Positions 1 through 64,000 of a stretch of 64,000 nucleotides of DNA are shown here, piece after piece. Each line of letters starts with the position of its first letter. Positions within the stretch are counted from its first letter, which is position 1. The notes beneath the pieces are model-generated. The model was not told the DNA's origin and searched no databases. It saw only the letters and a list, made by a program, of their open reading frames with translations. The position numbers and the translations under genes were made by a program. Source of the stretch: an uncultured bacterium (GTDB taxonomy: Bacteria; Actinomycetota; Acidimicrobiia; Spongiisociales; UBA5794); the NCBI GenBank assembly GCA_963801165.1, contig CAWDDT010000005.1, forward strand, positions 384,001 to 448,000, in the 5' to 3' direction.

Positions 1-1746
1 CAGCAGGCCGACTTCGTAAAGGGCGACCGACTCGTTGACGTATCGATGGAGGGTGCCGTCCGACTCAACGACCTCGATGTGTACGACGAGGCCGGCGGCA
101 TCATGAAGGCGCTGACCAAGTCCGTGCTGGTCGCGGTCGAAGACGGCGAGCTCAACATCGACTTTGCCAACGTCGAGAGCTACGCAAACATTCGCGGAAT
201 CGAAATCATCGAAGCCGAGGACGACGAAGCGCCCGTCATCTCCTTGTTGGGTGCCAACCCGATGACGGTAGAAGCCGGTAGCTCGTTCACCGATCCGGGT
301 GCGACGGTGACCGACAACGTCGACCCGACCACGACCATCACAGGCGTTTCGACGGTCAACACGGGAATTCCGGGCGACTACACGGTCACCTACAACCACA
401 CCGACGCCGTCGGGAACGCGGCGACCACCGTGGTTCGCGATGTCGAGGTCGTTGACACGACAGCCCCGGTGATCACGCTGCTCGGTAGCAACCCGTTGTA
501 CGTGCTCCAGGGGACGAGCTTCTCCGATCCAGGAGCGACGGCAACGGACACGGTCGACGGCAATCTGACTCCGGCAATCGTCGTCGGCGGCGACACGGTG
601 AACACGGAGGTCGCTGGCGACTACGGCGTCACCTACAACGTCTGCGACAGCGCATACAACTGCGCCGACGAGGTCACCAGGACAGTCACAGTCACGTCGG
701 ACCTTCCCCCGGAGATCACCCTGCTCGGGAGCAACCCGCAGGTGATTGAGGGCGGTGATGCGTACGTGGAAGCCGGGGCAACGGCTACCGACCATGAGGA
801 CGGCAACCTGACGGCATCGATCGTGATCGATGCCACGGCGGTCGACACCAGCAAGGTAGGTGACTACGGGGTCGAGTACTCGGCGACCGATTCCTCCGGC
901 AACACGACGACCGAGACCAGAACGGTCCGCGTTGTCGACACGACGGCGCCGGTGATCACTCTGCTCGGTACCAACCCGATGACGATCGATGTCGGCGGCG
1001 CGTTCACCGACCCGGGGGCGTCTGTCAGCGACAACGTCGACGCCACGTCGACGATCGTCGGCGCAGGCACGGTCAACACCGGGACACCCGGCAACTACTC
1101 GGTGGCATACGACGACACCGATAATGCGGGGAACGCGGCCATCACGGTGATCCGCACCGTGTCGGTCGTCGACAGCACTCCCCCGCCGACATTCACCGAC
1201 GATGACGGCTCGGTCTTCGAGGCCGACATCGAGTGGCTGGCGGGCCAGGGGATCACCCGGGGATGCAACCCGCCGGTGAACGACATGTTCTGTCCCGATG
1301 CTCCGACGACCCGCGGCCAGATGGCTGCATTCTTCCACCGGGCCTTGGGCGACGTCATCCCGGTTGATCTCGACAACGTCATCGTGTTCGACGACACCCG
1401 TGCGAGCGTCTTCATGAGCGACATCGAGTGGCTGAGCGCAACCGGTATCACCAGGGGCTGCAACCCGCCCGCCAACGACATGTTCTGCCCGGAGGGCAAT
1501 GTCACCAGAGGCCAGATGGCTGCGTTCATCCGTCGAGCTTTCGGCGACATGATCCCGACACCGGCGTCGAGCGGCCTTGTGTTTACTGATACACAGGGAA
1601 ACGTGTTCGCCAGCGACATCCAGTGGCTGGCCGATACCGGCATCACCAAGGGGTGCGGCGCAGATACGTTCTGCCCGAACGCCAACGTGACCAGGGGCGA
1701 GATGGCTGCGTTCTTCAGAAGAGCGTTCACGGCCGCAGGGCTATAG
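1..1746 (+). CDS. Surface protein (5' partial): end of a malectin-like domain, four Ig-like (DUF5011-type) repeats, three C-terminal SLH-like repeats
   Basis: Frame is open from base 1; repeated 'APVITLLGxNP...FTDPGATxTD' modules; C-terminal 'IEWLA..GITRGCNPP.NDMFCP...TRGQMAAF' repeats. Confidence 0.8.
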   Translation, partial: QQADFVKGDRLVDVSMEGAVRLNDLDVYDEAGGIMKALTKSVLVAVEDGELNIDFANVESYANIRGIEIIEAEDDEAPVISLLGANPMTVEAGSSFTDPGATVTDNVDPTTTITGVSTVNTGIPGDYTVTYNHTDAVGNAATTVVRDVEVVDTTAPVITLLGSNPLYVLQGTSFSDPGATATDTVDGNLTPAIVVGGDTVNTEVAGDYGVTYNVCDSAYNCADEVTRTVTVTSDLPPEITLLGSNPQVIEGGDAYVEAGATATDHEDGNLTASIVIDATAVDTSKVGDYGVEYSATDSSGNTTTETRTVRVVDTTAPVITLLGTNPMTIDVGGAFTDPGASVSDNVDATSTIVGAGTVNTGTPGNYSVAYDDTDNAGNAAITVIRTVSVVDSTPPPTFTDDDGSVFEADIEWLAGQGITRGCNPPVNDMFCPDAPTTRGQMAAFFHRALGDVIPVDLDNVIVFDDTRASVFMSDIEWLSATGITRGCNPPANDMFCPEGNVTRGQMAAFIRRAFGDMIPTPASSGLVFTDTQGNVFASDIQWLADTGITKGCGADTFCPNANVTRGEMAAFFRRAFTAAGL

Positions 1747-1924
1747 GAGGTCGTTGATTAATCGCGGTAAAGGCTCGCAGGGCCCCGAGAAATGGGTGTT
1801 GTCGAAATGCCACGAGACTGAACTCGGATTCTTCAACGGTCTCCTAGGAGGTCCTTGATCTGGAACGGTCACGTCCGGCAACGGGCGTGGCCGTTCCTCC
1901 AGTACCAGGGCTCTGGTCACCGTC

Positions 1925-2404
1925 TCACTCCGATGGCCAGTGTGCGACGAGTCGATCCAGCACTACGCCCCAGGCATCCTCGAAGTAGGCCAGGTATTCG
2001 TCCCAGTCGGGCCCGGTGAGAAACCCGGTGTGGACCAACCGGACCCGGGTGCCGGCATCGGTGGGGGTGAACGTCAAGACCACCCAGGTGTTTGTCTGCC
2101 GCAAGGACAAGTGCGGCGGAGCGTTCCAGGTGAATGAGAACGACTCGCCCGGCACGTAGGACAGAATGCGGCAGCCCTCCGAACCCTGTTTGCCCGGTGG
2201 GGCGTCGCTCAGGAACAGCAACTCGAACGGTCCGCCGATCCGTAGCTCGATGTTGGATCGAGGCGGGCCCCACCAGGACGCGATCCCCTCGCTCGATGTC
2301 CACGCGCTCCACACGTCGCGGGGAGCGGCACCCACCTCCACCTCCTTGGCGACGGACCGGATGTCGGCACCTGCAGCGGCAATCGTCGAGGTGTCGATCG
2401 TCAT
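1925..2404 (-). CDS. SRPBCC/AHSA1 (START-like) domain protein
   Basis: 'APRDVWSAWTSSEGIASWWG...IELRIGG...GTRVRLVHTGF...W' pattern; ATG overlaps the upstream stop codon (ATGA). Confidence 0.8.
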   Translation of the reverse strand: MTIDTSTIAAAGADIRSVAKEVEVGAAPRDVWSAWTSSEGIASWWGPPRSNIELRIGGPFELLFLSDAPPGKQGSEGCRILSYVPGESFSFTWNAPPHLSLRQTNTWVVLTFTPTDAGTRVRLVHTGFLTGPDWDEYLAYFEDAWGVVLDRLVAHWPSE

Positions 2405-2787
2405 TGCCTCTCCTGGCTCGTTCGATAGAACGCAAACGCACCGACCATCGCGACCACGACCCCGCCGAGTGTCGCCGCGATGCTGTCGCTCACCAGGACC
2501 ACCGCGGCGAGCGGGACGACTTCGAGAAGTAGAAGCCCGCCCAGAATCGAAAACAGCCTCGATAGCAACCCCGCTGTGGAGCGGGCAACAAGCCACTGCG
2601 CCGGCAGGAGCCCGGGAGCGACGATGAACTGCCCTCCGAACGACAGCAGGATGACGATGCTGAATCCTCCGAAGACGACCAGCCCGATCTGGATGAAGGC
2701 AGCTCTCCAGCCACCCGTGTTGATGATGCTGCTGATTTCCATATCTACAACATACGCGATGACACCGACAGATTCAGCCGCAGACAA
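2401..2787 (-). CDS. Small membrane protein, hypothetical
   Basis: Several hydrophobic segments; translationally coupled to the SRPBCC gene; start uncertain. Confidence 0.5.
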   Translation of the reverse strand: MSAAESVGVIAYVVDMEISSIINTGGWRAAFIQIGLVVFGGFSIVILLSFGGQFIVAPGLLPAQWLVARSTAGLLSRLFSILGGLLLLEVVPLAAVVLVSDSIAATLGGVVVAMVGAFAFYRTSQERQ

Positions 2788-2857
2788 GTGACAAACGGCA
2801 CGTTGCGCGGCAACTGCCCATCGTTACTCTGAGCAGAGGCCCGTCCTGGAGGTTTCG

Positions 2858-3154
2858 GTGAAGGTGCGTCGTCTAGTCCCGCTCGTTGTGCTGCTCGTCT
2901 TGTTGCTCGCTGCCTGTTCGGCGGGAGCCAATCCCGAAACCGGGGTTGCCGCTGTAGACGGTCGCGTTGCCGGGTTCTGGCTCGGTCTGTGGCATGGTCT
3001 GATTGCCCCGATCGCGTTCTTGATCTCGCTCTTCAGGGACACGGTCAACGTCTACGACGTGCACAACAGCGGCAACTGGTACGACTTCGGATTCGTACTC
3101 GGCGTCAGCACTGCGTTTGGCGGTGCCTCCCGGGGAGCCAGGAAGCGGCGCTAG
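2858..3154 (+). CDS. Small conserved membrane/lipoprotein
   Basis: GGAGG RBS; lipobox-like LAAC; 'AGFWLGLWHG..AP...YDVHNSGNWYDFGF' motif. Confidence 0.7.
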   Translation: MKVRRLVPLVVLLVLLLAACSAGANPETGVAAVDGRVAGFWLGLWHGLIAPIAFLISLFRDTVNVYDVHNSGNWYDFGFVLGVSTAFGGASRGARKRR

Positions 3155-3155
3155 C

Positions 3156-5792
3156 TCAGATGACCGGTGTGTCCCGGCCCATATCCGAGAACAAGGTGAA
3201 CTCGGGGAGGAAGGTCAGGTCGACCCGGCCCACGGAACCCTGGCGGTGCTTGGCGATGGCAACCTCGGCGATTCCCTTAGTCTCGACGGCTTCGGGGTGG
3301 TAGTACTCGTGCCGGTAGATGAACAGGACGACGTCCGCATCTTGTTCTATCGCGCCGGAATTGTGCACGACAATTCCGTTGGCAAGGAAGTTGTGCGTGC
3401 CAGCAACTCGAGCATCGAAGACCTCTTCGACCCCATCGGGCTCGATCGACTTGATCTCGTCCCAAAGGACATCGCTGTTGGCAAGCTTTGTGAAATCATC
3501 ACCCGGGACAGCCTCGGCGACGCGCCCCAGCCGCTCGCGAGACATGCTCGACTTGAACAGTGCCGACCCGCAATAGCTCATCCCCAAGTGACTTGCGAGC
3601 TGTCGGTGCGTCACGCCGGCCTCAGCCATGCTGCTGCGTACCGCGTTCCATACCTCCAGCGGCACCGTATCAACGTTCGTGTTGGAGGATCGTCCCTGGA
3701 GCGCGACGCGTGCCTCGCCCACGTTCTTAGCGCGAGCCCCATGGACCCCGATCTCGCTGAGGAACCGACGCTGTTGATCAGCCCCTGAGATCCACAATTG
3801 ATGCGCCGGCGCGTACTGCCCCTGCGCCACAACGTGGAGACGAGGTATGAACCCCACCCGCAGCAGCAGCGTCTGGATATCCGCCGCGAGGCCAGGACTC
3901 GCTGTTGAATAGTAAACCGAAACGCGGTCCGAACTTCGCTGCACCGTAACGGATCCGTCCGTAGCCCATAGATGCCTCAGAAACAGGCGGATCTGCCGAT
4001 CTGGGAGCGAGAAGACCTTCTCTGGCACCCTCTTCGTCTTAGACCTTTGGCCGAAAACGCCGAGGTCATCGAGCCAGGCAGCAATGGGGTTGCGCCGACC
4101 GCGTGTGAGATGATAAGGCGCCGGCAGAAGTGTTTGCCATGCCCGACCCCGAAGCGGCACGGGACGGCGACGAACGCCGAAGCGAGCGCCTGCAGCGAGC
4201 ATGACAAAGCCATGGTTCTCGGGGTCCATACTCGTATATCTCAACGGCTGCCGCCGCACATAGGAACCATCGCCGATCAGATGAGCGAGCAGGCCAATCT
4301 CCTCCTCGTTCATCTCTTGAGGACGGTCTGGCGCGGGCAACCGGCGCGGGACGGCGATCCGATCACCGACGCTCAGGTCACCGACCATCGTCCAGCCGGC
4401 GTAGGTTCTCAGCGGATGGTTCTCTGTCGCCCGCAGACTGCGTCCCGACCTGGTTGTGATCTTGAACACAGGCTTCACTCCGGTCGACCACGCCTCGGAC
4501 ATGACACCGGGCACCAGCTTGTATTCGTCGCTCAGGCTCCACACTGGTATGTCCGTCTGTCCGGATCGCGCCAGATCAGCGATCGATACCGCTGCCCCGG
4601 TGTCGCGGCGCCTGATCTGAGTGTCGGCGGCAAGACACTCGCGTAGATCACCGAGACGGGGCCGCTTGTCCTCGCGTTGCTCCAGAGAGCGGTTCAGCTG
4701 GGAGACACCGATAACGGGGACCTCGAGCTCTCTGGCCAGGCTCTTGAGGCTTCTACTGATGATGGCGATCTCCTGCTGGCGGTTCTCGCCACCGCTGCCG
4801 TGCATCAGCTGGAGATAGTCCACCACCACCAGCCCCAGCCCATGACGGCGCTTCAGCCTGCGGCATTTGGCGCGAATCTCGGTGACGGTGAGCCCGGACG
4901 AGTCGTCCACATAGATCGGCTTCTTGTAGAGCACGTTCGCCGCACTAGAAAGCTTCGAGAAATCGCCTTCGGTGAGCCGTCCCGTGCGCAGCCGCTGGGA
5001 GTCGATCCGCCCCTGCGAACAGAGCATCCTCGTGACGATCTCCTCGCGACTCATCTCCATGGTAAAGATCGCCACCGGATCGCCCTGGATCGCAATGTGC
5101 TGTGCGATCCCGATCGCCATAGTTGTCTTCCCCATCCCCGGTCGGGCCGCGATGACGATGAGGTTTCCTGAATGCAGACCGGCCAGCTTCCTGTCGAGGT
5201 CACGCAGACCTGTCGAGAGCCCGATCACCTCCTGACCCAGCCGGTGCAGCTCCTCGGCTCGTTCGATCGCCGGGCCCAGCAGCGGGTCGATGGGTGCCAG
5301 CCCGTCACCAACCCGCTTCTCCGACACAGCAAACACCGACTGCTCTGCCTTGTCGATAACGTCGCCTATCGGCTCGCTGACCTCGGTGGCGAGCTTCGCT
5401 ATGTCACCGCCGACCCGGAGCAGCTTTCGTCGGAGCGCATGCTCCTCGACGATCGCCGCGTACTGCTCGATATTGGAGGTAGCCGGAACGGCGTCGAGCA
5501 GTTGGGTCAGGTAGGCGAGACCGCCGACACGTTCCAACATGTCGCTGCGGCGCAGACCCTCGGCGACCGTGACCGCATCGACCGGCTCGTTTTTGTTGAA
5601 CAGGTCGAGCACGACATCGAATATCGCCTGGTGAGAGGGGCGATAGAAGTCATCAGGTTGGAGCCGCTCGAGCGCGATGTTGGCGGCGTCGCTGTCGAGC
5701 AGAACAGCGCCGAGAACCGACTCCTCGGCCTCGACGCTGTGTGGAGGAACGCGCAGGGAACCCGATCGAGGATCGTCGATTCCCAATGCCAT
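3156..5792 (-). CDS. dnaB: Replicative DNA helicase DnaB, intein-containing
   Basis: 'PPHSVEAEESVLGA', Walker A 'AARPGMGKT', 'VVVDYLQLM', 'SQLNR', 'IEQDADVV'; follows rplI. Confidence 0.97.
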   Translation of the reverse strand: MALGIDDPRSGSLRVPPHSVEAEESVLGAVLLDSDAANIALERLQPDDFYRPSHQAIFDVVLDLFNKNEPVDAVTVAEGLRRSDMLERVGGLAYLTQLLDAVPATSNIEQYAAIVEEHALRRKLLRVGGDIAKLATEVSEPIGDVIDKAEQSVFAVSEKRVGDGLAPIDPLLGPAIERAEELHRLGQEVIGLSTGLRDLDRKLAGLHSGNLIVIAARPGMGKTTMAIGIAQHIAIQGDPVAIFTMEMSREEIVTRMLCSQGRIDSQRLRTGRLTEGDFSKLSSAANVLYKKPIYVDDSSGLTVTEIRAKCRRLKRRHGLGLVVVDYLQLMHGSGGENRQQEIAIISRSLKSLARELEVPVIGVSQLNRSLEQREDKRPRLGDLRECLAADTQIRRRDTGAAVSIADLARSGQTDIPVWSLSDEYKLVPGVMSEAWSTGVKPVFKITTRSGRSLRATENHPLRTYAGWTMVGDLSVGDRIAVPRRLPAPDRPQEMNEEEIGLLAHLIGDGSYVRRQPLRYTSMDPENHGFVMLAAGARFGVRRRPVPLRGRAWQTLLPAPYHLTRGRRNPIAAWLDDLGVFGQRSKTKRVPEKVFSLPDRQIRLFLRHLWATDGSVTVQRSSDRVSVYYSTASPGLAADIQTLLLRVGFIPRLHVVAQGQYAPAHQLWISGADQQRRFLSEIGVHGARAKNVGEARVALQGRSSNTNVDTVPLEVWNAVRSSMAEAGVTHRQLASHLGMSYCGSALFKSSMSRERLGRVAEAVPGDDFTKLANSDVLWDEIKSIEPDGVEEVFDARVAGTHNFLANGIVVHNSGAIEQDADVVLFIYRHEYYHPEAVETKGIAEVAIAKHRQGSVGRVDLTFLPEFTLFSDMGRDTPVI
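3360..4637 (-). mobile_element. Intein (426 aa) with LAGLIDADG homing endonuclease, inside DnaB
   Basis: Starts CLAADT after DLRE and ends 'HNFLANGIVVHN' before Ser; block B 'ATENH'; endonuclease blocks 'LAHLIGDGS' and 'FLRHLWATDGS'. Confidence 0.95.
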
Positions 5793-5819
5793 GCCTTCCT
5801 TGCCCGTCTACCCGGGCCG

Positions 5820-6266
5820 TTATGCGGGGATCACGTCGAGGGTCACGCTGAACTCCACTTCTTCGTGGGGTCTGATGGTCACCTCGTGCAGCCCGATCTC
5901 CTTGATCGGTGTCGGGATCTCGATGTATGCGTTCGGGATCTCGACACCACTGACTTTCCTCACCGCCTCGGCGATGTCATGACTCCCGACAGAGCCGAAC
6001 AGCTTGCCCTCGTCGCCCGAACGGGCAGCGATGACGATCCGGGAGCCAACCAGGTTCCTGGCCAGTTCTTCAGCCTCGGTCTTCAGCTTGGCAGCCACCT
6101 CGATCCGCTGCCTGCGCACCGTATCCGCCTGCCGGATAGCACCGGCGGTGGCCTTTGTTGCCAGCTTCCTCGGAAGCAGGTAGTTGCGTGCGTATCCGTC
6201 GGCGACATCGACGATGTCGCCCTTGCCGCCGAGCTCGGCGACGTCCTTCAGCAATATGACGTTCAT
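5820..6266 (-). CDS. rplI: 50S ribosomal protein L9
   Basis: '[28 protein letters not shown]', 'GKLFGSV'. Confidence 0.98.
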
Positions 6267-6532
6267 CAGCCCCTCTGTGAGATATAGGGCAGCAGCGCCA
6301 TCTCGCGGGCGTTCTTGATTGCAACCGCCAGCTCACGCTGATGCTTGGGACAAGCACCGGTCACCCTGCGCGCCCGGATCTTGCCCCGGTCGGACATGTA
6401 CTTACGGAGCACCGCAACTTCCTTGTAGTCGATGAAGCGCGTCTTTTCCTTGCAAAACTGACACACCTTTGGACGGCGCCGGGAATCGGCAGCCGACATG
6501 CGACGGCGCTTGGTCCGTGCTTTCGGGGGCAT
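6266..6532 (-). CDS. rpsR: 30S ribosomal protein S18 (Zn-binding form: CQFC, CPKH)
   Basis: '[24 protein letters not shown]...[13 protein letters not shown]'; AAGGAG RBS before ATG at 6532. Confidence 0.97.
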
Positions 6533-6625
6533 AAGTGTTCTCCTTGGGGAAGTCGATGATTCTTTCTGCTGCTCGACATCTGGCGGCACCGACCCCGGGT
6601 CGACGCACCGCTGCCGACCAACTTC

Positions 6626-7111
6626 CTAAAACGGGGCCTCGTCCGGGCCGTAGTCGTCACGGGCGACCGGGGCAGGGGGCACGGAGCCTCCGCCGGCACC
6701 ACCGCCGCCGCTGTCGCCGCTGCCGCCGTTCCAGTCTCCGCCGCCGCCGCTGCGAGGCGTTCTGGTGACCGAGGCGGTTGCCCAACGTACCGAGGGACCG
6801 ATGTCGTCGATGCGGATCTCGATGGTGGAGCGCTTCTCGCCATCCTGGTTCTCCCACGACCGCTGCTCGAGGCTGCCCACGACGATGATGCGCATCCCCT
6901 TCTGCAGCGACTCGGCGACGTTCTCGGCCATGTCACGCCAGCAGGTACCGCCGAAGAAGCTGGTCTCTTCCTGCCACTCCTTGTTCCGATCTTGGAAGCG
7001 ACGGCTGACGGCGAAACGGACACGAGCCATGGCAACACCGTTGGGGGTGAACCGCAACTCGGGGTCATCGACGAGGTTGCCGACGAGGGTCACACTGTTA
7101 TCTCTCATCAC
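6626..7111 (-). CDS. ssb: Single-stranded DNA-binding protein
   Basis: 'VTLVGNLVDDPELRFTPNG', Gly-rich linker, acidic 'DEAPF' tail. Confidence 0.97.
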   Translation of the reverse strand: MMRDNSVTLVGNLVDDPELRFTPNGVAMARVRFAVSRRFQDRNKEWQEETSFFGGTCWRDMAENVAESLQKGMRIIVVGSLEQRSWENQDGEKRSTIEIRIDDIGPSVRWATASVTRTPRSGGGGDWNGGSGDSGGGGAGGGSVPPAPVARDDYGPDEAPF

Positions 7112-7175
7112 CTAATCTCTCTACTTTCCGCGCACTCACTGACAGTGTGCAACAAAGGTGTGACAGGTTCTCGGG

Positions 7176-7463
7176 CTACTTGCGCCCGAGCCTGGTGATC
7201 TTGTGACGAACAACCGCATCGTGAAGACCCAGGGCCCGGTCGAGCGTCTCCACGGTGTCGGTCTCTGATTCGAATTCAATGACCGAGTAGAAGCCCTCGT
7301 GCAGATGGTCGATCTCGTAAGCGAATCGGCGTTTGCCCCAGAAATTCGTACCGGTCACGGCGCCGGCACCGGCGATCACACCTTCCACCTCGCCGACGAG
7401 AGTCCGCACATCGGGCTCCGTCAGCTCGGGACGATGAATCATCATTAACTCATACGAACGCAA
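7176..7463 (-). CDS. rpsF: 30S ribosomal protein S6
   Basis: 'RSYELMMI.RPEL...WGKRRFAYEI....EGFY'; TTG start after GGAGG. Confidence 0.95.
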   Translation of the reverse strand: MRSYELMMIHRPELTEPDVRTLVGEVEGVIAGAGAVTGTNFWGKRRFAYEIDHLHEGFYSVIEFESETDTVETLDRALGLHDAVVRHKITRLGRK

Positions 7464-7467
7464 TATC

Positions 7468-7530
7468 TCACCTCCTGTGGACAGTCGCTTGTTGCGAGAG
7501 GCCCCCGGTCTCTCCGGGAGCAGGGGTTTG
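7468..7530 (-). promoter_or_regulatory. Probable S6:S18 autoregulatory leader RNA
   Basis: Minus strand CCCCTGCT-CCCGG-AGAGA-CCGGG...CCACAGGAGG directly before rpsF; the 5' CCTG can pair with the RBS-containing CAGG. Confidence 0.6.
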
Positions 7531-7621
7531 GGAGGGTGCCGGGCTGGTGATGCCCGACGCACTCCTCGTGCGGGTAGCGAGTGTAACGGGACGGAGGCCA
7601 TTTAGCCACATCGCGAAAGGT

Positions 7622-7659
7622 GGCTGTGCCGGACGATCTCATCGCCGTCCGGCACAGCC
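7622..7659. terminator. GC-rich stem-loop between the ECF sigma gene and rpsF
   Basis: GGCTGTGCCGGACG ... CGTCCGGCACAGCC 14-bp inverted repeat. Confidence 0.5.
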
Positions 7660-7827
7660 CGGGAGGATCCCGGTGACGCATCTTCCCCCTGGGTGAGTGC
7701 TGAGGAACCACTCTCCTGACCCGACCCGTCCCCGGTCCGTATACAGGAGTCACCTCCGCCCCCCGTGATACGGCCAACTAACCGGGATTCGACATGAACG
7801 CGGAAGAACTCCTGTGTCGGGCCCGCG

Positions 7828-9078
7828 TCACCCGGTCAGGCGGCTGCGCTTTCTGATGAGAAACCGACGCTCGACCTCGTTTTCGGTCAGCTCTATCGCC
7901 CGGTCGTATTCGAATCGAGCGGAGTCCACGTCCCCTGCCCGGGCGAACAGATCGGCGCTTGCGGCGTGGAATGGCTGGTACTCGTCGAGCTGCCCGGCTT
8001 CAACCTCGCCGAGGGCGGCAAGACCGGCGACGGGCCCATCGAGCTCACCGACGGCGATCGCCCGGTTCATCGCCACCACCCCATTGGGGCGGAGCATGTA
8101 GAGCTGGTCGTACAGCGCAACGATCTGCGCCCAATCCGTAGCCTCTGCGTTCGCGGCATCGGCGTGCACAGCCGCGATCGCCGCCTGGATCTGATACTGC
8201 CCGGGCTGGTTGCGACGTAGACAGGCACGCACCAGCGCGTGCCCCTCGGCGATCAGATCGCGGTCCCACAGTCCACGGTCCTGGTCGCGCAGCGGGACCA
8301 GCTCACCGTCTGCCGTGGTCCGCGCCCGGCGTCGGGCATCGGTCAACAACAACAGCGCCAGAAGACCGGCCGCTTCCGGCTCGTCGGGCATCAGCCCCAC
8401 CAGTACCCGGGTCAGTCTGATCGCTTCCTCCGACAAATCAGCGCGTACCAGCTCGTCAGATTCCGGGGCGGTGTGCCCGGCGGTGAAGACGAGGTAGATG
8501 ACGGCGAGCACGGCTCGAAGCCGGTCGGGGAGCTCGGCGGCCGACGGGACACGGTACGGGGCGTGGTTATCCCGAAGCTTGTGCTTGGCCCGAACGATCC
8601 GCTGCGCCATCGTCGCCTCCGGGATGAGAAACGAGCGGGCGATCTCGGGGGTGCTCAGCCCGCCGAGCAGCCGGAGCGTAAGGGCGACCCGGGCATCTGC
8701 CGACAGGGCGGGGTGACAGCACAGAAACATCAATCTGAGCTGATCATCCGGCACCACATCGACGAAGGCGTCGAGTGCCTGCATCTCAGGGGATTCGTCG
8801 TAATCCATGGTCTCGTTCAGTCGGTGGGCGGCGATGTGACGATCCGTTCGTGTCGACTCGCGGCGCAGCCAGTCGATCGCCCGGTTGCGTGCCGTGGTCG
8901 TTATCCAGCCGCCCGGGTTTGGCGGGATCCCTGTCACCGGCCACTTCTCGGCTGCGATCACAAAAGCCTCGGCTACCGCATCCTCGGCGAGATCTATGTC
9001 GCCGAGGATGCGGATGAGTGTTGCGGTGCAACGACCGGCCTCATGCTGGAAGACGGCGGCAAGCGACGGGTCGTTCAC
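7828..9078 (-). CDS. ECF sigma factor with C-terminal TPR/DUF6596 extension (ECF42-like)
   Basis: 'LAEDAVAEAF', 'DDQLRLMFLCCHPALS', 'ATMAQRIVRAK', 'YQIQAAIAA'; GTGA overlap with the DGPF gene. Confidence 0.9.
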   Translation of the reverse strand: MNDPSLAAVFQHEAGRCTATLIRILGDIDLAEDAVAEAFVIAAEKWPVTGIPPNPGGWITTTARNRAIDWLRRESTRTDRHIAAHRLNETMDYDESPEMQALDAFVDVVPDDQLRLMFLCCHPALSADARVALTLRLLGGLSTPEIARSFLIPEATMAQRIVRAKHKLRDNHAPYRVPSAAELPDRLRAVLAVIYLVFTAGHTAPESDELVRADLSEEAIRLTRVLVGLMPDEPEAAGLLALLLLTDARRRARTTADGELVPLRDQDRGLWDRDLIAEGHALVRACLRRNQPGQYQIQAAIAAVHADAANAEATDWAQIVALYDQLYMLRPNGVVAMNRAIAVGELDGPVAGLAALGEVEAGQLDEYQPFHAASADLFARAGDVDSARFEYDRAIELTENEVERRFLIRKRSRLTG

Positions 9079-9422
9079 CCTTCGAACGGGCGAACCTCGA
9101 CCGGCCCCTCGCATGCAGCGGCGCCGCGGCGTGCCCAATCGAGAGCGGCGTCGAGATCCGGGGCCTCGATGACCCAGAAGCCACCCATCTGCTCCTTCGA
9201 TTCCGCATAGGGGCCGTCGGTCATCGATACCTCGTCACCGACGGTGCGGACCACGGTCGCCGAAGTCGCCGGGTGCAGCCCACCGGCGAAGACCCACGAT
9301 CCTGAGGCCCGGAGCTTGTTGTTGAAGTCGTCGACCTGAGCAACAACTCGCTTCATCTCGTCGCTGCTGAAATCGACCTCATAGGTGTCGTCGTGCCACA
9401 CCGAGAGCAGATACTGAGCCAT
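9075..9422 (-). CDS. YciI/DGPF-domain protein
   Basis: 'TDGPYAESKEQMGGFWVIEAPDLDAAL..A...VEVRP'. Confidence 0.92.
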   Translation of the reverse strand: MAQYLLSVWHDDTYEVDFSSDEMKRVVAQVDDFNNKLRASGSWVFAGGLHPATSATVVRTVGDEVSMTDGPYAESKEQMGGFWVIEAPDLDAALDWARRGAAACEGPVEVRPFEG

Positions 9423-9568
9423 TGCGATCCTCCTTCGTTGGGACCTGTGCCGGAACTTCCGACACCATGTCCACGAACGGGCCCCGGGAAATCGACACGA
9501 TTCCTGCGAGATTTCTTCTTTGCCGCCGGTTCATTATCACCGGCTCAGAATCAGGTTGGCGACGATCG

Positions 9569-10270
9569 TCAACTCGGTGTGACCAGCGGCAGCTGCTCCT
9601 CCGAAACACCGTCGCCGAGACGGTAGACCCGGTACGCGGCGGCGTCGCCGTCGACCGACACAGCCGTCTTCAGCTCGGTACCGACAAAGTGCACCGCGGT
9701 TCCGTCCTCGCATGCGTATCCGGCCGGCAGGGCGCCGGCGGCCACCAGCCCGAGATACTCGGGTCGGCGCGACGGCTCGGACGAGTAGTGCGGGCAGAAG
9801 CTGCCGGGGATGAACCCGAGACCGTCGCGGAGAGGATCGGCGTTGCCGATCAGGTACGAGTCGGTGGTCGACGAGTCGAACCAGCAGTTGGCGCCCGCGC
9901 TCAACCCGCTGAGAACAACACCGGCATACCAGGCTTCCTCGAGATCCCCGTCGACACCGTGAAGCCGCCACACCGCCAGCATGTTGGCGGTGTTTCCGCC
10001 GCCTACGTAAACCATGTCCATACCAAGGAGGAAGCTGCGAACGTCGGCGATCTCCCGGTTGAACAGACTGAGGACGTACGGATCGCATCCGTAGCTCGAA
10101 TACGCCTGGTAGAAAGCGAGCGTGTAGCCGGCGTCGTCACCACTTGCCGTCGGGATGAAGCACACCCGGGGCCGGTCGGCATGCACCAGCGAGAGCGCAT
10201 ACCGGTCGAGGGTGCGGTTACCGGAGCTGAACCCGCCGCCGCCCATCGCCACGATGTTTCGTTCGGCCAC
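9569..10270 (-). CDS. Peptidase E (family S51)
   Basis: 'FIPTASGD', 'YVGGGNT', 'GLSAGA', 'CPHY'. Confidence 0.9.
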   Translation of the reverse strand: MAERNIVAMGGGGFSSGNRTLDRYALSLVHADRPRVCFIPTASGDDAGYTLAFYQAYSSYGCDPYVLSLFNREIADVRSFLLGMDMVYVGGGNTANMLAVWRLHGVDGDLEEAWYAGVVLSGLSAGANCWFDSSTTDSYLIGNADPLRDGLGFIPGSFCPHYSSEPSRRPEYLGLVAAGALPAGYACEDGTAVHFVGTELKTAVSVDGDAAAYRVYRLGDGVSEEQLPLVTPS

Positions 10271-10279
10271 TGCCGTCTC

Positions 10280-10792
10280 CTATCGGTCGACTGTGATGTG
10301 CTCGACGCCTTCCGGCATCGCACCCGCCGGCATCTCGAGGGCGAACCGGTATGAACGGTCGGGGCGATACGAGGTGCACGGGTCGGAGGTGCACTGCTCC
10401 ATGGCAAACCCATCTACGTAATCCCCCGCTGCGGTGAAGAACGCTATGTCGAGCGGGATTAGCGTGTCCTTCATCCAGAACGCGGCGGACACGTCCTCGT
10501 CGAAAACAAAGAGCATGCCGTCGAGATCACCGAGATCGGTCACCCCCATCAGGCCTTGCCGGCGTGTGTTGCCGTCATCGGCCACGGCAACCAGCAAGTC
10601 CTCCCCGTCGAGGCTCACAGTCGTCACGGCAAAGCCGCTGAGCTCGTCGGGGATCGGCGGCGTACTGGAGGTCGTTGCCCCGACGGTGGTTGTCGTGGCC
10701 GCAGGAGCAATGGAGTCGAACGACCCGGCCCCAGAGGCGGAGTCGCACCCGGCGACGAGGACGAAGAGCAGCACCAGCCCAACACGGAACAT
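10280..10792 (-). CDS. DUF192 family lipoprotein
   Basis: Lipobox VAGC; 'GLM...GMLFVF....FWMKDTLIPLDIAF', 'ALEM.AG'. Confidence 0.88.
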   Translation of the reverse strand: MFRVGLVLLFVLVAGCDSASGAGSFDSIAPAATTTTVGATTSSTPPIPDELSGFAVTTVSLDGEDLLVAVADDGNTRRQGLMGVTDLGDLDGMLFVFDEDVSAAFWMKDTLIPLDIAFFTAAGDYVDGFAMEQCTSDPCTSYRPDRSYRFALEMPAGAMPEGVEHITVDR

Positions 10793-10827
10793 GGCTCCGA
10801 GCGTAGTTGCCTCCCCCACACGCGGCG

Positions 10828-11835
10828 TCACGGGATCCGGCGAGGCGGACCGGTAGTGGCCCGAATAACGAGCGATGGGGGGACGACAACGTGACTGGCG
10901 ATGGTGCGGTTGTCACGCAGACGTTCCAGAACCAGCCTGACGGCATCCTCGCCGAGCCGGGCCCGGGGCTGACCCACCGTCGTCAGCGAGATCCTGGGGA
11001 GACCGGCGATACCGAGGTTGTCATACCCGATCAGGGAGATGTCGTCCGGGATAGCGAGTCCGGCGGAGTCGATGACGTCCATGGCGCCGAGCGCCGCCGC
11101 GTCGTTGGGTGCGAAAACGGCCGTGGGAACGTCACCGCTGTTGAGGATATCGGCCATCGCCTTGGCCCCGCCTGCTTCCGTGAACGCACCGGGGAAGCTG
11201 CGGACGCTGTCGGCGAGACCGTGCGTGGTCATCGCCTGCTCGTATCCGGCGCACCGGCGCGGTGCGCCTGCCGCCGTTCCGGCGTGGATATGGACGATGT
11301 TGCGGTGACCCAACTCGATCAGGTACTCGACCGCTTCCCGCGCGCCTGCAACGTCGTCGACACCCACCATGTCGATGGCGGGAGACTCCGTGTAGCGGCC
11401 GACGACCGTCACGGGGACGATCTTGGCGAATTCCTCGAGATCACCGATGTCCATCGTCGCTCCGGTCACGATCAGGGCGTCGACCCTTCGCTCGAGTAGC
11501 GTCTCGACCGACGCCTTCTCCCGATCCGGGCTGAGGTATCCGGAGGACAGCATGGTGCGGAACCCGGCACCTGTGGCGGCGACCTCGATGCCGTCGGCTA
11601 CGTCTGCATAGAAGGGGTTGTGGAGATCCGCCAGCACAACGCCGATAACATGCGATCGCTGCTGCACCAGACTTCTGGCGACCGCGTTTGGGCGGTACCC
11701 GAGCTCGGAAGCCGCCTTCAGCACCGCCTCCCGGCTGGCGTCGCTGACCCGGTCCGGATCACGCATGACGAGCGAGACCAGTGATTTGGAGACACCGGCC
11801 CGTTCGGCAACGTCGAGGATGGTGGGTCGCTTCAC
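10828..11835 (-). CDS. LacI-family transcriptional regulator (likely iol regulator)
   Basis: 'PTILDVAERAGVSKSLVS', 'LGYRPN.VARSL', 'IPDDISLIGYDN'. Confidence 0.95.
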   Translation of the reverse strand: MKRPTILDVAERAGVSKSLVSLVMRDPDRVSDASREAVLKAASELGYRPNAVARSLVQQRSHVIGVVLADLHNPFYADVADGIEVAATGAGFRTMLSSGYLSPDREKASVETLLERRVDALIVTGATMDIGDLEEFAKIVPVTVVGRYTESPAIDMVGVDDVAGAREAVEYLIELGHRNIVHIHAGTAAGAPRRCAGYEQAMTTHGLADSVRSFPGAFTEAGGAKAMADILNSGDVPTAVFAPNDAAALGAMDVIDSAGLAIPDDISLIGYDNLGIAGLPRISLTTVGQPRARLGEDAVRLVLERLRDNRTIASHVVVPPSLVIRATTGPPRRIP

Positions 11836-11871
11836 AAGTACCTCTTGGCTTCGGGCAATGCTAGCAACGAA

Positions 11872-11883
11872 TGGAACGTTCCA
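11872..11883. promoter_or_regulatory. LacI-type operator TGGAACGTTCCA (copy 1, upstream of the lacI gene)
   Basis: Perfect palindrome with central CG; identical copies at 15595 and 21296; -10-like TAGCAT on minus strand at 11858-11863. Confidence 0.8.
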
Positions 11884-11902
11884 GATACAACCCCGAGACC
11901 CG

Positions 11903-12889
11903 TCAATACGACGAGTACCAGCGCTCGGTCACGTCATCGAGGGCGACCACGTCGCCCCAATCCCTTCCATAGTCGACAGCGAGTCGCGACAACTCGGCGA
12001 GGCGCGGCCGGACGGTCTGCTCCATGACCCGGGCTCTTCGCTCGGGAGGAGCGGCTACGAAATCCCCCCACAGTGCCCTGCCCACGAGGAAACCCGACGC
12101 CCCGGCCCGGCAGGCAATGTCCAACTGGTCACGGAACAGCTCGTACGGATCGCCTCCGGAAAGCAACACCCAGGGAACGAGGGTCGCCTCATCGAGCTCC
12201 GCGCAGGCGTCGGCCCAGACTGCCCGATCGGTCTCATACATGGTGGCAACCGGGAAAGGAACCTTCAACACGTCCGGGCCAAGGGCAGCCAGACGCCGCA
12301 CGGTTTCGATGATGACCCTGCGCCGAATCGCAGCGAACCCGGGAGCGTCGACACTTCCGTGCCCATCCATACGGTACGGCAGCGGTTCGAGGAACAGCGG
12401 AATGTCGTACCTGGCGCAGTCGGCGACCACCTGCATGATCAACTCGTCCTGCTCCTCGGTGACGGCTCCTGCGTCGGGCCGGTACAGGACGAGCAGCTTG
12501 ATCGCGCTCGCACCTACCCGCTTCGCCTTCTCCACCGACCAGCCCTCGAGCAGCGAAGTCTTGCGAGCTGCCGGATTCCCGAGGTAACCCTGAGCCTCGA
12601 TCGCAGCGATGAAGCCGATGGATCCCGGGAGCGAGCGGGTCATGATCGCCTGACCGATGCTGTATTCCGGTTCGAGCATCACGGCCGTCGTCTCGCATCC
12701 GAGTTGCCGGAGCAGATCTAGCTTCAGCCCGGTCAGGTCGGACGACGACACGGCAGAGGGATTGCCCGGTGAGATGAGCACCCGCATCGAATCGCGGTGA
12801 TCCAGCGCGAGGACCTTGAAGATACCCTCCGGAGAGGAGGTCGCACTGAGACCGCGGGTCTTGCCGGGAGTGAGGTTGCGACGAGTCAT
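11903..12889 (-). CDS. Class I aldolase, LacD/YihT (tagatose-bisphosphate aldolase) family
   Basis: 'LALDHRDSMR', 'GASAIKLLVLYRPD', 'LFLEP', 'DVLKVPFP', 'WVLLSGG', 'GASGFLVGRALW'; ATGA-coupled to iolB. Confidence 0.85.
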   Translation of the reverse strand: MTRRNLTPGKTRGLSATSSPEGIFKVLALDHRDSMRVLISPGNPSAVSSSDLTGLKLDLLRQLGCETTAVMLEPEYSIGQAIMTRSLPGSIGFIAAIEAQGYLGNPAARKTSLLEGWSVEKAKRVGASAIKLLVLYRPDAGAVTEEQDELIMQVVADCARYDIPLFLEPLPYRMDGHGSVDAPGFAAIRRRVIIETVRRLAALGPDVLKVPFPVATMYETDRAVWADACAELDEATLVPWVLLSGGDPYELFRDQLDIACRAGASGFLVGRALWGDFVAAPPERRARVMEQTVRPRLAELSRLAVDYGRDWGDVVALDDVTERWYSSY

Positions 12890-13746
12890 GATCGTGGCTT
12901 CTCGATAGCATCGGAGCCCGGGCCTACATGGGGCAGCTCCATCTCGTTCAGATCCCAGTTGCCGTCGATCCAGCGGTACTCGGGTTGGAAGAACGGTGGA
13001 ATCGATCTGTCCTCTCCCGTGGGATCGCCTGCCAGATAGTTGAGGAAATACATATGACTGCCCGGGGCGGCCGCACTCGAGTGGAAGCCTTGTGTGACCA
13101 TGACCACGTCGCGGTCGGCCACGGCGAAGCTCTCGTCGAATGCTGTGTCCACCCGGTAGTTGCGGTGCATACCCCATCCGTTCGGAGGGTCGAACCGGAA
13201 GTAGTAGGTCTCCTCGAGATAGGGTGATCCCTCGTAGCCGTCGTGACAGTGTGGCGGCCAACCCGACCACTTGCCCCGCGGCACATACACCTCATAGAGG
13301 ATGAGTCGCTCGGCCGGGAGCGGGTGCGCCAGGATGTGGTTCACCTGACGCTGCGCCCCACCGCCGCCGCGTACCTCGGTCTTCATCTCGTCGGGTCTGA
13401 TCAGCCGGACCGGGTACATGCCTTCGGCCGGGGCTCCGCCAATCGCAAACTCGCTCCGCTCCACAGCGTCCACCCGAAACACCGTGCCCGGGGGGAGGTA
13501 GAGCACGGCTGCCATCTCGGCGAAGACACCGGCCCGGCCCATCGGGAAGATCTCGCCGTCGATATCGATGGCGAATTCGCCCTGTTGCGGAACGATGGCG
13601 ACCTCCCGTACTCCCGTATCGCCCATCCAAAACTCGCCCGCCTCCAAAGCCACGATGGAGAAGTCGAGTGTCCGCCATCCGGCGACCTCCGGGGTTACCT
13701 CGAGGATCACCCCCGAACCTGGAGCAGGGTTCAGATGATGATTCAT
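12886..13746 (-). CDS. iolB: 5-deoxy-glucuronate isomerase
   Basis: 'EVYVPRGKWSGWPPHCHD...LEETYYFR', 'GFH', 'YFLN'. Confidence 0.9.
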   Translation of the reverse strand: MNHHLNPAPGSGVILEVTPEVAGWRTLDFSIVALEAGEFWMGDTGVREVAIVPQQGEFAIDIDGEIFPMGRAGVFAEMAAVLYLPPGTVFRVDAVERSEFAIGGAPAEGMYPVRLIRPDEMKTEVRGGGGAQRQVNHILAHPLPAERLILYEVYVPRGKWSGWPPHCHDGYEGSPYLEETYYFRFDPPNGWGMHRNYRVDTAFDESFAVADRDVVMVTQGFHSSAAAPGSHMYFLNYLAGDPTGEDRSIPPFFQPEYRWIDGNWDLNEMELPHVGPGSDAIEKPRS

Positions 13747-14744
13747 TGCTCCCGCTCGGTAGATTCGATGAAGGCGGCTATCTCATCAGCCGTCGGAAAG
13801 GCCACCGAGCAGCCATGCCGGGTGACCTCGATCGCACCGCAGGCGTTTGCCTGTCGACATGCCTGTATCCAGTCGTCGCCGGCGTTTCGCCGCCAGATGA
13901 GGCCAGCGGCAAACGCATCACCAGCCCCCACGGTATTCACCGGATCGACGGGGAATCCGGGCACCTCGGTTCTGGTGCCGGCGTTGAGCACCGTCGCACC
14001 TGCCGAACCCCGCTTCACCACCACGGTCTCGACAGTCCTCGTGTCGAGTAGCACTTCGACCAACTGCTCCAGCACCTCTCGATCGACGGATGTGATCCTG
14101 GCTCCAACCGCCACCGGGCCCGGGTCCGGGGCGAGCAGCGCATAGAATTCCTCTTCTGTGCCGATCACAACATCGACCCACGGAAGCACCGGACGCAGGG
14201 TCAGGCCGAATGCATGGGGATGCAACCACTCGCTCGGTCGTAGGTCCAGATCCATGTACGTCGTTGTGTCGTACTGCGCTGCGGTCTGTGCGATCTTGCG
14301 GGCCGCGTCGGCTGTCGTACCGCGGCTGAACGCATCACCTGAGAGCAGCACCGCCTTCGTGTCGGCCATCGGCACCGCGGCCGCGTCGTCGATTGTGAGA
14401 TGAGTGTCCGCGGGGTCCTCGCGATAGAAGGTAAGCGGGAAGCGGTCGGGGGGTTGTACCCCGACCAGAGCGAGCGACGTATGCGTCCCCGTCTTCACCG
14501 AGACGTAGTCGATGCCCACGCCCATGTCGCGCAGATACCGCAGCACCAACTCGCCGACGGTGTCGTCCCCGACGGCAGTGAACGCGGCCGATCTGAGCCC
14601 GAGGCGGCCGGCGGCCATGGCGATGTTCGTCGGCGAACCGCCTACGGCCGCGTCGAAACCGGTCACGTCGGCGAACTCCGCCCCGATGTCCTGTGCGAAC
14701 AGATCGAGGTTCACCCGGCCGACCGTGATCAGATCGATACTCAC
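13743..14744 (-). CDS. iolC: 5-dehydro-2-deoxygluconokinase (PfkB family)
   Basis: 'DLITVGRVNLDLF', 'GGSPTNIA', 'PPDRFPLTFYR', 'DLDLRP', 'GAGDAF'. Confidence 0.9.
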   Translation of the reverse strand: MSIDLITVGRVNLDLFAQDIGAEFADVTGFDAAVGGSPTNIAMAAGRLGLRSAAFTAVGDDTVGELVLRYLRDMGVGIDYVSVKTGTHTSLALVGVQPPDRFPLTFYREDPADTHLTIDDAAAVPMADTKAVLLSGDAFSRGTTADAARKIAQTAAQYDTTTYMDLDLRPSEWLHPHAFGLTLRPVLPWVDVVIGTEEEFYALLAPDPGPVAVGARITSVDREVLEQLVEVLLDTRTVETVVVKRGSAGATVLNAGTRTEVPGFPVDPVNTVGAGDAFAAGLIWRRNAGDDWIQACRQANACGAIEVTRHGCSVAFPTADEIAAFIESTEREQ

Positions 14745-15550
14745 GGGGTCATGTCACGCTTCGGTATCGGTTGGTAGCCGGCGCCGATCACGGACTGGTC
14801 ATAGTCGATGACAGACCCGGTCATCACACCTGCCTCGCCGGAGGCGACGAACGCGATCAGCGCCGCAATCTCATCTAGTTTGATGATCTTGCCAAACGGC
14901 ATTGCTGCCTCGGCCCTCTCGAGCCAGTTGTCATCGCTGCCCTCGACCTGCTTCTGGATCACGTCTTCGCCCGGTGTATCCATCCAACCGGCATTGACGC
15001 AGTTGACGCGGATGCGGTCCCAAGCCACGGAATACGCGACGTTCTTGGTGAGCACGGCCAGGCCGGCCTTGGAGACGGCGTATGGCATCAGCCTCGGGAT
15101 ACTGCCGTGAGAGGAAATGGATCCGACGTTGACGATCGCACCGCCCCGGCCCTCGCGGCGCATGATCTCGATAGCGCCCTGCATCAGCAGGAATGGGGCA
15201 CGGACGTTGATGTTCATCATGTCGTCCCACAACTCGACGGTCGTGTCGACGATGGTGCCTCTCAGCGTGAGGCCGGCAGAGTTGACCAGGATATCGATAC
15301 GGCCGAGTGCGGCATCGGTCTCGGCGATGAGCCTCCTGCAGCTGTCTGCGTCGGCTAGCTCGACCTGGACGAATCGAGCAGTGGCGCCCTGTGCTGCCAG
15401 GTCCGCGGCGACCGCCTCTCCCCGCTCTCGATTGCGGCCGCACACGACGATGCCCCGCGCCCCTTCGGCGGCGAGTCGGCGAGCGACGGCCTCGCCGACC
15501 CCCTGGGTGCTTCCTGTTATGAGTGCCGTCTTACCGTCAAACCGACCCAT
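14741..15550 (-). CDS. Short-chain dehydrogenase/reductase
   Basis: 'TGSTQGVG', 'NSAG', YAVSK catalytic motif. Confidence 0.9.
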   Translation of the reverse strand: MGRFDGKTALITGSTQGVGEAVARRLAAEGARGIVVCGRNRERGEAVAADLAAQGATARFVQVELADADSCRRLIAETDAALGRIDILVNSAGLTLRGTIVDTTVELWDDMMNINVRAPFLLMQGAIEIMRREGRGGAIVNVGSISSHGSIPRLMPYAVSKAGLAVLTKNVAYSVAWDRIRVNCVNAGWMDTPGEDVIQKQVEGSDDNWLERAEAAMPFGKIIKLDEIAALIAFVASGEAGVMTGSVIDYDQSVIGAGYQPIPKRDMTP

Positions 15551-15594
15551 GGTTCCTCCCGCCTCGATCTCCAGTGCAGTATATCCCCCAGACT

Positions 15595-15606
15595 TGGAAC
15601 GTTCCA
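15595..15606. promoter_or_regulatory. LacI-type operator TGGAACGTTCCA (copy 2)
   Basis: Palindrome upstream of SDR-iolC-iolB-aldolase; -10 TATACT on minus strand at 15578-15583. Confidence 0.8.
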
Positions 15607-15675
15607 GGGATCGGCCGCACACAACTAGCGCAACGACAGCCCTCCCGGGGCGCCTCCCTTGTCGTTCCGTCGAGT

Positions 15676-16476
15676 TCAGACACCGGGTGGATACGGGTGG
15701 TTCACAAACGCCTGACCCATTGCTTCGGGGCCGACGGAGTCATATCCGCAATCAACTGCGAGATCGGCTCCGGTGATGGCAGACGCCCTATCCGAGCAAA
15801 GGAAGACGACCGCGTCTCCCGCCTCGGAGGGGTCGACCATACGCCCCATCAGCTGGAACTCGGCGGCGAAGGCGTCCGCAGCTTCCCTGGTCCCACGCCT
15901 GCGCTCGATGTTGCGGCTCCACGTCCAGCCCAGAGTGATGAGGTTGGCCCGGATGTGATCCGGTGCCAGAGCGTGGGCCATGTTCCGGGTCAACCCGAGC
16001 AACGCCGCCTTGGTCGTCGGGTAGACGATCCGGTTCGGCTGGGAGTGCTTGCCGGAGATCGATCCGATGATGACCACCGCTCCACCGCCCCGCCGCCGCA
16101 TGTGCGGGATGGCCTTCTCGATGAGCATCGCATTGCCGATCACATTCACGTCGAAGGACCGTCGCCAATTGTCGCGGGTTGTCTCCAGCATGCCACAGTC
16201 GAAGATCGCGGCCGCGGTGACTACGAAGTCAATACCGCCGAAGCGGGTGACCGCGGCGTCGACCATGTCGTCGAGATCGTCGTCGCTGGTCACGTCGGCA
16301 CGGACGAACACGGCCGAGTCACCGAGCGGTGCCAGTGCCTCAGCCCCGTTTTGCTCGTTTCGGCCACCGAGGACGACCCGGGCTCCAGCCTCGACGAGCT
16401 TGGCGGCAATGGCGGCGCCGACAAATGAGCCGGCGCCGCTCAACAACGCAACTTTGCCTTCGAGCTCAGCGGCCAC
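15676..16476 (-). CDS. Short-chain dehydrogenase/reductase
   Basis: 'SGAGSFVG', 'FGGIDFVV', YPTTK motif. Confidence 0.88.
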   Translation of the reverse strand: MAAELEGKVALLSGAGSFVGAAIAAKLVEAGARVVLGGRNEQNGAEALAPLGDSAVFVRADVTSDDDLDDMVDAAVTRFGGIDFVVTAAAIFDCGMLETTRDNWRRSFDVNVIGNAMLIEKAIPHMRRRGGGAVVIIGSISGKHSQPNRIVYPTTKAALLGLTRNMAHALAPDHIRANLITLGWTWSRNIERRRGTREAADAFAAEFQLMGRMVDPSEAGDAVVFLCSDRASAITGADLAVDCGYDSVGPEAMGQAFVNHPYPPGV

Positions 16477-18320
16477 TACACGCCTACTCGCTGGTGCTTC
16501 TTCTCGGCATCGAGTTCGGCCCGGGCCACCCGCACCTGTTCCCGATCACTGACCTCAGGGATGCCGACCTCCCACCATGCTCCGCCTTCGGTCCACGTGT
16601 ACTCGTCGATATCGACGACGATCACGTAGCTGCGATCGGCGGCCTTGGCCCTGGCGAATGCCGCAGGCAGGTCTTCGAGCTTTTCGACCTTCTCGGCAAT
16701 GGCGCCCATCGACTCGGCGTGCTTGACGAAGTCGATCTGCACATACCGCACCTGCTTGGTGTCCCGGAGCAGACAGTTGAACTCGACGCCACCGACGTTC
16801 ATCTGCAACCTGTTGATGACGGCAAACCCGCCGTTGTCACAGACCATGAAGATGACCTTGTCGCCGGTCATCACCGTGGAGTAGATGTCCGAGTTCATCA
16901 TCAGATACGAGCCGTCCCCGGTCCAGGCGATGACGTCTCCGTCGCCCCTGGCGATCTTGGCGCCCCAGGCGCCTGCAATCTCGTAGCCCATGGTCGAGTA
17001 GCCGTATTCGGAGTCGAACGAGCCGACAGACCTCGACCGCCACCCCATCACCAGCTCGCCGGGGAGACCGCCGGCCGCCGACAGGCAGTAGTCGTCTTCG
17101 TCACAGATGTCATTGACGACCTGGATCACCTGGGCATACGCGGGCTTGCCATCTTGCGGCTTGCTCTTCCACGAGTCGAGGTACTCGTGCCATTCGGCGA
17201 TGCGCTTCTGGGCAAACGCCAGCCAGTCCCCGGGTGCCTTGTAGTCGCCGATGGCGGCGTCGAGGGCTTCGATCCCGGCCCTGGCGTCGGCGATCACCGG
17301 CAGCGACTGTTGCTTGTAGGCATCCCACCGCGTGGTGTTGATCGCAACGAACCTGGTGTCGGGGTTCTTGAACACCGTCCACGAACCGGTGGTGAAGTCC
17401 TGGAGCCGGGTGCCGACGGCGAGCACCAGATCTGCATCCTCGGCGACCGCATTGGCAGCTTCCGATCCGGTAACACCGATCGGGCCCGCATAGTTGGGGT
17501 GGTTGTGGACGAACGCCGCCTTCCCGGCAACCGTCTCGACGACAGGGATTCCCCGTCTGACTGCAAAATCGGTGAGCTCGGCAACGGCGTCGGAATAGTG
17601 AACGCCACCACCGGCGATGATCATCGGCTTGTCTGCCTTCATCAACAGATCGGCTGCGGCTGCGATATCCCGCGGATCGGGCCCCGGCCGCCGCACGTAG
17701 TGAATCTTCTTCTCGAAGAACTTCGCCGGGTAGTCGTATGCCTCGGCCTGGATGTCCTGAGGCAGGGCGAAGAACACCGGCCCGCGAGTTCCCGGGTCGA
17801 GCATCACCGCAAGTGCCTGCGGGAACGACTGGATGACCTGCTCGGGACGGCTGATCCGATCCCAGTAGCGAGTTACGGGCTTGAAAGCGTCCGCGGCGGT
17901 GACAGTGGGATCCTCGAAATTCTCCACCTGCTGTAGGACTGGATCGACGATGCGGTGCTGGAAGGTGTCGCCGGAGAAGAGCAACACGGGGATGCGGTTG
18001 GCGTGTGCGGCTGCTGCGGCTGTGACCATGTTGGTGCTTCCCGGACCGATCGAGGAGCTGGCAATCATGATCCGCCGTCCCCGCATCGCCTTGCCGTAGG
18101 CAACGGCAGCGAGAGCCATGGACTGCTCGTTGTGCCCGCGGTAGGTGGGCAACTGTTCCTGGACGGGCTCGAGAGCCTCAGCCAGACAGGTCACATTGCC
18201 ATGACCGAAGATGCCGAAGAGACCGGCGAAGACGCAGACCTCTTCACCGTCGACAACGGTTCGCTGCGCCAGCAGCCACTTGACGATGGCCTGGGCTGTG
18301 GTCAAACGGATTGTTTCCAC
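16476..18320 (-). CDS. iolD: 3D-(3,5/4)-trihydroxycyclohexane-1,2-dione acylhydrolase (ThDP-dependent)
   Basis: 'TIRLTTAQA', 'IFGHGNV', 'HNEQSMA', 'SSIGPG', 'EYGYSTMGYEIAG', 'GDGSYLM'. Confidence 0.96.
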   Translation of the reverse strand: METIRLTTAQAIVKWLLAQRTVVDGEEVCVFAGLFGIFGHGNVTCLAEALEPVQEQLPTYRGHNEQSMALAAVAYGKAMRGRRIMIASSSIGPGSTNMVTAAAAAHANRIPVLLFSGDTFQHRIVDPVLQQVENFEDPTVTAADAFKPVTRYWDRISRPEQVIQSFPQALAVMLDPGTRGPVFFALPQDIQAEAYDYPAKFFEKKIHYVRRPGPDPRDIAAAADLLMKADKPMIIAGGGVHYSDAVAELTDFAVRRGIPVVETVAGKAAFVHNHPNYAGPIGVTGSEAANAVAEDADLVLAVGTRLQDFTTGSWTVFKNPDTRFVAINTTRWDAYKQQSLPVIADARAGIEALDAAIGDYKAPGDWLAFAQKRIAEWHEYLDSWKSKPQDGKPAYAQVIQVVNDICDEDDYCLSAAGGLPGELVMGWRSRSVGSFDSEYGYSTMGYEIAGAWGAKIARGDGDVIAWTGDGSYLMMNSDIYSTVMTGDKVIFMVCDNGGFAVINRLQMNVGGVEFNCLLRDTKQVRYVQIDFVKHAESMGAIAEKVEKLEDLPAAFARAKAADRSYVIVVDIDEYTWTEGGAWWEVGIPEVSDREQVRVARAELDAEKKHQRVGV

Positions 18321-18332
18321 GAGTTCTCCTCC

Positions 18333-19097
18333 TCAGCCGCGCACCGCGGACAAATAGGCTTGCATTCCTTGCTTAATGAATCCTTCGACGCCCGACGTGA
18401 AATAGCGGGCACCCTTGTCGTACCACTCGGCAGCGAACTCCGGCGTTCCCGCATAGATGCCAAGGGTCTTGTCCGACTTCGTCACCACATCCGCCACCCG
18501 CTCCATGGCCTCCTTCACCTCGGGATGGCCCGGGTTGCCGGGATGACCGAGCGAGTGGGAGAGATCGGTGGGACCAATGAACAGCACGTCTACGCCGTCG
18601 ATCGTCGTGTAGTCCTCCACTGCGGCCACGGCATCGGTGGTTTCGATGTGAATGATGACCATGGTCTCCCGATTGGCGCGGGCGGTGAAGTCGGCCAGTG
18701 ACTCGGTGTTGCCCCAGCCACCCTGCCGACTCCCGGCCAGACCGCGGAGCCCGCGCGGCCCGTACTTTACGGAGCGGACCACCTGCTCAACGGCTTCTGC
18801 AGTGTTCACCCACGGCACCTGGACGCCGTGCGCCCCCGCATCGAGGAAGCGCAGGATCGTGGATGGCTCGTTGGTGGTGACGCGCGCTATAGGGGTCACC
18901 CCGTGTAACTCGGCGGCACGGGAGAGCCCTTCGATGTCACGGGCTTCGAGCGAACCGTGCTCGGCATCGAAGATGATGAAGTCCCAGCCCTGCATGGCGA
19001 CGTGCTCGGCCAGCGATGGCTCGGCGTATCGGAAGAACAAGCCGTAGACGGCCTCGCCGTTCTCGAGCTTCTTCCTGGTTGTGTTGGTTGTGAGCAT
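18333..19097 (-). CDS. HpcH/HpaI class II aldolase
   Basis: 'DFIIFDAEHG', 'LDAGAHGVQVPWV', 'IET', 'LFIGPTDLS'. Confidence 0.9.
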   Translation of the reverse strand: MLTTNTTRKKLENGEAVYGLFFRYAEPSLAEHVAMQGWDFIIFDAEHGSLEARDIEGLSRAAELHGVTPIARVTTNEPSTILRFLDAGAHGVQVPWVNTAEAVEQVVRSVKYGPRGLRGLAGSRQGGWGNTESLADFTARANRETMVIIHIETTDAVAAVEDYTTIDGVDVLFIGPTDLSHSLGHPGNPGHPEVKEAMERVADVVTKSDKTLGIYAGTPEFAAEWYDKGARYFTSGVEGFIKQGMQAYLSAVRG

Positions 19098-19105
19098 GTG
19101 CTTCC

Positions 19106-20281
19106 TCAGTCGATACGCAAGCTGACGACGTCCTCCCACTTTCCGGACTCGAAGGACCGGATCATGGCGGCCATCACTGAGGCTACGTTGAGCGCGTCGT
19201 TGAAGTTGGGGTAGTTCGTGCCACCTGCGGCCACGGCCGTCATGAACTCCAGTGCCTCGATCACCTTCAAGTCCTCGTAGCCGATGGAGTTGCCGCCACC
19301 GGGGACGAAATTGCCGTGGTGAGGGAATTGGTCGCCGGACAAGACCTCGATGAAGCCATCCGCCGGCTGCTCCTCGGGGAGATACAGCTGGAGCTGGTTG
19401 AGCTTTTCGTGGTCCCACATCGCGGCGCCCTTGGCTCCGTTGACCTCGAAGCGCATTTGACTCTGCGGCCCGAAGATCGAGCGGTCTGCTTCGAGCGTGC
19501 CGCGCGCTCCGTTCTCGAACTCGACCAGAGCACCGACGTAGTCTTCGTTGGTGACCTCCCCCATCGGGTCACCCGGCTTGCCCCGGTCGTAGTGGGTGCC
19601 TTTGCCCGGTGTCGGCAGGGGACGCTGTTTGACGAAGATCTCCTTGGTGGCCACGACTCTCTTGATCGGCCCGCTGATGTAGTGGGCCATGTCGAGAGCG
19701 TGGGACATGATGTCTGCGAGCACCCCGTATCCGGCCGCCTCCTGCTTGAAGCGCCATGAAAGGAGACCTAGCCGATCACGCCCGTACATCGAGAAGAACC
19801 GGCCCCGATAGTGAGTCAGCTCGCCGAGCCTGCCGTCGTCGATGAGCCGGCGGGTGTATTGCACGAGCGGTGCCTGGCGGTAGTTGTAGCCGCAGCCGGT
19901 GACAACGCCGGCGTCCCGTGCCGCCTTCTCGATGACGGCCGTGGCCTGGGGGGAGATGCCGACGGGCTTCTCACACGTGATGTGCTTGCCCGCGGCTGCG
20001 GCGGCTACCGCAAGCTCTTCGTGCATGCTGGTGGGAGCGGTGATGTCGATGACATCGATGTCGTCCCGTTCCAGCAGGTCATGCCAATCAGCGGTTCCGG
20101 ATTCGAACCCGAAGTTGCTGATGGCCAGATCGACCCGTTCCGGGACGTTGTCGGCGATGGCAACGAGCCTGGGGGCGAGGCCTCGCTCCGGGAAGTACGC
20201 CGGGATGCTGCGATAGGCGCGGCTGTGTGACTGCCCCATCCATCCGAAACCGATGACGCCGACACCGATAGTCTTACTCAC
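19106..20281 (-). CDS. Gfo/Idh/MocA oxidoreductase (inositol dehydrogenase-like)
   Basis: 'IGFGWMG', 'CEKP', 'GYNYR', 'DIMSHALD'; located in the iol operon. Confidence 0.88.
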   Translation of the reverse strand: MSKTIGVGVIGFGWMGQSHSRAYRSIPAYFPERGLAPRLVAIADNVPERVDLAISNFGFESGTADWHDLLERDDIDVIDITAPTSMHEELAVAAAAAGKHITCEKPVGISPQATAVIEKAARDAGVVTGCGYNYRQAPLVQYTRRLIDDGRLGELTHYRGRFFSMYGRDRLGLLSWRFKQEAAGYGVLADIMSHALDMAHYISGPIKRVVATKEIFVKQRPLPTPGKGTHYDRGKPGDPMGEVTNEDYVGALVEFENGARGTLEADRSIFGPQSQMRFEVNGAKGAAMWDHEKLNQLQLYLPEEQPADGFIEVLSGDQFPHHGNFVPGGGNSIGYEDLKVIEALEFMTAVAAGGTNYPNFNDALNVASVMAAMIRSFESGKWEDVVSLRID

Positions 20282-20289
20282 TGTTTCTC

Positions 20290-21255
20290 CTATCTAGCCC
20301 ACACCTCAGGGTTGACGAGATGTGGTGGTCTTTGTCCGTTCACGACCTGGATGACCTGGTCGAAAGCTGAGTTGAAGATGCGCCGCTTGGCACCCGCCGT
20401 CCCGGCGGCCACGTGTGCGGTGACGACGACGTCAAGGCGGTGCAGCAGCGGATGATCGGGGGGCAGCGGCTCCGGGTCGGTGACGTCCAGCCCCGCCCCA
20501 AAGAGGTGGCCGGAGTCGAGAGCCGTTGCCAGCGCTTCCGCATCCACCAGTCCGCCGCGCGCCGTGTTGATGAGAATGGCACCCGGCTTCATCGCGGCGA
20601 GAAGGTCATGGCCGACCAGCCCTGCACTCGCTTCGGTCAGTGGGATGTGAAGCGACAGCACATCTGAGATTTGCGCAAGCTCCTCGACGGTGTCGCTGCG
20701 GGTGACCCCATCGAACCGGTCGGGATCGAGATAGGGGTCGTAAGCCGCGATGCTCATGCCGAGGCCCGAAGTGATTTCTGCGACCCGCCGGGCAATCCTC
20801 CCGTAGCCGACCAGACCCAGCGTCAACCCGGCAAGCTCGATTCCGACGTGGCGTGCGTAGAAGTCCGAGCCGCCTCCCCGCAGTTCACTCTCAGAGCGTT
20901 TGACGTTCTTGGCGGCCATCATCAGGAGCGTGACGGCGTGCTCTGCAGTGGAGATGGTGGGAGCATCCGGCGTGTTGGTGACCGCGATTCCGCGCTCCGT
21001 GGCGGCAGCAACATCCACCTTGTCGTAGCCGATCCCGGTGCGGGCAATGACTCGGAGACCAGGGGCGAGATCCATCAGCGCACCGTCGTAGACGTGCTGG
21101 GAAGCGACGATACCCAACGCCCCCGGAAGGCCCGCATAGGGATCGTCTGGAGTAGCCGAGGCCGGTCCGAGGATGGTTGCCTCCCCGGCGACGCGGGCGC
21201 GCAGATCCGGCAGGATCTCTCGTTCAAACCATACAGGCGGCAACGACGCGGGCAA
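20290..21255 (-). CDS. D-isomer-specific 2-hydroxyacid dehydrogenase
   Basis: 'GIGYDKVD', 'GYGRIA', 'INTARGGLVD', 'LDVTDPEP'. Confidence 0.9.
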   Translation of the reverse strand: MPASLPPVWFEREILPDLRARVAGEATILGPASATPDDPYAGLPGALGIVASQHVYDGALMDLAPGLRVIARTGIGYDKVDVAAATERGIAVTNTPDAPTISTAEHAVTLLMMAAKNVKRSESELRGGGSDFYARHVGIELAGLTLGLVGYGRIARRVAEITSGLGMSIAAYDPYLDPDRFDGVTRSDTVEELAQISDVLSLHIPLTEASAGLVGHDLLAAMKPGAILINTARGGLVDAEALATALDSGHLFGAGLDVTDPEPLPPDHPLLHRLDVVVTAHVAAGTAGAKRRIFNSAFDQVIQVVNGQRPPHLVNPEVWAR

Positions 21256-21294
21256 TCAGGTCCTCCGATTGTCCTGCCATACTACATCGTGCGA

Positions 21295-21308
21295 TTGGAA
21301 CGTTCCAA
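21295..21308. promoter_or_regulatory. LacI-type operator TTGGAACGTTCCAA (copy 3)
   Basis: 14-bp perfect palindrome upstream of the first iol gene; -10 TAGTAT on minus strand at 21279-21284. Confidence 0.82.
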
Positions 21309-21365
21309 GCCGAGTAGGTGCCTTCTGCCCGGGCGCGTCGCACCCGCGGCTAGGCTCATCCGGCC

Positions 21366-21740
21366 ATGACTCAGCAACCGGAAAGAATCCAGGATCGCAT
21401 GCGTGCTGCATTGCCCGCAGCCATGAAGGCGCGTGACAAGATCACCGTCGCCGCGTTGCGATCCGCGCTGGCCGCGATCGAGAATGCCGGGGCGGTGGCT
21501 ACCCCGGACGCCCCTACCCCCCTGATCGGCAACAGCGGGGTCGCCGGTGCTGCCATCGGCGTCGGCGCCACGGAGGTTGCCCGCCGTGATCTCAGCGAAG
21601 CCCACGTCACCGAGATCGTGCGCGGCGAGATAGCCGAACGGCAACGGGCCGCCGCAACCTACGAGCAAGCCGGACGGTACGACCGGGCGCGGGCACTCCA
21701 CGACGAGGCCGCCGTGCTCACCGCGCACCTCGGTCGCTGA
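21366..21740 (+). CDS. YqeY/GatB-like small protein
   Basis: 'ALPAAMKARD...ALRSALAAIENA...EVARRDLSE...YEQAGR'. Confidence 0.75.
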   Translation: MTQQPERIQDRMRAALPAAMKARDKITVAALRSALAAIENAGAVATPDAPTPLIGNSGVAGAAIGVGATEVARRDLSEAHVTEIVRGEIAERQRAAATYEQAGRYDRARALHDEAAVLTAHLGR

Positions 21741-21927
21741 CGGCGCCGGGCGGATCCGTCCCAACCATTCGGAGCGATTGACCCGTACGGTGGTTGTCCC
21801 GACAGGGCGAAGGAAGACGTCATGCCCGACAGTGCCGCACGCAGAACCGCCACGGCTGACTCCTTCCTCTACTTGTCTGATGGTGCGAGGGGTTGGATCC
21901 ACTCCCTCGTGTTGAAGTCGATTTCCC

Positions 21928-22027
21928 GGACGTCTGGTGGGACGTCTGGCGGGATGTCTGGTGGGACGTCTGGTGGGACGTCTGGTGGGACGTCTGGTGG
22001 GACGTCTGGTGGGACGTCTGGTGGGAC
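21928..22027. repeat. 12-bp tandem repeat GGACGTCTGGTG, 8 copies plus a partial
   Basis: Read directly; copies 2 and 3 each carry one mismatch. Confidence 0.95.
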
Positions 22028-22106
22028 TAAGGATCTGCCAAATCAAACCGGATCCTGGTTGAGACTGGTCACTAGCCTTGACGGGGCACCCAATAGGGAG
22101 CGATGC

Positions 22107-22586
22107 ATGCCAGACGATCGCAAGAAGCCGGCCCGGATTCCCCCACGATGGTTCGTTCGCACCGCCTGGTCCGTGCACCGCGGCTTGTACCGCGTGACCG
22201 GTCACCGGTTCGGGCTGCGCCGGGTGAAGGGCAGCCGCTGGGGAATGATGCATCTCACCACCATCGGGCGTCGCACCGGGCAGGAACGAGGGGTCATCCT
22301 CGGCTACTTCGACGACGGACCGAACCTGGTCACGATGGCGATGAACGGCTGGGGCGAAGCCGAACCCGCCTGGTGGCTCAACCTACAGGCGCACCCGGAC
22401 GTCACCGTCAATCTCGTCGGCGGCAGCCGCAACGTCAGGGGCCGAGCCGCAAAGGGATACGAACGGGAACGACTGTGGGACCGCTGGCGAGAGTTCGACG
22501 CAAAACTCGATGACTACGCGGCGCTCCGATCCGGTGAGACCACCGTCGTCGTCCTCGAACCGTCGACCGGCACCAGAGGCCTCTAG
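22107..22586 (+). CDS. F420-dependent (deazaflavin) nitroreductase family, Ddn-like
   Basis: 'LTTIGRRTGQER', 'AMNGW...PAWWLNLQAHP', 'VVVLEP'. Confidence 0.85.
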   Translation: MPDDRKKPARIPPRWFVRTAWSVHRGLYRVTGHRFGLRRVKGSRWGMMHLTTIGRRTGQERGVILGYFDDGPNLVTMAMNGWGEAEPAWWLNLQAHPDVTVNLVGGSRNVRGRAAKGYERERLWDRWREFDAKLDDYAALRSGETTVVVLEPSTGTRGL

Positions 22587-22607
22587 CGTCGCAAGAAACG
22601 GCAGGGG

Positions 22608-23489
22608 TCAGCCGGCGAACACCGGCTCGGGTAGGCCACCGACGCCGGGGTCGAATACGAAGAGGCCGCCGTGGGGGCCGGGACCGTCCTTTTCCGGGTC
22701 GCGTACTCCGATGCTGGTGATGTACATCGTGTCGAGGTTCGGGCCACCGAACGCAGGCATTGTCGGGCGAATTACCGGCACGTCGACCACCCGGTCGACA
22801 GCACCGTTCGGCGTGATCCGCGCCACCGCCGCCCCACCGACACACGCCACCCAGTAGCAGCCCGTCTCGTCGACACATGCGCCGTCCGGCTTTCCGGGAA
22901 GCCCCGCAGCTCCGAACTCCAGGAACACCCGCTCGTTGTGTCGTTCACCCGTGTCGACGTCGTAGTCGTATGCGAACACGGTCTTGTCCAGGGTCTCCGC
23001 CCAGTACATCGTCTTGCCGTCGGGCGAGAAGGCCGTGCCGTTGGCGCAGCCGACATGGTCACGAACCGTCGCGAAGCTCCCGTCGGGCTCCACCCGGTGC
23101 AGGTAGGACACGTACTGCATAGCGGACGTCGGGTCGTAGATGCCGCCCACCCAGAAGCGACCTGCCGGATCGCACCGCCCGTCGTTGAGCCGGACGTTCG
23201 GCTGCGTCTCCTCGAGCGTCATCCACGGCGTCAGCTCGCCGTTGTCGAGGTCCAGCCAGGCCATCCCGACGTCGACGGCAACCAACAGACGTGACGGGTC
23301 GGCCGTCTTGCCGAGCGCGGTCGGCTTGCCTTCCAGATCCCACTTGCGGTCGTCTCCCGTCTCCGGTGAGAAGGCGTGCACCGCACAGCCGTCGATATCG
23401 ACCCAGTAGAGGACACCCTGCTCCGCGCTCCACACCGGGCTCTCGCCCAGCTTGGCGCCTGCGTCGAGGATCAGCTCGGCCGATGCCAT
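22608..23489 (-). CDS. SMP-30/gluconolactonase family protein
   Basis: 'LGESPVW', 'RLNDGRCDPAGRFW', 'NGTAFSPD', 'PDGACVD', 'FGGPNLD'. Confidence 0.92.
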   Translation of the reverse strand: MASAELILDAGAKLGESPVWSAEQGVLYWVDIDGCAVHAFSPETGDDRKWDLEGKPTALGKTADPSRLLVAVDVGMAWLDLDNGELTPWMTLEETQPNVRLNDGRCDPAGRFWVGGIYDPTSAMQYVSYLHRVEPDGSFATVRDHVGCANGTAFSPDGKTMYWAETLDKTVFAYDYDVDTGERHNERVFLEFGAAGLPGKPDGACVDETGCYWVACVGGAAVARITPNGAVDRVVDVPVIRPTMPAFGGPNLDTMYITSIGVRDPEKDGPGPHGGLFVFDPGVGGLPEPVFAG

Positions 23490-23490
23490 G

Positions 23491-24444
23491 TCACACCCCC
23501 GCCAGTTCGTGGTGCTCCACCTCGTGCCGGAAGGTTGCTAGGAACCGCTCCAGATCTGGGAGGTCGTAGTCGAGCGCTAATGCGGTGGCACCTGCATCGA
23601 GCGTCGTGTCGATGGGGATGCGCATCCCTCCGGTGCCGCTGAAGTCGCCGGTGCTTGTAGTGATCAACCCGGGATCGAGGTCGAAAGCCTCTGCGGTTGC
23701 CGTGGCGAGAGCGACCCTTCCGATGCTGAAGCCGCCAACGCAGTGGAACACCCCGCGCACATCCTTCTCGATGATGCGCATGATCATCTCGGCGCTCTCG
23801 CTGGCCAGGCTCGGCGTCGCCCTCATGTTGAGCTGTCCGGTCCACACCGGGAATTGCCGCCCGGCCTGCAACTCGTGCACCACGGCACCGACGAAGTACC
23901 CCATTCCGACGTTCTGGGTGGGCACCCAATCCTCCCGCGCCCAGTGGGTCCCGCTCACCGCGGCCACCCGGGCGACCACCCCGTTGTCGGCAGTGGCCTG
24001 CACCAGCGTTTCGCAGACGACCTTGAGCACGCCGTACAGGTTGGTCGGGTTGGGTGGCGTTGCCTCCGTCGCCCCGGGTTGCGCACCGTCGAAGACCCAG
24101 TCGGTGGAGACAAGCACCATCTTGGCCCCGACCTCGTTGGAGGCATCGATCAGGGTCCTGGTGGCCTCTACGTATACGTTCCAGGCGGACATCCGATCCT
24201 TGTGCATCGCGTCCCAGTCCAAAGTCGCCGCCGAGTGCACAATGGCGTCGGGTTGAGCATCGAGCACCGCGGTGCGCATGGCGTCACGGTCGGTCATGTC
24301 GAGGTTCACGATCGAGAACTGCTCTCTGCCGTCACTGCGATAGCTGTGTGCCGTGGTGATCACGTCGGCGCCGTGCCGTTCGGCGGCCACCTTCACGATG
24401 TTGCTGCCGACGAATCCTGTCCCCCCGGTCACAAATAACTTCAC
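23491..24444 (-). CDS. Extended SDR, RmlD-like NAD(P)-dependent reductase/epimerase
   Basis: 'FVTGGTGFVG', 'VSTDWVFDG', 'YGVLK'. Confidence 0.85.
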   Translation of the reverse strand: MKLFVTGGTGFVGSNIVKVAAERHGADVITTAHSYRSDGREQFSIVNLDMTDRDAMRTAVLDAQPDAIVHSAATLDWDAMHKDRMSAWNVYVEATRTLIDASNEVGAKMVLVSTDWVFDGAQPGATEATPPNPTNLYGVLKVVCETLVQATADNGVVARVAAVSGTHWAREDWVPTQNVGMGYFVGAVVHELQAGRQFPVWTGQLNMRATPSLASESAEMIMRIIEKDVRGVFHCVGGFSIGRVALATATAEAFDLDPGLITTSTGDFSGTGGMRIPIDTTLDAGATALALDYDLPDLERFLATFRHEVEHHELAGV

Positions 24445-24578
24445 AGCTCCTCCAGAGGGGACAGCTCCCGCGATCATATACAGGGCATCACCGCGAGATG
24501 GCGAGCCGGGTGGGAATCTCGACACGTTCCTCCGATTCTTCGGGGAGGTCCGTAGCATTGGGGGTGGAGGTGTGTGTG

Positions 24579-25667
24579 GTGACACTCGAATCAACCGTTC
24601 CCACCGTCTACTGGCATGAGTTGGACGACGGGCGTGTTCAATGTGACCTGTGCCCGCGGCAGTGCAAGCTCCGCGAAGGCCAGCGTGGCCTGTGCTACGT
24701 GCGGACCCGGGAAGACGACCAGATTGTCCTCACCACCTACGGGCGCTCCAGCGGATTCTGCATCGACCCCATCGAGAAGAAGCCGCTCAACCACTTCCTG
24801 CCCGGCACTCCGGTGCTGTCGTTTGGGACCGCAGGATGCAACCTCGCCTGCCGGTTCTGCCAGAACTGGGACATCTCCAAGTCGAAGGAGTTCGACACCC
24901 TCAGCGACCAGGCTTCACCGGAGCAGATCGCAGCTGCCGCCAAAGCGACCGGGTGCCGGAGCATCGCCTTCACCTACAACGACCCGGTGATCTTCCACGA
25001 GTACGCCATCGACGCCGCAGACGCGGCCAGGGACCAGGGCTTGAAAGCGGTGGCGGTGACGGCCGGGTATGTGATGCCGGATCCGCGCCGCGAGTTCTAC
25101 GAGCACATGGATGCTGCCAACATCGACCTCAAGGCCTTCACCGACGAGTTCTATCACCGTGTCTCCGCCGCCGCCCTCCGCCCCGTTCTCGACACGCTCG
25201 AATATGTCGCCAACGAGACCGACGTCTGGCTGGAGATCACAACGCTCCTCATCCCCGGGTACAACGACTCCATAGAGGAGATCGACGAGATGACCCGTTG
25301 GGTCGTCACCAACCTCGGCCCCGACATACCTCACCATTTCTCCGCTTTCCACCCCGACTTCAAGATGCTCGACGTTCCCCGCACGCCGCCGGCGACATTG
25401 ACCCGGGCTCGCCGGATCGCTCTCGACAACGGCGAGCGCTACGTGTACACCGGGAACGTCCACGACCCGGACGGTCAGACCACCTATTGCCACAACTGTG
25501 GAACCGCCCTTATCGAGCGCGACTGGTACCGGCTCGGCGACTGGCGGCTCGACGGCAACGGTCGCTGCACATCCTGCGGGACCGGATGCGCCGGCGTGTT
25601 CGAGTCGCAGCCGGGAACATGGGGAGCGGCCCGCCGCCCGGTCCGGATCAGCGGCTACAAATCCTGA
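24579..25667 (+). CDS. amrS: AmmeMemoRadiSam system radical SAM enzyme
   Basis: 'CDLCPRQC', 'DPIEKKPLNHF.PG', 'GCNLACRFCQNWDIS', 'YVYTGNV'. Confidence 0.93.
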   Translation: MTLESTVPTVYWHELDDGRVQCDLCPRQCKLREGQRGLCYVRTREDDQIVLTTYGRSSGFCIDPIEKKPLNHFLPGTPVLSFGTAGCNLACRFCQNWDISKSKEFDTLSDQASPEQIAAAAKATGCRSIAFTYNDPVIFHEYAIDAADAARDQGLKAVAVTAGYVMPDPRREFYEHMDAANIDLKAFTDEFYHRVSAAALRPVLDTLEYVANETDVWLEITTLLIPGYNDSIEEIDEMTRWVVTNLGPDIPHHFSAFHPDFKMLDVPRTPPATLTRARRIALDNGERYVYTGNVHDPDGQTTYCHNCGTALIERDWYRLGDWRLDGNGRCTSCGTGCAGVFESQPGTWGAARRPVRISGYKS

Positions 25668-25681
25668 GCCGCATTCCGGCT

Positions 25682-26464
25682 TCAGAGTCCCAGGACGAAC
25701 GCTCCGTATCCCACCACCCGATCGGATGGCCCGGCCGTGTCGCCCGAGTTTCTCAGGTCGAGCATCGTCACCCGATAGCCGAGACGGGTCGCCAGCTCCA
25801 ATGCAATCTGGATGGCCGTGCGCCCGCAGGCGGACTCATGCTCGAGCGCGGCCCAGTCGAGCCGGACGATGGCCGCGGCGGTGGCCGCGTCGAGGCGACG
25901 TGCAATCTTCGAGTCGTAGTAGTGCGAGAGATCCGAAGAGACGAGCAGCAATGTCTTGTCATCGAGAAGGGGGGCAACGACGTCGGCTCCCTGCCTGGGT
26001 GTTATCGCTCCGGTCAGCAGCGGCACCACCGAAACGCCCGGTGTCACCACCTGGAGGAACGGGAGCTGCACCTCGAGCGAATGCTCGCGCCTATGGGCCT
26101 CCGGGTCCTCGGTGACCAGCGAATCCGCCAACAGTCCGCGGCATGCATCCGCGTCGATCGAGACGATCCCGAGCGGTGTCTCCATACCGTCCGCCCCGGG
26201 CAACGTCATCCCGGCAAAAGGCACGTAGTGTGCCGGACCGAGCAGCACCACCCTCTCGACCGGCACGTTCTCGAGACACCGGTATGCGCGAGCCGCCACC
26301 GGTCCGGAGTAGATGTATCCCGCATGGGGAACAATCAGCATGCGCACCGACGAGTCGGGTTGCGGCACCCCTGCCGCGTCGAGGTGCGCCCGGACGTCGC
26401 CCTCCAGCCGGACGGGATCGGAGGGATAGAAAGTGCCTGCAACCGCAGCTCGGCGTGTCGACAT
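25682..26464 (-). CDS. amrB: AmmeMemoRadiSam system protein B (MEMO1 family)
   Basis: 'AVAGTFYP', 'PHAGYIYSG', 'EHSLEVQLPFLQ', 'SSDLSHY', 'VVGY'. Confidence 0.95.
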   Translation of the reverse strand: MSTRRAAVAGTFYPSDPVRLEGDVRAHLDAAGVPQPDSSVRMLIVPHAGYIYSGPVAARAYRCLENVPVERVVLLGPAHYVPFAGMTLPGADGMETPLGIVSIDADACRGLLADSLVTEDPEAHRREHSLEVQLPFLQVVTPGVSVVPLLTGAITPRQGADVVAPLLDDKTLLLVSSDLSHYYDSKIARRLDAATAAAIVRLDWAALEHESACGRTAIQIALELATRLGYRVTMLDLRNSGDTAGPSDRVVGYGAFVLGL

Positions 26465-26545
26465 ACGACTCCTTCTTCTCAAGGGTACGCTCGCCCGTCA
26501 CCACCGACAAGGTGTGGTCAACCGAGCGACTGACCCCTACACCGC

Positions 26546-27160
26546 TCAGTCGTTCTCGACACAGTGCGGTGTGCCCGCATCAATCGGCCAGATGGCTTCG
26601 GCGTCCGCAGCGCGAGCTCGCAGTTCGGTGGCGTCGATCACGAGACGGCATTCCGGAATGGCGAAAGCCGGCCACTCGGCGACGATAGTCAGCGGTCCCG
26701 CCGGCGGCAGAGGCCACACCCAGTACTGCATGTTGTAGGAATCCTCTCCCCCTCCGCCCCGGCGAAAGCCGATAATCGGTTGCTTGGGTCGGTCGTCGGC
26801 GTGCTTGGGCTGCCACCGTCGCTCGAGATTTGTCCACTTCGTCCCGTCCGCCAGCATCACCCCCAAACGAAGAAAGTCATCCGAAAGCGGTTGCGATCGC
26901 GGTCCGTGCAGATCGAAAACGAGATCACCCTGATAGTCCTCCGGGTTGCGAAAGCGGACATGAAGGGTGAACTCGAGACCGTTCGGGTAGACCAGGAAAC
27001 GGTGGGCCATCATGAACACCTGGTCGGTCTTGAACACCTGAGCGTTCTGCGCCGACACACCCGGCAGCATGCCGGGTGGCGGTCCCAGCCACTCCGGCTG
27101 CTGCCCTCCCGGCCATCGAGGCGGTTCGGGAGGTGGAGCAGGAACCTCGAAGAAGCTCAC
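26546..27160 (-). CDS. Hypothetical protein
   Basis: Protein-like composition ('PEWLGPP', 'YPNGLEF', 'YWVWPLPPAGPL...EWP'); GTG start inferred. Confidence 0.6.
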   Translation of the reverse strand: MSFFEVPAPPPEPPRWPGGQQPEWLGPPPGMLPGVSAQNAQVFKTDQVFMMAHRFLVYPNGLEFTLHVRFRNPEDYQGDLVFDLHGPRSQPLSDDFLRLGVMLADGTKWTNLERRWQPKHADDRPKQPIIGFRRGGGGEDSYNMQYWVWPLPPAGPLTIVAEWPAFAIPECRLVIDATELRARAADAEAIWPIDAGTPHCVEND

Positions 27161-27214
27161 GCCGGAACAATAGCGAGCCTGGTGGTTGTCGCCTCGTGGC
27201 GATACATTGGAGCC

Positions 27215-27742
27215 ATGGACGAGCATCCCTACGTGCAGCTGGCCAGACAGGCGATCGAGCGCTACGTGAAGGACAACGAGCTGATTCGCCCGGACGCCGA
27301 GCCCGGCGATCCGCCGCCGGTGGCATTGTTTGTCTCGATTCACGAGCGACCCGAACCCGGGGAGGCCGAAGGACGCTTGCGAGGATGCATCGGATCTACC
27401 GTTCCCACAGAGCCGACTCTGCGTAGCCAAATCGCCCGCTTGGCCGTATCGGCAGCCGTGTCCGACCCGAGGTTCCCACCGCTGACACCGGGTGAGCTGG
27501 AAGGACTCGACATAACCGTCTACCTGCTCGGCGAGCGAGAGCAGGTGGCTGATCTCTCTCAGCTCGACCCTGCCCGCTACGGCGTCATCGTCGAGAAGCA
27601 CGGGCGCATAGGCCTTCTGCTGCCTGCGATCCCATCGATCACGACCCCGGAACAGCAGGTCGCAATTGCCCGGCAGAAGGGACGCTTCCGCCCCGACGAG
27701 GACTTAGCCATGTACCGTTTCGAGGCAACGATCCTGCATTGA
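27215..27742 (+). CDS. amrA: AmmeMemoRadiSam system protein A (AMMECR1 domain)
   Basis: 'LFVSI...LRGCIGS', 'DPRFPPL', 'YGVIV...GLLLP', 'YRFE'. Confidence 0.92.
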   Translation: MDEHPYVQLARQAIERYVKDNELIRPDAEPGDPPPVALFVSIHERPEPGEAEGRLRGCIGSTVPTEPTLRSQIARLAVSAAVSDPRFPPLTPGELEGLDITVYLLGEREQVADLSQLDPARYGVIVEKHGRIGLLLPAIPSITTPEQQVAIARQKGRFRPDEDLAMYRFEATILH

Positions 27743-27804
27743 TCGGCGTGTTTTGCGTCGCACATCTCTCCTAGGCTGGCTCTTCACGCGATAGAGGAGC
27801 TTGC

Positions 27805-28371
27805 ATGGCTGTGGAATCGACAATGCTCGCGCTGGGAACCGCGGCGCCCGATTTCGATCTCGTTGACACAGTGAGTGGCCAACCCGTCAGCTTGGCCGAC
27901 CATTCTTCCAAGGCGCTCGTGGTCATGTTCATCTGCAACCACTGCCCATACGTCAAGCACGTCCAACAAGGTCTGGTCGAGTTCGGTCGTGACTATGCGG
28001 ACGCCGATGTGGACATCGTGGCCATAAGCTCCAACGACGCCACTGCCTACCCGGACGACGCCCCCAACGAGCTAGCCGCAACCGCCAGGAGGTTGGGCTA
28101 CCCCTTCCCGGTCCTCTACGACGAGACGCAAGAGGTGGCCAGGGCGTACACCGCGGCGTGCACACCGGACTTCTTTGTCTTTGGTCCCGAGCGCACCCTC
28201 GTATATCGCGGTCGCTTCGACGAATCGCGCCCCGACTCCGGCCTCCCGGTTACGGGCGCCGACCTACGAGCTGCGGTCGATTCCGTAATCGCTGGTGAGT
28301 CGGTCGCCGATATGCAGTACCCCTCGATGGGATGCAGCATCAAGTGGGCCCCGGGAAACGAGCCGTACTGA
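27805..28371 (+). CDS. Thioredoxin/AhpC-TSA (redoxin) family protein
   Basis: 'MFICNHCPYV', 'AACTPDFF', 'SMGCSIKW'. Confidence 0.92.
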   Translation: MAVESTMLALGTAAPDFDLVDTVSGQPVSLADHSSKALVVMFICNHCPYVKHVQQGLVEFGRDYADADVDIVAISSNDATAYPDDAPNELAATARRLGYPFPVLYDETQEVARAYTAACTPDFFVFGPERTLVYRGRFDESRPDSGLPVTGADLRAAVDSVIAGESVADMQYPSMGCSIKWAPGNEPY

Positions 28372-28392
28372 TCCCATGACCTGACTCGTACC

Positions 28393-29388
28393 TCAGCCGG
28401 TGACCTGCTCCATCCACGCGACCAGCTCGTCGGGAAGGTCGATACCCTCGGCCGCAGAGCGCTCTCTGTTGCCGAGACGGCGGCTGCCGGGAATCCGGGT
28501 GCCCGGCTGGTCGGTGACGGCATCGAGCAGCACCTCGAGCCGCTCCGTATAGCTGCCTCCACTGAGCGGACCGGGATCGAAGCCCAATAGGAACTGCCCT
28601 ACCCGCGGCGGCTCACCTTCGGTCTCGAAGAACGAGGACGCCTCGAAACCAAAGTTGGCGCCTGTCATTGCAGCCGCCATGATCTCGACGGCCAGCACCA
28701 GGGCCGCACCCTTAGCGTCGCCGAGTGGCAGCATCGAGCCGCCGAGCGCGGCCGCAGCGTCGGTGGTTGGCTTGCCGGCGGCGTCCAATGCCCACCCCTC
28801 AGGTATCTCCCGTCCCGTGTCGGCGGCGAGCTTCACCTTGCCCCGGGCTTGTTTCGAGAGTGACAGATCGACAACCACTGGAGGAGCAGCCGTCCGCGGG
28901 AATCCGAATGCCATCGGGTTGGTGCCAAAAAGCGGTCGGAACCCACCCCACGGAGCAATGCCCGCAGGCGAGTTTCCGACCACCATCCCGACAGCGCCCC
29001 TCTCGGCGAGCCGCTCCACGTGGTGACCCGCTACGCCGAAGTGATGCGAGTTGGTGATGGCGATCCCGGCGATGGGCGTCACGGCCAGCATGTCGACCAT
29101 CGTCTCGATCGCCAGATCGAGGGCCGGGAAGGCAAACCCCTCCCGGGCGTCGATGCGGGCCGCCGAAGGGCCCAGTATCTCGAGCTCGGGGACGGCGCTA
29201 CCGGCGACCTTGCCCGTCGTCACCTGACCGGAGTATGCCCGGAGCCGTGCCAGTCCGTGTGAGTGGAGACCGTCGGCGTCGGCCCGAACCAGCGCCAGGG
29301 CCACCGACCCTGCCGCCGGCTCGGATGTGCCTGCGTTCACCAGCACCCGCCTGGCGAGCTCCACGAGCTGTTCCGCAGTGCGGATCAT
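28393..29388 (-). CDS. comC: Ldh_2 family dehydrogenase, probable (R)-sulfolactate dehydrogenase
   Basis: 'SHGL', 'NSHHFG', 'FGTNPMAF', 'GWALD..G.PTTD', 'KG..L'; adjacent to suyAB. Confidence 0.75.
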   Translation of the reverse strand: MIRTAEQLVELARRVLVNAGTSEPAAGSVALALVRADADGLHSHGLARLRAYSGQVTTGKVAGSAVPELEILGPSAARIDAREGFAFPALDLAIETMVDMLAVTPIAGIAITNSHHFGVAGHHVERLAERGAVGMVVGNSPAGIAPWGGFRPLFGTNPMAFGFPRTAAPPVVVDLSLSKQARGKVKLAADTGREIPEGWALDAAGKPTTDAAAALGGSMLPLGDAKGAALVLAVEIMAAAMTGANFGFEASSFFETEGEPPRVGQFLLGFDPGPLSGGSYTERLEVLLDAVTDQPGTRIPGSRRLGNRERSAAEGIDLPDELVAWMEQVTG

Positions 29389-29397
29389 CGCCGTCTC

Positions 29398-30561
29398 CTA
29401 TGCAGACTGGTACAGCTTGGTGAAGATGAATTCACGATGGCCGAGCGTCTCGGCTGCAGTGTTCCGTCCGTTCGCCGTACGCACGACCATGTCGATCAGC
29501 GCGTCACCGGCCTCATCGAGAGTCATCTCGCCGCTGAGCAGACCAGAGACGTCGAGGTCGACGTGGTCGGCCATGAGCCGGGCGGTACGGGGATTCGCCG
29601 TCACCTTGATCACGGGCATTACCGGGTTGCCGATGATGTTGCCCTGACCCGTGGTGAAGATATGAAGCGCAAACCCGGCCGCAGCCTGAAGCGTGTTGCA
29701 CTCGGCGGCTGCAGACGACGTGTCCATGAAGTACAGCCCCGGCCCCTTGGTCGGGGGCTGGGCCGGTACCAGCACATCGATGTACCTGGTGGCCTTCCCG
29801 ATCTTCTGCAGGTTGCCGAACGCCTTCTCCTCGATCGTGGTCAGACCACCTTCGATGTTGCCTGCGGTCGGCTGGCTCTCCGACAGATCGCTCGTCTTGT
29901 GTTGGTTGATCATGTCGTTGTAGGCGTTCCAGGTATCCAGGAACTTCTGCCGTACCTCGGGAGTGGCCGCCCGTTCGGCGCACACCATCTCGGCGCCGGT
30001 CAGCTCGGAGGTCTCCCCAAAGCAGAGGTATTGGCCCTCAGGCTCGAGTTTGTCCATCAGGTTGCCGACGGTCGGGTTGCTGGCGAGACCGGAGGTCGTG
30101 TCCGACTCACCGCATTTGGCGGCGATCCACAACTCGCTCAGTGGTACCTCTTCGCGCTGAAGCTCGGTCGCGTACTGAACGAACTCCTGCGCCTTGCGGC
30201 CGGCCATTGCCGCGGTCTCGAGATCGCCATGCCGCTCGATGGAAAACCCGGCGACCGGTTTCCCGGTGGCGGCGATGCCGTCGACTACCCGCTGGGTCCA
30301 CTTGGGCTCGATCCCGATGACGATGGCGGCAGCGACGTTCGGGTTGGACCCGGTACCGATGAGCGTGTCGAAGGTCAGTTCGAGGTCGGGGCCGAACTGG
30401 AGACGGCCGTAGGCATGGGGCAGGGCGATGGTACCGACGATGTTGTTGGCGACTTTCTCTGCGCACACGTTCGAGATGTCATCGACCGGGAGAATGATCA
30501 CGTGGTTGCGGATGCCGACGCGGCCGTTCTTGCGCCGGTAGGCGTTGATGGTTCGAGTCAT
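29398..30561 (-). CDS. suyB: (2R)-sulfolactate sulfo-lyase beta subunit (UxaA family)
   Basis: '[21 protein letters not shown]', '[12 protein letters not shown]', '[10 protein letters not shown]', '[14 protein letters not shown]' resemble SuyB. Confidence 0.85.
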
Positions 30562-30572
30562 CGTTTCCTCCT

Positions 30573-30857
30573 TCACCACTTCTTGGTCTTGACGTTATGG
30601 ATGTGAACGTGATGGCCGGTGGAAATGTCGTCGGTCACCAACCCGATGTCGTACCCGTACTTGATCAGGGTGTCGCCCCTGGCGAGATCGACGAGCGCGA
30701 TCTTGTGACCGAGCGGGATCGGCTCCTGCGCCTTCATCGACCTGCTCTCGTTTGTGTCCATGACCCAGACGGTCAGGTCCTGGCCCGTCTCGATCCCTTC
30801 AACAACAGCGACTCCGACCGAGTCGGAACTGTCGTGGATGACTATGTCCGGTTTCAT
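30573..30857 (-). CDS. suyA: (2R)-sulfolactate sulfo-lyase alpha subunit (SAF domain)
   Basis: '[13 protein letters not shown]', 'IPLGHKIAL', 'IKYG.DIG', '[12 protein letters not shown]'; GGAGG RBS. Confidence 0.85.
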
Positions 30858-30875
30858 TGTTGCTGCACCTCCGGT

Positions 30876-30909
30876 AGGCGGTTTGCCAGGCGGTTTGCCA
30901 GGCGGTTTG
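30876..30909. repeat. 12-bp tandem repeat AGGCGGTTTGCC, about 3 copies, in the suyA leader
   Basis: Read directly. Confidence 0.8.
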
Positions 30910-30918
30910 TTGTGCGTT

Positions 30919-30931
30919 GGTACCGGTTCCA
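30919..30931. promoter_or_regulatory. Putative operator TGGAACCGGTACC (minus strand) upstream of suyA
   Basis: 12 of 13 bases match the palindrome at 36176-36188. Confidence 0.5.
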
Positions 30932-30973
30932 TTGGCACACGCCGCCGACTGTAGCAGGGTGTGCCGAACGTTT

Positions 30974-32053
30974 TCAGGACATGTCCTCGCCGAGGACCTC
31001 CGTCATCATCACAGGGCGACCCTCGTCTATTGACAGGTGGGCCGCCTGCCCGACCGCGACCGCCAGCAGCCCGTCTTCGAGCGTGACAGAAGCCGGCGTC
31101 CCGGTGCGGATCGCGGTGGCGAAGTCGAGATGCTCCAGATAGGACGCACCCTCGTGGAGACCGCGGTAGGCGACGTGATCCTCGGACACGGCGACCTCCC
31201 TGACAGAGCGCTCTGCGCGTCTCCCGACCCGCATCACGGCATCGGGGACGAACGACTCCACCTTGCCGACGTCGCCGGTCACCGCAAGCTCCTGCTCGTT
31301 GCGTGACCCCTCGGCGAACATGCACAGGTCGAGCAGCGCCCTGATGCCGTTCTCGAAGTCGACGATGACAAAGGCGTTGTCGAGCAGATCCGGGGTCTCA
31401 CCGTTGTACCGCTCCTGGAGATGGTTGACGTCCTGGGCACCCGAGCCGTACACCCGGACCGGGCGCGACTCGGCAATGAGGGTCATCAGGTCGAAGAAGT
31501 GGCAACACTTCTCTACGAGAGTCCCGCCGGTGTTGCGGTTGAACCTGTTCCAATCCCCCACTTTGACCAGGAAGGGGAACCGGTGTTCGCGGATGGCGAT
31601 CATCTTGATGTTGCCGACCGCCCCGGCACGCACCTGCTTGATCAGCGCCTGGATCGGCGGCTTGTATCGATACTCGAGCCCCATCCAGATGATGCCCTTG
31701 TGCCCCTCAGCGGCCTTCAGGATGCGCCGGCATTCGGCAACTGTTGTCCCGAGCGGCTTCTCCACCATCACGTGGACGTCGGTGGCGAGGATGTCCTCCA
31801 TGATGTCGGCGTGTGTGTGATTCGGTGATACGAGAACCACCGCATCACACACACCGGCCGCCAGAAGATCCCGATGAGACTCGAAGACCATGTTGTCCGC
31901 GATGTCCGCGGTGTTCTGACCGAACTTGCGCGACCGGGGATCCGGGTCCGAGATCGCCACGACACTGGCCCCATCGATTGCATTGACGTTGTTTATGTGC
32001 TCGAGGCCCATCATCCCCGTGCCAATCACGCCGTAGCGGATCTTGTCCGTCAT
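30974..32053 (-). CDS. sqgA: NAD+-dependent sulfoquinovosidase (GH188-type, Gfo/Idh/MocA fold)
   Basis: 'GLEYRY.PP', 'IREHRFPFLVKVGDWNRFNRNTGGTLVEKCCHFFDLM', 'LDLCMFAEGS', 'H.GASYLEH'; sulfonate-gene context. Confidence 0.8.
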   Translation of the reverse strand: MTDKIRYGVIGTGMMGLEHINNVNAIDGASVVAISDPDPRSRKFGQNTADIADNMVFESHRDLLAAGVCDAVVLVSPNHTHADIMEDILATDVHVMVEKPLGTTVAECRRILKAAEGHKGIIWMGLEYRYKPPIQALIKQVRAGAVGNIKMIAIREHRFPFLVKVGDWNRFNRNTGGTLVEKCCHFFDLMTLIAESRPVRVYGSGAQDVNHLQERYNGETPDLLDNAFVIVDFENGIRALLDLCMFAEGSRNEQELAVTGDVGKVESFVPDAVMRVGRRAERSVREVAVSEDHVAYRGLHEGASYLEHLDFATAIRTGTPASVTLEDGLLAVAVGQAAHLSIDEGRPVMMTEVLGEDMS

Positions 32054-32082
32054 CACTGTCTCCTTGTGCTCGGCCCGAGCAC

Positions 32083-33105
32083 CTAGTCAGGAATGCCGAG
32101 ATACTTGTTGGTCGTCGCCACGGCCTCGGCACCGGTGGCGTGCATTTCCATCGCGGCGCGGACCGCGTCGATCGTCTCGGGGATCGTCACCGACTCCTGT
32201 GGGATGTTGATCCCCCACACGACGTCATCGCCGGAGAGACCCACCATCTCTTCCCACAAGCCGATCTCATACATATCGGCCCGTGGGTACTCCATGTACC
32301 GCGCCCACTGGAACAGCGAGGCGTTCGAGTTGAAGCCGTCGGCGATCCGGACGACCTTGATGCGCGGGTAGGCCTTGAACGCTTCGAGAGCTCGGTCTAC
32401 CGAGATCTTCGCCTTCGGCGTCGCACACAAAGTGATGATGTGTCCGTGGGTGACCGGGGTGTGGATCAAGAGGCCGGTGGCGTCGACACCCTCCATGATG
32501 TTCGACAGGTCGACGGCCTGGTGGTTGGGGATCGGCTCCACCTGGAGCACGTTGGTGAGACCACGGTGCGTATCGCCCGGGTCGGCGACACGGCGGATGA
32601 TCGTGATGAATACCTTCTCGACCCCCACAGCCTTGTGGATGGCGTCGACGGCGCGGATCAAGCCGGTGGTGTTACACGAGGTCAGCTTGAGGTAGTCCTT
32701 ACCGAGACCCTTCTCGTAGTTGACGGTTCCGTGGAAGAACACATCTGCGACAGATCCTGCTTCGCCGCCCTGGAAGACGGCCTTGACGCCCGCGGCGACA
32801 TACTTCTCCTTGTTTTTCGCACCGATCCCGCCGGGGGCGGCGTCGAGCATCACATCGACCTCACCGAGGAGATCGTCGAAGTTCCCCGAGACCGGGATAC
32901 CCGCTGCTTCCAGCGCCTTTTCGGCACCGTCCATCGCGGTGAACAGCTTGTAGGGCATACCGCGCGCCGCGAGCGCACGCACCGGCAGCGTTGGAGCGAC
33001 ATCGGCCACACCGACCAACTCCATGTCCTCTTGCCGGGCAACGCCGGCGGCGAGCCGGTTGCCGATCACTCCATACCCGGCAACGCCGACCTTCACCTTG
33101 CTCAT
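32083..33105 (-). CDS. Archaeal-type (type II) phosphorylating GAPDH homolog
   Basis: 'GYGVIG.R.A', 'FQGGE', catalytic 'SCNTTGL', 'IRR.ADP', 'QES..IPE.IDAVRA'. Confidence 0.9.
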   Translation of the reverse strand: MSKVKVGVAGYGVIGNRLAAGVARQEDMELVGVADVAPTLPVRALAARGMPYKLFTAMDGAEKALEAAGIPVSGNFDDLLGEVDVMLDAAPGGIGAKNKEKYVAAGVKAVFQGGEAGSVADVFFHGTVNYEKGLGKDYLKLTSCNTTGLIRAVDAIHKAVGVEKVFITIIRRVADPGDTHRGLTNVLQVEPIPNHQAVDLSNIMEGVDATGLLIHTPVTHGHIITLCATPKAKISVDRALEAFKAYPRIKVVRIADGFNSNASLFQWARYMEYPRADMYEIGLWEEMVGLSGDDVVWGINIPQESVTIPETIDAVRAAMEMHATGAEAVATTNKYLGIPD

Positions 33106-33118
33106 TGCTGTCTCCTCT

Positions 33119-34531
33119 CTATAGATCGATAACGGGGATACCCCAGCGAGCCGCCAGGGCTTCTAGCTCCTCGCGATAGTCGCCGTACACGATTCCGAAG
33201 TGGTGTTCCAGGCCTTCTCTGGCGATGGTCGCGACGATCTCGGGTGCGGGCACGTCGAACTCGACAACGCCTGCAGTTCCCGAGAATGCAAGCGGTTCTT
33301 CGAGCATCGTACCGCCCCCTATGACCAGCGACTGCATCCCTCCTGCCTGGCTCAGCCGGCAGATCGTCACCCTGCCGGGACGCAGGGCGAACTCATTGAG
33401 CAGGGGCAGCTTCCGGTTCGAGTGAATCGTGCCGACCGCGGAACCGTCGTCAGGCGCCATGTGCATCGGGGCGAGCCCGCAGTGCCACATCACACCCGTC
33501 CTGCCCACGATGTCCATCTCCACCAGATCTGCGACAAAGGCAGGCTCGCCTGCGATGTACTGGAGCAACAGAGCAGTTACGTTTCCATAGACGTCGGCCT
33601 CGCAGGTTCCCGGCGTCCCATCGTCGATGAGCATGCTCTGTGGCGAGCAGGCGGCGCCGCCGAACTCGGTGAAGCACTCAGGCCAGCATCTCGTGGCGAC
33701 ACCGGCCCAGGACCGCTCGTCGATCATCTTCTTCAGCCCGCCGTAGAGGCTCAGCGACCTGCCGAGCGACATCTGGTCGAGGCCGTCGAGATCGCCGAGC
33801 GAGGATTCGGCGCGCCTCCTGGTCGCCGCGATGGTCTCGGCAGGTGTTGCGGCCGCCGCGGCGAACATGTCGGCGAGCTGGCTGCGTTCCACCGTCACCC
33901 CGGTCACCGCGGCAAGCGTCCCCGCGTCGTAGCCGCAGGGGTCGAAGCCGGTTGGCCGATCACCGATGACCCCGATCGTCGTCTCCGCCAGACGGGCGGC
34001 AACACCCGCCGCGGTTGTGGCGGCCGCTGCTGTCGTCTCCCGCGCCGGTCTTCTGCGGCTGGCTTCCTGCGTGATGCCCCGGGAGAGAATCTGCTCGATG
34101 TCGGCAACGGCGCCGGGATCGTCTGCGGCGCGGTGAACGTAGGCGAAGCTGCTCGCCGCCCGCACGAGAGCGAACGCGGCCAGGTTCAACCCGCAGAACG
34201 AGTTGAGCCTCAGCCTCCCTCCGGTCCTGGCCTCGGGGAAAGACCAGATGATGATCGGCGTCTCGAACCTCGCCCCGATTGCCTCGGTCATCGACGAGTC
34301 GGTGAACGAAACCTGGAGCAGCAGCAACGCATCGAGGTCGCCGTCGCTGAATTGCTCTAGTGCCAATTCGGTGCTGGCGGCGTCGAAAAGCAGGTCCGTC
34401 GTCCCGATCAACTCGGCATCGAGACCACCCAGGGTCGCCAGCGCCGCGGCCGCTACCTCTTCTGCGTACGGAACGTCGAACGTGGGGCGGGCAAGCGCCA
34501 GCACGCCGAGTCGTCTCCGGGACCGGGTCAT
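33119..34531 (-). CDS. Sulfoquinovose isomerase (SqvD/SftI-like, fucose-isomerase fold)
   Basis: 'R.TFD', 'W...E...GGRLRLNS', 'RCWPE.F', 'CEADVYG', 'WHCG.AP', 'EHH..IVYGD'; directly downstream of the SF transaldolase. Confidence 0.78.
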   Translation of the reverse strand: MTRSRRRLGVLALARPTFDVPYAEEVAAAALATLGGLDAELIGTTDLLFDAASTELALEQFSDGDLDALLLLQVSFTDSSMTEAIGARFETPIIIWSFPEARTGGRLRLNSFCGLNLAAFALVRAASSFAYVHRAADDPGAVADIEQILSRGITQEASRRRPARETTAAAATTAAGVAARLAETTIGVIGDRPTGFDPCGYDAGTLAAVTGVTVERSQLADMFAAAAATPAETIAATRRRAESSLGDLDGLDQMSLGRSLSLYGGLKKMIDERSWAGVATRCWPECFTEFGGAACSPQSMLIDDGTPGTCEADVYGNVTALLLQYIAGEPAFVADLVEMDIVGRTGVMWHCGLAPMHMAPDDGSAVGTIHSNRKLPLLNEFALRPGRVTICRLSQAGGMQSLVIGGGTMLEEPLAFSGTAGVVEFDVPAPEIVATIAREGLEHHFGIVYGDYREELEALAARWGIPVIDL

Positions 34532-34535
34532 GGCA

Positions 34536-35198
34536 CTACTCGTAGGGGGTCTCGTCCCAGAATGACTGGAACTTGGCGAGACCCACGTCGGTGTAGGGAT
34601 GGGCGAACGCATCCTGGAAGACAGGCATCCCTGCGGTGACGATGTCGGCACCGACCACGGCGGAGTTGACTATCTGCCTGGCGTTGCGGGCTGCCGCAAC
34701 GATAATCTCGGTCTCGAAGCCGTATACGTCGCGGATCGCCGCCACTTCGTCGACGAAGTGGGTGATCTCCTCACCGTTGCTCTCCTTCCAACCGATGAAC
34801 GGGGAGACGAACGCCGCCCCCATCCGCATCGCCTGGAGGGCTTGGGCCGCTGAGAAGACCAGGGTGAGATTCGAACGGATGCCCTGGTCGGCAAGCTCGA
34901 AGACTGCCTTGAACCCGGGCTCGGTTGCGGGCAGCTTGATGACGAAGTTGGGTGACATGGCGGAGAGCTTCTTCCCCTCGGCGACCATCGTCTTCCAATC
35001 ATCGAGGTGAGGGTTGACCTCCACCGAGATCGGCTTGTCGGTGCCGTCGAAGATGGTGGCGATCTCGTTGATCACCTTGAGGAACGGCTTGCCCGACACC
35101 TGGACGTGACGGGGGTTGGTCGTGACGCCGTCGATATTCCACATCTCGAGGGCGTACTCGATGTCATCGGTCTTGGCACTGTCGAGGAAAAACTTCAC
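34536..35198 (-). CDS. 6-deoxy-6-sulfofructose transaldolase (SqvA/SftT-like)
   Basis: 'MKFFLDSA', 'GVTTNPRH' (Arg where housekeeping TalC has NPS/T), 'SVEVNPHL', 'SPFIGWKE' (Trp in place of the usual GR). Confidence 0.85.
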   Translation of the reverse strand: MKFFLDSAKTDDIEYALEMWNIDGVTTNPRHVQVSGKPFLKVINEIATIFDGTDKPISVEVNPHLDDWKTMVAEGKKLSAMSPNFVIKLPATEPGFKAVFELADQGIRSNLTLVFSAAQALQAMRMGAAFVSPFIGWKESNGEEITHFVDEVAAIRDVYGFETEIIVAAARNARQIVNSAVVGADIVTAGMPVFQDAFAHPYTDVGLAKFQSFWDETPYE

Positions 35199-35207
35199 GT
35201 TTTGCTC

Positions 35208-36140
35208 CTAACTTGTCGTGAGAGTCTGTAGAACGTTGGCAACCGTCACCTCGCTGACGCGGGTGTTCGATTCGGCGGTGAGGCCGGCGATATGGGGGGT
35301 GAGGACGATGTTGTCGAGCCCGGCGAACTTCAGGGCGCCCTCCTCGGTCAGCGGCTCCTCCTCGAATACGTCGAGCGCCGCCCCCGCGAGATGACCCCGG
35401 CGGACGGCATCGGCGAGGGCTACATCGTCGACGACCCCACCCCGGGACGTGTTGATGACCACAGCAGCGGGTGCCAGCCACGCCAGTGCGGCGGCATCGA
35501 GGATGTGCCGGGTATCGGCGGTGAGCGGGACGTGAATGCTCACTGCGTCGCGGCCGGTGAGCAACGACTTCACCGTGTCGTATCTCGTGATCCCCTGCCA
35601 GACAGGGTCGTCGGCAGCTAGGAAGGGGTCGTATGCGGAGACCGTCATGCCGAGGGCGGTCGCCCGCTCGGCGACGAGCCGAGCGATTTCGCCGAAGCCG
35701 ACGAGAGCCAGGCTCTTGCCCGCTGTCTCCCTGCCCTGGAGGTCCGCCCGTGGCCATGATCCACTCAGCATCCGCACCTTCGAGGCATACGCACCCCGAA
35801 ACAACATGAGAAGGGCGGCGATGACGTACTCGGCAACGGCGACGGCGTTGGCTCCGGTGGCCGGATGGACAGCTACCCCACGCCGGGCACAAGCGTCCAG
35901 ATCGATGTTGTCGAGACCGACGCCGAGCCGGCCGACGACACGCAAGCGCGGGGCAGCATCAAGCAGCTCCTCGTCGACCCTGGTTCGGTTGCGAACGATG
36001 ATCGCCTCGGCTTCGGCGAGCTCGGATAGCAACCGGGATCGGTCATCTACGAGGCCGGGATCGAAAGAAAGACTGAACTTTCCCTGCAACGGCTCGAGAG
36101 CATCTCGGCTCATGAATTCGGATACGACTATCTGTGACAT
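35208..36140 (-). CDS. slcC: (S)-sulfolactate dehydrogenase-like D-2-hydroxyacid dehydrogenase
   Basis: 'SEFM', 'LVDDR..L', 'IVRNRTRV', 'GRLGVGLDNID', 'PATGAN..AVAEYV', 'WPR', 'TPHIAG.T.ESN.RVS' resemble SlcC. Confidence 0.75.
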   Translation of the reverse strand: MSQIVVSEFMSRDALEPLQGKFSLSFDPGLVDDRSRLLSELAEAEAIIVRNRTRVDEELLDAAPRLRVVGRLGVGLDNIDLDACARRGVAVHPATGANAVAVAEYVIAALLMLFRGAYASKVRMLSGSWPRADLQGRETAGKSLALVGFGEIARLVAERATALGMTVSAYDPFLAADDPVWQGITRYDTVKSLLTGRDAVSIHVPLTADTRHILDAAALAWLAPAAVVINTSRGGVVDDVALADAVRRGHLAGAALDVFEEEPLTEEGALKFAGLDNIVLTPHIAGLTAESNTRVSEVTVANVLQTLTTS

Positions 36141-36175
36141 CGAGAAACCTCACTGATCTCAACTTAGACTACTAC

Positions 36176-36188
36176 TGGAACCGGTTCC
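36176..36188. promoter_or_regulatory. Palindromic operator (T)GGAACCGGTTCC in the divergent slcC/ABC promoter region
   Basis: Perfect 12-bp palindrome at 36177-36188. Confidence 0.6.
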
Positions 36189-36323
36189 GTTTTTCAACCG
36201 GAAATCTACGGCAGCTCTCGTCCTCTGGCAGTACATGGATGGACGTGACTTTGAGACAGCGAGGGTCGTCGTTATTGTTGGAAACGCGTCGGCGCTCGGC
36301 CGGCGCTCAAGGAGGAGGACTCC

Positions 36324-37733
36324 ATGAAGCAACTCAAGTGGTTGCTGCTGGTAGTTGTGTTTGCCATGCTCGCTGCGGCGTGCGGCAACGACAGCTCTGG
36401 GGACACAACGACGGCAGCTCCATCGAATACAACTGCGGCGGCTACAACGACAACTGCAGGCAGTACAGAAACCACAATGGCCGAGACCACGACCACCGCA
36501 GGAATGGTCGATCTCACCGGCACCAAGGTGACGGTGTTTGGTCCCGAAGAGACCGCGGCTGAGGCAGGATCGCTGCAGGCGACCCTCGATCTCTTCGCCG
36601 CACAAACCGGCATAGAGATCGTCTACACCGGTGCTCGCGACGCGTCGGATCAGATCAACGCACAGGTAGCCGGCGGCAACCCGCCGGACATCTTCGTGTT
36701 CCCGCAGCCAGGCAAACTGGCCGACTTCGCCCGGCAGGGTGCTCTGTACCCGCTGCCTGACGATGTGCTGGCAACGGTCGCGGCAAACCAGAGTGATGCG
36801 TGGACTTCGTTCGGCAACGTCGACGGTGTCCAGTACGGCATCCCGACCAAGGCCGACCTCAAGTCGCTCGTCTGGTATCAGCCGGCGCGTTTCGCAGCCG
36901 CCGGCTACACGATCCCGCAGACGTGGGACGAGCTCAAGGCCCTCAGCAACCAGATGATCGCCGACGGCAACACGCCGTGGTGTGTCGGCATCGAGTCCGG
37001 CGCCGCCACCGGGTGGCCGTTCACGGACTGGGTCGAGGATCTGATGCTCCGTTACTACGGGCCCGATGTCTACGACCAGTGGGTCTCGCACGAAGTTCCG
37101 TTCTCGGACCAGCGCGTCATCGACGTGTTCAATCAGATCAGGGACCTCTGGGATACCCCCGGAGCGGTATATGCAGCAGGCGGTTCCATCGCTTCCACCG
37201 CTTTTGGTGACAACGGCGAGCCGCTCGTCAACGGCGACTGCTTCATGCACCGCCAGGCGTCGTTCTTCTCGGCCTTCTTCCCGGATGGGACCCCGGTCGC
37301 CGACGGTAGTGATGGCGCAGTTGACGTCTTCTACTTCCCGGCTGTTGATCCGAACACCCACCCGGTGCTTGGTGCCGGTACGTTGGTCGGTGCGTTCCGC
37401 GACGCTCCCGAGGTGTGGGCAGTGATGAACTACTTCGCCACCTCGGAGTACGGTCAGAACCGGCAGAAGCTGCAGGCACTCTCTAAGGGTGGCGGCGGCG
37501 CACTGTCCGGCTTCCTGTCGCCGGCAACGCAGCAGGACATGAGCGTGTACAACCCGCTCGAGCAGTCGTTCCTCGACATTCTGGCGAGTGCGGATGTTGT
37601 CCGATTCGACGGATCCGACCTGATGCCGACAGCCGTCGGCTCGGGCGCCTTCTGGACCGAAGGAACCAGCTTCATCAATGGCCAGGAGGACGCTGCAGCA
37701 GCAACCGCGGCCATCGATGCGGCGTGGCCGTAA
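36324..37733 (+). CDS. Sugar ABC transporter substrate-binding lipoprotein (AglE/GgtB alpha-glycoside-like)
   Basis: Lipobox LAAAC, Thr-rich linker, 'PQPG', 'KSLVWY', 'WCVGIESGAATGWP.TDWVED', 'RFDGSDLMP'. Confidence 0.9.
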   Translation: MKQLKWLLLVVVFAMLAAACGNDSSGDTTTAAPSNTTAAATTTTAGSTETTMAETTTTAGMVDLTGTKVTVFGPEETAAEAGSLQATLDLFAAQTGIEIVYTGARDASDQINAQVAGGNPPDIFVFPQPGKLADFARQGALYPLPDDVLATVAANQSDAWTSFGNVDGVQYGIPTKADLKSLVWYQPARFAAAGYTIPQTWDELKALSNQMIADGNTPWCVGIESGAATGWPFTDWVEDLMLRYYGPDVYDQWVSHEVPFSDQRVIDVFNQIRDLWDTPGAVYAAGGSIASTAFGDNGEPLVNGDCFMHRQASFFSAFFPDGTPVADGSDGAVDVFYFPAVDPNTHPVLGAGTLVGAFRDAPEVWAVMNYFATSEYGQNRQKLQALSKGGGGALSGFLSPATQQDMSVYNPLEQSFLDILASADVVRFDGSDLMPTAVGSGAFWTEGTSFINGQEDAAAATAAIDAAWP

Positions 37734-37762
37734 ACCGATATCGACCGAATAGTTGAGTAAAG

Positions 37763-37796
37763 GCAGGGCGCCGGCACGAAGGTGCCGGCGCCCTGC
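37763..37796 (+). terminator. Intra-operonic stem-loop after the binding-protein gene
   Basis: 15-bp perfect stem GCAGGGCGCCGGCAC with GAAG loop. Confidence 0.75.
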
Positions 37797-37895
37797 GACT
37801 TTCGAGGGTCCGTGCGGGAGAGAAACGGACCGGGCGGCGAGCCGGCGTGAGTCGAATCTTGCGTCTGTTGGTCACCCCCCGAGGATGGGAGGACG

Positions 37896-40004
37896 ATGGA
37901 TCGAGTATTCGCAACATTGATCAGCATCGTGGCCGCGGTCGGCGGTAGCGCGGGGCTGTTCGTCGGAGCCAACAAGCTCTTTGACCTGGCACGAAGCCGG
38001 TACCCGGTCTTTAGCTCCATGATTGGAGCGCTGCTCGGCTTCAGTACCGGGCTCTTGATGTGGGCCAACCGTGTTTCCATAGTGGGCCACGGGCCGCTGG
38101 TCGGTGCCCCGAACCCAACCGGGTTCGTCGCAGCCGTCGACTTCGTGGTGACGCTGGTTGCCAACACCATCGTGCCGACGCTCATCGGTCTGGCCGGGGG
38201 CTGGCTGTACGCCAGGGTGAGCGGGTCGGCCGTCACCTCGACCCAGTACCAGCTCGGTGACCGTGAGGCCGAAGATACGCCCACGACGATGTCGGACAGT
38301 GTCCGGAGGAATCGGTTGCTGGTGGCCATGGCCACCACCGGACTGCTGGGGCTGTGGTTTGCGCTCTTCTACGAGCTGGCCCTGGTGCCGGCGTTCGAGA
38401 TCGGCAAACTCATCATCTGGACGGTTATCGGGCTGGCCATTGCCGCGGCACTCTGGTACACGGGTAAGCGGAGATCGCCGCTCGGAGCCTCACTCGCCCT
38501 CGGCGGAGGCCTCGGTTGGCTCATCGGCACGATGGTCGCCCCCCAACTGGGGGACTTCAAACGGGTGCTGTCTATTGCCGGCATGGATCTAGACGGTGAC
38601 CAGATCTGGACAATTCTGGCGATGGTGATCGGCTTCGTTGCCGTCGGTGCATACATCGGCCTCAAGCCCGTCGCCAGATATCCAACGAGAGACAGAATCG
38701 CCCGGAATTCGCGCGTGTACATATTCCTCGGCCCGGCGCTGCTATTCATCTTCGCCTCGCTGATGCTGCCTGCGTTGCGCACCATCTGGCTGTCGTTCCT
38801 TGGTCCCGACGCGACGCTGCCGCCCACCGAGCGTGCCGCCGGTGGCGTTGACAAGCTTGTCGGGTTGACCAACTACAAGGACGTGTTCAGCGACCCGAAC
38901 AACTGGAATCTGAGCAACTGGTCCGACATCTTTGGCAGTACGCTGTTCTGGGGCGCGATCATCCTGATCGTAGGCGGGGTCATAGCCGGTATCGTGCTGG
39001 GTCGGCAGCGCGGGATGTCGTTCGAGAAATCAGGCGGCTCGCTGGCCCCGATCTCAATCGGTGCGTTCCTGCTGCTCACCTCCCTGTTCGCCGCATTGCG
39101 GGGAACCGTGTTCAACAACCTGTGGTGGGTGGTTGCGGTCACCACCCTGGCAAGCGTGTTCGGTTTGGCAGTCGCCGTGCTGGCGGACAGGGCCAAAATG
39201 GAGAACATCGCCAAATCGCTGATCTTCATGCCGATGGCGATCTCGTTTGTCGGCGCCGGCATCATATGGCGGTTCGTCTACAACGCCAGGGAAGTTCGTC
39301 AGGATCAGACGGGTGTGCTGAATGCCATCTGGGTCGCTCTTGGCCAGCTGTCAAACAGCGGTTGGCCCAAGGTCCTAGCGGCATTGCTGCTTGCAGCCGT
39401 CATCGCAGGCCTGGGTTACATGAGCTGGCGGGGTTATAAGGCAGGGGCGACCGGGCTTTTCGCCGGCTCGCTGGTAACGGCGCTGCCGTTCCTGTACATC
39501 CTGGTACGGCTCCTCACCAACGGTATCGGCGGGTTCTCGGTAGCCGACGACGGCACGATACTCAAAGAGACGATCCTCGTTCGTGAGTCCAGCCCGTACA
39601 ACAACCTGTTCCTGATGGTGGTCCTGATCTGGATCCAGACCGGATTCACGATGGTCATCTTCTCGGCAGCGATCAAGGCGGTCCCCTCTGATCTGATCGA
39701 AGCGTCGAAGGTTGACGGCGCTACCGAGTCGCAGACGTTCTGGCGGGTCACCATCCCGCAGATCGCACCGACGATCGGCGTGGTGATAACAACGCTGATC
39801 GTGTTGGTGATGAAGGTCTTCGACATCGTCAAGGTCATGACAAACGGGAACTTCGACACCCAGGTACTAGCCAACGCCATGTTCACAACCGCCTTCACGA
39901 ACTTCAACTTCGGTAAAGGTTCGGCGCTGGCGGTGCTGATCCTCCTATCGGTGCTCCCGGTGATGATCTTGAACATACGCCGCATGCAGAAGGAGGCCCG
40001 CTGA
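37896..40004 (+). CDS. Sugar ABC transporter permease with long N-terminal membrane extension
   Basis: 'FLGPAL', 'KSLIFMPMAISFVGA', EAA loop 'IEASKVDGA', 'KVFDIV'. Confidence 0.9.
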   Translation: MDRVFATLISIVAAVGGSAGLFVGANKLFDLARSRYPVFSSMIGALLGFSTGLLMWANRVSIVGHGPLVGAPNPTGFVAAVDFVVTLVANTIVPTLIGLAGGWLYARVSGSAVTSTQYQLGDREAEDTPTTMSDSVRRNRLLVAMATTGLLGLWFALFYELALVPAFEIGKLIIWTVIGLAIAAALWYTGKRRSPLGASLALGGGLGWLIGTMVAPQLGDFKRVLSIAGMDLDGDQIWTILAMVIGFVAVGAYIGLKPVARYPTRDRIARNSRVYIFLGPALLFIFASLMLPALRTIWLSFLGPDATLPPTERAAGGVDKLVGLTNYKDVFSDPNNWNLSNWSDIFGSTLFWGAIILIVGGVIAGIVLGRQRGMSFEKSGGSLAPISIGAFLLLTSLFAALRGTVFNNLWWVVAVTTLASVFGLAVAVLADRAKMENIAKSLIFMPMAISFVGAGIIWRFVYNAREVRQDQTGVLNAIWVALGQLSNSGWPKVLAALLLAAVIAGLGYMSWRGYKAGATGLFAGSLVTALPFLYILVRLLTNGIGGFSVADDGTILKETILVRESSPYNNLFLMVVLIWIQTGFTMVIFSAAIKAVPSDLIEASKVDGATESQTFWRVTIPQIAPTIGVVITTLIVLVMKVFDIVKVMTNGNFDTQVLANAMFTTAFTNFNFGKGSALAVLILLSVLPVMILNIRRMQKEAR

Positions 40005-40975
40005 TGACCGCAGTCGACGGACGCGCCATGGCCGAGAGGGCGGCAAGCTCCGAGGGTGGCGTCGGGAAACGGATCTACCGCTTCCTGAAGGCAATCCCCA
40101 CGTGGGTCCTTTGGATGCTGGTCATCCTGTGGACCATCCCCAGCTTGGGCCTGCTTGTCAACAGCTTCAGGCCCCGCGACGCCCAAAGGGCGACCGGCTG
40201 GTGGACCACGTTCACCGGCCACGGCGGCGGGTTGACCCTGGCCAACTACAAGGAGGTGCTGAGCGCAGGAGCGACGGGTGGTCTTGGGCAAGCGTTGCTC
40301 AACTCGATGGCGATCGCGATCCCTGCGACCATCATCCCGATTGCAGTAGCGGCCTTCGCCGCATACGCATTCGCCTGGATCGACTTCCGGGGGCGGGAGT
40401 GGCTGTTCATCGCAACGGTCGCCTTGATGTCGATCCCGCTCCAGGTGGCGCTGATCCCGCTGCTCACCACCTACTCGGGCGGTGCGCACTGGACAATCCC
40501 GCTGCTTCACCGAACGCTGACGTTCTTCCCCGACTTCTCCTTATCGGGGACGGTGACGGCAGTGTGGTTGACGCACACCGGATTCGCCTTACCGTTCGCC
40601 ATCTTCCTGCTGCACAACTACATATCCGGCCTACCGGCAGATGTGTTCGAGTCGGCGCGGATCGATGGCGCTGATCACTACAGGATCTTCTGGAGTCTCG
40701 TAGTCCCGCTGTCGGTTCCCGTGCTTGCGGCGTTTGCGATCTTCCAGTTCCTCTGGACTTGGAACGACTACCTGATCGCCTTGACGATGATCGGAGGTAA
40801 TGGCCCAGCCTTCCCGATAACGGTCAAGATCGCCTCGCAGGCGGGCTCGTTCGGTCAGAACGAGCACTTGCTGACGGCGGGTGCGTTCGTCTCGACCGTG
40901 GTACCGCTGGTGGTGTTCTTCTCGCTGCAGCGATACTTCGTCAGAGGGATCCTGGCCGGGTCGGTCAAGGGATAG
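40004..40975 (+). CDS. Sugar ABC transporter permease
   Basis: 'ESARIDGA', 'QFLWTWND', 'LQRYFVRG.LAGSVKG'. Confidence 0.93.
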   Translation: MTAVDGRAMAERAASSEGGVGKRIYRFLKAIPTWVLWMLVILWTIPSLGLLVNSFRPRDAQRATGWWTTFTGHGGGLTLANYKEVLSAGATGGLGQALLNSMAIAIPATIIPIAVAAFAAYAFAWIDFRGREWLFIATVALMSIPLQVALIPLLTTYSGGAHWTIPLLHRTLTFFPDFSLSGTVTAVWLTHTGFALPFAIFLLHNYISGLPADVFESARIDGADHYRIFWSLVVPLSVPVLAAFAIFQFLWTWNDYLIALTMIGGNGPAFPITVKIASQAGSFGQNEHLLTAGAFVSTVVPLVVFFSLQRYFVRGILAGSVKG

Positions 40976-40993
40976 AGAAGTTCGAGTCTATGC

Positions 40994-41023
40994 AGAAGGG
41001 CCCCGGGAACCCGGGGCCCTTCT
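40994..41023. terminator. Rho-independent terminator
   Basis: AGAAGGGCCCCGG...CCGGGGCCCTTCT followed by a T-rich stretch; between convergent genes. Confidence 0.8.
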
Positions 41024-41082
41024 CGTTTTGTGACTCGAGGAGCCGCTGCCGCCGTATGCGGCCGCGGCGGGCACGTGAGGGA

Positions 41083-41991
41083 CTACTGCTCCATAGCCTC
41101 GTCGGCGAGGAAATCGTCTGTGACTATCCCGTCACCGGGTAGCCCACCTGACATCTGGCGCATCTCATGCAAGATGTCGGCGGAATCCACCGGCATGTGA
41201 TAGGTCTCGTCGTCTCCGGGGAAAGTCCCACCGCGGATGTCTGCGATGAACTCCTCGAGGGCGGCAACGGCCGTATCGGCGAGATGGGCGTACTGGCGGA
41301 CGAACTTTGCGGTAGGGCGACCGTGTAACCCGAGCACGTCGTGAAACACGAGCACCTGCCCGTCACAAGCAGCACCCGCACCGATCCCGATCGTAGGAAC
41401 CGCGATCTCATCGGTCACGATCTCAGCGACGACGTCCGGCACCCCTTCGAGCACGATGGCGAACACGCCGGCATCGGCCAGCAGCTTCGCCTCGGTCACG
41501 AGCTCATATGCGGCGGCCGCTCGCTTGCCCTGAACCCGGTAGCCACCCATGGCATTGACCGACTGCGGGGTGAGCCCGAGATGACCCATTACGGGGATCT
41601 CGGCGTCGAGAACAGCCTTGATGACATCGAGACGTTTCCGCCCGCCTTCCAGCTTGACGGCTTCGGCGCCCTCACGCACCAGCCGACCGGCGTTGTGCAC
41701 AGCCTCTTTTCCGTTGGTGTGGTAGCTGAGCCACGGCATGTCGCCGACGACCAGCGCATTGGGATTTGCCGAGGTGACCGCCTTGGTGTGGTAGGCCATC
41801 TCGTCGATGGTCATCGCCAGGGTGTCCGAGCGGCCGAGCACGACGTTGGCCACCGAATCTCCGACGAGGATGATGTCTACTCCGGCACGGTCGGCGATGC
41901 GTGCCGTCGGCTCGTCGTAGGCGGTGAGCATCGTGATCTTCTCGCCACCCTTACGACCGCGGATGGCGGGTACGGTGATCTTTCCTGTCAT
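41083..41991 (-). CDS. panB: 3-methyl-2-oxobutanoate hydroxymethyltransferase
   Basis: 'MLTAYD', 'LVGDS', 'KLEGG', 'GHLGLTPQ', 'IGIGAG..CDGQVLV'. Confidence 0.97.
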   Translation of the reverse strand: MTGKITVPAIRGRKGGEKITMLTAYDEPTARIADRAGVDIILVGDSVANVVLGRSDTLAMTIDEMAYHTKAVTSANPNALVVGDMPWLSYHTNGKEAVHNAGRLVREGAEAVKLEGGRKRLDVIKAVLDAEIPVMGHLGLTPQSVNAMGGYRVQGKRAAAAYELVTEAKLLADAGVFAIVLEGVPDVVAEIVTDEIAVPTIGIGAGAACDGQVLVFHDVLGLHGRPTAKFVRQYAHLADTAVAALEEFIADIRGGTFPGDDETYHMPVDSADILHEMRQMSGGLPGDGIVTDDFLADEAMEQ

Positions 41992-42159
41992 AGCAGTTCC
42001 CTTTCTCCCCACTGATCCCAGTTGGGGGACGGACCGGTTGTCGAGTGTCCTCCGCGTCCGCGGTATCGGCCGCCTTCGGGTCGCCCGTACCTACGCGGAT
42101 GTCGGCTCCTCTGCGGGAACGATACCCGGCCGGTTTGGTTCCGGCACTATGTTTCTCCC

Positions 42160-42636
42160 ATGGCACGCAAAGACGTAACTATGACCGCCGAGGAAGTCCA
42201 GAGGTTCCTCACCGACAACCAGATTCTCGAAGTGGCGACGATTGGCGGCGACGGTTGGCCCCACCTCGCCCCGATGTGGTACGTGATGGACGGGGAACAC
42301 GTGGTGTTCCGCTCCTTCACCAAGTCGCAGAAGATCGTCAACCTGCACCGGAACCCCAGGCTCAGCGTGCTGGTGGAGACCGGCAACGAGTACTCGCAGC
42401 TGCGCGGCGTGATGATCAAGGGCACCGCAAACCTGATCACAGACCCGGAGTACGTGTTGTCCATCTACGGCCGGCTGGCGGCCAAGTACCCGATGATCAA
42501 CGACACGCCGATGGACCTCGACCCGGAGGCTCTGCAGACCGCATTCGGCCGGTTCGCCGCCAAGAACACGGCCGTCCTGGTCGAGCCGGTTAGGACCATC
42601 ACCTGGGACCACACCAAGCTGGGTGGCGACTATTAG
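42160..42636 (+). CDS. Pyridoxamine 5'-phosphate oxidase-like (PPOX class, possibly F420-dependent)
   Basis: 'ATIG.DG.PH..PMWY', 'KSQKIVNL.RNP', 'LRGV', 'WDH.KL'. Confidence 0.85.
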   Translation: MARKDVTMTAEEVQRFLTDNQILEVATIGGDGWPHLAPMWYVMDGEHVVFRSFTKSQKIVNLHRNPRLSVLVETGNEYSQLRGVMIKGTANLITDPEYVLSIYGRLAAKYPMINDTPMDLDPEALQTAFGRFAAKNTAVLVEPVRTITWDHTKLGGDY

Positions 42637-42668
42637 GGACGGCCGCTGGAACATGACATACTTGCCAC

Positions 42669-43838
42669 ATGTTCGGTGTGATCATCGTCATTGCCGTCAT
42701 CGGCCTGATCGTGGCGGCCGCCAATCAGCAGCATAAGCGGATCGCGTCATCCTGGGGGGAGGTGGCCCGCCGGCTGGGGATCCAGATGGAGTCAGGGTCG
42801 TGGTTCTCGAACCCCAAGCTGACCGGCACCCTCAACGGCATCCCGCTCTACGTCGACAGCTACAGCCGCCGCCACAACAACAGCTCGACCACCTACACGC
42901 GGTACCAGGTCCGCTACCCCACCCCCGGATTCGACTTCACATTGCGGCGGGAAGGGGGCCTCACCAAGATCGGCAAGCTCTTCGGAATCAGAGACGCAGA
43001 GGTCGGTGACCCTGCGTTCGACGGGGCGTTCAAGATCAAGACCGACGATCAAACCCGGATCCAGCAATACCTGACACCTTCTGTGCGCGCCGGTCTGTTC
43101 CGTCTCATGGCGTCGTTCCCGACGGTTGTTATCTCGGCGGGACACATCGGGTTGGAGCAGGCTCGCCTCGAGAAGAACCCGGACAGGCTCGAGTCAGTCA
43201 TCAGGCGTCTAGTGGGAACCGCTCAACTTCTCGCATCTCCGGACGGTGGCGTCAGCGACCAGGACGTCACCGACCGCCAACACGGCATGCTCGACGACGT
43301 CGCCGGCAGCGTGCGCAAATCCGTAGAGCAGAACCCTGAGGACGTCGACCAACGCCTCTTCGAGATCGAGACGCTTGCCGCGGCGGGACGGGACGAGCAG
43401 GCGGGACGGCGTCTCGAGGAGCTAGAGAAGATGGCTCCCGCCGACCCCGATGTGGTGGGCTGGAAAAAGACGCTCGAGACCCCGAGCAGGCAGCCGGTCG
43501 CCAGAGAGGTCAACCTCGACGAGATGGCGGCCGACCTCTTCGGAGGCAGCGATCTGAGCTTCGAGACCAGGACCAAGTTCAACGATCAGTACGCCGGAGC
43601 AACCGTCAGTTGGCAAGGGACGGTGAAAGAAGTTCGGGAATCCCCAACCGGCGCCAGGGTGACCGTGACGGTGGCCAACGTCGACAACGATCTATACGGC
43701 AACACCGACATCGACGTCGTCGTCGACGCCACAACGCCGCCACCGGCCAAAGGGGCGACGGTAACCGTCTCCGGCATGCTCGACCGCATCGACCCGCTGA
43801 TGCGCAACCTGTATCTGGCGGCAGCCAGGGTCAGCTAG
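42669..43838 (+). CDS. Hypothetical membrane-anchored protein
   Basis: N-terminal TM helix; 'GDPAFD..F' motif; long ORF. Confidence 0.7.
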   Translation: MFGVIIVIAVIGLIVAAANQQHKRIASSWGEVARRLGIQMESGSWFSNPKLTGTLNGIPLYVDSYSRRHNNSSTTYTRYQVRYPTPGFDFTLRREGGLTKIGKLFGIRDAEVGDPAFDGAFKIKTDDQTRIQQYLTPSVRAGLFRLMASFPTVVISAGHIGLEQARLEKNPDRLESVIRRLVGTAQLLASPDGGVSDQDVTDRQHGMLDDVAGSVRKSVEQNPEDVDQRLFEIETLAAAGRDEQAGRRLEELEKMAPADPDVVGWKKTLETPSRQPVAREVNLDEMAADLFGGSDLSFETRTKFNDQYAGATVSWQGTVKEVRESPTGARVTVTVANVDNDLYGNTDIDVVVDATTPPPAKGATVTVSGMLDRIDPLMRNLYLAAARVS

Positions 43839-43858
43839 TGCCCTGGCCAGGGCACTAG
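43835..43858. repeat. 24-bp perfect palindrome flanked by CTAG
   Basis: CTAGTGCCCTGGCCAGGGCACTAG between convergent genes. Confidence 0.8.
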
Positions 43859-43869
43859 GGAGCGTCTCG

Positions 43870-45108
43870 CTAGACCCTCCGCCGCAGAAGGATCTCGACG
43901 CGTCTGATCCTGCGTCCGCTCATCGCAGTTACCTTGAACCGAAGGTGTCCGGCGTCTACCTCCGTGCCTACTGCCGGCAGGTCGCCGGCGATGCCCATCA
44001 CCATGCCACCTACGGTGGTCCAGTCCCCTGCGGGGAGCCGAACACCGATCGCACCCTCCAGGTCCTCGGTGAGCATGCCCCCGTCGGCAACCCACCTGTC
44101 TTGTCCCACTTTGCGCAACGGCGGCACCAGCGCGATCTTCTCCTCGCTGACGGCACCGAAGATCTCCTCGACGATGTCCTCGATCGTGACCATGCCAGAG
44201 GTGCCGCCGTGCTCGTCGATGACGATGGCGACGTGTGTCCCTTCGCTCTGCATCTCCCTGAGCAGCTCGAGGACACGCTTGTTCTCGGCGACGAGCAGCG
44301 GCTGATACGCGACATCGCTCACCTCGGTCTCGATGTTGACCACGAGATCGCGCTGGCGCACGACGCCGACGATGTTGTCGATTGTCCCGTCGTATACCGG
44401 GAGCCGCCGGTGGCCGCTACGGAGACCGATGTCGAGAGCCTCGGCCGCGGTTGCCGATACGGGTACGGCGACTATGTCGACGCGGGGAACCATGACCTCG
44501 TCGGCGACCCGGTCGCCCAACCGGAAGACCCCTTCGATGAGGTCCAGGTCGGCGTCGGTGATCTCGCCTTCGGTGGCGGCGGCCGCGGCCAGGCTGCGCA
44601 GCTCGCGCTCGGTCACGGTAGGAGCCGTCGCGATGCCCCGACCGGGGGCGTGCAGATCCGCAAACTTCACCAGGACGGTGACTATCGGTCTCAGCAGCGT
44701 CGTGAGCCAGCCGATGGGGAACGCGAGAGCCATCACGACGCGGGCGGCGGCCCGGTAGGCAAATGTCTTCGGGATTGCCTCCGTGTAGACAAAAAGGAAG
44801 AGGGTGAGGGCAAACGACGCGATGGTGACCCCTCCATTGCCGAACCATCGGTCCGCGAGGATGCCTGTGACGGTCGCCGCCCCGATCTGGACCAGCAGCA
44901 CCGAGAGCAGGATCGTGTTGAGTACGCGGGGCAGATCATCGAGTAGCCGGAGGGTTCGCCTACCACGCCGGCTTCCTTCGTCCGCGATGGCGGCGATACG
45001 AACACGGGATACCCGCACCAGCGCGGTCTCGGCGGCCGCGAGAAAGACGGCGATCAGCACAAGGGCCACGAACAGGATGATCAGGCTGCCGTCGCGATTC
45101 CACTCCAT
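43870..45108 (-). CDS. Hemolysin/CNNM family (DUF21-CBS-CorC) metal transporter
   Basis: 'AAETAL', 'E.IPKT', 'VMVPRVDI', 'DEHGGTSG.VT.EDIVEEI'. Confidence 0.92.
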   Translation of the reverse strand: MEWNRDGSLIILFVALVLIAVFLAAAETALVRVSRVRIAAIADEGSRRGRRTLRLLDDLPRVLNTILLSVLLVQIGAATVTGILADRWFGNGGVTIASFALTLFLFVYTEAIPKTFAYRAAARVVMALAFPIGWLTTLLRPIVTVLVKFADLHAPGRGIATAPTVTERELRSLAAAAATEGEITDADLDLIEGVFRLGDRVADEVMVPRVDIVAVPVSATAAEALDIGLRSGHRRLPVYDGTIDNIVGVVRQRDLVVNIETEVSDVAYQPLLVAENKRVLELLREMQSEGTHVAIVIDEHGGTSGMVTIEDIVEEIFGAVSEEKIALVPPLRKVGQDRWVADGGMLTEDLEGAIGVRLPAGDWTTVGGMVMGIAGDLPAVGTEVDAGHLRFKVTAMSGRRIRRVEILLRRRV

Positions 45109-45141
45109 GCGGCAAGTCTGGCACAGGCGAAGCGCCGTGCC

Positions 45142-45744
45142 TCACCCCGCGGTCGAGACGGGCACCCACCCGACCTGACGAAGCCAACGTTCCGTGTGTT
45201 GCCGCACGTAGTCGGGAGGTATCGGCTCGCCGAGCACGACGCGCTTGTAAAAGATCGCACCCGCCAGCTCGGCGACGGAGTCGCTTGCGTCGATATCGGC
45301 GGGCAGCTCGCCACGACTCTTGCCCCTCTCGATCAACTGCACGAGATGATTGCGTCGCGCCTTGGTTGCTTCGAAGTGCAATCGGCTCATGGCCGCGTTG
45401 CGGTGGGCCGCGCTCAGCATGGAGAGGGCGATGGTGACGACATCGTCGTTGCTGAACCACTCGACCAACTGACCGAGGAAGCACTCGATGTCGCCCTGCA
45501 CGGAACCGGTGTCGATATCGGGATCGAGAACGAGACGGCTCTTGACCGCCTCGACAATGAGGTGCTGCTTATCGGGCCAGTGGCGGTAGATGGTCGATCG
45601 AGCCACCCCGCAACGATCACTGACACCCTCGATGGTGGTTTTGTCGTACCCTCGCTCGGCGACCAGGTCGGCCGTCGCGCCGAGCACGAGGCGGCGTGTA
45701 CGCTCAATCCTGGGATCGCATTCGTTTTCGATCTCGTCGGTCAT
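45142..45744 (-). CDS. TetR-family regulator
   Basis: 'DPRIERTR', 'GVARSTIYRHWP'; divergent from the MFS exporter. Confidence 0.92.
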   Translation of the reverse strand: MTDEIENECDPRIERTRRLVLGATADLVAERGYDKTTIEGVSDRCGVARSTIYRHWPDKQHLIVEAVKSRLVLDPDIDTGSVQGDIECFLGQLVEWFSNDDVVTIALSMLSAAHRNAAMSRLHFEATKARRNHLVQLIERGKSRGELPADIDASDSVAELAGAIFYKRVVLGEPIPPDYVRQHTERWLRQVGWVPVSTAG

Positions 45745-45790
45745 GGCGCACCCATTCTATCAAACAAACCTGTAGCGCTCCACTACAAGT

Positions 45791-45830
45791 GTGTTGCATA
45801 GTAGGTCAGATGTGTTCTATAGTGCAACAC
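45791..45830. promoter_or_regulatory. Putative TetR operator region
   Basis: GTGTTGCA...TGCAACAC inverted repeat in an AT-rich divergent promoter. Confidence 0.5.
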
Positions 45831-45855
45831 CGCTGTCCTACAGAGGAGACCGCCG

Positions 45856-47421
45856 ATGCGAATAACACCCGAGCAGAAGTACGAGCGCCGCTGGTTCACG
45901 CTTGTTGTCCTGTCGCTGAGCCTGGTGATAATCGGGCTCGACAACACCATCCTCAATGTCGCGCTGCCGACGTTGCAGCGTGACCTCAGCGCCAACGCAT
46001 CCCAGCTGCAATGGATGGTCGATAGCTACGTGCTGGTGTATGCAGGCCTGCTGCTCACCGTCGGTGCCCTCGGTGACCGTTTTGGCCGGGGAGGGGCTCT
46101 CACTTCCGGGCTGGCCATCTTCGGTCTTGCCAGCCTGGTCGCGTCGCAGACCGGATCGGCGGATCAACTGATCGCAGCCAGGGCAGTGATGGGAGTCGGC
46201 GGCGCACTCATCATGCCGGCCACACTCTCGATCATCACCGACGTCTTTCCCCGCGAGGAGCGGGGCCGGGCGATCGGGATCTGGGCCGGAGTGGCTGGTG
46301 CCGGGATCGGGCTTGGCCCCATTGTCGGTGGCGTTCTACTCCAGTACTTCTGGTGGGGCTCGGTGTTCCTGGTCAACATCCCGATAGTGATCACGGCACT
46401 GGTCGCCGGCTACATCCTGGTTCCGACCAGCCGCGATCCAAACGCAACGCCACTCGACATCCCGGGCGCCTTCCTCTCCATGCTCGCCATCTCGTCGCTG
46501 GTGTACGCCATCATCGAGGGACCAAGCGAGGGATGGACGTCCGGTCTGGTGCTCAGCGGGTTCCTCGCTGCGATCGTGTTCGGGATCGTCTTCCTCGTTG
46601 TCGAGCTCCGCACCAACCATCCGATGCTCAATCTGTCCTTCTTCGCCAACCGGCGTTTCTCGGGAGGGGCAACTGCCATCGGGATCGCGTTCTTCTCCCT
46701 GTTCGGGGTCGTCTTCGTGCTCACCCAGTATCTCCAGTTCGTCCAGGGTTACACCGCCCTCCAGGCTGGAGTGCGCACCGCGCCGATCGCCCTCGGGATG
46801 ATGATCGGGTCATCAATGGCGCCCCGGATCGTGGAACGCATTGGGACGACCCGGGTCGTTTCCGCCGGGCTCGTGGTGCTGGCCCTAACCCTTGCTTCGT
46901 ACTCGCTACTCACTCCTGACACGAGCTACTGGCTGGTGCTTCTGGCCCTCCTCGTCATGACCCTGGCGATGGGGTCGATCATGGCCCCTTCCACCGATGC
47001 GGTGATGGGGGCAGTGCCGCGGGCCAAGGCGGGCGTGGCCTCGGCTACCAATGACGTGGCCCGGCAGGTCTCGGGCGCCATCGGCGTCGCTCTGGTAGGT
47101 TCGGCGCTCAACTCGGCGTATGCGACCCGGATGACCGATGCCGTCACCCAGCTCCCTACCCAGGCTGCGGAGGCCGCACGCAATTCCATCGGGGCCGCAA
47201 TCGCCGTTGCCGCGAACCTCCCGGGCGAGGCCGGATCGCAGCTGATCACCGCGGCACGACACGCGTTCGTCGATTCGATGGGCATGGCCGTCTTCATCGG
47301 AGCCGGGGCGGCGCTCATCGGCGCTTTCCTGGTCGCCCGCTTCATGCCTCCGCAGCATCTGCCTGAGGAGGACGAACCGGACGAATATGGAGCGCCAGAG
47401 CCGGAGCCCGTGTTCGACTGA
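45856..47421 (+). CDS. DHA2-family MFS efflux transporter
   Basis: 'LDNTILNVALP', 'GDRFGR', 'GPIVGG.L', 'W.SVFLVN.P'. Confidence 0.93.
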   Translation: MRITPEQKYERRWFTLVVLSLSLVIIGLDNTILNVALPTLQRDLSANASQLQWMVDSYVLVYAGLLLTVGALGDRFGRGGALTSGLAIFGLASLVASQTGSADQLIAARAVMGVGGALIMPATLSIITDVFPREERGRAIGIWAGVAGAGIGLGPIVGGVLLQYFWWGSVFLVNIPIVITALVAGYILVPTSRDPNATPLDIPGAFLSMLAISSLVYAIIEGPSEGWTSGLVLSGFLAAIVFGIVFLVVELRTNHPMLNLSFFANRRFSGGATAIGIAFFSLFGVVFVLTQYLQFVQGYTALQAGVRTAPIALGMMIGSSMAPRIVERIGTTRVVSAGLVVLALTLASYSLLTPDTSYWLVLLALLVMTLAMGSIMAPSTDAVMGAVPRAKAGVASATNDVARQVSGAIGVALVGSALNSAYATRMTDAVTQLPTQAAEAARNSIGAAIAVAANLPGEAGSQLITAARHAFVDSMGMAVFIGAGAALIGAFLVARFMPPQHLPEEDEPDEYGAPEPEPVFD

Positions 47422-47427
47422 GTAACG

Positions 47428-47865
47428 ATGACAAACCCCATGGATCCGGAGAACCCCGTCAACGCCTTGTGCATCCAGGGCATGGAGGCCGAGGGACGGG
47501 GCGATCCGGAGTCCGCCCGGGTGTTGTTCTCTCAGGCTTGGGAACGGCGGTCGAACCCCGTCGAGGCCGCGGTCGCCGCCCACTACGTGGCGCGGCATCA
47601 GGACACGGCCGCCGGGACGCTTCTGTGGAACCAGCGTGCCCTCGATGAGGCGACGGCAGGAGAGCCTGGGGCGATCGCCGGCTTTCTGCCTTCCCTACAC
47701 CTCAACCTCGGCAAGAGCCACGAGGACGTCGGCGACCTCGCCGCAGCTCGCGGACAGTACCTCCTGGCGCAGCACGCCTCCTCGGCGCTCGGCGACGACG
47801 GTTACGGCCGCATGATCCGGGGCGGTATCGGCGCGGCCCTGGAGCGGACCGCCACAGCCGGGTAA
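47428..47865 (+). CDS. TPR-like hypothetical protein
   Basis: 'A..LF.QAW', 'AAHYVARHQ', 'PSLHLNLG..HE.LG'. Confidence 0.7.
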   Translation: MTNPMDPENPVNALCIQGMEAEGRGDPESARVLFSQAWERRSNPVEAAVAAHYVARHQDTAAGTLLWNQRALDEATAGEPGAIAGFLPSLHLNLGKSHEDVGDLAAARGQYLLAQHASSALGDDGYGRMIRGGIGAALERTATAG

Positions 47866-47889
47866 TGCCACGCTCGTTGCAGCCGGCGG

Positions 47890-49557
47890 CTACGGACGGG
47901 GAGTGGCGTGGCCGGCGCAGTCCAGACCCTCGCCGGGGCGGTACAGGGCATTCACCGAGTCTTCGAATGTCTCGCCTTCGGGGTTGGTCCGGGACCGGTC
48001 GGTCTCCACTGCGGTACAAGCACCGGACCGCCAGCTGCTCTGACCGGTCTGCTCTACGTCCCAATAGTGAGTCGAGTACATCTGGACGGTGATCGAGGTG
48101 TCGGTGTACTCGGTCCAGATGAGGATCGCATACGGGGTGTTGTTGATGACGGCGAGGTCTACGTCCGGGTAGTTGAGCGTCGCCTCCCGGCCGTAGGGAT
48201 AGCGGCTGATGTAGATGGAGTGCGCCTTGTAGTCGTCGAGCTCGAGACCGGCGAAGAACGAGGCGTTGAACATCGTCGTGGCGAATTGGGAGATGCCACC
48301 GCCAACGTCGTCCTTGTAGTGACCTTGCTGGATGGTGCCCGCCGAGACAAATCCCTTCTCCCTGGTGCGCGGCCCGATGAAGTCATTGACCGAGAAACGC
48401 TCCCCGGGCATGATCACAACGCCTCGCATGAGATCTGCGATCCGGTGGATGTTCTCCACCCGGTTCTGACAGCAGGCATGATTCGTGGTGAACTCGCTCA
48501 CCTGCTCGCTGACTCCCAAGGCATCGATCCGGGCCTTTCCAAAGTCGTCCTCGACCAGCCTGGTGGGGAGGAAGACGAGCGAGCGGCCACCGGCTTGGGC
48601 CTCGTCGTAGAGGGCGGCGGCGGCCCCCTCGCCGCAACAGGTCCGGGCTGGATCGCCGTCGATCCCGTAGGTCACCTTCCCGTTCACCACGGTGTAGACC
48701 GGCTGCGGGAGCGGGGTGGCGTACCCGTCGAGGAGGCTCTCCAGCGAGTCGGTGACCCGTTGCTCGTTAAAGACCGGCACAAGCCCGTCGCTGGTTATCG
48801 CTGAGTCGATCCAGCGCCGAATCGTCGTGCTGCCTACGTGTGCGGTTTTGCCGTTGATCCGCACCGCAAGATCGTGTGCCGCAAGCTGCTCAGCAGCAGA
48901 GAGCCCTGCGACCAGATCCTCATTGTCGAACTGCGGCTTCATAGGGCTCCACGGAACGTCGACCGAGAATGGCGTTGTCCCGAACTGCACCTCGGCAGCG
49001 AGCGCCTCTGCGGCCTCCCCCGGGTCGACGTAGATACCGTCCGCACCCTCGGTGACGACGGGCTCGCCGGACTTGTAGGTGAAGCCGGGCTCGACCGGAG
49101 GCTGCTGCACAGTGTCGGGCAGGGCGGCGACCGCGGCGCTCGCAACGGCGGCATCAACGGTGAACACCGGCTCGACCGCCACCGGATCGGCCAGGCCGCC
49201 GACCCAGGTGCCGAAAGCAGTCACCGGGTTCCCCTGACGCCCTGCGGCAAACACGGCATCCCTGGTTGCCTCCCGGTCCACGCTGACGCCCGCCTCCGCT
49301 CGTGTCAGCACGATGTCGAGACCCGGCGCCGAGATCATCACAGTGTCGGCCGCACTCTCGGTTGCGATACGGTCGATGGTCGCGTCCAGCTCGGAATCGG
49401 TCATCCCCCCGACCTCAACACCGGCGAGCGTGACGTTTCGGTTCACCCGGTCGACGTGGGCGACCCGATCAACACCCCAGGCAGCAACGGTGCTGAGGAG
49501 AAGACCGAGAACGACGAACGCGGCGACTACAAGGGTGCGCCCCAACCAGCGTGGCAT
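47890..49557 (-). CDS. VanW family protein with peptidoglycan-binding domains
   Basis: N-terminal TM helix; 'PGERFS.N..IGPRT', 'GGGISQFATT.FNA', 'HS.YISRYP.GREAT'. Confidence 0.9.
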   Translation of the reverse strand: MPRWLGRTLVVAAFVVLGLLLSTVAAWGVDRVAHVDRVNRNVTLAGVEVGGMTDSELDATIDRIATESAADTVMISAPGLDIVLTRAEAGVSVDREATRDAVFAAGRQGNPVTAFGTWVGGLADPVAVEPVFTVDAAVASAAVAALPDTVQQPPVEPGFTYKSGEPVVTEGADGIYVDPGEAAEALAAEVQFGTTPFSVDVPWSPMKPQFDNEDLVAGLSAAEQLAAHDLAVRINGKTAHVGSTTIRRWIDSAITSDGLVPVFNEQRVTDSLESLLDGYATPLPQPVYTVVNGKVTYGIDGDPARTCCGEGAAAALYDEAQAGGRSLVFLPTRLVEDDFGKARIDALGVSEQVSEFTTNHACCQNRVENIHRIADLMRGVVIMPGERFSVNDFIGPRTREKGFVSAGTIQQGHYKDDVGGGISQFATTMFNASFFAGLELDDYKAHSIYISRYPYGREATLNYPDVDLAVINNTPYAILIWTEYTDTSITVQMYSTHYWDVEQTGQSSWRSGACTAVETDRSRTNPEGETFEDSVNALYRPGEGLDCAGHATPRP

Positions 49558-49682
49558 AACCCGGCGATGATAGGCGATTGCCTCCTGATTCCCAGTTTCG
49601 GATCGCCTGTCCGTAGGTGGGCCCCGAACCCGGTATCGATCCTCTCCGCTGCGTAAGGTGTTGACCCCGCGCGGAGATTGCC

Positions 49683-49718
49683 TATATCGATTCGATACAT
49701 CTATATCGAATCGATATA
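49683..49718. promoter_or_regulatory. Double palindromic operator upstream of padR-ino1
   Basis: TATATCGATTCGATA-N6-TATCGAATCGATATA 15-bp inverted repeat; each arm is itself TATCGAnTCGATA. Confidence 0.7.
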
Positions 49719-49726
49719 CTCAGACC

Positions 49727-50266
49727 ATGATCGATCTTGCCATCCTCGGGTTGCTCCACGAGCGTCCCCGCCACGGCTACGAGTTGAAGACATGTCTGCT
49801 CGATCTCGGATCCACGCGGGTTTCGTTCGGCACGCTCTACCCGGCATTGCGCCGGCTGGAGAGACGCGGCTTCATCGCCGCTCTACGAGAGTCGGGCCGA
49901 CGCAAGGCGTACCGTCTCACCGAGACGGGCAAGATCGAGCTGGACCGAATCCTCAATGCGGCCGACAGCGACGAGGACCGAGACTTCAATATGAAGCTGG
50001 CGTTCTTCCGTCACCTCGAACCGCCTGCCCGGATGCGCACCCTGAAGCGGCGCCGTCGCCAGCTCGCTGAGCGGCTCCGAACCGCCCAGGACGCAATGCA
50101 GCGCTCGATCAGCCACAGGGAAGACGATCCGTATGCCGGAGCCCTGCTCCGGCACAACATCCAGACGACGGAGGCCGATATCGAGTGGCTCGACCGGTTG
50201 ATCGCCTTCGCCCGCACCGAACAAGAAATCGAGATCCCCAGATCCCTCCGAGGAGGTAGGAAATGA
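49727..50266 (+). CDS. PadR-family regulator (Rv0047c-like)
   Basis: 'LAILGLL.E.P.HGYEL', '[11 protein letters not shown]', 'KLAFF'; ATGA overlap with ino1. Confidence 0.9.
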
Positions 50267-51369
50267 GCAAAGTGAAAGTGGCCATCGCCGGTGTCGGCAA
50301 CTGCGCGAACTCCCTGATCCAAGGTGTTACGTATTACCGCGACGCCGACCCCGAGACACAGGTTCCCGGGCTGATGCACGTCAACTTCGCCGGCTACCAC
50401 GTTGGTGACGTCGAGTTCGTCGCGGCATTCGACGTAGACATCACCAAGGTGGGCCAGGACCTGTCGAAAGCTATGTGGGCGGGCGAGAACAACACGATCA
50501 AGTTCGCCGACGTCACCGACCTCGGTGTCGAGGTCCAGCGTGGTCCAACCCTCGACGGTCTCGGCAAGTACTACGTGAGGGCGATCGAGGAGTCCCCGGA
50601 GGCCCCGGTTGACGTCGCCCAAGCGCTTCGAGACTGCGGTGCCGATGTGCTGGTCTCCTACCTCCCTGTCGGCTCGGAGCTGGCGCAGAAGGGTTACGCC
50701 CAGGCCGCGCTCGACGCCGGCGTGGGATTCGTCAACGCCATCCCGGTCTTCATCGCGTCCGATCCCGAGTGGGCGAGGAAGTTCCGCGACGCCAACCTCC
50801 CCATCGTCGGCGACGACATCAAGTCACAGGTTGGGTCGACGATTCTGCACCGCAACCTGGCCCGTCTGTTCGAGGACCGCGGCGTGGTTGTCGAGCGCAC
50901 TTACCAACTCAACGTCGGCGGCAACATGGACTTCATGAACATGCTGGAACGGGAGCGGCTCGAGTCGAAGAAGATCTCGAAGACCCAGGCGGTCACTTCG
51001 CAGATCGACAACGGGATCGCCGACAAGAACGTGCACATCGGGCCTTCCGACCACGTGCCATGGCTGACGGACCGCAAGTGGGCATACATCCGCATCGAAG
51101 GCACTACCTTTGGCGACGTGCCGCTCAACGCCGAGGTGAAGCTCGAGGTATGGGACTCCCCCAACTCGGCCGGGGTCATCATCGATGCGATACGCGCCGC
51201 CAAGGTCGCCCTCGACCGCGGCATCGGCGGACCACTGCTGGCGGCGTCTTCGTACTTCATGAAGAGCCCCCCGGTGCAGTACCGCGACGCGGTTGCCGTC
51301 CAGAACCTCGAAGCGTTCATCGCAGGCGAGGACCGCACCGCAGCAGAGTTTGCGGACTACCTCGCGTAG
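50263..51369 (+). CDS. ino1: myo-inositol-1-phosphate synthase
   Basis: 'GVGNCA.SL.QG', 'SYLPVGS', 'GDDIKSQVG', 'GGNMDF.NM', 'DSPNSAG', 'YFMKSPP'. Confidence 0.97.
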
Positions 51370-51372
51370 CGC

Positions 51373-51420
51373 TTCTGGCGTCCAGGACACGACCGTTGTC
51401 GGCCCGATTGGACGCCAGAA
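51373..51420. repeat. REP-like stem-loop (copy 1)
   Basis: TTCTGGCGTCCA...TGGACGCCAGAA; core shared with 59414-59450. Confidence 0.6.
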
Positions 51421-51709
51421 AAGGGTCCGGGCTCGCACCTACCGTGACGATTGCATCGTTGTAGGAGCTTCCGACCCTGATCGCAGAAGGCTGCTGACGG
51501 ATAGCCGGACTGTGCTTCGGCAACTAGATGCCTCCGCCGTCATCGACGGCGGAGGCATCTTCATGGCAGCCTGTCGCAGGCTGACCATCGCCCCCCAACT
51601 TGCCCGCCGTGCGAAGGTGTTTGGGTTCGACGCCGTTACTGGGAACGACCCCTACCACCACAAACGAGCAATGTTCAGCTACCGGGCGGGCTAGGTGTTA
51701 GCCATCGTC

Positions 51710-53626
51710 TCACCCGCCCAACGCTCGGTGCAGGAATGCCGCCATCTGACCACGGGTCACAGCACCATTAGGACAGAACATGTCGTTGGTAGGCGGATTA
51801 CAGCCACGAGTTATGTTGGCTGCCGCCAGCTTGGCGATATCGGACTCGAACACTGACCCGTCGTCATCGACGAAATGGTTTCCGCCGCCATCGTCGGTGA
51901 GCTGCAAAGCCCGCACCAAGAACGCCGCCATCTGACCACGGGTCACCGCACCATCAGGACAGAACATGTCATTGGTAGGCGGATTACAGCCACGAGTTAT
52001 GTTGGCTGCCGCCAGCTTGGCGATATCGGACTCGAACACTGACCCGTCGTCATCGACGAAATGGTTTCCGCCGCCATCGTCGGTGAGCTGCAAAGCCCGC
52101 ACCAAGAACGCCGCCATCTGACCACGGGTCACCGCACCATCAGGACAGAACATGTCATTGGTAGGCGGATTACAGCCACGAGTTATGTTGGCGTCGGCGA
52201 GCCACTCGATGTCGGATGCGAATACCGATCCGTCGATATCTTGGAAGGTGCTCGGTCCAGGCCCGGGACTTGGCGCGGTGCCGATCGTCGCAACGAAAAC
52301 GTCTGCTACCCCGTTTGTATCGCCGGCCACCAAGTCTGACGAGCTCGAGTAGTAGGAGACCGTCGATCCGTCCGCGGCAATCGCCGGATCGAAGCTCCCA
52401 CCGTTCGGTGTCGATCCATCGGCTGTCACCGAGAGGCGGACGGTCTCCCCTGTCCCCATGTCATGAGCAAAGACGTCGTTGAAGGTCCCCGAGTCGCCTG
52501 CTACCAGGTTGGAGGCGTTGGATTCGAAGGCGACCAGCGCGCCGTCCGCGGAGATCGATGCGCCGCTGCTCGCGTCGTTCGCCTCGCTACCGTCGGATGC
52601 CACGGACACCCGTGTCGTCACGTCGTTGGCGATGTCGTAGTGGAAGACATCCCACGTGTCGTTGGTGTCATCGGCAACCAGGTTCGGGGCAAGCGACTCG
52701 TACGCTACCGCAGAGCCGTCATCTGAAATTACCGCCCACTGGCTGACGTCGTATGCTTCGGTACCATCTGGTGCTTCTGATACGCGGGTATATTCACCGC
52801 TGGTGACGTCGTACAGGAACACGTCGTACAAGTCGTTCGGGAAGTCCCCCGGCACGAAATTCCACGCATACGATTCGAACACGATCAGGTTGCCGTCGCC
52901 GGACACATCCGGGTTGAAGCTGCCGGGATGATGATCCGTGGCAGGCGTTGCAGAAATGAGCGTCGTCTCCTTGGTACCCACGTCGTAGCGGAAGATATTG
53001 GTCTTTAGATCGTCTTCCATGCCCGGCACGAGATTGGTGGCACCCGACTCGTACACCACTACCGAGCCATCGGCTGAGATCGACGGATTAGAGCTGTGGT
53101 TGTTTGCCGCTTGGCCGTCGCTCGTTTCCGACACTCGAGTCGTGATTCCGGTGTCGACGTCGTACAGGAACACGTCCGCGAGAACTGTGTCTCCCGGCAC
53201 TAGATTCGTAGCTTCTGAGAAGTAGACGATCTTGCTGCCGTCGGCGGAGATCGACGGTGAGAAGCTGTTTCCGTTTCCTCCGGTCCCGTCGGGTGCCTGC
53301 GAGATTCGGACCGTCTCGCCGGTGGTCAGCTTGCGCATGAACACGTCTCGGAACCCGTTGCTGTCTCCCGGAACCAGGTTCGAGGCGTCCGAAATGAACA
53401 CGACGACCGACCCATCGCCCGAGATCTCCGCGCTGTTGCTGAAGCTGTTGGCCGGGGTGCCGTCCGACGCCACCGAGACGAGGGTGGTCGAGACGTCTTC
53501 GGCCGCCATCCCGGGAATGGGCGCAACCGATAACACCGTCAACATGGTGGCGACGAGTACCAGCACCCTGGCACTACGGAACGCCCGCCAATCCCCAGCC
53601 GTAGATCTCTCTCTTCTGTACATCAT
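51710..53626 (-). CDS. Secreted TolB-like (PD40-repeat) beta-propeller protein with three SLH-like repeats
   Basis: Repeated 'S.SADG..V.F.S.A.NLV.GD....DVF' units; 'ITRGCNPPTNDMFCP...TRGQMAAFL' repeats; AAGGAG RBS. Confidence 0.85.
   Translation of the reverse strand: MMYRRERSTAGDWRAFRSARVLVLVATMLTVLSVAPIPGMAAEDVSTTLVSVASDGTPANSFSNSAEISGDGSVVVFISDASNLVPGDSNGFRDVFMRKLTTGETVRISQAPDGTGGNGNSFSPSISADGSKIVYFSEATNLVPGDTVLADVFLYDVDTGITTRVSETSDGQAANNHSSNPSISADGSVVVYESGATNLVPGMEDDLKTNIFRYDVGTKETTLISATPATDHHPGSFNPDVSGDGNLIVFESYAWNFVPGDFPNDLYDVFLYDVTSGEYTRVSEAPDGTEAYDVSQWAVISDDGSAVAYESLAPNLVADDTNDTWDVFHYDIANDVTTRVSVASDGSEANDASSGASISADGALVAFESNASNLVAGDSGTFNDVFAHDMGTGETVRLSVTADGSTPNGGSFDPAIAADGSTVSYYSSSSDLVAGDTNGVADVFVATIGTAPSPGPGPSTFQDIDGSVFASDIEWLADANITRGCNPPTNDMFCPDGAVTRGQMAAFLVRALQLTDDGGGNHFVDDDGSVFESDIAKLAAANITRGCNPPTNDMFCPDGAVTRGQMAAFLVRALQLTDDGGGNHFVDDDGSVFESDIAKLAAANITRGCNPPTNDMFCPNGAVTRGQMAAFLHRALGG
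51737..52190. repeat. Near-identical 186-bp tandem duplication encoding SLH units
   Basis: Sequence starting at 51841 recurs at 52027. Confidence 0.85.
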
Positions 53627-53666
53627 CTCTCTCCTTTGCATTGCGGCAACCGTGCCGCTGGGCTCG

Positions 53667-54785
53667 TCATCGAACAGGGAAGGTGCTGATAATCGGGTTG
53701 AGGCACTGGTCGCTGGGCTCGGCCGTATCGGAAACAAAGGTCTCGTCAAAGCTGGCCGTCTCGGCAGGTTCCAGACGATCCGTCGAGATCGCATACGAGC
53801 GGCCGGACTGGCCGACGTAATAGAAGACAAACGAGACAACGACGCCCACCGCGAGGTCGGAGGTGTTCGTAACAGTGGCAGAGAACGCATCGGTGGCACA
53901 GGTCGCAACATCAACGGTGATGGCATCGGCTAGCTCGAAGACGTCACCGGCCCCGGCCACCTCTCCGGCATTTACATCCGTGCCAAAAGACACGGCGCAG
54001 AGCGCCTCGCGGTTGCCGGCATCCCATTCCGCAACGGGTGTGACCCTCATCAACATCGAAGTGCGGGTGCTGCCAACGTAGGACTCGGCGAGCTCCAAGC
54101 ACTTGGAGTGCACCTCCTCCTGTGCGTGTTGGTCGGCATCAACCGGTTCACCGTCGACGATGTGCTGATACGGGTAACCGAGCGCGTCGATCGCGACCGT
54201 CCCAATCACCTCAGCACCATGTGGTTCTGCACAGTCGACGGCCAACATGTCGATGCTGGTCGCCGTGCCGAGACAGGTACCCGGCGCAACGTCGACGGAT
54301 TCGATGGTGTTTGCCCACTGCTCGGATGAGTAGGCCAGACCGTCGGCGTACTCCGGACAAAGGCTCTCGACCGCCGTCGAGACGAACCTACGCGACAGCG
54401 CGGTGGGAACGAATTGCGTCGGTTCGAGTTCCCGCGCGGCGACGAAGGCCGTAGATAGCTCGAGCGGGCCGGACATCGACGCCGGGTCGAGGCCTGCAGC
54501 CTCGTCGCACACCGCCTCACCTGCCGCGAGCAGCGTGTCGGTGGTCACGCCGGCGGGTGCCCAGCCCTCGGTTGCCGCCACCAGCGCCTCCACGGGGGTC
54601 GGCGCTGCAGTGGTGGTGGCCTCTGCCAAGGTGGTGGTGGTCAGCGGTGGTGCCGTGGTGCCGGGTGCAGATGTCGATTCTGCCGCGACGGTCGTCGTGG
54701 TATTGGCAGCCGCCTCTGTAGTCGCTGCGCTCTGCGCACCGCAGGCAGTGGCAAACAGGGCCAAGGCGACAATCACTTTCTTCAT
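53667..54785 (-). CDS. Lipoprotein with septum-formation-like Cys domain
   Basis: Lipobox ATAC, Thr-rich linker, 'GTCL...VDCAEPH.AEV', 'W.AG.R...C'. Confidence 0.7.
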   Translation of the reverse strand: MKKVIVALALFATACGAQSAATTEAAANTTTTVAAESTSAPGTTAPPLTTTTLAEATTTAAPTPVEALVAATEGWAPAGVTTDTLLAAGEAVCDEAAGLDPASMSGPLELSTAFVAARELEPTQFVPTALSRRFVSTAVESLCPEYADGLAYSSEQWANTIESVDVAPGTCLGTATSIDMLAVDCAEPHGAEVIGTVAIDALGYPYQHIVDGEPVDADQHAQEEVHSKCLELAESYVGSTRTSMLMRVTPVAEWDAGNREALCAVSFGTDVNAGEVAGAGDVFELADAITVDVATCATDAFSATVTNTSDLAVGVVVSFVFYYVGQSGRSYAISTDRLEPAETASFDETFVSDTAEPSDQCLNPIISTFPVR

Positions 54786-55182
54786 ACGTTTCCTCTTTGC
54801 CGTGACCGGCCCGTCCCTCGTGGCTCATCCACAGGGCGGAGGTCGGTTCTCCCGTCCAAGATGCTGGGTCATCGTCCTTACACAGCGCTTACACGCCTGC
54901 AAGGCGAACGGCTACGTCGAGCCGCTGGGCTCACAACAACGACGAGACGTTGCCGACGGGCGCCGGTGTAAGTGCTCGATAAGCGGTCGATCGCACGATG
55001 TCGTATGCCAAGCCAGCACTTTGACGGCCGCGGTCGGGTTACCGGGATTGGAAGCGTCGCAGGTCGGGCCACAGCCGTTGCGTTCGTTGCCCATTGGGTG
55101 GCCCTCGACCTGACCTATCCGTCACCCCACCCCGGCTGTCGCCACGGTTTCCTGTGTATTGTCCGGGCTCGGGAGGCGGTCA

Positions 55183-58083
55183 GTGAGGATCAGACTGCTC
55201 GGTTCACCCGTCGGTACCGAGGAAGGGCGCAAGGTCGAGTTGAGGGGCGCAGCCGGGGGGCTGCTGTGTCTGCTCGCCGTCCACATGGGCTCCGATGTAT
55301 CGACAGATCGCATCGCCCAGTTCATCTGGGGAGACGAACAGCCCCGCTCTTCTCGGACAGGGATCCAGGTCACCGTCCACCGGTTGCGACGCATCCTCGA
55401 CCCGGATCAGTCTGCGCCCCACACGTCGTCGATGGTCGTCACAACCGATGGTGGATACCGCCTCGAGGTCGCGCCACATGAGATCGACATTTTCGTGTTC
55501 GAGCGTCGCTTGGCCGAAGCCAAGCAACTGGCATTCGAGGGGTCGTGGGCGGAGTCGATCGCCGTCCTTCAAGACGCGCTGGAGTTGTGGCGAGGAGTGC
55601 CTTTTGGCGAGTACGGCGACAGGCCCGAGCTGATGGTGGAGGTTCACCGGCTCTCGGAGCTTCGTCTCGAGGCAGAGGACACGCTGAGCGAAGCCATGGT
55701 GCAGATCGGGCGAGCATCATCGGCGAGGCTACGAAAGCTCGCAGAAGAAGAACCTCTGCGGGAACGTCGCTGGCACCATCTCATGGTCACTCTGTATCGC
55801 GAGGGCCGCCACGCGGAGTCGCTGCAGGCTTTCAAGGCGGCTACGGACGCGCTCGAGGACTCAGGTCTCGAACCGAGCCCTGAGTTGTACCGCCTCGAGA
55901 AGCGCATCCTGCTCCACGATCAGAGCCTCCGAGCTGTTGTGCCGATGCCCGCTCGCCGCAGTTCGGGGGCGCGGTTGATCGGCCGGGAGACCGAGCTGGC
56001 GACCCTGAAGCAGGCTGTGGCGTCCTTCCGGATCACCTCCGTTATCGGCCCCCCCGGGGTCGGTAAGACCAGTCTCGTCCGAGAACTCCTTGATCACGTC
56101 GGCGGAAGAACATTCTCCATCGAAGTCAACGAGTCGAGTGGAGACATAACAACGGCCCTCGTGGCCGAGCTGGAATGCGATGTCGACACCTCAACTACAC
56201 CTATCAACCGACTTGCGGAAGTGCTCGGGGGACAGGACACCGTTCTAGTTCTTGACGGAATCGACGAGTCAATCGATGGAGTCCGGACTCTCGCCGTCGC
56301 CCTGGTCGAAGAGTGCCCCCGACTTCACCTCATCGTCACCGGGTCCGAAGCTCTGGATCTTGTCTTGGAGCGGGTTGTCCGGCTCGCACCCCTACCCACT
56401 CCATCCCCACTGTCTGATCATGAGACGATCCTGGCGAGCCCGGCAGTCCGGCTGTTCATGCAGCTGGCGGCCGTTCGCGGGGTCGACCTGAGCTCGGATC
56501 GTGAGAGTGTCGCCGAACTGACCCGTGAACTCGACGGTCTTCCGCTGGCACTGGAACTGGCGGCAGCGCTAACCGATGCCCTCGCTCCGTCCACCATCCT
56601 GGAACTCATCAGCCGAGGTGCCGATCCTCGCGGCTCCGAGCTCACTGCAGTGTTCACCAGCGCGTTCGATCGCCTGAGCAACGAGGCGAAGAACGTCCTC
56701 ATGCTCGCCGCGGAGTTCCAGGGCTGGATGACCGCAGCCGAAGTCGAATGCGTGGCCCGCCATGCCGACGACCAATCCGACGTCACATCCGCACTCATTG
56801 AACTCGCCAGGAAGTCACTACTGGTTCGCGACGACGCTACCTACCGGTTGCTCGCACCGTTGCGCACGGAGGTGCGAGCCATGACGCGAGACCATGCCAT
56901 GACGCCGAAACGCCACTTTGCCTTTCGGGAAGCCGTGGCCGAGATGGTTGAGACCGCCGATCGCTACCTGAAAACGAGCTTGCCGGGTCCTCCGATGGCG
57001 ATACTCGACCGCCTTCGTGGCGACGCACGCAAGGTGGTGCACGACGCGTTCGAAGCCGGCGAAGGATCTGTCGCCTGGCGGGTCTTTGCGGCAATGACCC
57101 TGTATTGGTGGATCCGTCAAGCTCGCGACGAAGCGACAGAAATCCGCCAGCTGGTCATGCAGATGAATCGGTCGGCGCTCGACGATGAGACGGAGCTAGC
57201 CGGACTGGCGTGTGCTGCGATCGCGGACTTCTCTCTCGCCGAGATCGCGAGAAACCATCCGCTTCTCGAGGAAGCCGCCGAGCGGGCACGCCGCACCGAA
57301 GCGAGCGGTTGGGCGTCCTTTACCCTGGCCCAATATGCGACGGCCCTGGTCACATCCGACCGGTTCCATCCTGATGCCCTTTCCGTAGCCGACGAAGCCG
57401 TAGCACACGCGGAGGCATCAGGTGAACCGTTTGCCACTATGTACGCCATGTTGACGATGGGCCTGGTGCACGCAGCTCGACTCGATTTCACCAATTCGAC
57501 CCGTTACCTCAACCGGTCCGCGGCCATGGCGGAGGCGTCGGGGCTGGAGGCGCTCGGAGCATACGCCTGGATGTGGCAGGGCCACATCTCGACATATGCG
57601 GGAGAGCCGGCTCGAGCTGTGGAGGCCTATGAGAGTGCGCTGGCCGCCTCGAAGGAGATAGCTTGGGTCCACCACAGTTCGCTTCTCGGGCTCGCCGAGG
57701 CCGGGGAGCTTCTGGGAGACCTCGACACGCTCGACAGGTATCGCTCGGCGGCGGTGACGTTACGCGACATGGGCGACATCCGTGGCGCGGCGACGGCAGC
57801 CTTTCGGGCGGCGGCGCTCGAGATCGAGATCGGCCATCTCGAGCGGGCGGAACGTCTGCTGGCAACTGCTGTCCCGGATCTGCAGCGGTGGGGAGACGCG
57901 GCCGTGCAGGCTGCCTCGGTGGTGACGCTGGCCACTCTCGACCTTGCCCTGGGAGACGTCTCTGCTGCCACCGAGCACCTCACCGAGGCAGAGAACCTCT
58001 TCATCAGGGTCGGGGTGCCGCCCGATCCGCTCACACTGCGTGCCCTCGATCGGTTGAGAAGCGGTCTGGCGGGGTCACAGTGA
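55183..58083 (+). CDS. AfsR/SARP-family regulator (wHTH-BTAD-NTPase-TPR)
   Basis: 'IRLLG', 'ALELWRG', 'EPLRE..W..LM..LYR.GR', Walker A 'GPPGVGKT', 'LDGLPLALELAAA'. Confidence 0.9.
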   Translation: MRIRLLGSPVGTEEGRKVELRGAAGGLLCLLAVHMGSDVSTDRIAQFIWGDEQPRSSRTGIQVTVHRLRRILDPDQSAPHTSSMVVTTDGGYRLEVAPHEIDIFVFERRLAEAKQLAFEGSWAESIAVLQDALELWRGVPFGEYGDRPELMVEVHRLSELRLEAEDTLSEAMVQIGRASSARLRKLAEEEPLRERRWHHLMVTLYREGRHAESLQAFKAATDALEDSGLEPSPELYRLEKRILLHDQSLRAVVPMPARRSSGARLIGRETELATLKQAVASFRITSVIGPPGVGKTSLVRELLDHVGGRTFSIEVNESSGDITTALVAELECDVDTSTTPINRLAEVLGGQDTVLVLDGIDESIDGVRTLAVALVEECPRLHLIVTGSEALDLVLERVVRLAPLPTPSPLSDHETILASPAVRLFMQLAAVRGVDLSSDRESVAELTRELDGLPLALELAAALTDALAPSTILELISRGADPRGSELTAVFTSAFDRLSNEAKNVLMLAAEFQGWMTAAEVECVARHADDQSDVTSALIELARKSLLVRDDATYRLLAPLRTEVRAMTRDHAMTPKRHFAFREAVAEMVETADRYLKTSLPGPPMAILDRLRGDARKVVHDAFEAGEGSVAWRVFAAMTLYWWIRQARDEATEIRQLVMQMNRSALDDETELAGLACAAIADFSLAEIARNHPLLEEAAERARRTEASGWASFTLAQYATALVTSDRFHPDALSVADEAVAHAEASGEPFATMYAMLTMGLVHAARLDFTNSTRYLNRSAAMAEASGLEALGAYAWMWQGHISTYAGEPARAVEAYESALAASKEIAWVHHSSLLGLAEAGELLGDLDTLDRYRSAAVTLRDMGDIRGAATAAFRAAALEIEIGHLERAERLLATAVPDLQRWGDAAVQAASVVTLATLDLALGDVSAATEHLTEAENLFIRVGVPPDPLTLRALDRLRSGLAGSQ

Positions 58084-59414
58084 CGCCCGACCGTCTCTCC
58101 CGGCGCGCCCTCGTGCCCTACTCGGTAGGGGCGGTCGGCCCGTCGATTGTGTTCGCTCTGCAGGGTTTGTTCCTTCTCTACTTCCTCACCGACGTGGCAC
58201 TCATCCCGGCTGCCACGGTGACAGTCGCGCTTGCTCTGGGGCGTATCTGGGACATTCTCAATGACCCTCTAGTGGGATGGGTATCCGATCGGACGGTTTC
58301 TCGGCTGGGACGCCGCCGACCCTACATGCTGTGGGGCGCGGTTCCGCTAGCCGTCTCGACATATTTCATGTTCGCCATCCCTCGGGGATTGACCGGGTCA
58401 TGGGCCGTTCTTGTCGTGTTCGGTGCCTTCTTCTTCTGGGATCTGGCGCTCACGGTGGTGCACGTCCCGTTCGTCGCTCTCGGAGCCGAGATGACCACCG
58501 TCTACGACGGGCGAACACGAGTCGTCGCGTATGGAGCAGCCGGTGCGGTCCTCGGCTACCTACTCGGAGGAGTAGGCACCCCGACGCTCGTGTCCTTCTT
58601 CACCAGTGATGTGGCCGGCTATCGCGTCGCGGGCGCATTCTGCGGGATCATCGCCGGAGCAACTGCGGCCGGGGCGGCATGGAAGGTGACGGAGGTCGAA
58701 CGCGTCCCTACAACGCTCTCCATACGTCGTACTGCAGAGGTCATACTGACAAATCGTCCGTTTCGGGTGCTGGTCATCAGTCTCGCTCTCGTTTCGTTTG
58801 CGTTCACCGCGGCCACGGCGGCGCTCCCGTACTTCGTGGCTCATCAGCTCCTGGCCGGTGAGCAATTCACCGGGGCTCTTGTGTTCGAGCTACTCGGTGT
58901 TGTCGCGCTGGGAATTCCGGTATGGAGGTGGATTTCGGTCCGCACCACGAAACATGAGGCATACGCCTACGGTCTCGGCATCATGTCAACGGCCCTGGCC
59001 GCCGTGCTTCTCATCCCGTCACAGGGGATCATCGCCGCGTTCGTGTTGGTCGCATTCATCGGGTTCGGCAACGCGGCCCACTGGGTTCTGCCCTGGTCAA
59101 TGATTCCAGACGCCGTCGATGTATCCGACGCGGGCGACGCCGTCGGCACGCATTTCGGCGTATACGGGGTTGTGGAGAAGGTGGCGGGAAGCGTGTCCAT
59201 CGTGGCCATGGGCGGAGCGCTGGCACTATTTGGTTATCGAGGCGGCGTTGATCCATCGCATACCGCGGTGCTCGGAATACGGCTACTCGTCGGGCCGATC
59301 CCGGCAATGTTTGTTGCCGGCGCAGCACTCGTCATGCGGAGATACCCGATCGAGACCCACCGCAGCCCGCGGCTTGCTCGGTCCGTCGAGCCCGACCCGG
59401 AACTCGGCTCCTAA
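58080..59414 (+). CDS. GPH (MelB-like) glycoside:cation symporter
   Basis: 'WDILNDPLVG.VSDRT.SRLGRRRPY', 'WSMIPD.VD'; GTGA overlap with the SARP gene. Confidence 0.88.
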   Translation: MTPDRLSRRALVPYSVGAVGPSIVFALQGLFLLYFLTDVALIPAATVTVALALGRIWDILNDPLVGWVSDRTVSRLGRRRPYMLWGAVPLAVSTYFMFAIPRGLTGSWAVLVVFGAFFFWDLALTVVHVPFVALGAEMTTVYDGRTRVVAYGAAGAVLGYLLGGVGTPTLVSFFTSDVAGYRVAGAFCGIIAGATAAGAAWKVTEVERVPTTLSIRRTAEVILTNRPFRVLVISLALVSFAFTAATAALPYFVAHQLLAGEQFTGALVFELLGVVALGIPVWRWISVRTTKHEAYAYGLGIMSTALAAVLLIPSQGIIAAFVLVAFIGFGNAAHWVLPWSMIPDAVDVSDAGDAVGTHFGVYGVVEKVAGSVSIVAMGGALALFGYRGGVDPSHTAVLGIRLLVGPIPAMFVAGAALVMRRYPIETHRSPRLARSVEPDPELGS

Positions 59415-59450
59415 GCGTCCAGACGGCCGTTGTCGGCCGAATCGGACGCT
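59414..59450. repeat. REP-like stem-loop (copy 2)
   Basis: AGCGTCC AGACGGCCGTTGTCGGCCGAATC GGACGCT. Confidence 0.55.
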
Positions 59451-59869
59451 GGAGGCGGGCTTGAGAGGTTCGTATCCTGGTTCCGTTCTCGTGATGCTCG
59501 ATCTCGACACACGCTGTTCGATCGACAGGCGGCGTTGCCCGCCTCCGTTGGCCGGTAGCAGGACGAGGCGGGGTCACTAATCGTCGCCGTGTGGGCGTAC
59601 GAGAGCCGGGAGAGCGACGAGACCATCCGGGACCGGGTGCGCTTCGACCCCGCGTCGATCCGGGCGAGGACGGTGCGCCGGGAACGATACGATCCGTTGT
59701 TCATCTCCAGCGAGGAGCATCTCATGGAATCGACGGTCCTGCTGGAATGGACCGAACTGCGACACCTCGGGTGACCGACCGTGCCGTGCTCAGTCGGCGA
59801 GATGCTCCGAAATGATCTCGACGGTTGCTCGGGCCTATCTCGAGACCAGGCGGCTCGTTCCCGCTGACG

Positions 59870-60035
59870 CCCGCACCCTATATACGCCGCCGCACCCTCG
59901 ACGAGCCTGTACTCGATGATCTCGGATCCATCGGGGTCGACGACCCAATACCGCTGCAGCCCTGCTGCGGCGCATTTGTGTGCCTTGCGGAGAAGGTCCG
60001 CAGCTCGGTCCGTCGACAGAACCTCGATCGCTGGG
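59870..60035 (-). pseudogene. Fragment of a Uma2-family (PD-(D/E)XK) endonuclease
   Basis: 'IEVLS..RAADLLRK...AAAGLQRYWVVDPD' without a recognisable N-terminus. Confidence 0.6.
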
Positions 60036-60216
60036 AAACGCCGGTCATCATCACCCGCCGGGAAGGCTTCAATACGGTGTCGTTTGGGGAGCAACGAGGA
60101 CCAATCACCGGACCCTTGCCCGCCCGTGTCCGGACAGCCAAGCGGGCGTACCGGTGTCTGCGGGTTCCGGTTCTGACCATCGATTTCGTGTCATACCCGC
60201 TTGGTACGTTGTCTTC

Positions 60217-61326
60217 ATGTTGTTCACGGATCCTGATCTGGTTACAGATTTCAAGACCGAGTTGGCGGAGAACTCTGCCGAGATCGCCCGGCTCGAGGCG
60301 CGGCGGTTGACCCTACTGAACCAGCTGCAACGCGCCGGCGCCGCCGAAGCCGGCGGGGCCAGAACGATGGTGGACTGGACGGCAACCACGCTCGATGTGA
60401 CCCATCGCCACGCCCAACAGTTGGTCGCTGCGGCCAACAACCTGTGTCGCAAGGACCCGTACCTGTTCGAACAACTCGAAGACGGCGAGATCAGTTTCGA
60501 CCGCGCCATGACCACTCTGACGCTGATGGGGGCCGATGCCCCGATGGGTGTCGTTGACCTAAGCCTGGACCTCGATCTGGCTGCGGTGAACCGGCTCATC
60601 AACCAGTACCGGCGCATCACCCACAAAGACGAACAGCAAGCTTTCAACGATCGCCACTTCTCGATACAACCGACCCTGGACAACTCGATGTGGCGAGGCT
60701 CCCTCGAGCTCCCGGCAGTCGAGGGCTCCATCGTCGACCAAGCCATCGCGGCAAAGGCAGATGAACTACGGCAGCTCCCCGGCGGCGACCACTACACCCG
60801 CAGCCAACTCAACGCCGACGCTCTCGTGATGATCTCCCAAGACTCCCTCACCAACAACGAGGAAGCCACCTCTGGTGGGGTCGCGGCTACGGTGTTTGTC
60901 GACCTCGACCGTGCCAACGGCACCGGTGGCGAGCTGGGTGTCGAACTGCAATACGGACCCAGGGTCGGACCGAACGTACTCGACGAGGTCCTATGCGGCG
61001 GCACCGTCCGCGTGGTCGGCTTGGAGGACGGCCAACCGGTGGTGACCTCCCACGCGGCGTCAGCGATACCACCTGCGATGCGCGACTTTGTCGCCTGGCG
61101 TGACAAAGGCTGCGTCGTCAAAGGTTGCCACAGCCGCTACCGGCTCCAGATCCACCACATCAAACATCGTGCTCACCACGGGGATCATGATCCATCGAAC
61201 CTCGCCGTGTTGTGCTGGTTTCACCATCACATAGCCATCCACCAAACCGGGTTCTCCATCGACGTGAGCGACCCGCCAAGCTGTCGGAGACTCATCCCAC
61301 CCGGCCATGGATCCGACCCGCCTTAG
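60217..61326 (+). CDS. DUF222/13E12-type HNH endonuclease domain protein
   Basis: 'RDKGCVVKGC.....IHHIKH....G......NLAVLCWFHH'; actinobacterial DUF222-like N-terminus. Confidence 0.85.
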   Translation: MLFTDPDLVTDFKTELAENSAEIARLEARRLTLLNQLQRAGAAEAGGARTMVDWTATTLDVTHRHAQQLVAAANNLCRKDPYLFEQLEDGEISFDRAMTTLTLMGADAPMGVVDLSLDLDLAAVNRLINQYRRITHKDEQQAFNDRHFSIQPTLDNSMWRGSLELPAVEGSIVDQAIAAKADELRQLPGGDHYTRSQLNADALVMISQDSLTNNEEATSGGVAATVFVDLDRANGTGGELGVELQYGPRVGPNVLDEVLCGGTVRVVGLEDGQPVVTSHAASAIPPAMRDFVAWRDKGCVVKGCHSRYRLQIHHIKHRAHHGDHDPSNLAVLCWFHHHIAIHQTGFSIDVSDPPSCRRLIPPGHGSDPP

Positions 61327-61558
61327 TAGGCGTGACACCACTTCCCCACTGGGTTTCTGTCACCCAGCCTGGTCTCCCGATACCAAGCCATCGCTCAGAT
61401 CTCCGTTCCTCCCGATTCCGGCTGGGTTGGCGCGCTCCGCCACGGACCTATCCGCGGCGACGCTGACGTGTGCCACATACAACGCATCCGGCTTTTCCTT
61501 CAGCGGTTGAATCGCACCGAGCGTGGCTGACGCCACTCCGCCAGCAGCGAGATTCCGG

Positions 61559-62047
61559 TCAGACGTCGTGCTCAGCGATGACCTCAAAACCTGCCCGGGT
61601 GAACACGGTCTCGGAGGGCAGGTTTCCCGTTGTGATGAAAGCCCGCAAGTCGTCGTACCCGTCTGCCCACACCGATGCCGCAGCCCGATCGAGCAACACG
61701 CCGGCCAGGCCGCGGTTCTTCACAGCCGCACGGGTCATGATGTAGCCGACCATCGGCGCACCGGCCAACTTGCCCAACAATGCCGCCGCCTGTAGCTCCC
61801 CGTTGCGCTCAGCGACAACAGATGCACCCAGATAGGCTTCATTGTGAAGGTAGCGATCCACCTCGTCGCGGGCGTCGTCGAGGTCCTCGCCCTCGTAGTC
61901 GATCGTGCCCGTGTAGGCGTCGAGCATCAAGGACGCCAACTGCTCAGTGTCCTCCGCCGCCAGCGCTCGGACGGTCACGCCGTCGGGCAGCATACGACCG
62001 GACGGTATGAAGGCAGGCCGGGTCACCAGGTATTCACGTTTCGTCAT
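61559..62047 (-). CDS. GNAT-family acetyltransferase
   Basis: 'KNRGLAG.LL', 'GNLPSE.VF.RAGF'. Confidence 0.8.
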   Translation of the reverse strand: MTKREYLVTRPAFIPSGRMLPDGVTVRALAAEDTEQLASLMLDAYTGTIDYEGEDLDDARDEVDRYLHNEAYLGASVVAERNGELQAAALLGKLAGAPMVGYIMTRAAVKNRGLAGVLLDRAAASVWADGYDDLRAFITTGNLPSETVFTRAGFEVIAEHDV

Positions 62048-62087
62048 CGGGTGCACCCTACCCACGCCGGCACCTCAGAACACGATG

Positions 62088-62117
62088 AAGCCCCCACCCG
62101 GATCCGGGTGGGGGCTT
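62088..62117. terminator. Rho-independent terminator
   Basis: AAGCCCCCACCCGG AT CCGGGTGGGGGCTT. Confidence 0.75.
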
Positions 62118-62165
62118 CTGTGTTACCCACGGGTCAAAGGTCGGGGTTTGACCCGCGAGGAGGTT

Positions 62166-62876
62166 CTACACGCCCGCTGTCGTGAGTTCTCTCTCGACTT
62201 CGCGGTCGGTAGCAATGCTGATTTCCTTCTTGCCGTCACCGCTGGACGCCCAGACGAGGCCGGCGCCTGCGATGATCACAACCAGGCCGAGAGCGGCGAA
62301 CAGACCGGACAGGGCCAGAGCCAGCTTCAGCGCAGAGTGCGTGACGGTGCCGACACCGAGCTCACCGATCATGCCCAGCACAACTCCGCTCCATGCTGCG
62401 CTGCGAACCTCAGAGTTCACCGGGTTGCTGCGGTCGAACTGGCTGTAGTACCGACCGGCGACCGCCGCGTCGATCGGGTCGCCCGCCTCGTAATGCACAC
62501 CCTCGTAGTCAATGGGCTCGTCCAGGAAGACGGTCTGGGTGCCGTCGAGGACGTGCGTGCTGATTGTGGCCATCTGGTACATGTACTCGCTCGCCGTGTT
62601 GACCAGCGGATCGCTCGGGTTCATCTCGCTCGGGACGACTTTGTAGCCCCACTCGTTCTCGAGACGGTTCATGATCTCCTCGGCCCCCTCGACGGTGCCG
62701 TGGTCCAGAAGCTGTCCTTCTTCGTTGTAGGTGAGCGTGACACCCTGCGCCTCGCTGAACTTCTGCAGCGAGTGGTAGCCGCTCTGGGTCTGCGAATAGC
62801 CGACTCCACCCGCGACCACGAAACCGAGCCCCAGTACAACGAGTACGTAGCCGAGCTTCTTGAGACGGTCTTTCAT
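62166..62876 (-). CDS. Conserved actinobacterial membrane protein, hypothetical
   Basis: N- and C-terminal TM helices; GAGG RBS. Confidence 0.7.
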   Translation of the reverse strand: MKDRLKKLGYVLVVLGLGFVVAGGVGYSQTQSGYHSLQKFSEAQGVTLTYNEEGQLLDHGTVEGAEEIMNRLENEWGYKVVPSEMNPSDPLVNTASEYMYQMATISTHVLDGTQTVFLDEPIDYEGVHYEAGDPIDAAVAGRYYSQFDRSNPVNSEVRSAAWSGVVLGMIGELGVGTVTHSALKLALALSGLFAALGLVVIIAGAGLVWASSGDGKKEISIATDREVERELTTAGV

Positions 62877-63134
62877 TTGATACTTCCTCTCGTATCCGAC
62901 CAGACAACTGAGACGAATGCGTATTTACTTACCCAACGTCTCTGGGATTGTGGCGGGAGAGAGCACCAGGGCCTATCGGCCATAGCGACGTTCCTGAGGT
63001 CCCGAACGGCCCGGGCCGTTAGTCCCTGGAGGGGGATCCAAGAGACCTAGTCGTTTACTACACAATTAGACAAAGTGTGCGCCACGGCCGCTGCAAGCAG
63101 CCCGGAGCTCGCTCAATCGAACTCCACAGGAGCC

Positions 63135-63896
63135 CTACAAACGCGCCCGAAGCCAGGCGATGTCCTTCTTCTGACCGTCGTCATCGCTGGGCGTCTCGAC
63201 CACAACTGGAGCGCCGGCCGCTCGGACCGTCCCAATGATCAGCTCCTCGGGGATCTCACCGCGACCCAGGTTGGTGTGACGGTCTCGCCTGCTGTCGAAC
63301 GGGTCTCGCGAATCGTTGCAATGGACCAGGTCCACCTTCCCGGTAGCGGCAACGATCCGGTCGACCGCCGTCATCAGGTCCTCTCCGGACGCCCACGCAT
63401 GACAGGTGTCCAGACAGACACCAACGTTGTAGCTTCCGATCTCTCCCCACAGCCGCCCGTAGTTGTCCAACTCGCGCACAACGGCATTGCCCCCGCCCGC
63501 CGTGTTCTCGATGAGCAACGGCACCGTCGCCTCGAACGTATCGAGTGCCTTGCGCCAGCGCTCGAAGCCCACAGCGACATCCTCGTCGTCACCGACGTGG
63601 CCGCCGTGCACGATCACCCCCGCGGCGCCCAGCTCCCCGGCGGCCTCGACGGTTTGGGCGAGCGTCTTCCGGCTGGGGATGCGGATCCGGTTGTTCGGCG
63701 ACGCCGGGTTCATGATGTAGGGGGCATGAACGTACAGGGGTATACCCGAGGCGATCATCTCTGCCGCATCTTCCCGCGGCACCGGGTTCTTGTACGACTG
63801 CGGGTTGGAGATGAACATCTGGATGACCTCGGCCCCGCGCTCTCTTGCGTCGGCCAGCGGGTCCGTGGCTCCAACATGTGCTCCGATCAAGATCAT
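63135..63896 (-). CDS. nfo: Endonuclease IV
   Basis: 'IGAHV', 'VHAPY..N', 'IENTAG', 'CLDTCHAW', 'H.NDS', 'DRH.NLG.G', 'ETP'. Confidence 0.93.
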
Positions 63897-64000
63897 TGAT
63901 ACTCACCCCGTGGTCGATCCAGCTGCAGCTCGGCGCGGACGACCACGTCCTCAACAGGGGTCTCCCACCCGTCTGCATCCACGTAGAGGGTGTTGCCCCG

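Follow-up and report, generated by a model that had tools for sequence, protein, structure and literature searches.

A putative extended sulfo-transaldolase operon for sulfoquinovose degradation in an uncultured member of the Acidimicrobiia

Sulfoquinovose (SQ), a sulfosugar of plants, is degraded by the sulfo-transaldolase (sulfo-TAL, or sulfo-SFT) pathway in Bacillus aryabhattai SOS1, B. megaterium DSM 1804 and gut Firmicutes, whose core of an isomerase and a sulfofructose (SF) transaldolase is the same as that of the locus described here. The available descriptions of these systems give them a GH31 sulfoquinovosidase and, for sulfolactaldehyde (SLA), either an Aldedh-type dehydrogenase or a reductase, with sulfolactate (SL) or DHPS being exported. 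The lower part of the present pathway is alike by family to that of Chromohalobacter salexigens (SlcC, ComC and SuyAB) and Cupriavidus pinatubonensis (HpsNOP and SuyAB), organisms described as importing C3 sulfonates from other organisms and not as degrading SQ. The two halves have been joined before. Sulfo-TAL clusters with SuyAB in the Thermotogae and Chloroflexi have been termed "extended sulfoglycolysis" (PMC9594981; Wei et al. 2022, citing Liu et al. 2020); by the description in that review, to which our comparison is confined, they resemble the present cluster in linking sulfo-TAL to SuyAB and in using all of the SQ carbon, but belong to other phyla and are bioinformatic predictions only. 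A tandem sulfosugar-SlcC/ComC-SuyAB pathway was demonstrated experimentally for sulfofucose in Paracoccus in 2025 (PMC12421959). As reported there, Paracoccus wurundjeri takes a sugar-derived intermediate along the same course, from (S)-SLA through (S)-SL, sulfopyruvate and (R)-SL to pyruvate and sulfite, and its SLA dehydrogenase is likewise no classical SlaB, the gene being yet to be assigned. It differs in its substrate, its ED-type upper pathway and its position in the Alphaproteobacteria, and the published account includes no transaldolase, SqgA or GAPDH. Given these precedents, the joining of sulfo-TAL with SuyAB is less novel than the initial annotation supposed.

Organisation and conservation of the gene cluster

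Eight co-directional genes occupy positions 28393-36140 on the minus strand of the window (the whole 64,000-nucleotide stretch of DNA analysed), as delimited by an open reading frame listing and a GC3 filter, and the families of all eight were confirmed by Pfam and NCBIfam profiles. Their order, as originally proposed, is SlcC-like dehydrogenase, SF transaldolase, SQ isomerase, type II GAPDH, SqgA, SuyA, SuyB and ComC-like dehydrogenase, with successive gaps in the 5' to 3' direction of 9, 4, 13, 26 and 116 nt, a 7-nt overlap between suyA and suyB, and 9 nt. Terminator-like sites within the operon were no commoner than in shuffled sequence. The route from SQ glycosides to pyruvate and sulfite remains the best reading of these genes, with homology behind each assignment: the operon probably specifies an extended sulfo-TAL pathway by which SQ would be mineralised within one cell, and it appears to encode each step from SQ to pyruvate and sulfite.

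Of 79 loci retrieved with the GAPDH, six (L037, L039, L042, L043, L047 and L064) carry the complete set of eight genes in an identical order, which indicates that the arrangement is not due to chance; in a further nine of the 79 the cluster is interrupted by contig ends or variant in form. The suggested search for synteny across the Acidimicrobiia was thus productive, with the whole cluster found in six other genomes of the class (among them G006, G009, G002 and G024). The description of the cluster as self-contained goes too far. There is no sulfite exporter within the cluster, a TauE orthologue lying 59 kb away in the source genome (it is cluster-adjacent in relatives), and a scan of the flanking genes revealed neither an ABC ATPase nor a regulator gene in or beside it. 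The cluster genes also include no DUF4867 (SqvB/SftX) gene and no aldehyde dehydrogenase gene.

Divergently transcribed on the plus strand are an ABC solute-binding protein (36324-37733; Pfam SBP_bac_1), which is a candidate for the uptake of SQ or SQ-glycerol, and two permeases. Permease 1 (37896-40004; 702 aa) bears a long N-terminal extension, with BPD_transp_1 matched at residues 530-692 only, and permease 2 (40004-40975) also matches BPD_transp_1. In relatives, the binding protein shows conserved synteny with the cluster and full-length identities of 55-59%; permease 1 is conserved there, and permease 2 is 66-72% identical. The 183-bp divergent intergenic region contains a candidate operator, the 12-bp perfect palindrome GGAACCGGTTCC (36177-36188), situated 37 bp upstream of the SlcC-like gene, the first of the operon. 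This palindrome occurs only once in the whole 4.55-Mb genome, and its core, AACCGGTT, is present in exactly one copy per locus in nine related SQ-TAL loci, approximately 20-45 bp upstream of the SlcC-like gene in the seven for which gene coordinates are available.

From SQ glycosides to sulfolactaldehyde

SQ glycosides would enter the cell through the divergent ABC importer, and SQ would then be released by the GH188 NAD+-dependent sulfoquinovosidase SqgA (30974-32056, minus strand; 360 aa), a member of the Gfo/Idh/MocA family. Its best matches among solved structures are 8qc3 (340 bits), 8zn9 (331 bits) and 8qc2 (326 bits), with the next chain at 90 bits, and all eight published catalytic and sulfonate-binding residues of ArSqgA (K107, Y136, R166, L170, K172, E189, H193 and H321) are conserved. 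The predicted SftI/SqvD-like SQ isomerase (33119-34531, minus strand; 470 aa) would convert SQ to SF. Its longest open reading frame starts at 34651 and overlaps the transaldolase gene by 116 nt; the start was set at 34531, as alignments of relatives begin at residues 1-7 of the 470-aa form. The sole NCBIfam match of this protein is NF048012, sulfoquinovose isomerase (E 1e-75), at 255 bits against a cut-off of 700, and it has no relative among solved structures. Its gene accompanies SqgA in sulfo-TAL clusters, with the GAPDH gene between them, and directly adjoins SqgA in the sulfo-EMP-type clusters of relatives.

The SF transaldolase of the SftT/SqvA type (34536-35198, minus strand; 220 aa) is predicted to transfer C1-C3 of SF onto glyceraldehyde 3-phosphate (GAP), yielding fructose 6-phosphate (F6P) and (S)-SLA. 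The closest solved transaldolase is that of B. megaterium, BmSF-TAL (8bc3), at 265.7 bits, whereas no ordinary transaldolase exceeds 156.6 bits, and the motifs NPRH and GWKE are shared with BmSF-TAL, where the Thermotoga maritima enzyme has NPTL and GRMD. A separate long-type transaldolase is encoded on contig C7 of the genome. The alignments to characterised enzymes that the initial annotation called for thus favour its assignments of SqgA and the transaldolase; family membership of these two and of SuyAB is established at the level of sequence, and the assignments of the isomerase and of the SlcC/ComC pair are supported by homology and context.

The sub-threshold score of the isomerase, along with the observation that the solved structures nearest the binding protein are ordinary sugar-binding proteins, none bearing a sulfosugar name, could be taken to mean that the cluster acts on a 6-sulfo sugar other than SQ, or on a sugar acid lacking the sulfonate, and that its likeness to SQ systems reflects family membership only. 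This is highly improbable, given the conservation in SqgA of the sulfonate-binding triad (R166, the L170 backbone and K172) and of the residues in contact with the SQ C4 hydroxyl, the SF-TAL-specific motifs, and the orthologue-level identity of SuyB.

Inversion and desulfonation of sulfolactate

An (S)-SL product would have to be inverted at C2 before desulfonation, and such racemisation is reported to be needed on stereochemical grounds (PMC13436972, PMC12421959). In the SQ pathway proposed here, inversion would proceed via sulfopyruvate through the SlcC-like and ComC-like dehydrogenases, and (R)-SL would be cleaved to pyruvate and sulfite by SuyAB. The SlcC-like protein (35208-36140, minus strand; 310 aa; Pfam 2-Hacid_dh_C, 168 bits) is a PGDH-like D-2-hydroxyacid dehydrogenase that shares 58% identity with a Sinorhizobium mexicanum protein whose gene adjoins SuyAB and an Ldh_2 gene; among the matches listed, 21 of 120 homologues are named (S)-sulfolactate dehydrogenase by JGI. 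The ComC-like protein (28393-29388, minus strand; 331 aa; Pfam Ldh_2, 309.5 bits), a putative (R)-sulfolactate dehydrogenase, is 49% identical to that S. mexicanum Ldh_2 gene product, and the JGI name (2R)-3-sulfolactate dehydrogenase (NADP+) is found on 37 of 120 homologues among the matches listed. It scores 182 against the NCBIfam ComC model, for which the cut-off is 500, and among solved proteins piperideine-2-carboxylate reductase (217 bits) outscores the Methanocaldococcus jannaschii sulfolactate dehydrogenase (122 bits).

The small subunit of the predicted (R)-sulfolactate sulfo-lyase, SuyA (30573-30857, minus strand; 94 aa), was assigned by homology to the small open reading frame that precedes SuyB in Cupriavidus, Paracoccus and Sinorhizobium (46-51% identity). 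The large subunit, SuyB (29398-30579, minus strand; 393 aa; Pfam GD_AH_C, 285 bits), is 65.1% identical to its counterpart in C. pinatubonensis (an hpsN/hpsO-adjacent gene), 67.5% to that of Paracoccus versutus and 70.6% to that of S. mexicanum. Among plasmid matches, it is 60-71% identical to 13 genes, including hpsN/hpsO-adjacent ones, and the next tier reaches at most 42%, a separation that bears out the SuyB assignment. The genes for SuyA, SuyB and the SlcC-like and ComC-like proteins are grouped together in S. mexicanum, a species named as a carrier of SlcC/ComC/SuyAB homologues (PMC12421959, mBio 2025).

Four genomes of 95-99% completeness (G021, G023, G034 and G037) also encode orthologues of the SlcC-like protein (50-55% identity), in sulfo-EMP-type clusters with the layout ABC-HacidDH-PfkB-aldolase-SftI-SqgA, in which the 2-hydroxyacid dehydrogenase is the only redox enzyme. 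SuyB and type II GAPDH were not found in these genomes with the queries used here, and the SlcC-like family may therefore differ in role there. Extended to the present locus, this pattern would suggest two separate functions, one of sulfoglycolysis with export of SL or DHPS and the other of uptake and degradation of external SL, the dehydrogenase acting as an SLA reductase or in some other capacity. We consider such a division unlikely, since all eight genes run in one direction, spaced by no more than 116 nt and with no terminator-like excess, the cluster contains neither a sulfonate exporter nor a second importer, and the dehydrogenase is closer to the SuyAB-linked S. mexicanum protein than to the sulfo-EMP homologues.

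The type II GAPDH and comparison with known systems

In the single-pathway reading, oxidation of SLA to (S)-SL falls to the type II (archaeal-type) GAPDH (32083-33105, minus strand; 340 aa), the proposed SLA dehydrogenase, most likely via a thioester and an acyl phosphate. This step keeps its place in the inferred route, where it depends solely on this enzyme. The protein is the only type II GAPDH of the genome and is present in every complete SQ-TAL cluster. Its score of 375 bits against NF003251 (cut-off 185) and its retention of Methanothermus fervidus S139, C140, N141, R167, R168, H193 and H219, including R167 and R168, the pair of arginines that binds the GAP phosphate, are also compatible with an extra GAP dehydrogenase that serves F6P-derived GAP or NADP(H) balance, with SLA left to an unlinked aldehyde dehydrogenase; four Aldedh-family matches in the genome (E < 1e-30) could provide the latter. 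A PGK paralogue is moreover the usual downstream neighbour of the bacterial family, in a gap-pgk operon-like arrangement, and active-site motifs of SQ-context copies are no different from those of non-SQ copies. We regard this alternative as possible but doubtful. A housekeeping type I gap-pgk pair is already encoded on contig C6, all 71 bacterial members have Gln at the position of M. fervidus His194, and the neighbours of the GAPDH-PGK module (malate racemase, malic enzyme or Iso_dh, and SuyAB) indicate carboxylate or sulfonate analogues in place of GAP. Additionally, a close SlaB-like gene was not found in the genome with a single query, a SuyAB-linked Rhodococcus aldehyde dehydrogenase (best match 35%).

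The PGK paralogue itself also argues against GAP as the substrate. Of the three arginines by which PGK binds the 3-phosphate (PMC7729029), Arg65 is absent from all 44 sequences, which have Asp, Gly or Ser in its place, while His62, Arg122 and Arg170 are retained. The paralogue was found in all five SQ-cluster genomes tested. In 56 of the 79 GAPDH-family loci it forms the context without SQ genes, which weighs against a role of the GAPDH in SLA oxidation. In a tree of the GAPDH family, 11 of 13 SQ-context sequences fall into one group, sister to a GAPDH-PGK group of Ilumatobacteraceae and Acidimicrobiales in which SuyAB and a LarA-type racemase adjoin in six loci; G024 holds both a dedicated GAPDH in its SQ cluster and a second copy in an Iso_dh-GAPDH-PGK context. 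The usual company of an Arg65-less kinase suggests an acyl-phosphate route for SLA oxidation, one that may yield ATP. In the source genome the paralogue lies on contig C7 and not on the contig of the cluster, so that the kinase partner, if the GAPDH is phosphorylating, is likely encoded on another contig; we infer both that the GAPDH acts on SLA and that this reaction is coupled to the kinase. We know of no demonstration so far that a type II GAPDH converts SLA to SL.

The archaeal phosphorylating type II GAPDHs share with this enzyme their fold family, the catalytic Cys, His and Asn, both arginines, His193 and a PGK-family kinase as the usual neighbour. They differ from the bacterial family in the residue at position 194 and in the Arg65 of the partner kinase, and also in context, which is central glycolysis in the archaea, whereas the bacterial genes accompany those for SQ, SuyAB, malate racemase, malic enzyme and split transketolase. 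Compared with the sulfo-TAL systems of the Firmicutes, the present cluster has a GH188 SqgA and a type II GAPDH, lacks an exporter and continues to SuyAB. The features that seem new in this cluster are its lineage, the GH188 gateway and a type II GAPDH apparently replacing SlaB: an archaeal-type GAPDH stands where other bacteria have an ordinary aldehyde dehydrogenase.

The operon, its importer and the predicted upper pathway

Eight consecutive minus-strand genes, running from 36140 to 28393, were recovered by ORF listing combined with a third-position G+C filter in a window of 61-67% G+C. The gene order claimed in the initial annotation, namely SlcC-like, sulfofructose (SF) transaldolase, sulfoquinovose (SQ) isomerase, type II GAPDH, SqgA, SuyA, SuyB and ComC-like, agrees with these ORF calls and with the Pfam and NCBIfam families of the products. 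Successive genes are separated by 9, 4, 13, 26 and 116 nt, a 7-nt overlap and 9 nt. The isomerase gene was taken to begin with the ATG at 34531, since the longest ORF would start at 34651 and overlap the transaldolase gene by 116 nt. A consensus scan of the operon found no terminator-like sites above the level of shuffled sequence. Divergent from gene 1, across 183 bp, lies a plus-strand ABC importer of three genes, encoding a binding protein (36324-37733) and two permeases (37896-40004 and 40004-40975). The intervening region carries GGAACCGGTTCC, a 12-bp palindrome 37 bp upstream of gene 1 that is present in a single copy genome-wide; its 8-bp core occurs once per locus in nine related loci, and at the same place in the seven that have gene coordinates.

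The first permease (37896-40004, plus strand) is 702 aa in length, of which residues 530-692 alone match the permease domain; the N-terminal part is long and membrane-like, and the relatives also carry this long form. SQ-glycerol was considered as the ligand of the binding protein, and the solved structures matched were all ordinary sugar-binding proteins with none named for a sulfosugar, which leaves that ligand without direct support. Genes for a radical SAM protein and a Memo-like protein map close to the operon (24498-26482), at most as candidates for a link with the pathway; a radical SAM gene recurs near GAPDH in two further loci, L044 and L068.

The product of gene 5 (SqgA) has the two-domain Gfo/Idh/MocA fold with a Rossmann NAD site (PF01408, 95 bits; PF02894, 110 bits). 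Among solved structures it matches 8qc3, 8zn9 and 8qc2 at 340, 331 and 326 bits, respectively, and the next chain at 90. The structural account of ArSqgA assigns sugar-hydroxyl contacts to K107, Y136, E189, H193 and H321, and a sulfonate-binding triad to R166, the backbone of L170, and K172 (JACS 2023; PMC10755693). All eight of these catalytic and sulfonate residues are identical in the window's SqgA, as judged by HMMER alignment to 8qc3, in which the chain index is the native number plus 13. Glu163, also named in that account, maps one residue off in the 8qc3 chain, both sequences having a Glu. We assign gene 5 as a GH188 NAD+-dependent sulfoquinovosidase, with hydrolysis of SQ glycosides as its predicted activity.

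Gene 2 encodes a transaldolase of the short (TalC/FSA) TAL_FSA type (PF00923, 138.6 bits) that scores 187 bits against the NCBIfam fsa_talC cut-off of 246. The initial annotation had named clustering with housekeeping TalC as the outcome that would count against an SF transaldolase; gene 2 instead groups with the latter, both by score (265.7 bits to the Bacillus megaterium enzyme, 8bc3, vs 156.6 for the best ordinary transaldolase) and by motif. Its VIKLP lysine, presumably the Schiff-base lysine, aligns with VIKIP of the B. megaterium enzyme and of 1vpx, and the NPRH and GWKE motifs are common to gene 2 and the B. megaterium enzyme only, the T. maritima transaldolase having NPTL and GRMD at these places. 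The one other TAL_FSA gene of the genome, on contig C7, is of the long type and represents the housekeeping transaldolase. For the predicted isomerase of gene 3, the single NCBIfam match is NF048012, sulfoquinovose isomerase SftI (E 1e-75, 255 bits against a cut-off of 700); Pfam Fucose_iso_C reaches 27.3 bits vs a cut-off of 29.3, and no solved relatives were found at E up to 0.001. Across the loci compared, the SftI-like gene stands one gene apart from SqgA in sulfo-TAL clusters and adjoins it in clusters of the PfkB/aldolase (sulfo-EMP) type.

A predicted route from sulfolactate to sulfite

The SuyA-like (94-aa) and SuyB-like (393-aa) ORFs overlap by 7 nt, and the latter combines GD_AH_second and GD_AH_C domains as a member of the UxaA/GarD family. 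Purified SuyAB is composed of a small SuyA and a SuyB of roughly 42 kDa. A tblastn search with SuyB against 72,556 plasmids returned 469 records, 13 of them at 59.8-70.6% identity and the next at 42%. Identity is 65.1% to Cupriavidus pinatubonensis and 67.5% to Paracoccus versutus, in strains that differ from the type strains of the original SuyAB work. In C. pinatubonensis, hpsN, hpsO and genes for an MFS transporter and another dehydrogenase precede the SuyAB pair; in P. versutus the pair adjoins a putative sulfate exporter. On a Rhodococcus koreensis plasmid, SuyAB stands in one row with genes for an aldehyde dehydrogenase, an MFS transporter, another oxidoreductase, a hydroxyacid dehydrogenase and an Ldh protein. 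Sinorhizobium mexicanum groups SuyA (49%) and SuyB (71%) with genes for a 2-hydroxyacid dehydrogenase (58%) and an Ldh_2 protein (49%). The trio of SlcC-like, ComC-like and SuyAB genes thus recurs in both of these organisms, with gene 1 at 58% in S. mexicanum and 39% in R. koreensis; the former is listed among the species with SlcC, ComC, SuyA and SuyB homologues (mBio 2025; PMC12421959). Genes 6 and 7 qualify as orthologues of SuyAB from studied organisms and are predicted to encode an (R)-sulfolactate sulfo-lyase that releases sulfite.

Gene 1 encodes a D-2-hydroxyacid dehydrogenase of the PGDH-like type by Pfam. Among the homologues listed, whose JGI names are automatic annotations that we tallied ourselves, 21 of 120 for gene 1 are called (S)-sulfolactate dehydrogenase and 37 of 120 for gene 8 are called (2R)-3-sulfolactate dehydrogenase (NADP+). 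From the JGI names, we infer that SlcC of C. salexigens belongs to the D-2-hydroxyacid dehydrogenase family. Gene 8 is an Ldh_2 protein (PF02615, 309.5 bits) that comes closest, among solved structures, to a piperideine-2-carboxylate reductase at 217 bits, with the sulfolactate dehydrogenase of M. jannaschii at 122 bits. It scores 182 bits against the cut-off of 500 for the sulfolactate dehydrogenase model NF040650, which we take to have been built on archaeal ComC. The nearest solved relative and the score below cut-off count against gene 8 as ComC; gene context and the JGI names favour it.

With respect to sulfite, the genome has seven matches to the TauE family, five of them above cut-off, and two sulfite-oxidase-family genes elsewhere than in the cluster. 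A TauE gene lies just past the cluster in three related loci (L042, L039 and L044), and its orthologue in the window's genome (54%) is at C5:352145, 59 kb from the cluster. An AhpC/TSA peroxiredoxin gene (27805-28371, plus strand) stands just outside the operon; in L042 and L044 the AhpC/TSA gene adjoins the TauE sulfite exporter beside the cluster, and that TauE gene is absent from the window.

A type II GAPDH as candidate enzyme of the sulfolactaldehyde step

No aldehyde dehydrogenase is present in the cluster, and the SuyAB-linked aldehyde dehydrogenase of Rhodococcus, the one query used, finds its closest match in the genome at 35%. Gene 4, the candidate for sulfolactaldehyde (SLA) oxidation, is a type II GAPDH (NF003251, 375 bits vs a cut-off of 185) with the catalytic Cys140, His219 and Asn141 conserved. 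It is the sole type II GAPDH of the genome, which also has a type I gap-pgk pair on contig C6. Residue roles are described for the M. fervidus enzyme, with phosphate sites formed by S139, N141, R167, H193 and H194 and by R167 and R168 (PMC12041015). The bacterial family keeps S139, C140, N141, R167, R168, H193 and H219 of that enzyme, and its phosphate sites are incomplete: His194 is replaced by Gln in the window's protein and in all 71 bacterial relatives, with the other residues kept. A comparison within the bacterial family gave no active-site motifs that separate the copies inside SQ clusters from the rest.

At 61-92% identity, gene 4 has relatives in Acidimicrobiia, Chloroflexota and many Bacillota. 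A quick maximum-likelihood tree was built from 72 rows, with GAPDH ORFs below 300 aa left out and a midpoint root that serves drawing only. In it, 11 of 13 SQ-context copies fall in one group (SH-aLRT 87). Its sister is an Ilumatobacteraceae/Acidimicrobiales group in which GAPDH is paired with a PGK paralogue (PGK2) and which holds loci with SuyAB and LarA; the joint set of 32 rows has a support of 99. A second GAPDH copy in one SQ-cluster genome (G024) falls in another group of Acidimicrobiia.

The PGK paralogue directly follows GAPDH in 56 of 79 loci (those among L052-L114), none of which belongs to the 15 SQ-context loci. Canonical PGK holds the 3-phosphate with Arg65, Arg122 and Arg170 (PMC7729029). 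In 44 sequences of the paralogue, Asp23, Asn25, His62, Arg122 and Arg170 are kept and position 65 is Asp (32), Gly (6) or Ser (6), never Arg. The copy of the window's genome is at C7:74857-76101 (L119:8858-10102), within an Iso_dh-PGK2-transketolase operon in which Iso_dh and PGK2 are 36 nt apart. G002 shares this arrangement, and G024 has Iso_dh-GAPDH-PGK2 at the corresponding place and a further GAPDH in its SQ cluster. Of the SQ-cluster genomes tested, all five have the PGK paralogue and four have a single type II GAPDH.

In six Acidimicrobiia loci (L056, L058, L059, L060, L062 and L069), GAPDH-PGK2 faces away from SuyAB-like genes (56-63% to those of the window) and a LarA homologue, which are transcribed divergently from it. 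This LarA scores 531 against the NCBIfam cut-off of 462 for nickel-dependent malate racemase LarAH5, and such a nickel-pincer racemase beside SuyAB-like genes is a candidate one-enzyme sulfolactate racemase in place of SlcC and ComC. A LarAH6-type racemase is found in 12 GAPDH loci, mostly of Bacillota; malic enzyme or an Iso_dh-family dehydrogenase, together with a split transketolase, recurs near GAPDH-PGK2, and IolD, IolE and IolG-like genes are added in two loci. Literature searches returned no published function for the GAPDH-PGK2 module, and nothing relevant for archaeal-type GAPDH with PGK, transketolase and LarA.

This gene context argues for GAP analogues as the substrates of the GAPDH family. 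We read them as analogues with a CH2-linked monoanion, with SLA as the substrate in the SQ- and SuyAB-linked clade; in the clade with Iso_dh, racemase and transketolase the substrate is probably 3-hydroxy-4-oxobutanoate and the product D-malate. Sulfolactate and malate differ solely in the CH2-linked anionic group. The operon GAPDH would convert SLA to 3-sulfolactyl phosphate, from which the PGK paralogue on C7 would form sulfolactate and ATP; in the related clade, with its malate racemase, malic enzyme or Iso_dh, and split transketolase, 3-hydroxy-4-oxobutanoate would likewise yield D-malate. Phosphorylating chemistry and ATP formation are suggested by the conserved residues and the kinase neighbour. 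The plain alternative, that gene 4 is an extra GAP dehydrogenase, stands because both GAP-phosphate arginines are kept in it. It is tentatively, and as a possibility rather than an expectation, that we propose the bacterial type II GAPDH and the Arg65-less PGK as a module of substrate-level phosphorylation for GAP analogues with a distal sulfonate or carboxylate, including SLA here and the precursor of D-malate in the related clade. If true, sulfoglycolysis would have its own ATP-yielding lower half, through a reaction without description in any sulfoglycolytic route, and sulfonate metabolism would gain an energy-conserving reaction; our literature search did not find "sulfolactyl phosphate" together with sulfolactaldehyde. 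In our judgement, this step is the part most deserving of experiment.

The window also holds an iol cluster (10828-21255, minus strand) with LacI, IolB (218 vs a cut-off of 205), IolC (300.5 vs 300), two SDRs, IolD (824 vs 715), a Gfo/Idh/MocA protein nearest to levoglucosan dehydrogenase and a second PGDH-like 2-hydroxyacid dehydrogenase. We considered, and set aside, that GAPDH-PGK2 is fed in this genome by inositol catabolism in a transketolase variant; IolC is at its cut-off, and a classical inositol route is therefore possible. Two Ilumatobacteraceae loci (L065 and L109) have a PfkB kinase, type II GAPDH, the PGK paralogue and an SftI-like isomerase (49-50%) in a row, which may represent another sulfosugar route.

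Conservation, variants and precedents

The genome of the window, which itself spans C5:384001-448000, comprises 4.55 Mb in 13 contigs (98% complete, 5.6% contamination), and the named relatives of the window's proteins come from MAGs of Acidimicrobiia and Ilumatobacteraceae. Of 41 genomes searched, counting that of the window, 19 contain the isomerase. G002, G024, G009 and G006 keep all eight genes and the importer in synteny, and in G008, G001, G010 and G004 the set is interrupted by contig ends; among the 79 loci fetched with GAPDH, six have all eight genes and nine more have a cut or variant cluster. The synteny search proposed in the initial annotation places the cluster in at least seven Acidimicrobiia genomes.

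Four more distant genomes (G021, G023, G034 and G037; loci L023, L024, L025 and L026) combine an ABC importer, a 2-hydroxyacid dehydrogenase (50-55%), a PfkB kinase, a DeoC/LacD aldolase, an SftI-like isomerase and SqgA, which is a hybrid sulfo-EMP layout. The PfkB kinase and the aldolase occupy the gap of roughly 2 kb in which a transketolase (sulfo-TK) had been considered. The window's queries found neither SuyB nor type II GAPDH in these genomes (95-99% complete), and their clusters contain no obvious sulfolactaldehyde enzyme. PLP enzymes near some clusters were considered as CuyA-type cysteate lyases, a reading dropped because they pass the NCBIfam cut-off for threonine synthases (320-435 bits vs 303). 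One such threonine-synthase-like enzyme, with a long-type transaldolase, replaces SuyAB and Ldh_2 in a variant SQ cluster, L049 of G008 (6430-8953), and in L044 GAPDH is followed by a PLP enzyme of the same family.

That generic annotation would hide the cluster, as had been suspected, is borne out by its homologues, which are named hydroxyacid dehydrogenase, Ldh family oxidoreductase and UxaA family hydrolase; surveys that score pathways via reference proteins would therefore miss it. In the article texts searched, no link between Acidimicrobiia and SQ was found; one preprint describes organosulfonate potential in Acidimicrobiia with SQ unmentioned. The initial claim of a self-contained SQ-to-sulfite pathway, joining sulfo-TAL to SlcC/ComC and SuyAB in one actinobacterial cluster, holds in substance; its self-containment was overstated, as was its novelty, given the precedents of extended sulfo-TAL and of the Paracoccus tandem. 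Sulfo-TAL is established in Firmicutes, and its clusters are also reported from Actinobacteria, Chloroflexi and others, there in "individual genomes" (PMC7491151). Thermotogae and Chloroflexi are listed as having sulfo-TAL clusters that include SuyAB, under the term extended sulfoglycolysis (2022 review; PMC9594981). In Paracoccus wurundjeri, sulfofucose breakdown is coupled to SlcC/ComC-SuyAB, with the SLA dehydrogenase given as unidentified (PMC12421959). The GAPDH step, if real, would fill this gap of the unknown SLA dehydrogenase as well. Complete catabolism of SQ by a single organism has, according to a July 2026 review, been demonstrated for oxygenolytic routes only (PMC13436972). The cluster described here provides a concrete, testable case of one-cell mineralisation via a carbon-cleaving route, in a lineage that the papers searched do not connect with SQ.

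Follow-up and report, generated by a model that had tools for sequence, protein, structure and literature searches.

Within a sulfoquinovose (SQ) operon of an uncultured acidimicrobiian bacterium, we found a gene for a homolog of type II glyceraldehyde-3-phosphate dehydrogenase (GAPDH-II), and on balance we favor the reading that its product is a phosphorylating sulfolactaldehyde (SLA) dehydrogenase, which would form 3-sulfolactyl phosphate and, together with a phosphoglycerate kinase (PGK) paralog termed PGK2, would deliver ATP. The operon comprises eight genes on the minus strand of the window (the whole stretch of 64,000 nucleotides that was analysed, part of contig C5 of the source genome). 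Their order is PGDH-like dehydrogenase, transaldolase, SftI-like isomerase, GAPDH-II, SqgA, the two subunits of a SuyAB-like lyase, and ComC-like dehydrogenase (Table 1). The GAPDH-II gene is separated from the isomerase gene by 13 nt and from the SqgA gene by 26 nt, and a GGAGA ribosome-binding site lies 6 to 7 nt upstream of its ATG.

Table 1. Features of the SQ operon and the adjoining transporter genes, in window coordinates
Feature	Coordinates	Strand	Size, matches and remarks
Ldh_2-family dehydrogenase; candidate (R)-sulfolactate dehydrogenase (ComC role); last operon gene	28393..29388	-	Pfam Ldh_2 309.5 bits
SuyB-like large subunit; candidate (2R)-sulfolactate sulfo-lyase	29398..30579	-	Pfam GD_AH_C 284.8 bits, GD_AH_second 109.5 bits
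SuyA-like small subunit, N-terminal part of galactarate/altronate dehydratase family	30573..30857	-	94 aa; TIGR03248 positions 25-79, 34.3 bits
GH188 SqgA-type NAD+-dependent sulfoquinovosidase, Gfo family	30974..32056	-	PDB 8qc3 (ArSqgA) 1.3e-100, 340 bits; 8qc2 (FlSqgA) 3.1e-96
GAPDH-II, member of the bacterial "type B" sub-clade; candidate phosphorylating (S)-sulfolactaldehyde dehydrogenase	32083..33105	-	340 aa; NF003251 375.2 bits; 2czc 2e-70
SftI/SqvD-like sulfoquinovose isomerase (candidate)	33119..34531	-	NF048012 254.6 bits, cut-off 700; sole NCBIfam match
TalC/FSA-type transaldolase; candidate sulfofructose transaldolase	34536..35198	-	Pfam TAL_FSA 138.6 bits
PGDH-like D-isomer 2-hydroxyacid dehydrogenase; candidate (S)-sulfolactate dehydrogenase (SlcC role); first operon gene	35208..36140	-	Pfam 2-Hacid_dh_C 168 bits
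Divergent promoter region, catabolic operon / ABC transporter; palindrome GGAACCGGTTCC	36141..36323	.	
Sugar ABC transporter substrate-binding protein	36324..37733	+	Pfam SBP_bac_1 81.2 bits; kept beside operon in related loci
ABC transporter permease 1; true start probably later than listed ORF	37896..40004	+	Pfam BPD_transp_1 at residues 530-692
ABC transporter permease 2	40004..40975	+	Pfam BPD_transp_1 65.3 bits

The operon members other than GAPDH-II appear to be specifically SQ genes. SqgA is identified by its structural matches and by the conservation, in the alignment, of all eight SQ-contacting residues named in PMC10755693 (8/8). The PGDH-like dehydrogenase, whose gene is kept in 11 of 14 isomerase loci, scored 277.4 bits against TIGR01327 (PGDH), under the cut-off of 454, and the candidate sulfofructose transaldolase scored 186.8 bits against TIGR00875 (FSA/TalC), under the cut-off of 245.95. 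The open reading frame of the isomerase extends to 34651; translation probably begins at the ATG at 34531, and homolog alignments begin at residues 42 to 47 of the frame. No relative of the isomerase was found in the PDB. The SuyA-like gene overlaps the SuyB-like gene by 7 nt, and homologs of the SuyB-like subunit (73 to 92% identity) carry the automatic JGI name "(2R)-sulfolactate sulfo-lyase subunit beta" and the NCBI name "UxaA family hydrolase." The Ldh_2-family protein has its best NCBIfam match in NF040650 (L-sulfolactate dehydrogenase; 182.3 bits, cut-off 500) and matches the L-sulfolactate dehydrogenase structure 2x06 at 2.6e-34. One sigma-70-like site, not above chance, lies on the plus strand of the divergent promoter region (36251 to 36278); terminator and promoter counts across positions 27500 to 37000 did not exceed those of shuffled sequence, and an Rfam search of the window gave no match.

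The steps predicted from the operon would yield SLA and use up sulfolactate, so that only the conversion of SLA to sulfolactate is left without an enzyme. In the proposed route, SqgA would release SQ, the SftI-like isomerase would convert it to sulfofructose, and the transaldolase would move C1 to C3 onto glyceraldehyde-3-phosphate (GAP) with release of SLA. A thioacyl intermediate of SLA would be formed on Cys144 of GAPDH-II, which is predicted to prefer NAD+, and would be phosphorolysed to 3-sulfolactyl phosphate; with ADP as phosphate acceptor, PGK2 would then form ATP and leave (S)-sulfolactate. The PGDH-like and ComC-like dehydrogenases would invert sulfolactate via sulfopyruvate, and SuyAB would release pyruvate and sulfite. 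GAPDH-II probably also accepts D-malate semialdehyde, a carboxylate analogue thought to be the substrate of other clade members.

A preliminary description of this DNA held that the cluster has neither an aldehyde dehydrogenase (ALDH) of the SlaB family nor an SLA reductase, and the same is found for the whole contig: C5 has no Aldedh (PF00171) and no NAD_binding_2/YihU-type match, the 12 and 13 matches in the genome, respectively, all being located on other contigs. The SSADH/SlaB-like ALDH of related clusters, which 110 of the 201 order genomes possess at E ≤ 1e-120, has no match at this threshold in the source genome. Among 24 isomerase-bearing genomes, this ALDH occurs in none of the six with GAPDH-II, which represent four families, and in 13 of the 18 without it (Fisher p = 0.0034; these numbers, like the other genome counts given here, were obtained with related MAGs, some of them incomplete, and vary with the thresholds), in line with the exclusion between this GAPDH clade and slaB envisaged earlier. 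Against the favored reading, an unlinked SLA dehydrogenase is common, because those 18 of the 24 isomerase-bearing genomes lack GAPDH-II and an ALDH lies inside only 2 of 13 sulfo-EMP2-like clusters; an SSADH-like ALDH occupies the cluster in loci L093 and L099.

The type II assignment and the intact Ser-Cys-Asn-Thr and Arg-Arg motifs, both noted in the preliminary description, are borne out by profile searches and structural alignments. Two profile models of type II GAPDH match the protein above their curated cut-offs (185 for NCBIfam NF003251; 287 bits versus a cut-off of 232.9 for TIGR01546), and archaeal GAPDH structures match it over its full length (besides 2czc, 1cf2 at 6.2e-68, 2yyy at 5.4e-63, and 1b7g at 4.6e-61), whereas type I GAPDH structures reach only ~1e-5. 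It contains a Gp_dh_C domain and a weak DapB_N match, with no Aldedh fold (PF00171). In the alignment to 1cf2, the catalytic cysteine of type II GAPDH (Cys140, in Ser-Cys-Asn-Thr) corresponds to Cys144 (SCNTT, residues 143 to 147) and the base His219 to His220, within THGH; Arg167 and Arg168, which bind the substrate phosphate, are kept as RR at residues 171 and 172. The inorganic-phosphate (Pi) site (Ser139, Asn141, Arg167, His193, and His194; residue roles according to the accessible part of PMC12041015) retains four of its five residues, His194 being replaced by Gln196. This replacement is part of the sequence PNHQAVDL, which, as already described, stands in place of the PSHHGPDV of 2czc and 1cf2 (Ser192 to Asn, His194 to Gln, and Gly-Pro to Ala-Val). 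An Asp residue aligns with Lys33 of 2czc and 1cf2, which a literature passage gives as typical of NADP-dependent archaeal enzymes. A haloarchaeal origin of the DNA was rejected on the basis of a pI of 5.4, a bacterial 16S, and Acidimicrobiia relatives.

GAPDH-II belongs to a bacterial accessory clade, not to the archaeal one; the P[NS]HQA.D motif and the tree place it in the bacterial GAPDH-II/PGK2 clade. PNHQAVD, and with it the replacement of His194 by Gln, is present in all 74 aligned members, and because the motif is clade-wide we rejected it as an adaptation to SLA or to SQ. Neither PNHQAVD nor any catalytic residue varies within the clade, even in members from Bacillota and Chloroflexota without sulfo-sugar genes, and thus no known active-site residue is specific for SLA. 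We also rejected the gene as the housekeeping type II GAPDH of the lineage, because only 33 of the 201 order genomes have it. Within the clade, type B has 100% SH-aLRT support in a quick tree and is marked by 12 private near-invariant residues. These are N16, T127, H157, F166, Y246, Q266, W267, M271, E272, Y273, V296, and, in most copies, D333. An isomerase, transaldolase, or SuyB gene lies within 4 kb of GAPDH-II in 20 of 33 type B loci versus 0 of 42 in the rest of the clade, with several neighbors identified solely by BLAST to annotated proteins of the window or of other loci; the linkage of homologs to sulfoglycolysis genes, on which the preliminary description had made its proposal depend, thus holds for most type B loci and fails elsewhere in the clade. 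Sulfo-EMP2-like operons of other lineages hold an embedded GAPDH-II/PGK pair. The gene order kinase-GAPDH-II-PGK-isomerase is found in L032 and L076, and GAPDH-II-PGK-LacD aldolase-isomerase in L074; PGK and isomerase genes stand together in L118, and SuyBA is divergent from GAPDH-II-PGK in L120.

As stated in the preliminary description, the window encodes no PGK-like kinase; the two PGK matches of the genome are on C6 and C7, with none on C5. PGK2 is located on C7 (G000:C7:74911-76092) and has the motif AHQGDT. All 47 sequences of the PGK2 clade have AHQG[D/S/G].. where the genome's own PGK1, which adjoins a canonical type I GAPDH, has SHLGRP; Arg65, a ligand of the 3-phosphate, is therefore lost in the PGK2 clade, whereas Asp23, Asn25, Arg122, and Arg170 are kept. 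With PGK2 on C7, the earlier fallback to a housekeeping PGK or to hydrolysis is not needed. GAPDH-II and PGK2 are present in the identical 33 of 201 genomes of the order (33/33 co-occurrence, at identity thresholds in the order sample of at least 67% for GAPDH-II and at least 60% for PGK2), with the two genes side by side in 31 of these genomes. In the source genome, they lie on separate contigs (C5 and C7), and PGK2 is part of an Iso_dh-PGK2-transketolase operon with a gap exactly where GAPDH-II sits in relatives (L042, G083). Among the 14 genomes that carry the window-type gene, a set in which the related locus types L035 and L007 are counted, 11 encode PGK2 elsewhere, in five cases as an orphan among unrelated genes, and the PGK2 proteins of genomes with the window-type cluster belong to differing PGK2 lineages. 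Only 1 of the 14 has a second GAPDH-II beside PGK2, and in G210 the GAPDH-II adjoining PGK2 is an internally deleted remnant. No word of 10 to 14 nt is common to the promoter region of the operon and the sequence upstream of Iso_dh-PGK2 on C7, which, like the unlinked position of PGK2, counts against the favored reading. GGAAC..GTTCC palindromes occur in both promoter regions, with differing spacing, and were not counted as evidence.

Most members of the clade adjoin genes for a tartrate-dehydrogenase-like Iso_dh, a split transketolase, LarA, or malic enzyme, and these neighbors point to a carboxylate aldehyde substrate; type B copies are also found with Iso_dh (L080), transketolase (L104), and IolB (L007, L011, L016), and in L025 the LarA beside a SuyB-like gene scores 529.8 as a malate racemase, above the curated cut-off of 462. 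GAPDH-II might be a mere passenger of the operon, acting on D-malate semialdehyde or a tartrate semialdehyde, carboxylate counterparts of GAP supplied by the pathway encoded by the C7 operon, while an unlinked ALDH oxidises SLA. The gene neighbors of the clade, the gap in the C7 operon, the IolB genes nearby in L007, L011, and L016, the dozen ALDH matches elsewhere in the genome, and the GAPDH-II genes at the syntenic locus without SQ genes in L035 and in a sister species of the same genus (G171) are all consistent with this explanation, which we nevertheless consider unlikely. All 13 full-length window-type loci have the gene between those for the isomerase and SqgA, even though isomerase identity falls to 73 to 76%; the GAPDH-II/PGK pair recurs in two further sulfo-sugar operon layouts; and G083 and G206 each carry two copies, one of type A next to PGK2 and one of type B within the SQ operon. 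These observations, together with the private residues of type B and the absence of the SlaB-like ALDH from exactly those isomerase-bearing genomes that have GAPDH-II, argue against a passenger.

Improbable in our judgment is an SLA dehydrogenase without energy conservation, in which the acyl intermediate or acyl phosphate would be hydrolysed, no ATP would be formed, and PGK2 would be irrelevant to the pathway. The position of PGK2 outside the operon, its differing lineages, the lack of a PGK2 match in 3 of the 14 genomes (which may be incomplete), and the altered residue of the Pi site would fit such an enzyme; however, Gln in place of His194 is common to PGK-adjacent copies as well, the other four Pi-site residues are kept, an intact PGK2 is retained in 11 of the 14 genomes, even as an orphan gene, and the two genes co-occur throughout the order sample. 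We regard it as very improbable that the gene encodes an ordinary GAPDH that, in cells growing on SQ, sustains triose-phosphate flux or provides the GAP acceptor: the scores above both curated cut-offs, the intact catalytic and Arg-Arg residues, and the use of GAP in the transaldolase step (described in the accessible part of PMC13436972) would agree with this role, but a canonical type I GAPDH is already present beside PGK1, the gene is accessory in the order, its obligate partner PGK2 lacks Arg65, and Asp replaces Lys33 of the NADP-dependent archaeal enzymes. The phosphorylating SLA dehydrogenase with a PGK-like kinase, as put forward in the preliminary description, is partly supported: SqgA, the PGK2 co-occurrence (33/33), the sulfo-EMP2-like operons, and the ALDH exclusion lend it comparative support, whereas the absence of sulfonate linkage outside type B (0/42) and the SQ-free locus of the sister species weigh against it.

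Compared with the archaeal type II GAPDHs (Methanothermus fervidus 1CF2, Pyrococcus horikoshii 2CZC, M. jannaschii 2YYY, and S. solfataricus 1B7G), the protein shares full-length homology, Ser-Cys-Asn-Thr, His219, and Arg167/Arg168, but it is bacterial and accessory, has an Arg65-less PGK as partner, is encoded inside an SQ operon, and differs at Ser192, His194, Gly-Pro, and Lys33 as described above. NAD(P)+-dependent ALDHs of the SlaB/GabD type, such as that of Rhizobium leguminosarum, take the same place in sulfoglycolysis, with the SLA-to-sulfolactate step that is proposed here for GAPDH-II (accessible parts of PMC10599462, PMC13436972, and PMC12890257); GAPDH-II has an unrelated fold (Gp_dh_C, not Aldedh), and the ALDH reaction is hydrolytic, with no acyl phosphate or ATP. 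The sulfo-TAL pathway (SqvA/SftT, SqvD/SftI, and SlaB or a reductase), as far as it is covered in the accessible part of PMC13436972, has the isomerase, the transaldolase, SLA, and the GAP acceptor in common with the route predicted for the present operon, in which a GH188 rather than a GH31 sulfoquinovosidase is found, GAPDH-II replaces SlaB or the reductase, and a candidate sulfolactate lyase branch is included. A lower branch similar to the one predicted here, from S-SLA via S-sulfolactate, sulfopyruvate, and R-sulfolactate to pyruvate and sulfite, is described for the tandem sulfofucose-ED and SlcC/ComC-SuyAB system of Paracoccus wurundjeri (accessible part of PMC12421959); that organism is a proteobacterium with an upper pathway of the ED type, whereas the upper pathway here is predicted to be of the transaldolase type. 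In the sulfo-TK variant with SqwD (sulfoacetyl-CoA-forming) and SqwKL, a sulfonated aldehyde is likewise converted to an activated acyl intermediate and not directly to the acid (accessible part of PMC13436972). That variant employs a CoA thioester and an ADP-forming ligase on sulfoacetaldehyde, whereas the route proposed here starts from SLA and relies on an acyl phosphate and a PGK-type kinase. SqwKL forms ATP.

According to the accessible parts of two 2026 reviews (PMC13436972, PMC12890257), the C3 aldehyde from SQ is oxidised by an ALDH (SlaB) or reduced by YihU in all described pathways. In papers searched without their supplements, we found none on "sulfolactyl phosphate" or variants of the term, no relevant paper joining sulfolactaldehyde, GAPDH, and transaldolase, and none joining sulfoquinovose with PGK, transketolase, and lactate racemase. 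The searches likewise found no paper on natural malate-semialdehyde or type II GAPDH chemistry in bacteria, on sulfoquinovose in Acidimicrobiia, or on the related GAPDH-like chemistry of anaerobes that the preliminary description had thought might already be reported.

In P. wurundjeri, no GabD/SlaB homolog is present, and the SLA dehydrogenase is explicitly called "missing" (section 11 of PMC12421959, 2025, a source accessible in part); the candidate family therefore meets an acknowledged gap. Our broader proposal, which to our mind is evenly poised between right and wrong, is an unrecognised ATP step in which the GAPDH-II sub-clade would convert SLA to 3-sulfolactyl phosphate and the Arg65-less PGK would convert this to sulfolactate and ATP. 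The pair would represent one specialised form of an "acid-aldehyde to ATP" module that is widespread in bacteria, and a candidate for the "missing" SLA dehydrogenase of SlaB-less organisms. If this is true, one additional ATP would be gained per sugar, 3-sulfolactyl phosphate would be a new metabolite, and the scoring of pathway completeness in genome surveys would change, as these surveys look for SlaB; the finding also offers the first sulfonate-linked foothold for the function of a large uncharacterised bacterial GAPDH-II/PGK clade.

GAPDH-II, the type II GAPDH homolog of the window, belongs to an operon of eight tightly spaced genes (9, ~4, 13, 26, 116, −7, and 9 nt; table), from which a sugar ABC transporter is divergently transcribed. 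The Gfo-family protein of the operon matches the NAD+-dependent sulfoquinovosidase structures ArSqgA (8qc3, 1.3e-100) and FlSqgA (8qc2), and all eight residues by which ArSqgA contacts sulfoquinovose (SQ) are kept, among them Arg166 and Lys172, which bind the sulfonate; at the sequence level, this identifies the cluster as one for sulfoquinovose. SuyB homologs with 73 to 92% identity are named (2R)-sulfolactate sulfo-lyase beta in JGI automatic annotation, and the predicted chemistry of the operon would produce sulfolactaldehyde (SLA) and consume sulfolactate. The preliminary description had noted that the cluster contains neither an ALDH-family SlaB nor an SLA reductase; this extends to the whole of contig C5, on which profile matches revealed no ALDH, YihU-type reductase, or PGK. 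The divergent promoter region contains the palindrome GGAACCGGTTCC; a similar one, GGAACGTTCC, lies upstream of Iso_dh-PGK2 on contig C7, with unlike spacing and no longer word in common. Elsewhere in the window, a separate sugar-related group is syntenic with loci L007 and L035, and a trio of genes resembles the known AmmeMemoRadiSam association.

Features of the SQ operon, its surroundings, and related loci
Feature	Location	Strand	Remark
Operon gene 1, PGDH-like D-2-hydroxyacid dehydrogenase		minus	
Operon gene 2, TalC/FSA-type transaldolase (TAL)		minus	
Operon gene 3, isomerase (ISO)		minus	sole NCBIfam match SftI sulfoquinovose isomerase, 254.6 bits, under cut-off of 700
Operon gene 4, GAPDH-II	window 32083..33105	minus	340 aa; type II GAPDH profiles
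Operon gene 5, Gfo/Idh/MocA protein		minus	SqgA-type
Operon genes 6-7, SuyAB-like dehydratase-family enzyme		minus	two subunits
Operon gene 8, Ldh_2 dehydrogenase		minus	best match L-sulfolactate dehydrogenase
Divergent promoter region	window 36141-36323		
Sugar-related group	window 19106-24594		second Gfo/Idh/MocA gene, second D-2-hydroxyacid dehydrogenase, SMP-30/gluconolactonase, NAD-dependent epimerase
Radical SAM gene	window 24498-25667	plus	trio at 24498-27742
Memo-like gene	window 25682-26482	minus	same trio
AMMECR1 gene	window 26564-27742	plus	same trio
Iso_dh-PGK2-TK_N-TK_C operon	G000:C7:73001-77214 (L085 7001-11214)		outside window; split transketolase N/C, then ARMT1-like phosphatase
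PGK2	G000:C7:74911-76092		
GH31 glycosidase	G000:C3:31916-32920		PF01055, 256.7 bits
GAPDH-II remnant of G210	L115 3802-4410		
Closest relative of GAPDH-II gene	L035 10001-11021 (G213:C6:46023-46847)		91% identity
Threonine-synthase-like PLP enzyme	L093 13321-14577		648.7 bits
Threonine-synthase-like PLP enzyme	L011 11036-12235		
Threonine-synthase-like PLP enzyme	L016 6430-7635		

The type II GAPDH profile NF003251 of NCBIfam matches GAPDH-II with 375.2 bits (cut-off, 185), and TIGR01546 does so with 287 bits (cut-off, 232.9). Full-length alignments were obtained with four archaeal GAPDH structures (E values of 4.6e-61 to 2e-70), and type I GAPDHs are matched only at ~1e-5. According to passages of PMC12041015, Cys140 of Methanothermus fervidus GAPDH lies between Ser139 and Thr142, His219 is the base together with Asn141, the phosphate site is composed of Ser139, Asn141, Arg167, His193, and His194, and the substrate phosphate is held by Arg167/Arg168. 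In the alignment to archaeal structures, GAPDH-II keeps all the functional residues listed there except His194, which is replaced by Gln; it also differs from archaeal enzymes in the changes of Ser192 to Asn and of Gly-Pro to Ala-Val, resulting in the motif PNHQAVDL. These kept residues, the profile scores, and a GGAGA ribosome-binding site at the gene therefore confirm the earlier assignment as a type II GAPDH with intact SCNT and RR motifs and PNHQAVDL. An Asp aligns with Lys33 of NADP-dependent archaeal enzymes, which suggests NAD+ as the probable cofactor.

A genome contig scan yielded 79 loci with GAPDH-II homologs. In 42 of the 74 loci with a called homolog (ORF-based survey), a protein of ~416 residues, a PGK according to Pfam, is encoded immediately downstream; by tblastn, this PGK lies within 4 kb in 18/33 loci of type B, the sub-clade including the window gene, and in 37/42 other loci. 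Tartrate-dehydrogenase-like Iso_dh, split transketolase, LarA, and malic enzyme are further recurrent neighbors. Among 201 genomes of the order (identity of at least 67% for GAPDH-II and at least 60% for PGK2, a second PGK paralog), GAPDH-II occurs in 33 and is therefore an accessory gene; PGK2 is found in exactly the same 33 genomes, adjacent to GAPDH-II in 31 of them. All 47 aligned PGK2-clade proteins have AHQG[D/S/G].. where PGK1 of the genome under study (G000) has SHLGRP; Arg65 is therefore lost in this clade, with Asp23, Asn25, Arg122, and Arg170 kept. Passages of PMC7729029 describe the 3-phosphate in pig muscle PGK as bound by Arg65, Arg122, and Arg170. With Arg65 lost from PGK2 and the other ligands kept, PGK2 and its partner thus look like a kinase and a phosphorylating dehydrogenase for an analogue of GAP that carries another anionic group at its far end. 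A second type II GAPDH-like clade, 36 to 37% identical to the window protein and with no PGK2 homolog nearby, is present in three genomes of the order (L105, L106, and L107; G006:C93, G018:C14, and G008:C101) and was used only as an outgroup.

G000 (4.55 Mb, 64% G+C, 13 contigs) carries a bacterial 16S rRNA gene, and the closest named relatives of its GAPDH-II gene are from Acidimicrobiia/Ilumatobacteraceae MAGs. The window gene is its only type II GAPDH; the single type I GAPDH adjoins PGK1 on contig C6, and the only other PGK is PGK2. Its single GH31 glycosidase is located outside the window, away from the SQ cluster. The PGK2 operon, whose tartrate-dehydrogenase-like Iso_dh reaches 450.5 bits on TIGR02089 (cut-off, 470.4), is arranged as in relatives like L042 and G083 (Iso_dh-GAPDH-II-PGK2), except that GAPDH-II is missing. 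The preliminary description was right that the window holds no kinase; its corollary that housekeeping PGK or hydrolysis would have to complete the step falls away, PGK2 being a candidate kinase on C7. In the 14 window-type genomes (related locus types L035 and L007 included), PGK2 is on another contig in 11, stands as an orphan amid unrelated genes (e.g., PIG-L deacetylase, ribonucleotide reductase) in 5, and has a second GAPDH-II beside it only in G206. In G210, an internal deletion has left only residues 1 to 136 and 254 to 338 of the GAPDH-II that lies between Iso_dh and PGK2. That PGK2 has stayed intact where the SQ operon copy is the sole GAPDH-II argues that the two proteins would work together.

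Type B comprises 33 rows, namely, 13 window-type copies (those at window-like clusters), L007, L011, and 18 PGK-linked Ilumatobacteraceae copies, and forms one clade (100% SH-aLRT) in a quick maximum likelihood tree that supports the clade itself and not the branch order inside it; the second GAPDH-II copy of G083 falls into a separate Iso_dh-linked clade. Sixteen alignment positions split the window-type copies from the Bacillota/Chloroflexota copies and from type A (such as the copies beside PGK2 in G083 and G206). At 12 of them type B has private, near-invariant residues: T127, H157, F166, Y246, W267, and E272, where the rest of the clade has Y, D, A (few V or I), H, Y, and G, respectively, as well as N16, Q266, M271, Y273, V296, and D333. 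In 20/33 type B loci versus 0/42 other loci, a homolog of ISO, TAL, or SuyB is found no more than 4 kb away, so the linkage to sulfoglycolysis genes proposed earlier as a check is confined to type B. Beyond the window layout, type B occurs in three arrangements: PfkB kinase-GAPDH-II-PGK-isomerase (L076 and L032, the latter preceded by SulP and TauE genes), GAPDH-II-PGK-LacD-type aldolase-isomerase (L074), and SuyBA plus LarA divergent from GAPDH-II-PGK (six loci). Two of the 80 loci from a metagenome scan add to these: L118 (PGK-isomerase) and L120 (SuyBA|GAPDH-II-PGK). The closest relative of the GAPDH-II gene is matched in a single frame only from residue 66, a gap that may reflect a frameshift or assembly error.

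Isomerase homologs are present in 24 of the 201 genomes. Fourteen of these loci were fetched, one window-type (G083) and 13 sulfo-EMP2-like; the latter include a kinase in 12, a LacD-type aldolase in 9, SqgA in 9, and an SSADH/SlaB-like ALDH in only 2. With this in-cluster ALDH as the query (E ≤ 1e-120), matches were found in 110/201 genomes and in neither G000 nor G083. Among isomerase-bearing genomes, a SlaB-like ALDH occurs in 0/6 with GAPDH-II versus 13/18 without (Fisher p = 0.0034), in agreement with the mutual exclusion anticipated by the preliminary description, in a threshold-dependent comparison of related genomes (the six represent four families), several of them incomplete. The whole-sample tallies, the only ones to include G004, G016, and G196, are 7/33 and 103/168, respectively. 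A threonine-synthase-like PLP enzyme (NF006050) adjoins the PGDH-like dehydrogenase in 8 of the 13 sulfo-EMP2-like clusters and in L016 stands in for the SuyAB and Ldh_2 genes of the window-type cluster; it may cleave cysteate or a sulfonate, mirroring serine biosynthesis with sulfonate for phosphate.

The simplest account of all data would be that the GAPDH-II clade oxidizes aldehydes of the form OHC-CH(OH)-CH2-X(−), yielding acyl phosphates as substrates of a PGK that lacks Arg65, and that type B was recruited to SLA in SQ catabolism, with carboxylate activity probably retained. SLA and D-malate semialdehyde differ solely in sulfonate versus carboxylate, and malate/sulfolactate ambiguity is also seen in the Ldh_2 and LarA families. 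Such recruitment would also explain the decay of type A in type B-bearing genomes. On balance, we lean toward SLA as the physiological substrate of GAPDH-II, with ATP gained through PGK2. Counting against SLA, the PNHQAVD motif and all catalytic residues are identical clade-wide, so that specificity for SLA cannot be read from any known residue of the active site, and the majority of the clade is linked to carboxylate-type genes. Type B is itself found also beside Iso_dh (L080), transketolase (L104), and IolB (L007, L011, and L016; TIGR04378, 261.7 bits; cut-off, 205), and the LarA of L025, beside a SuyB-like gene, scores above the malate-racemase cut-off.

GAPDH-II is, moreover, absent from 18 of the 24 isomerase-bearing genomes, and in G171 (same genus) and L035 it is kept at a syntenic PanB...AhpC locus after an ABC transporter, with no SQ genes. 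Twelve ALDH-family matches elsewhere in G000 also weigh against SLA as the substrate. We nevertheless regard it as unlikely that GAPDH-II is a passenger in the SQ operon. Oxidation of SLA by GAPDH-II with no ATP conserved appears quite improbable beside the strict co-occurrence with PGK2, and a plain GAPDH, compatible with the kept catalytic residues, is very improbable given a partner kinase that has lost Arg65.

For SLA, only SlaB and YihU-type enzymes are named in passages of two 2026 reviews (PMC13436972 and PMC12890257), and a literature search at the level of article text found no paper on sulfolactyl phosphate or a GAPDH-type SLA dehydrogenase. The route S-SLA to S-SL, sulfopyruvate, R-SL, and finally pyruvate plus sulfite, given for Paracoccus wurundjeri in passages of a 2025 study (PMC12421959), is the same downstream route as that proposed for the window operon. 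The GAPDH-II enzyme family and its reaction type are already known; new in sulfoglycolysis would be the proposed substrate SLA, the acyl-phosphate intermediate, and the gain of ATP.
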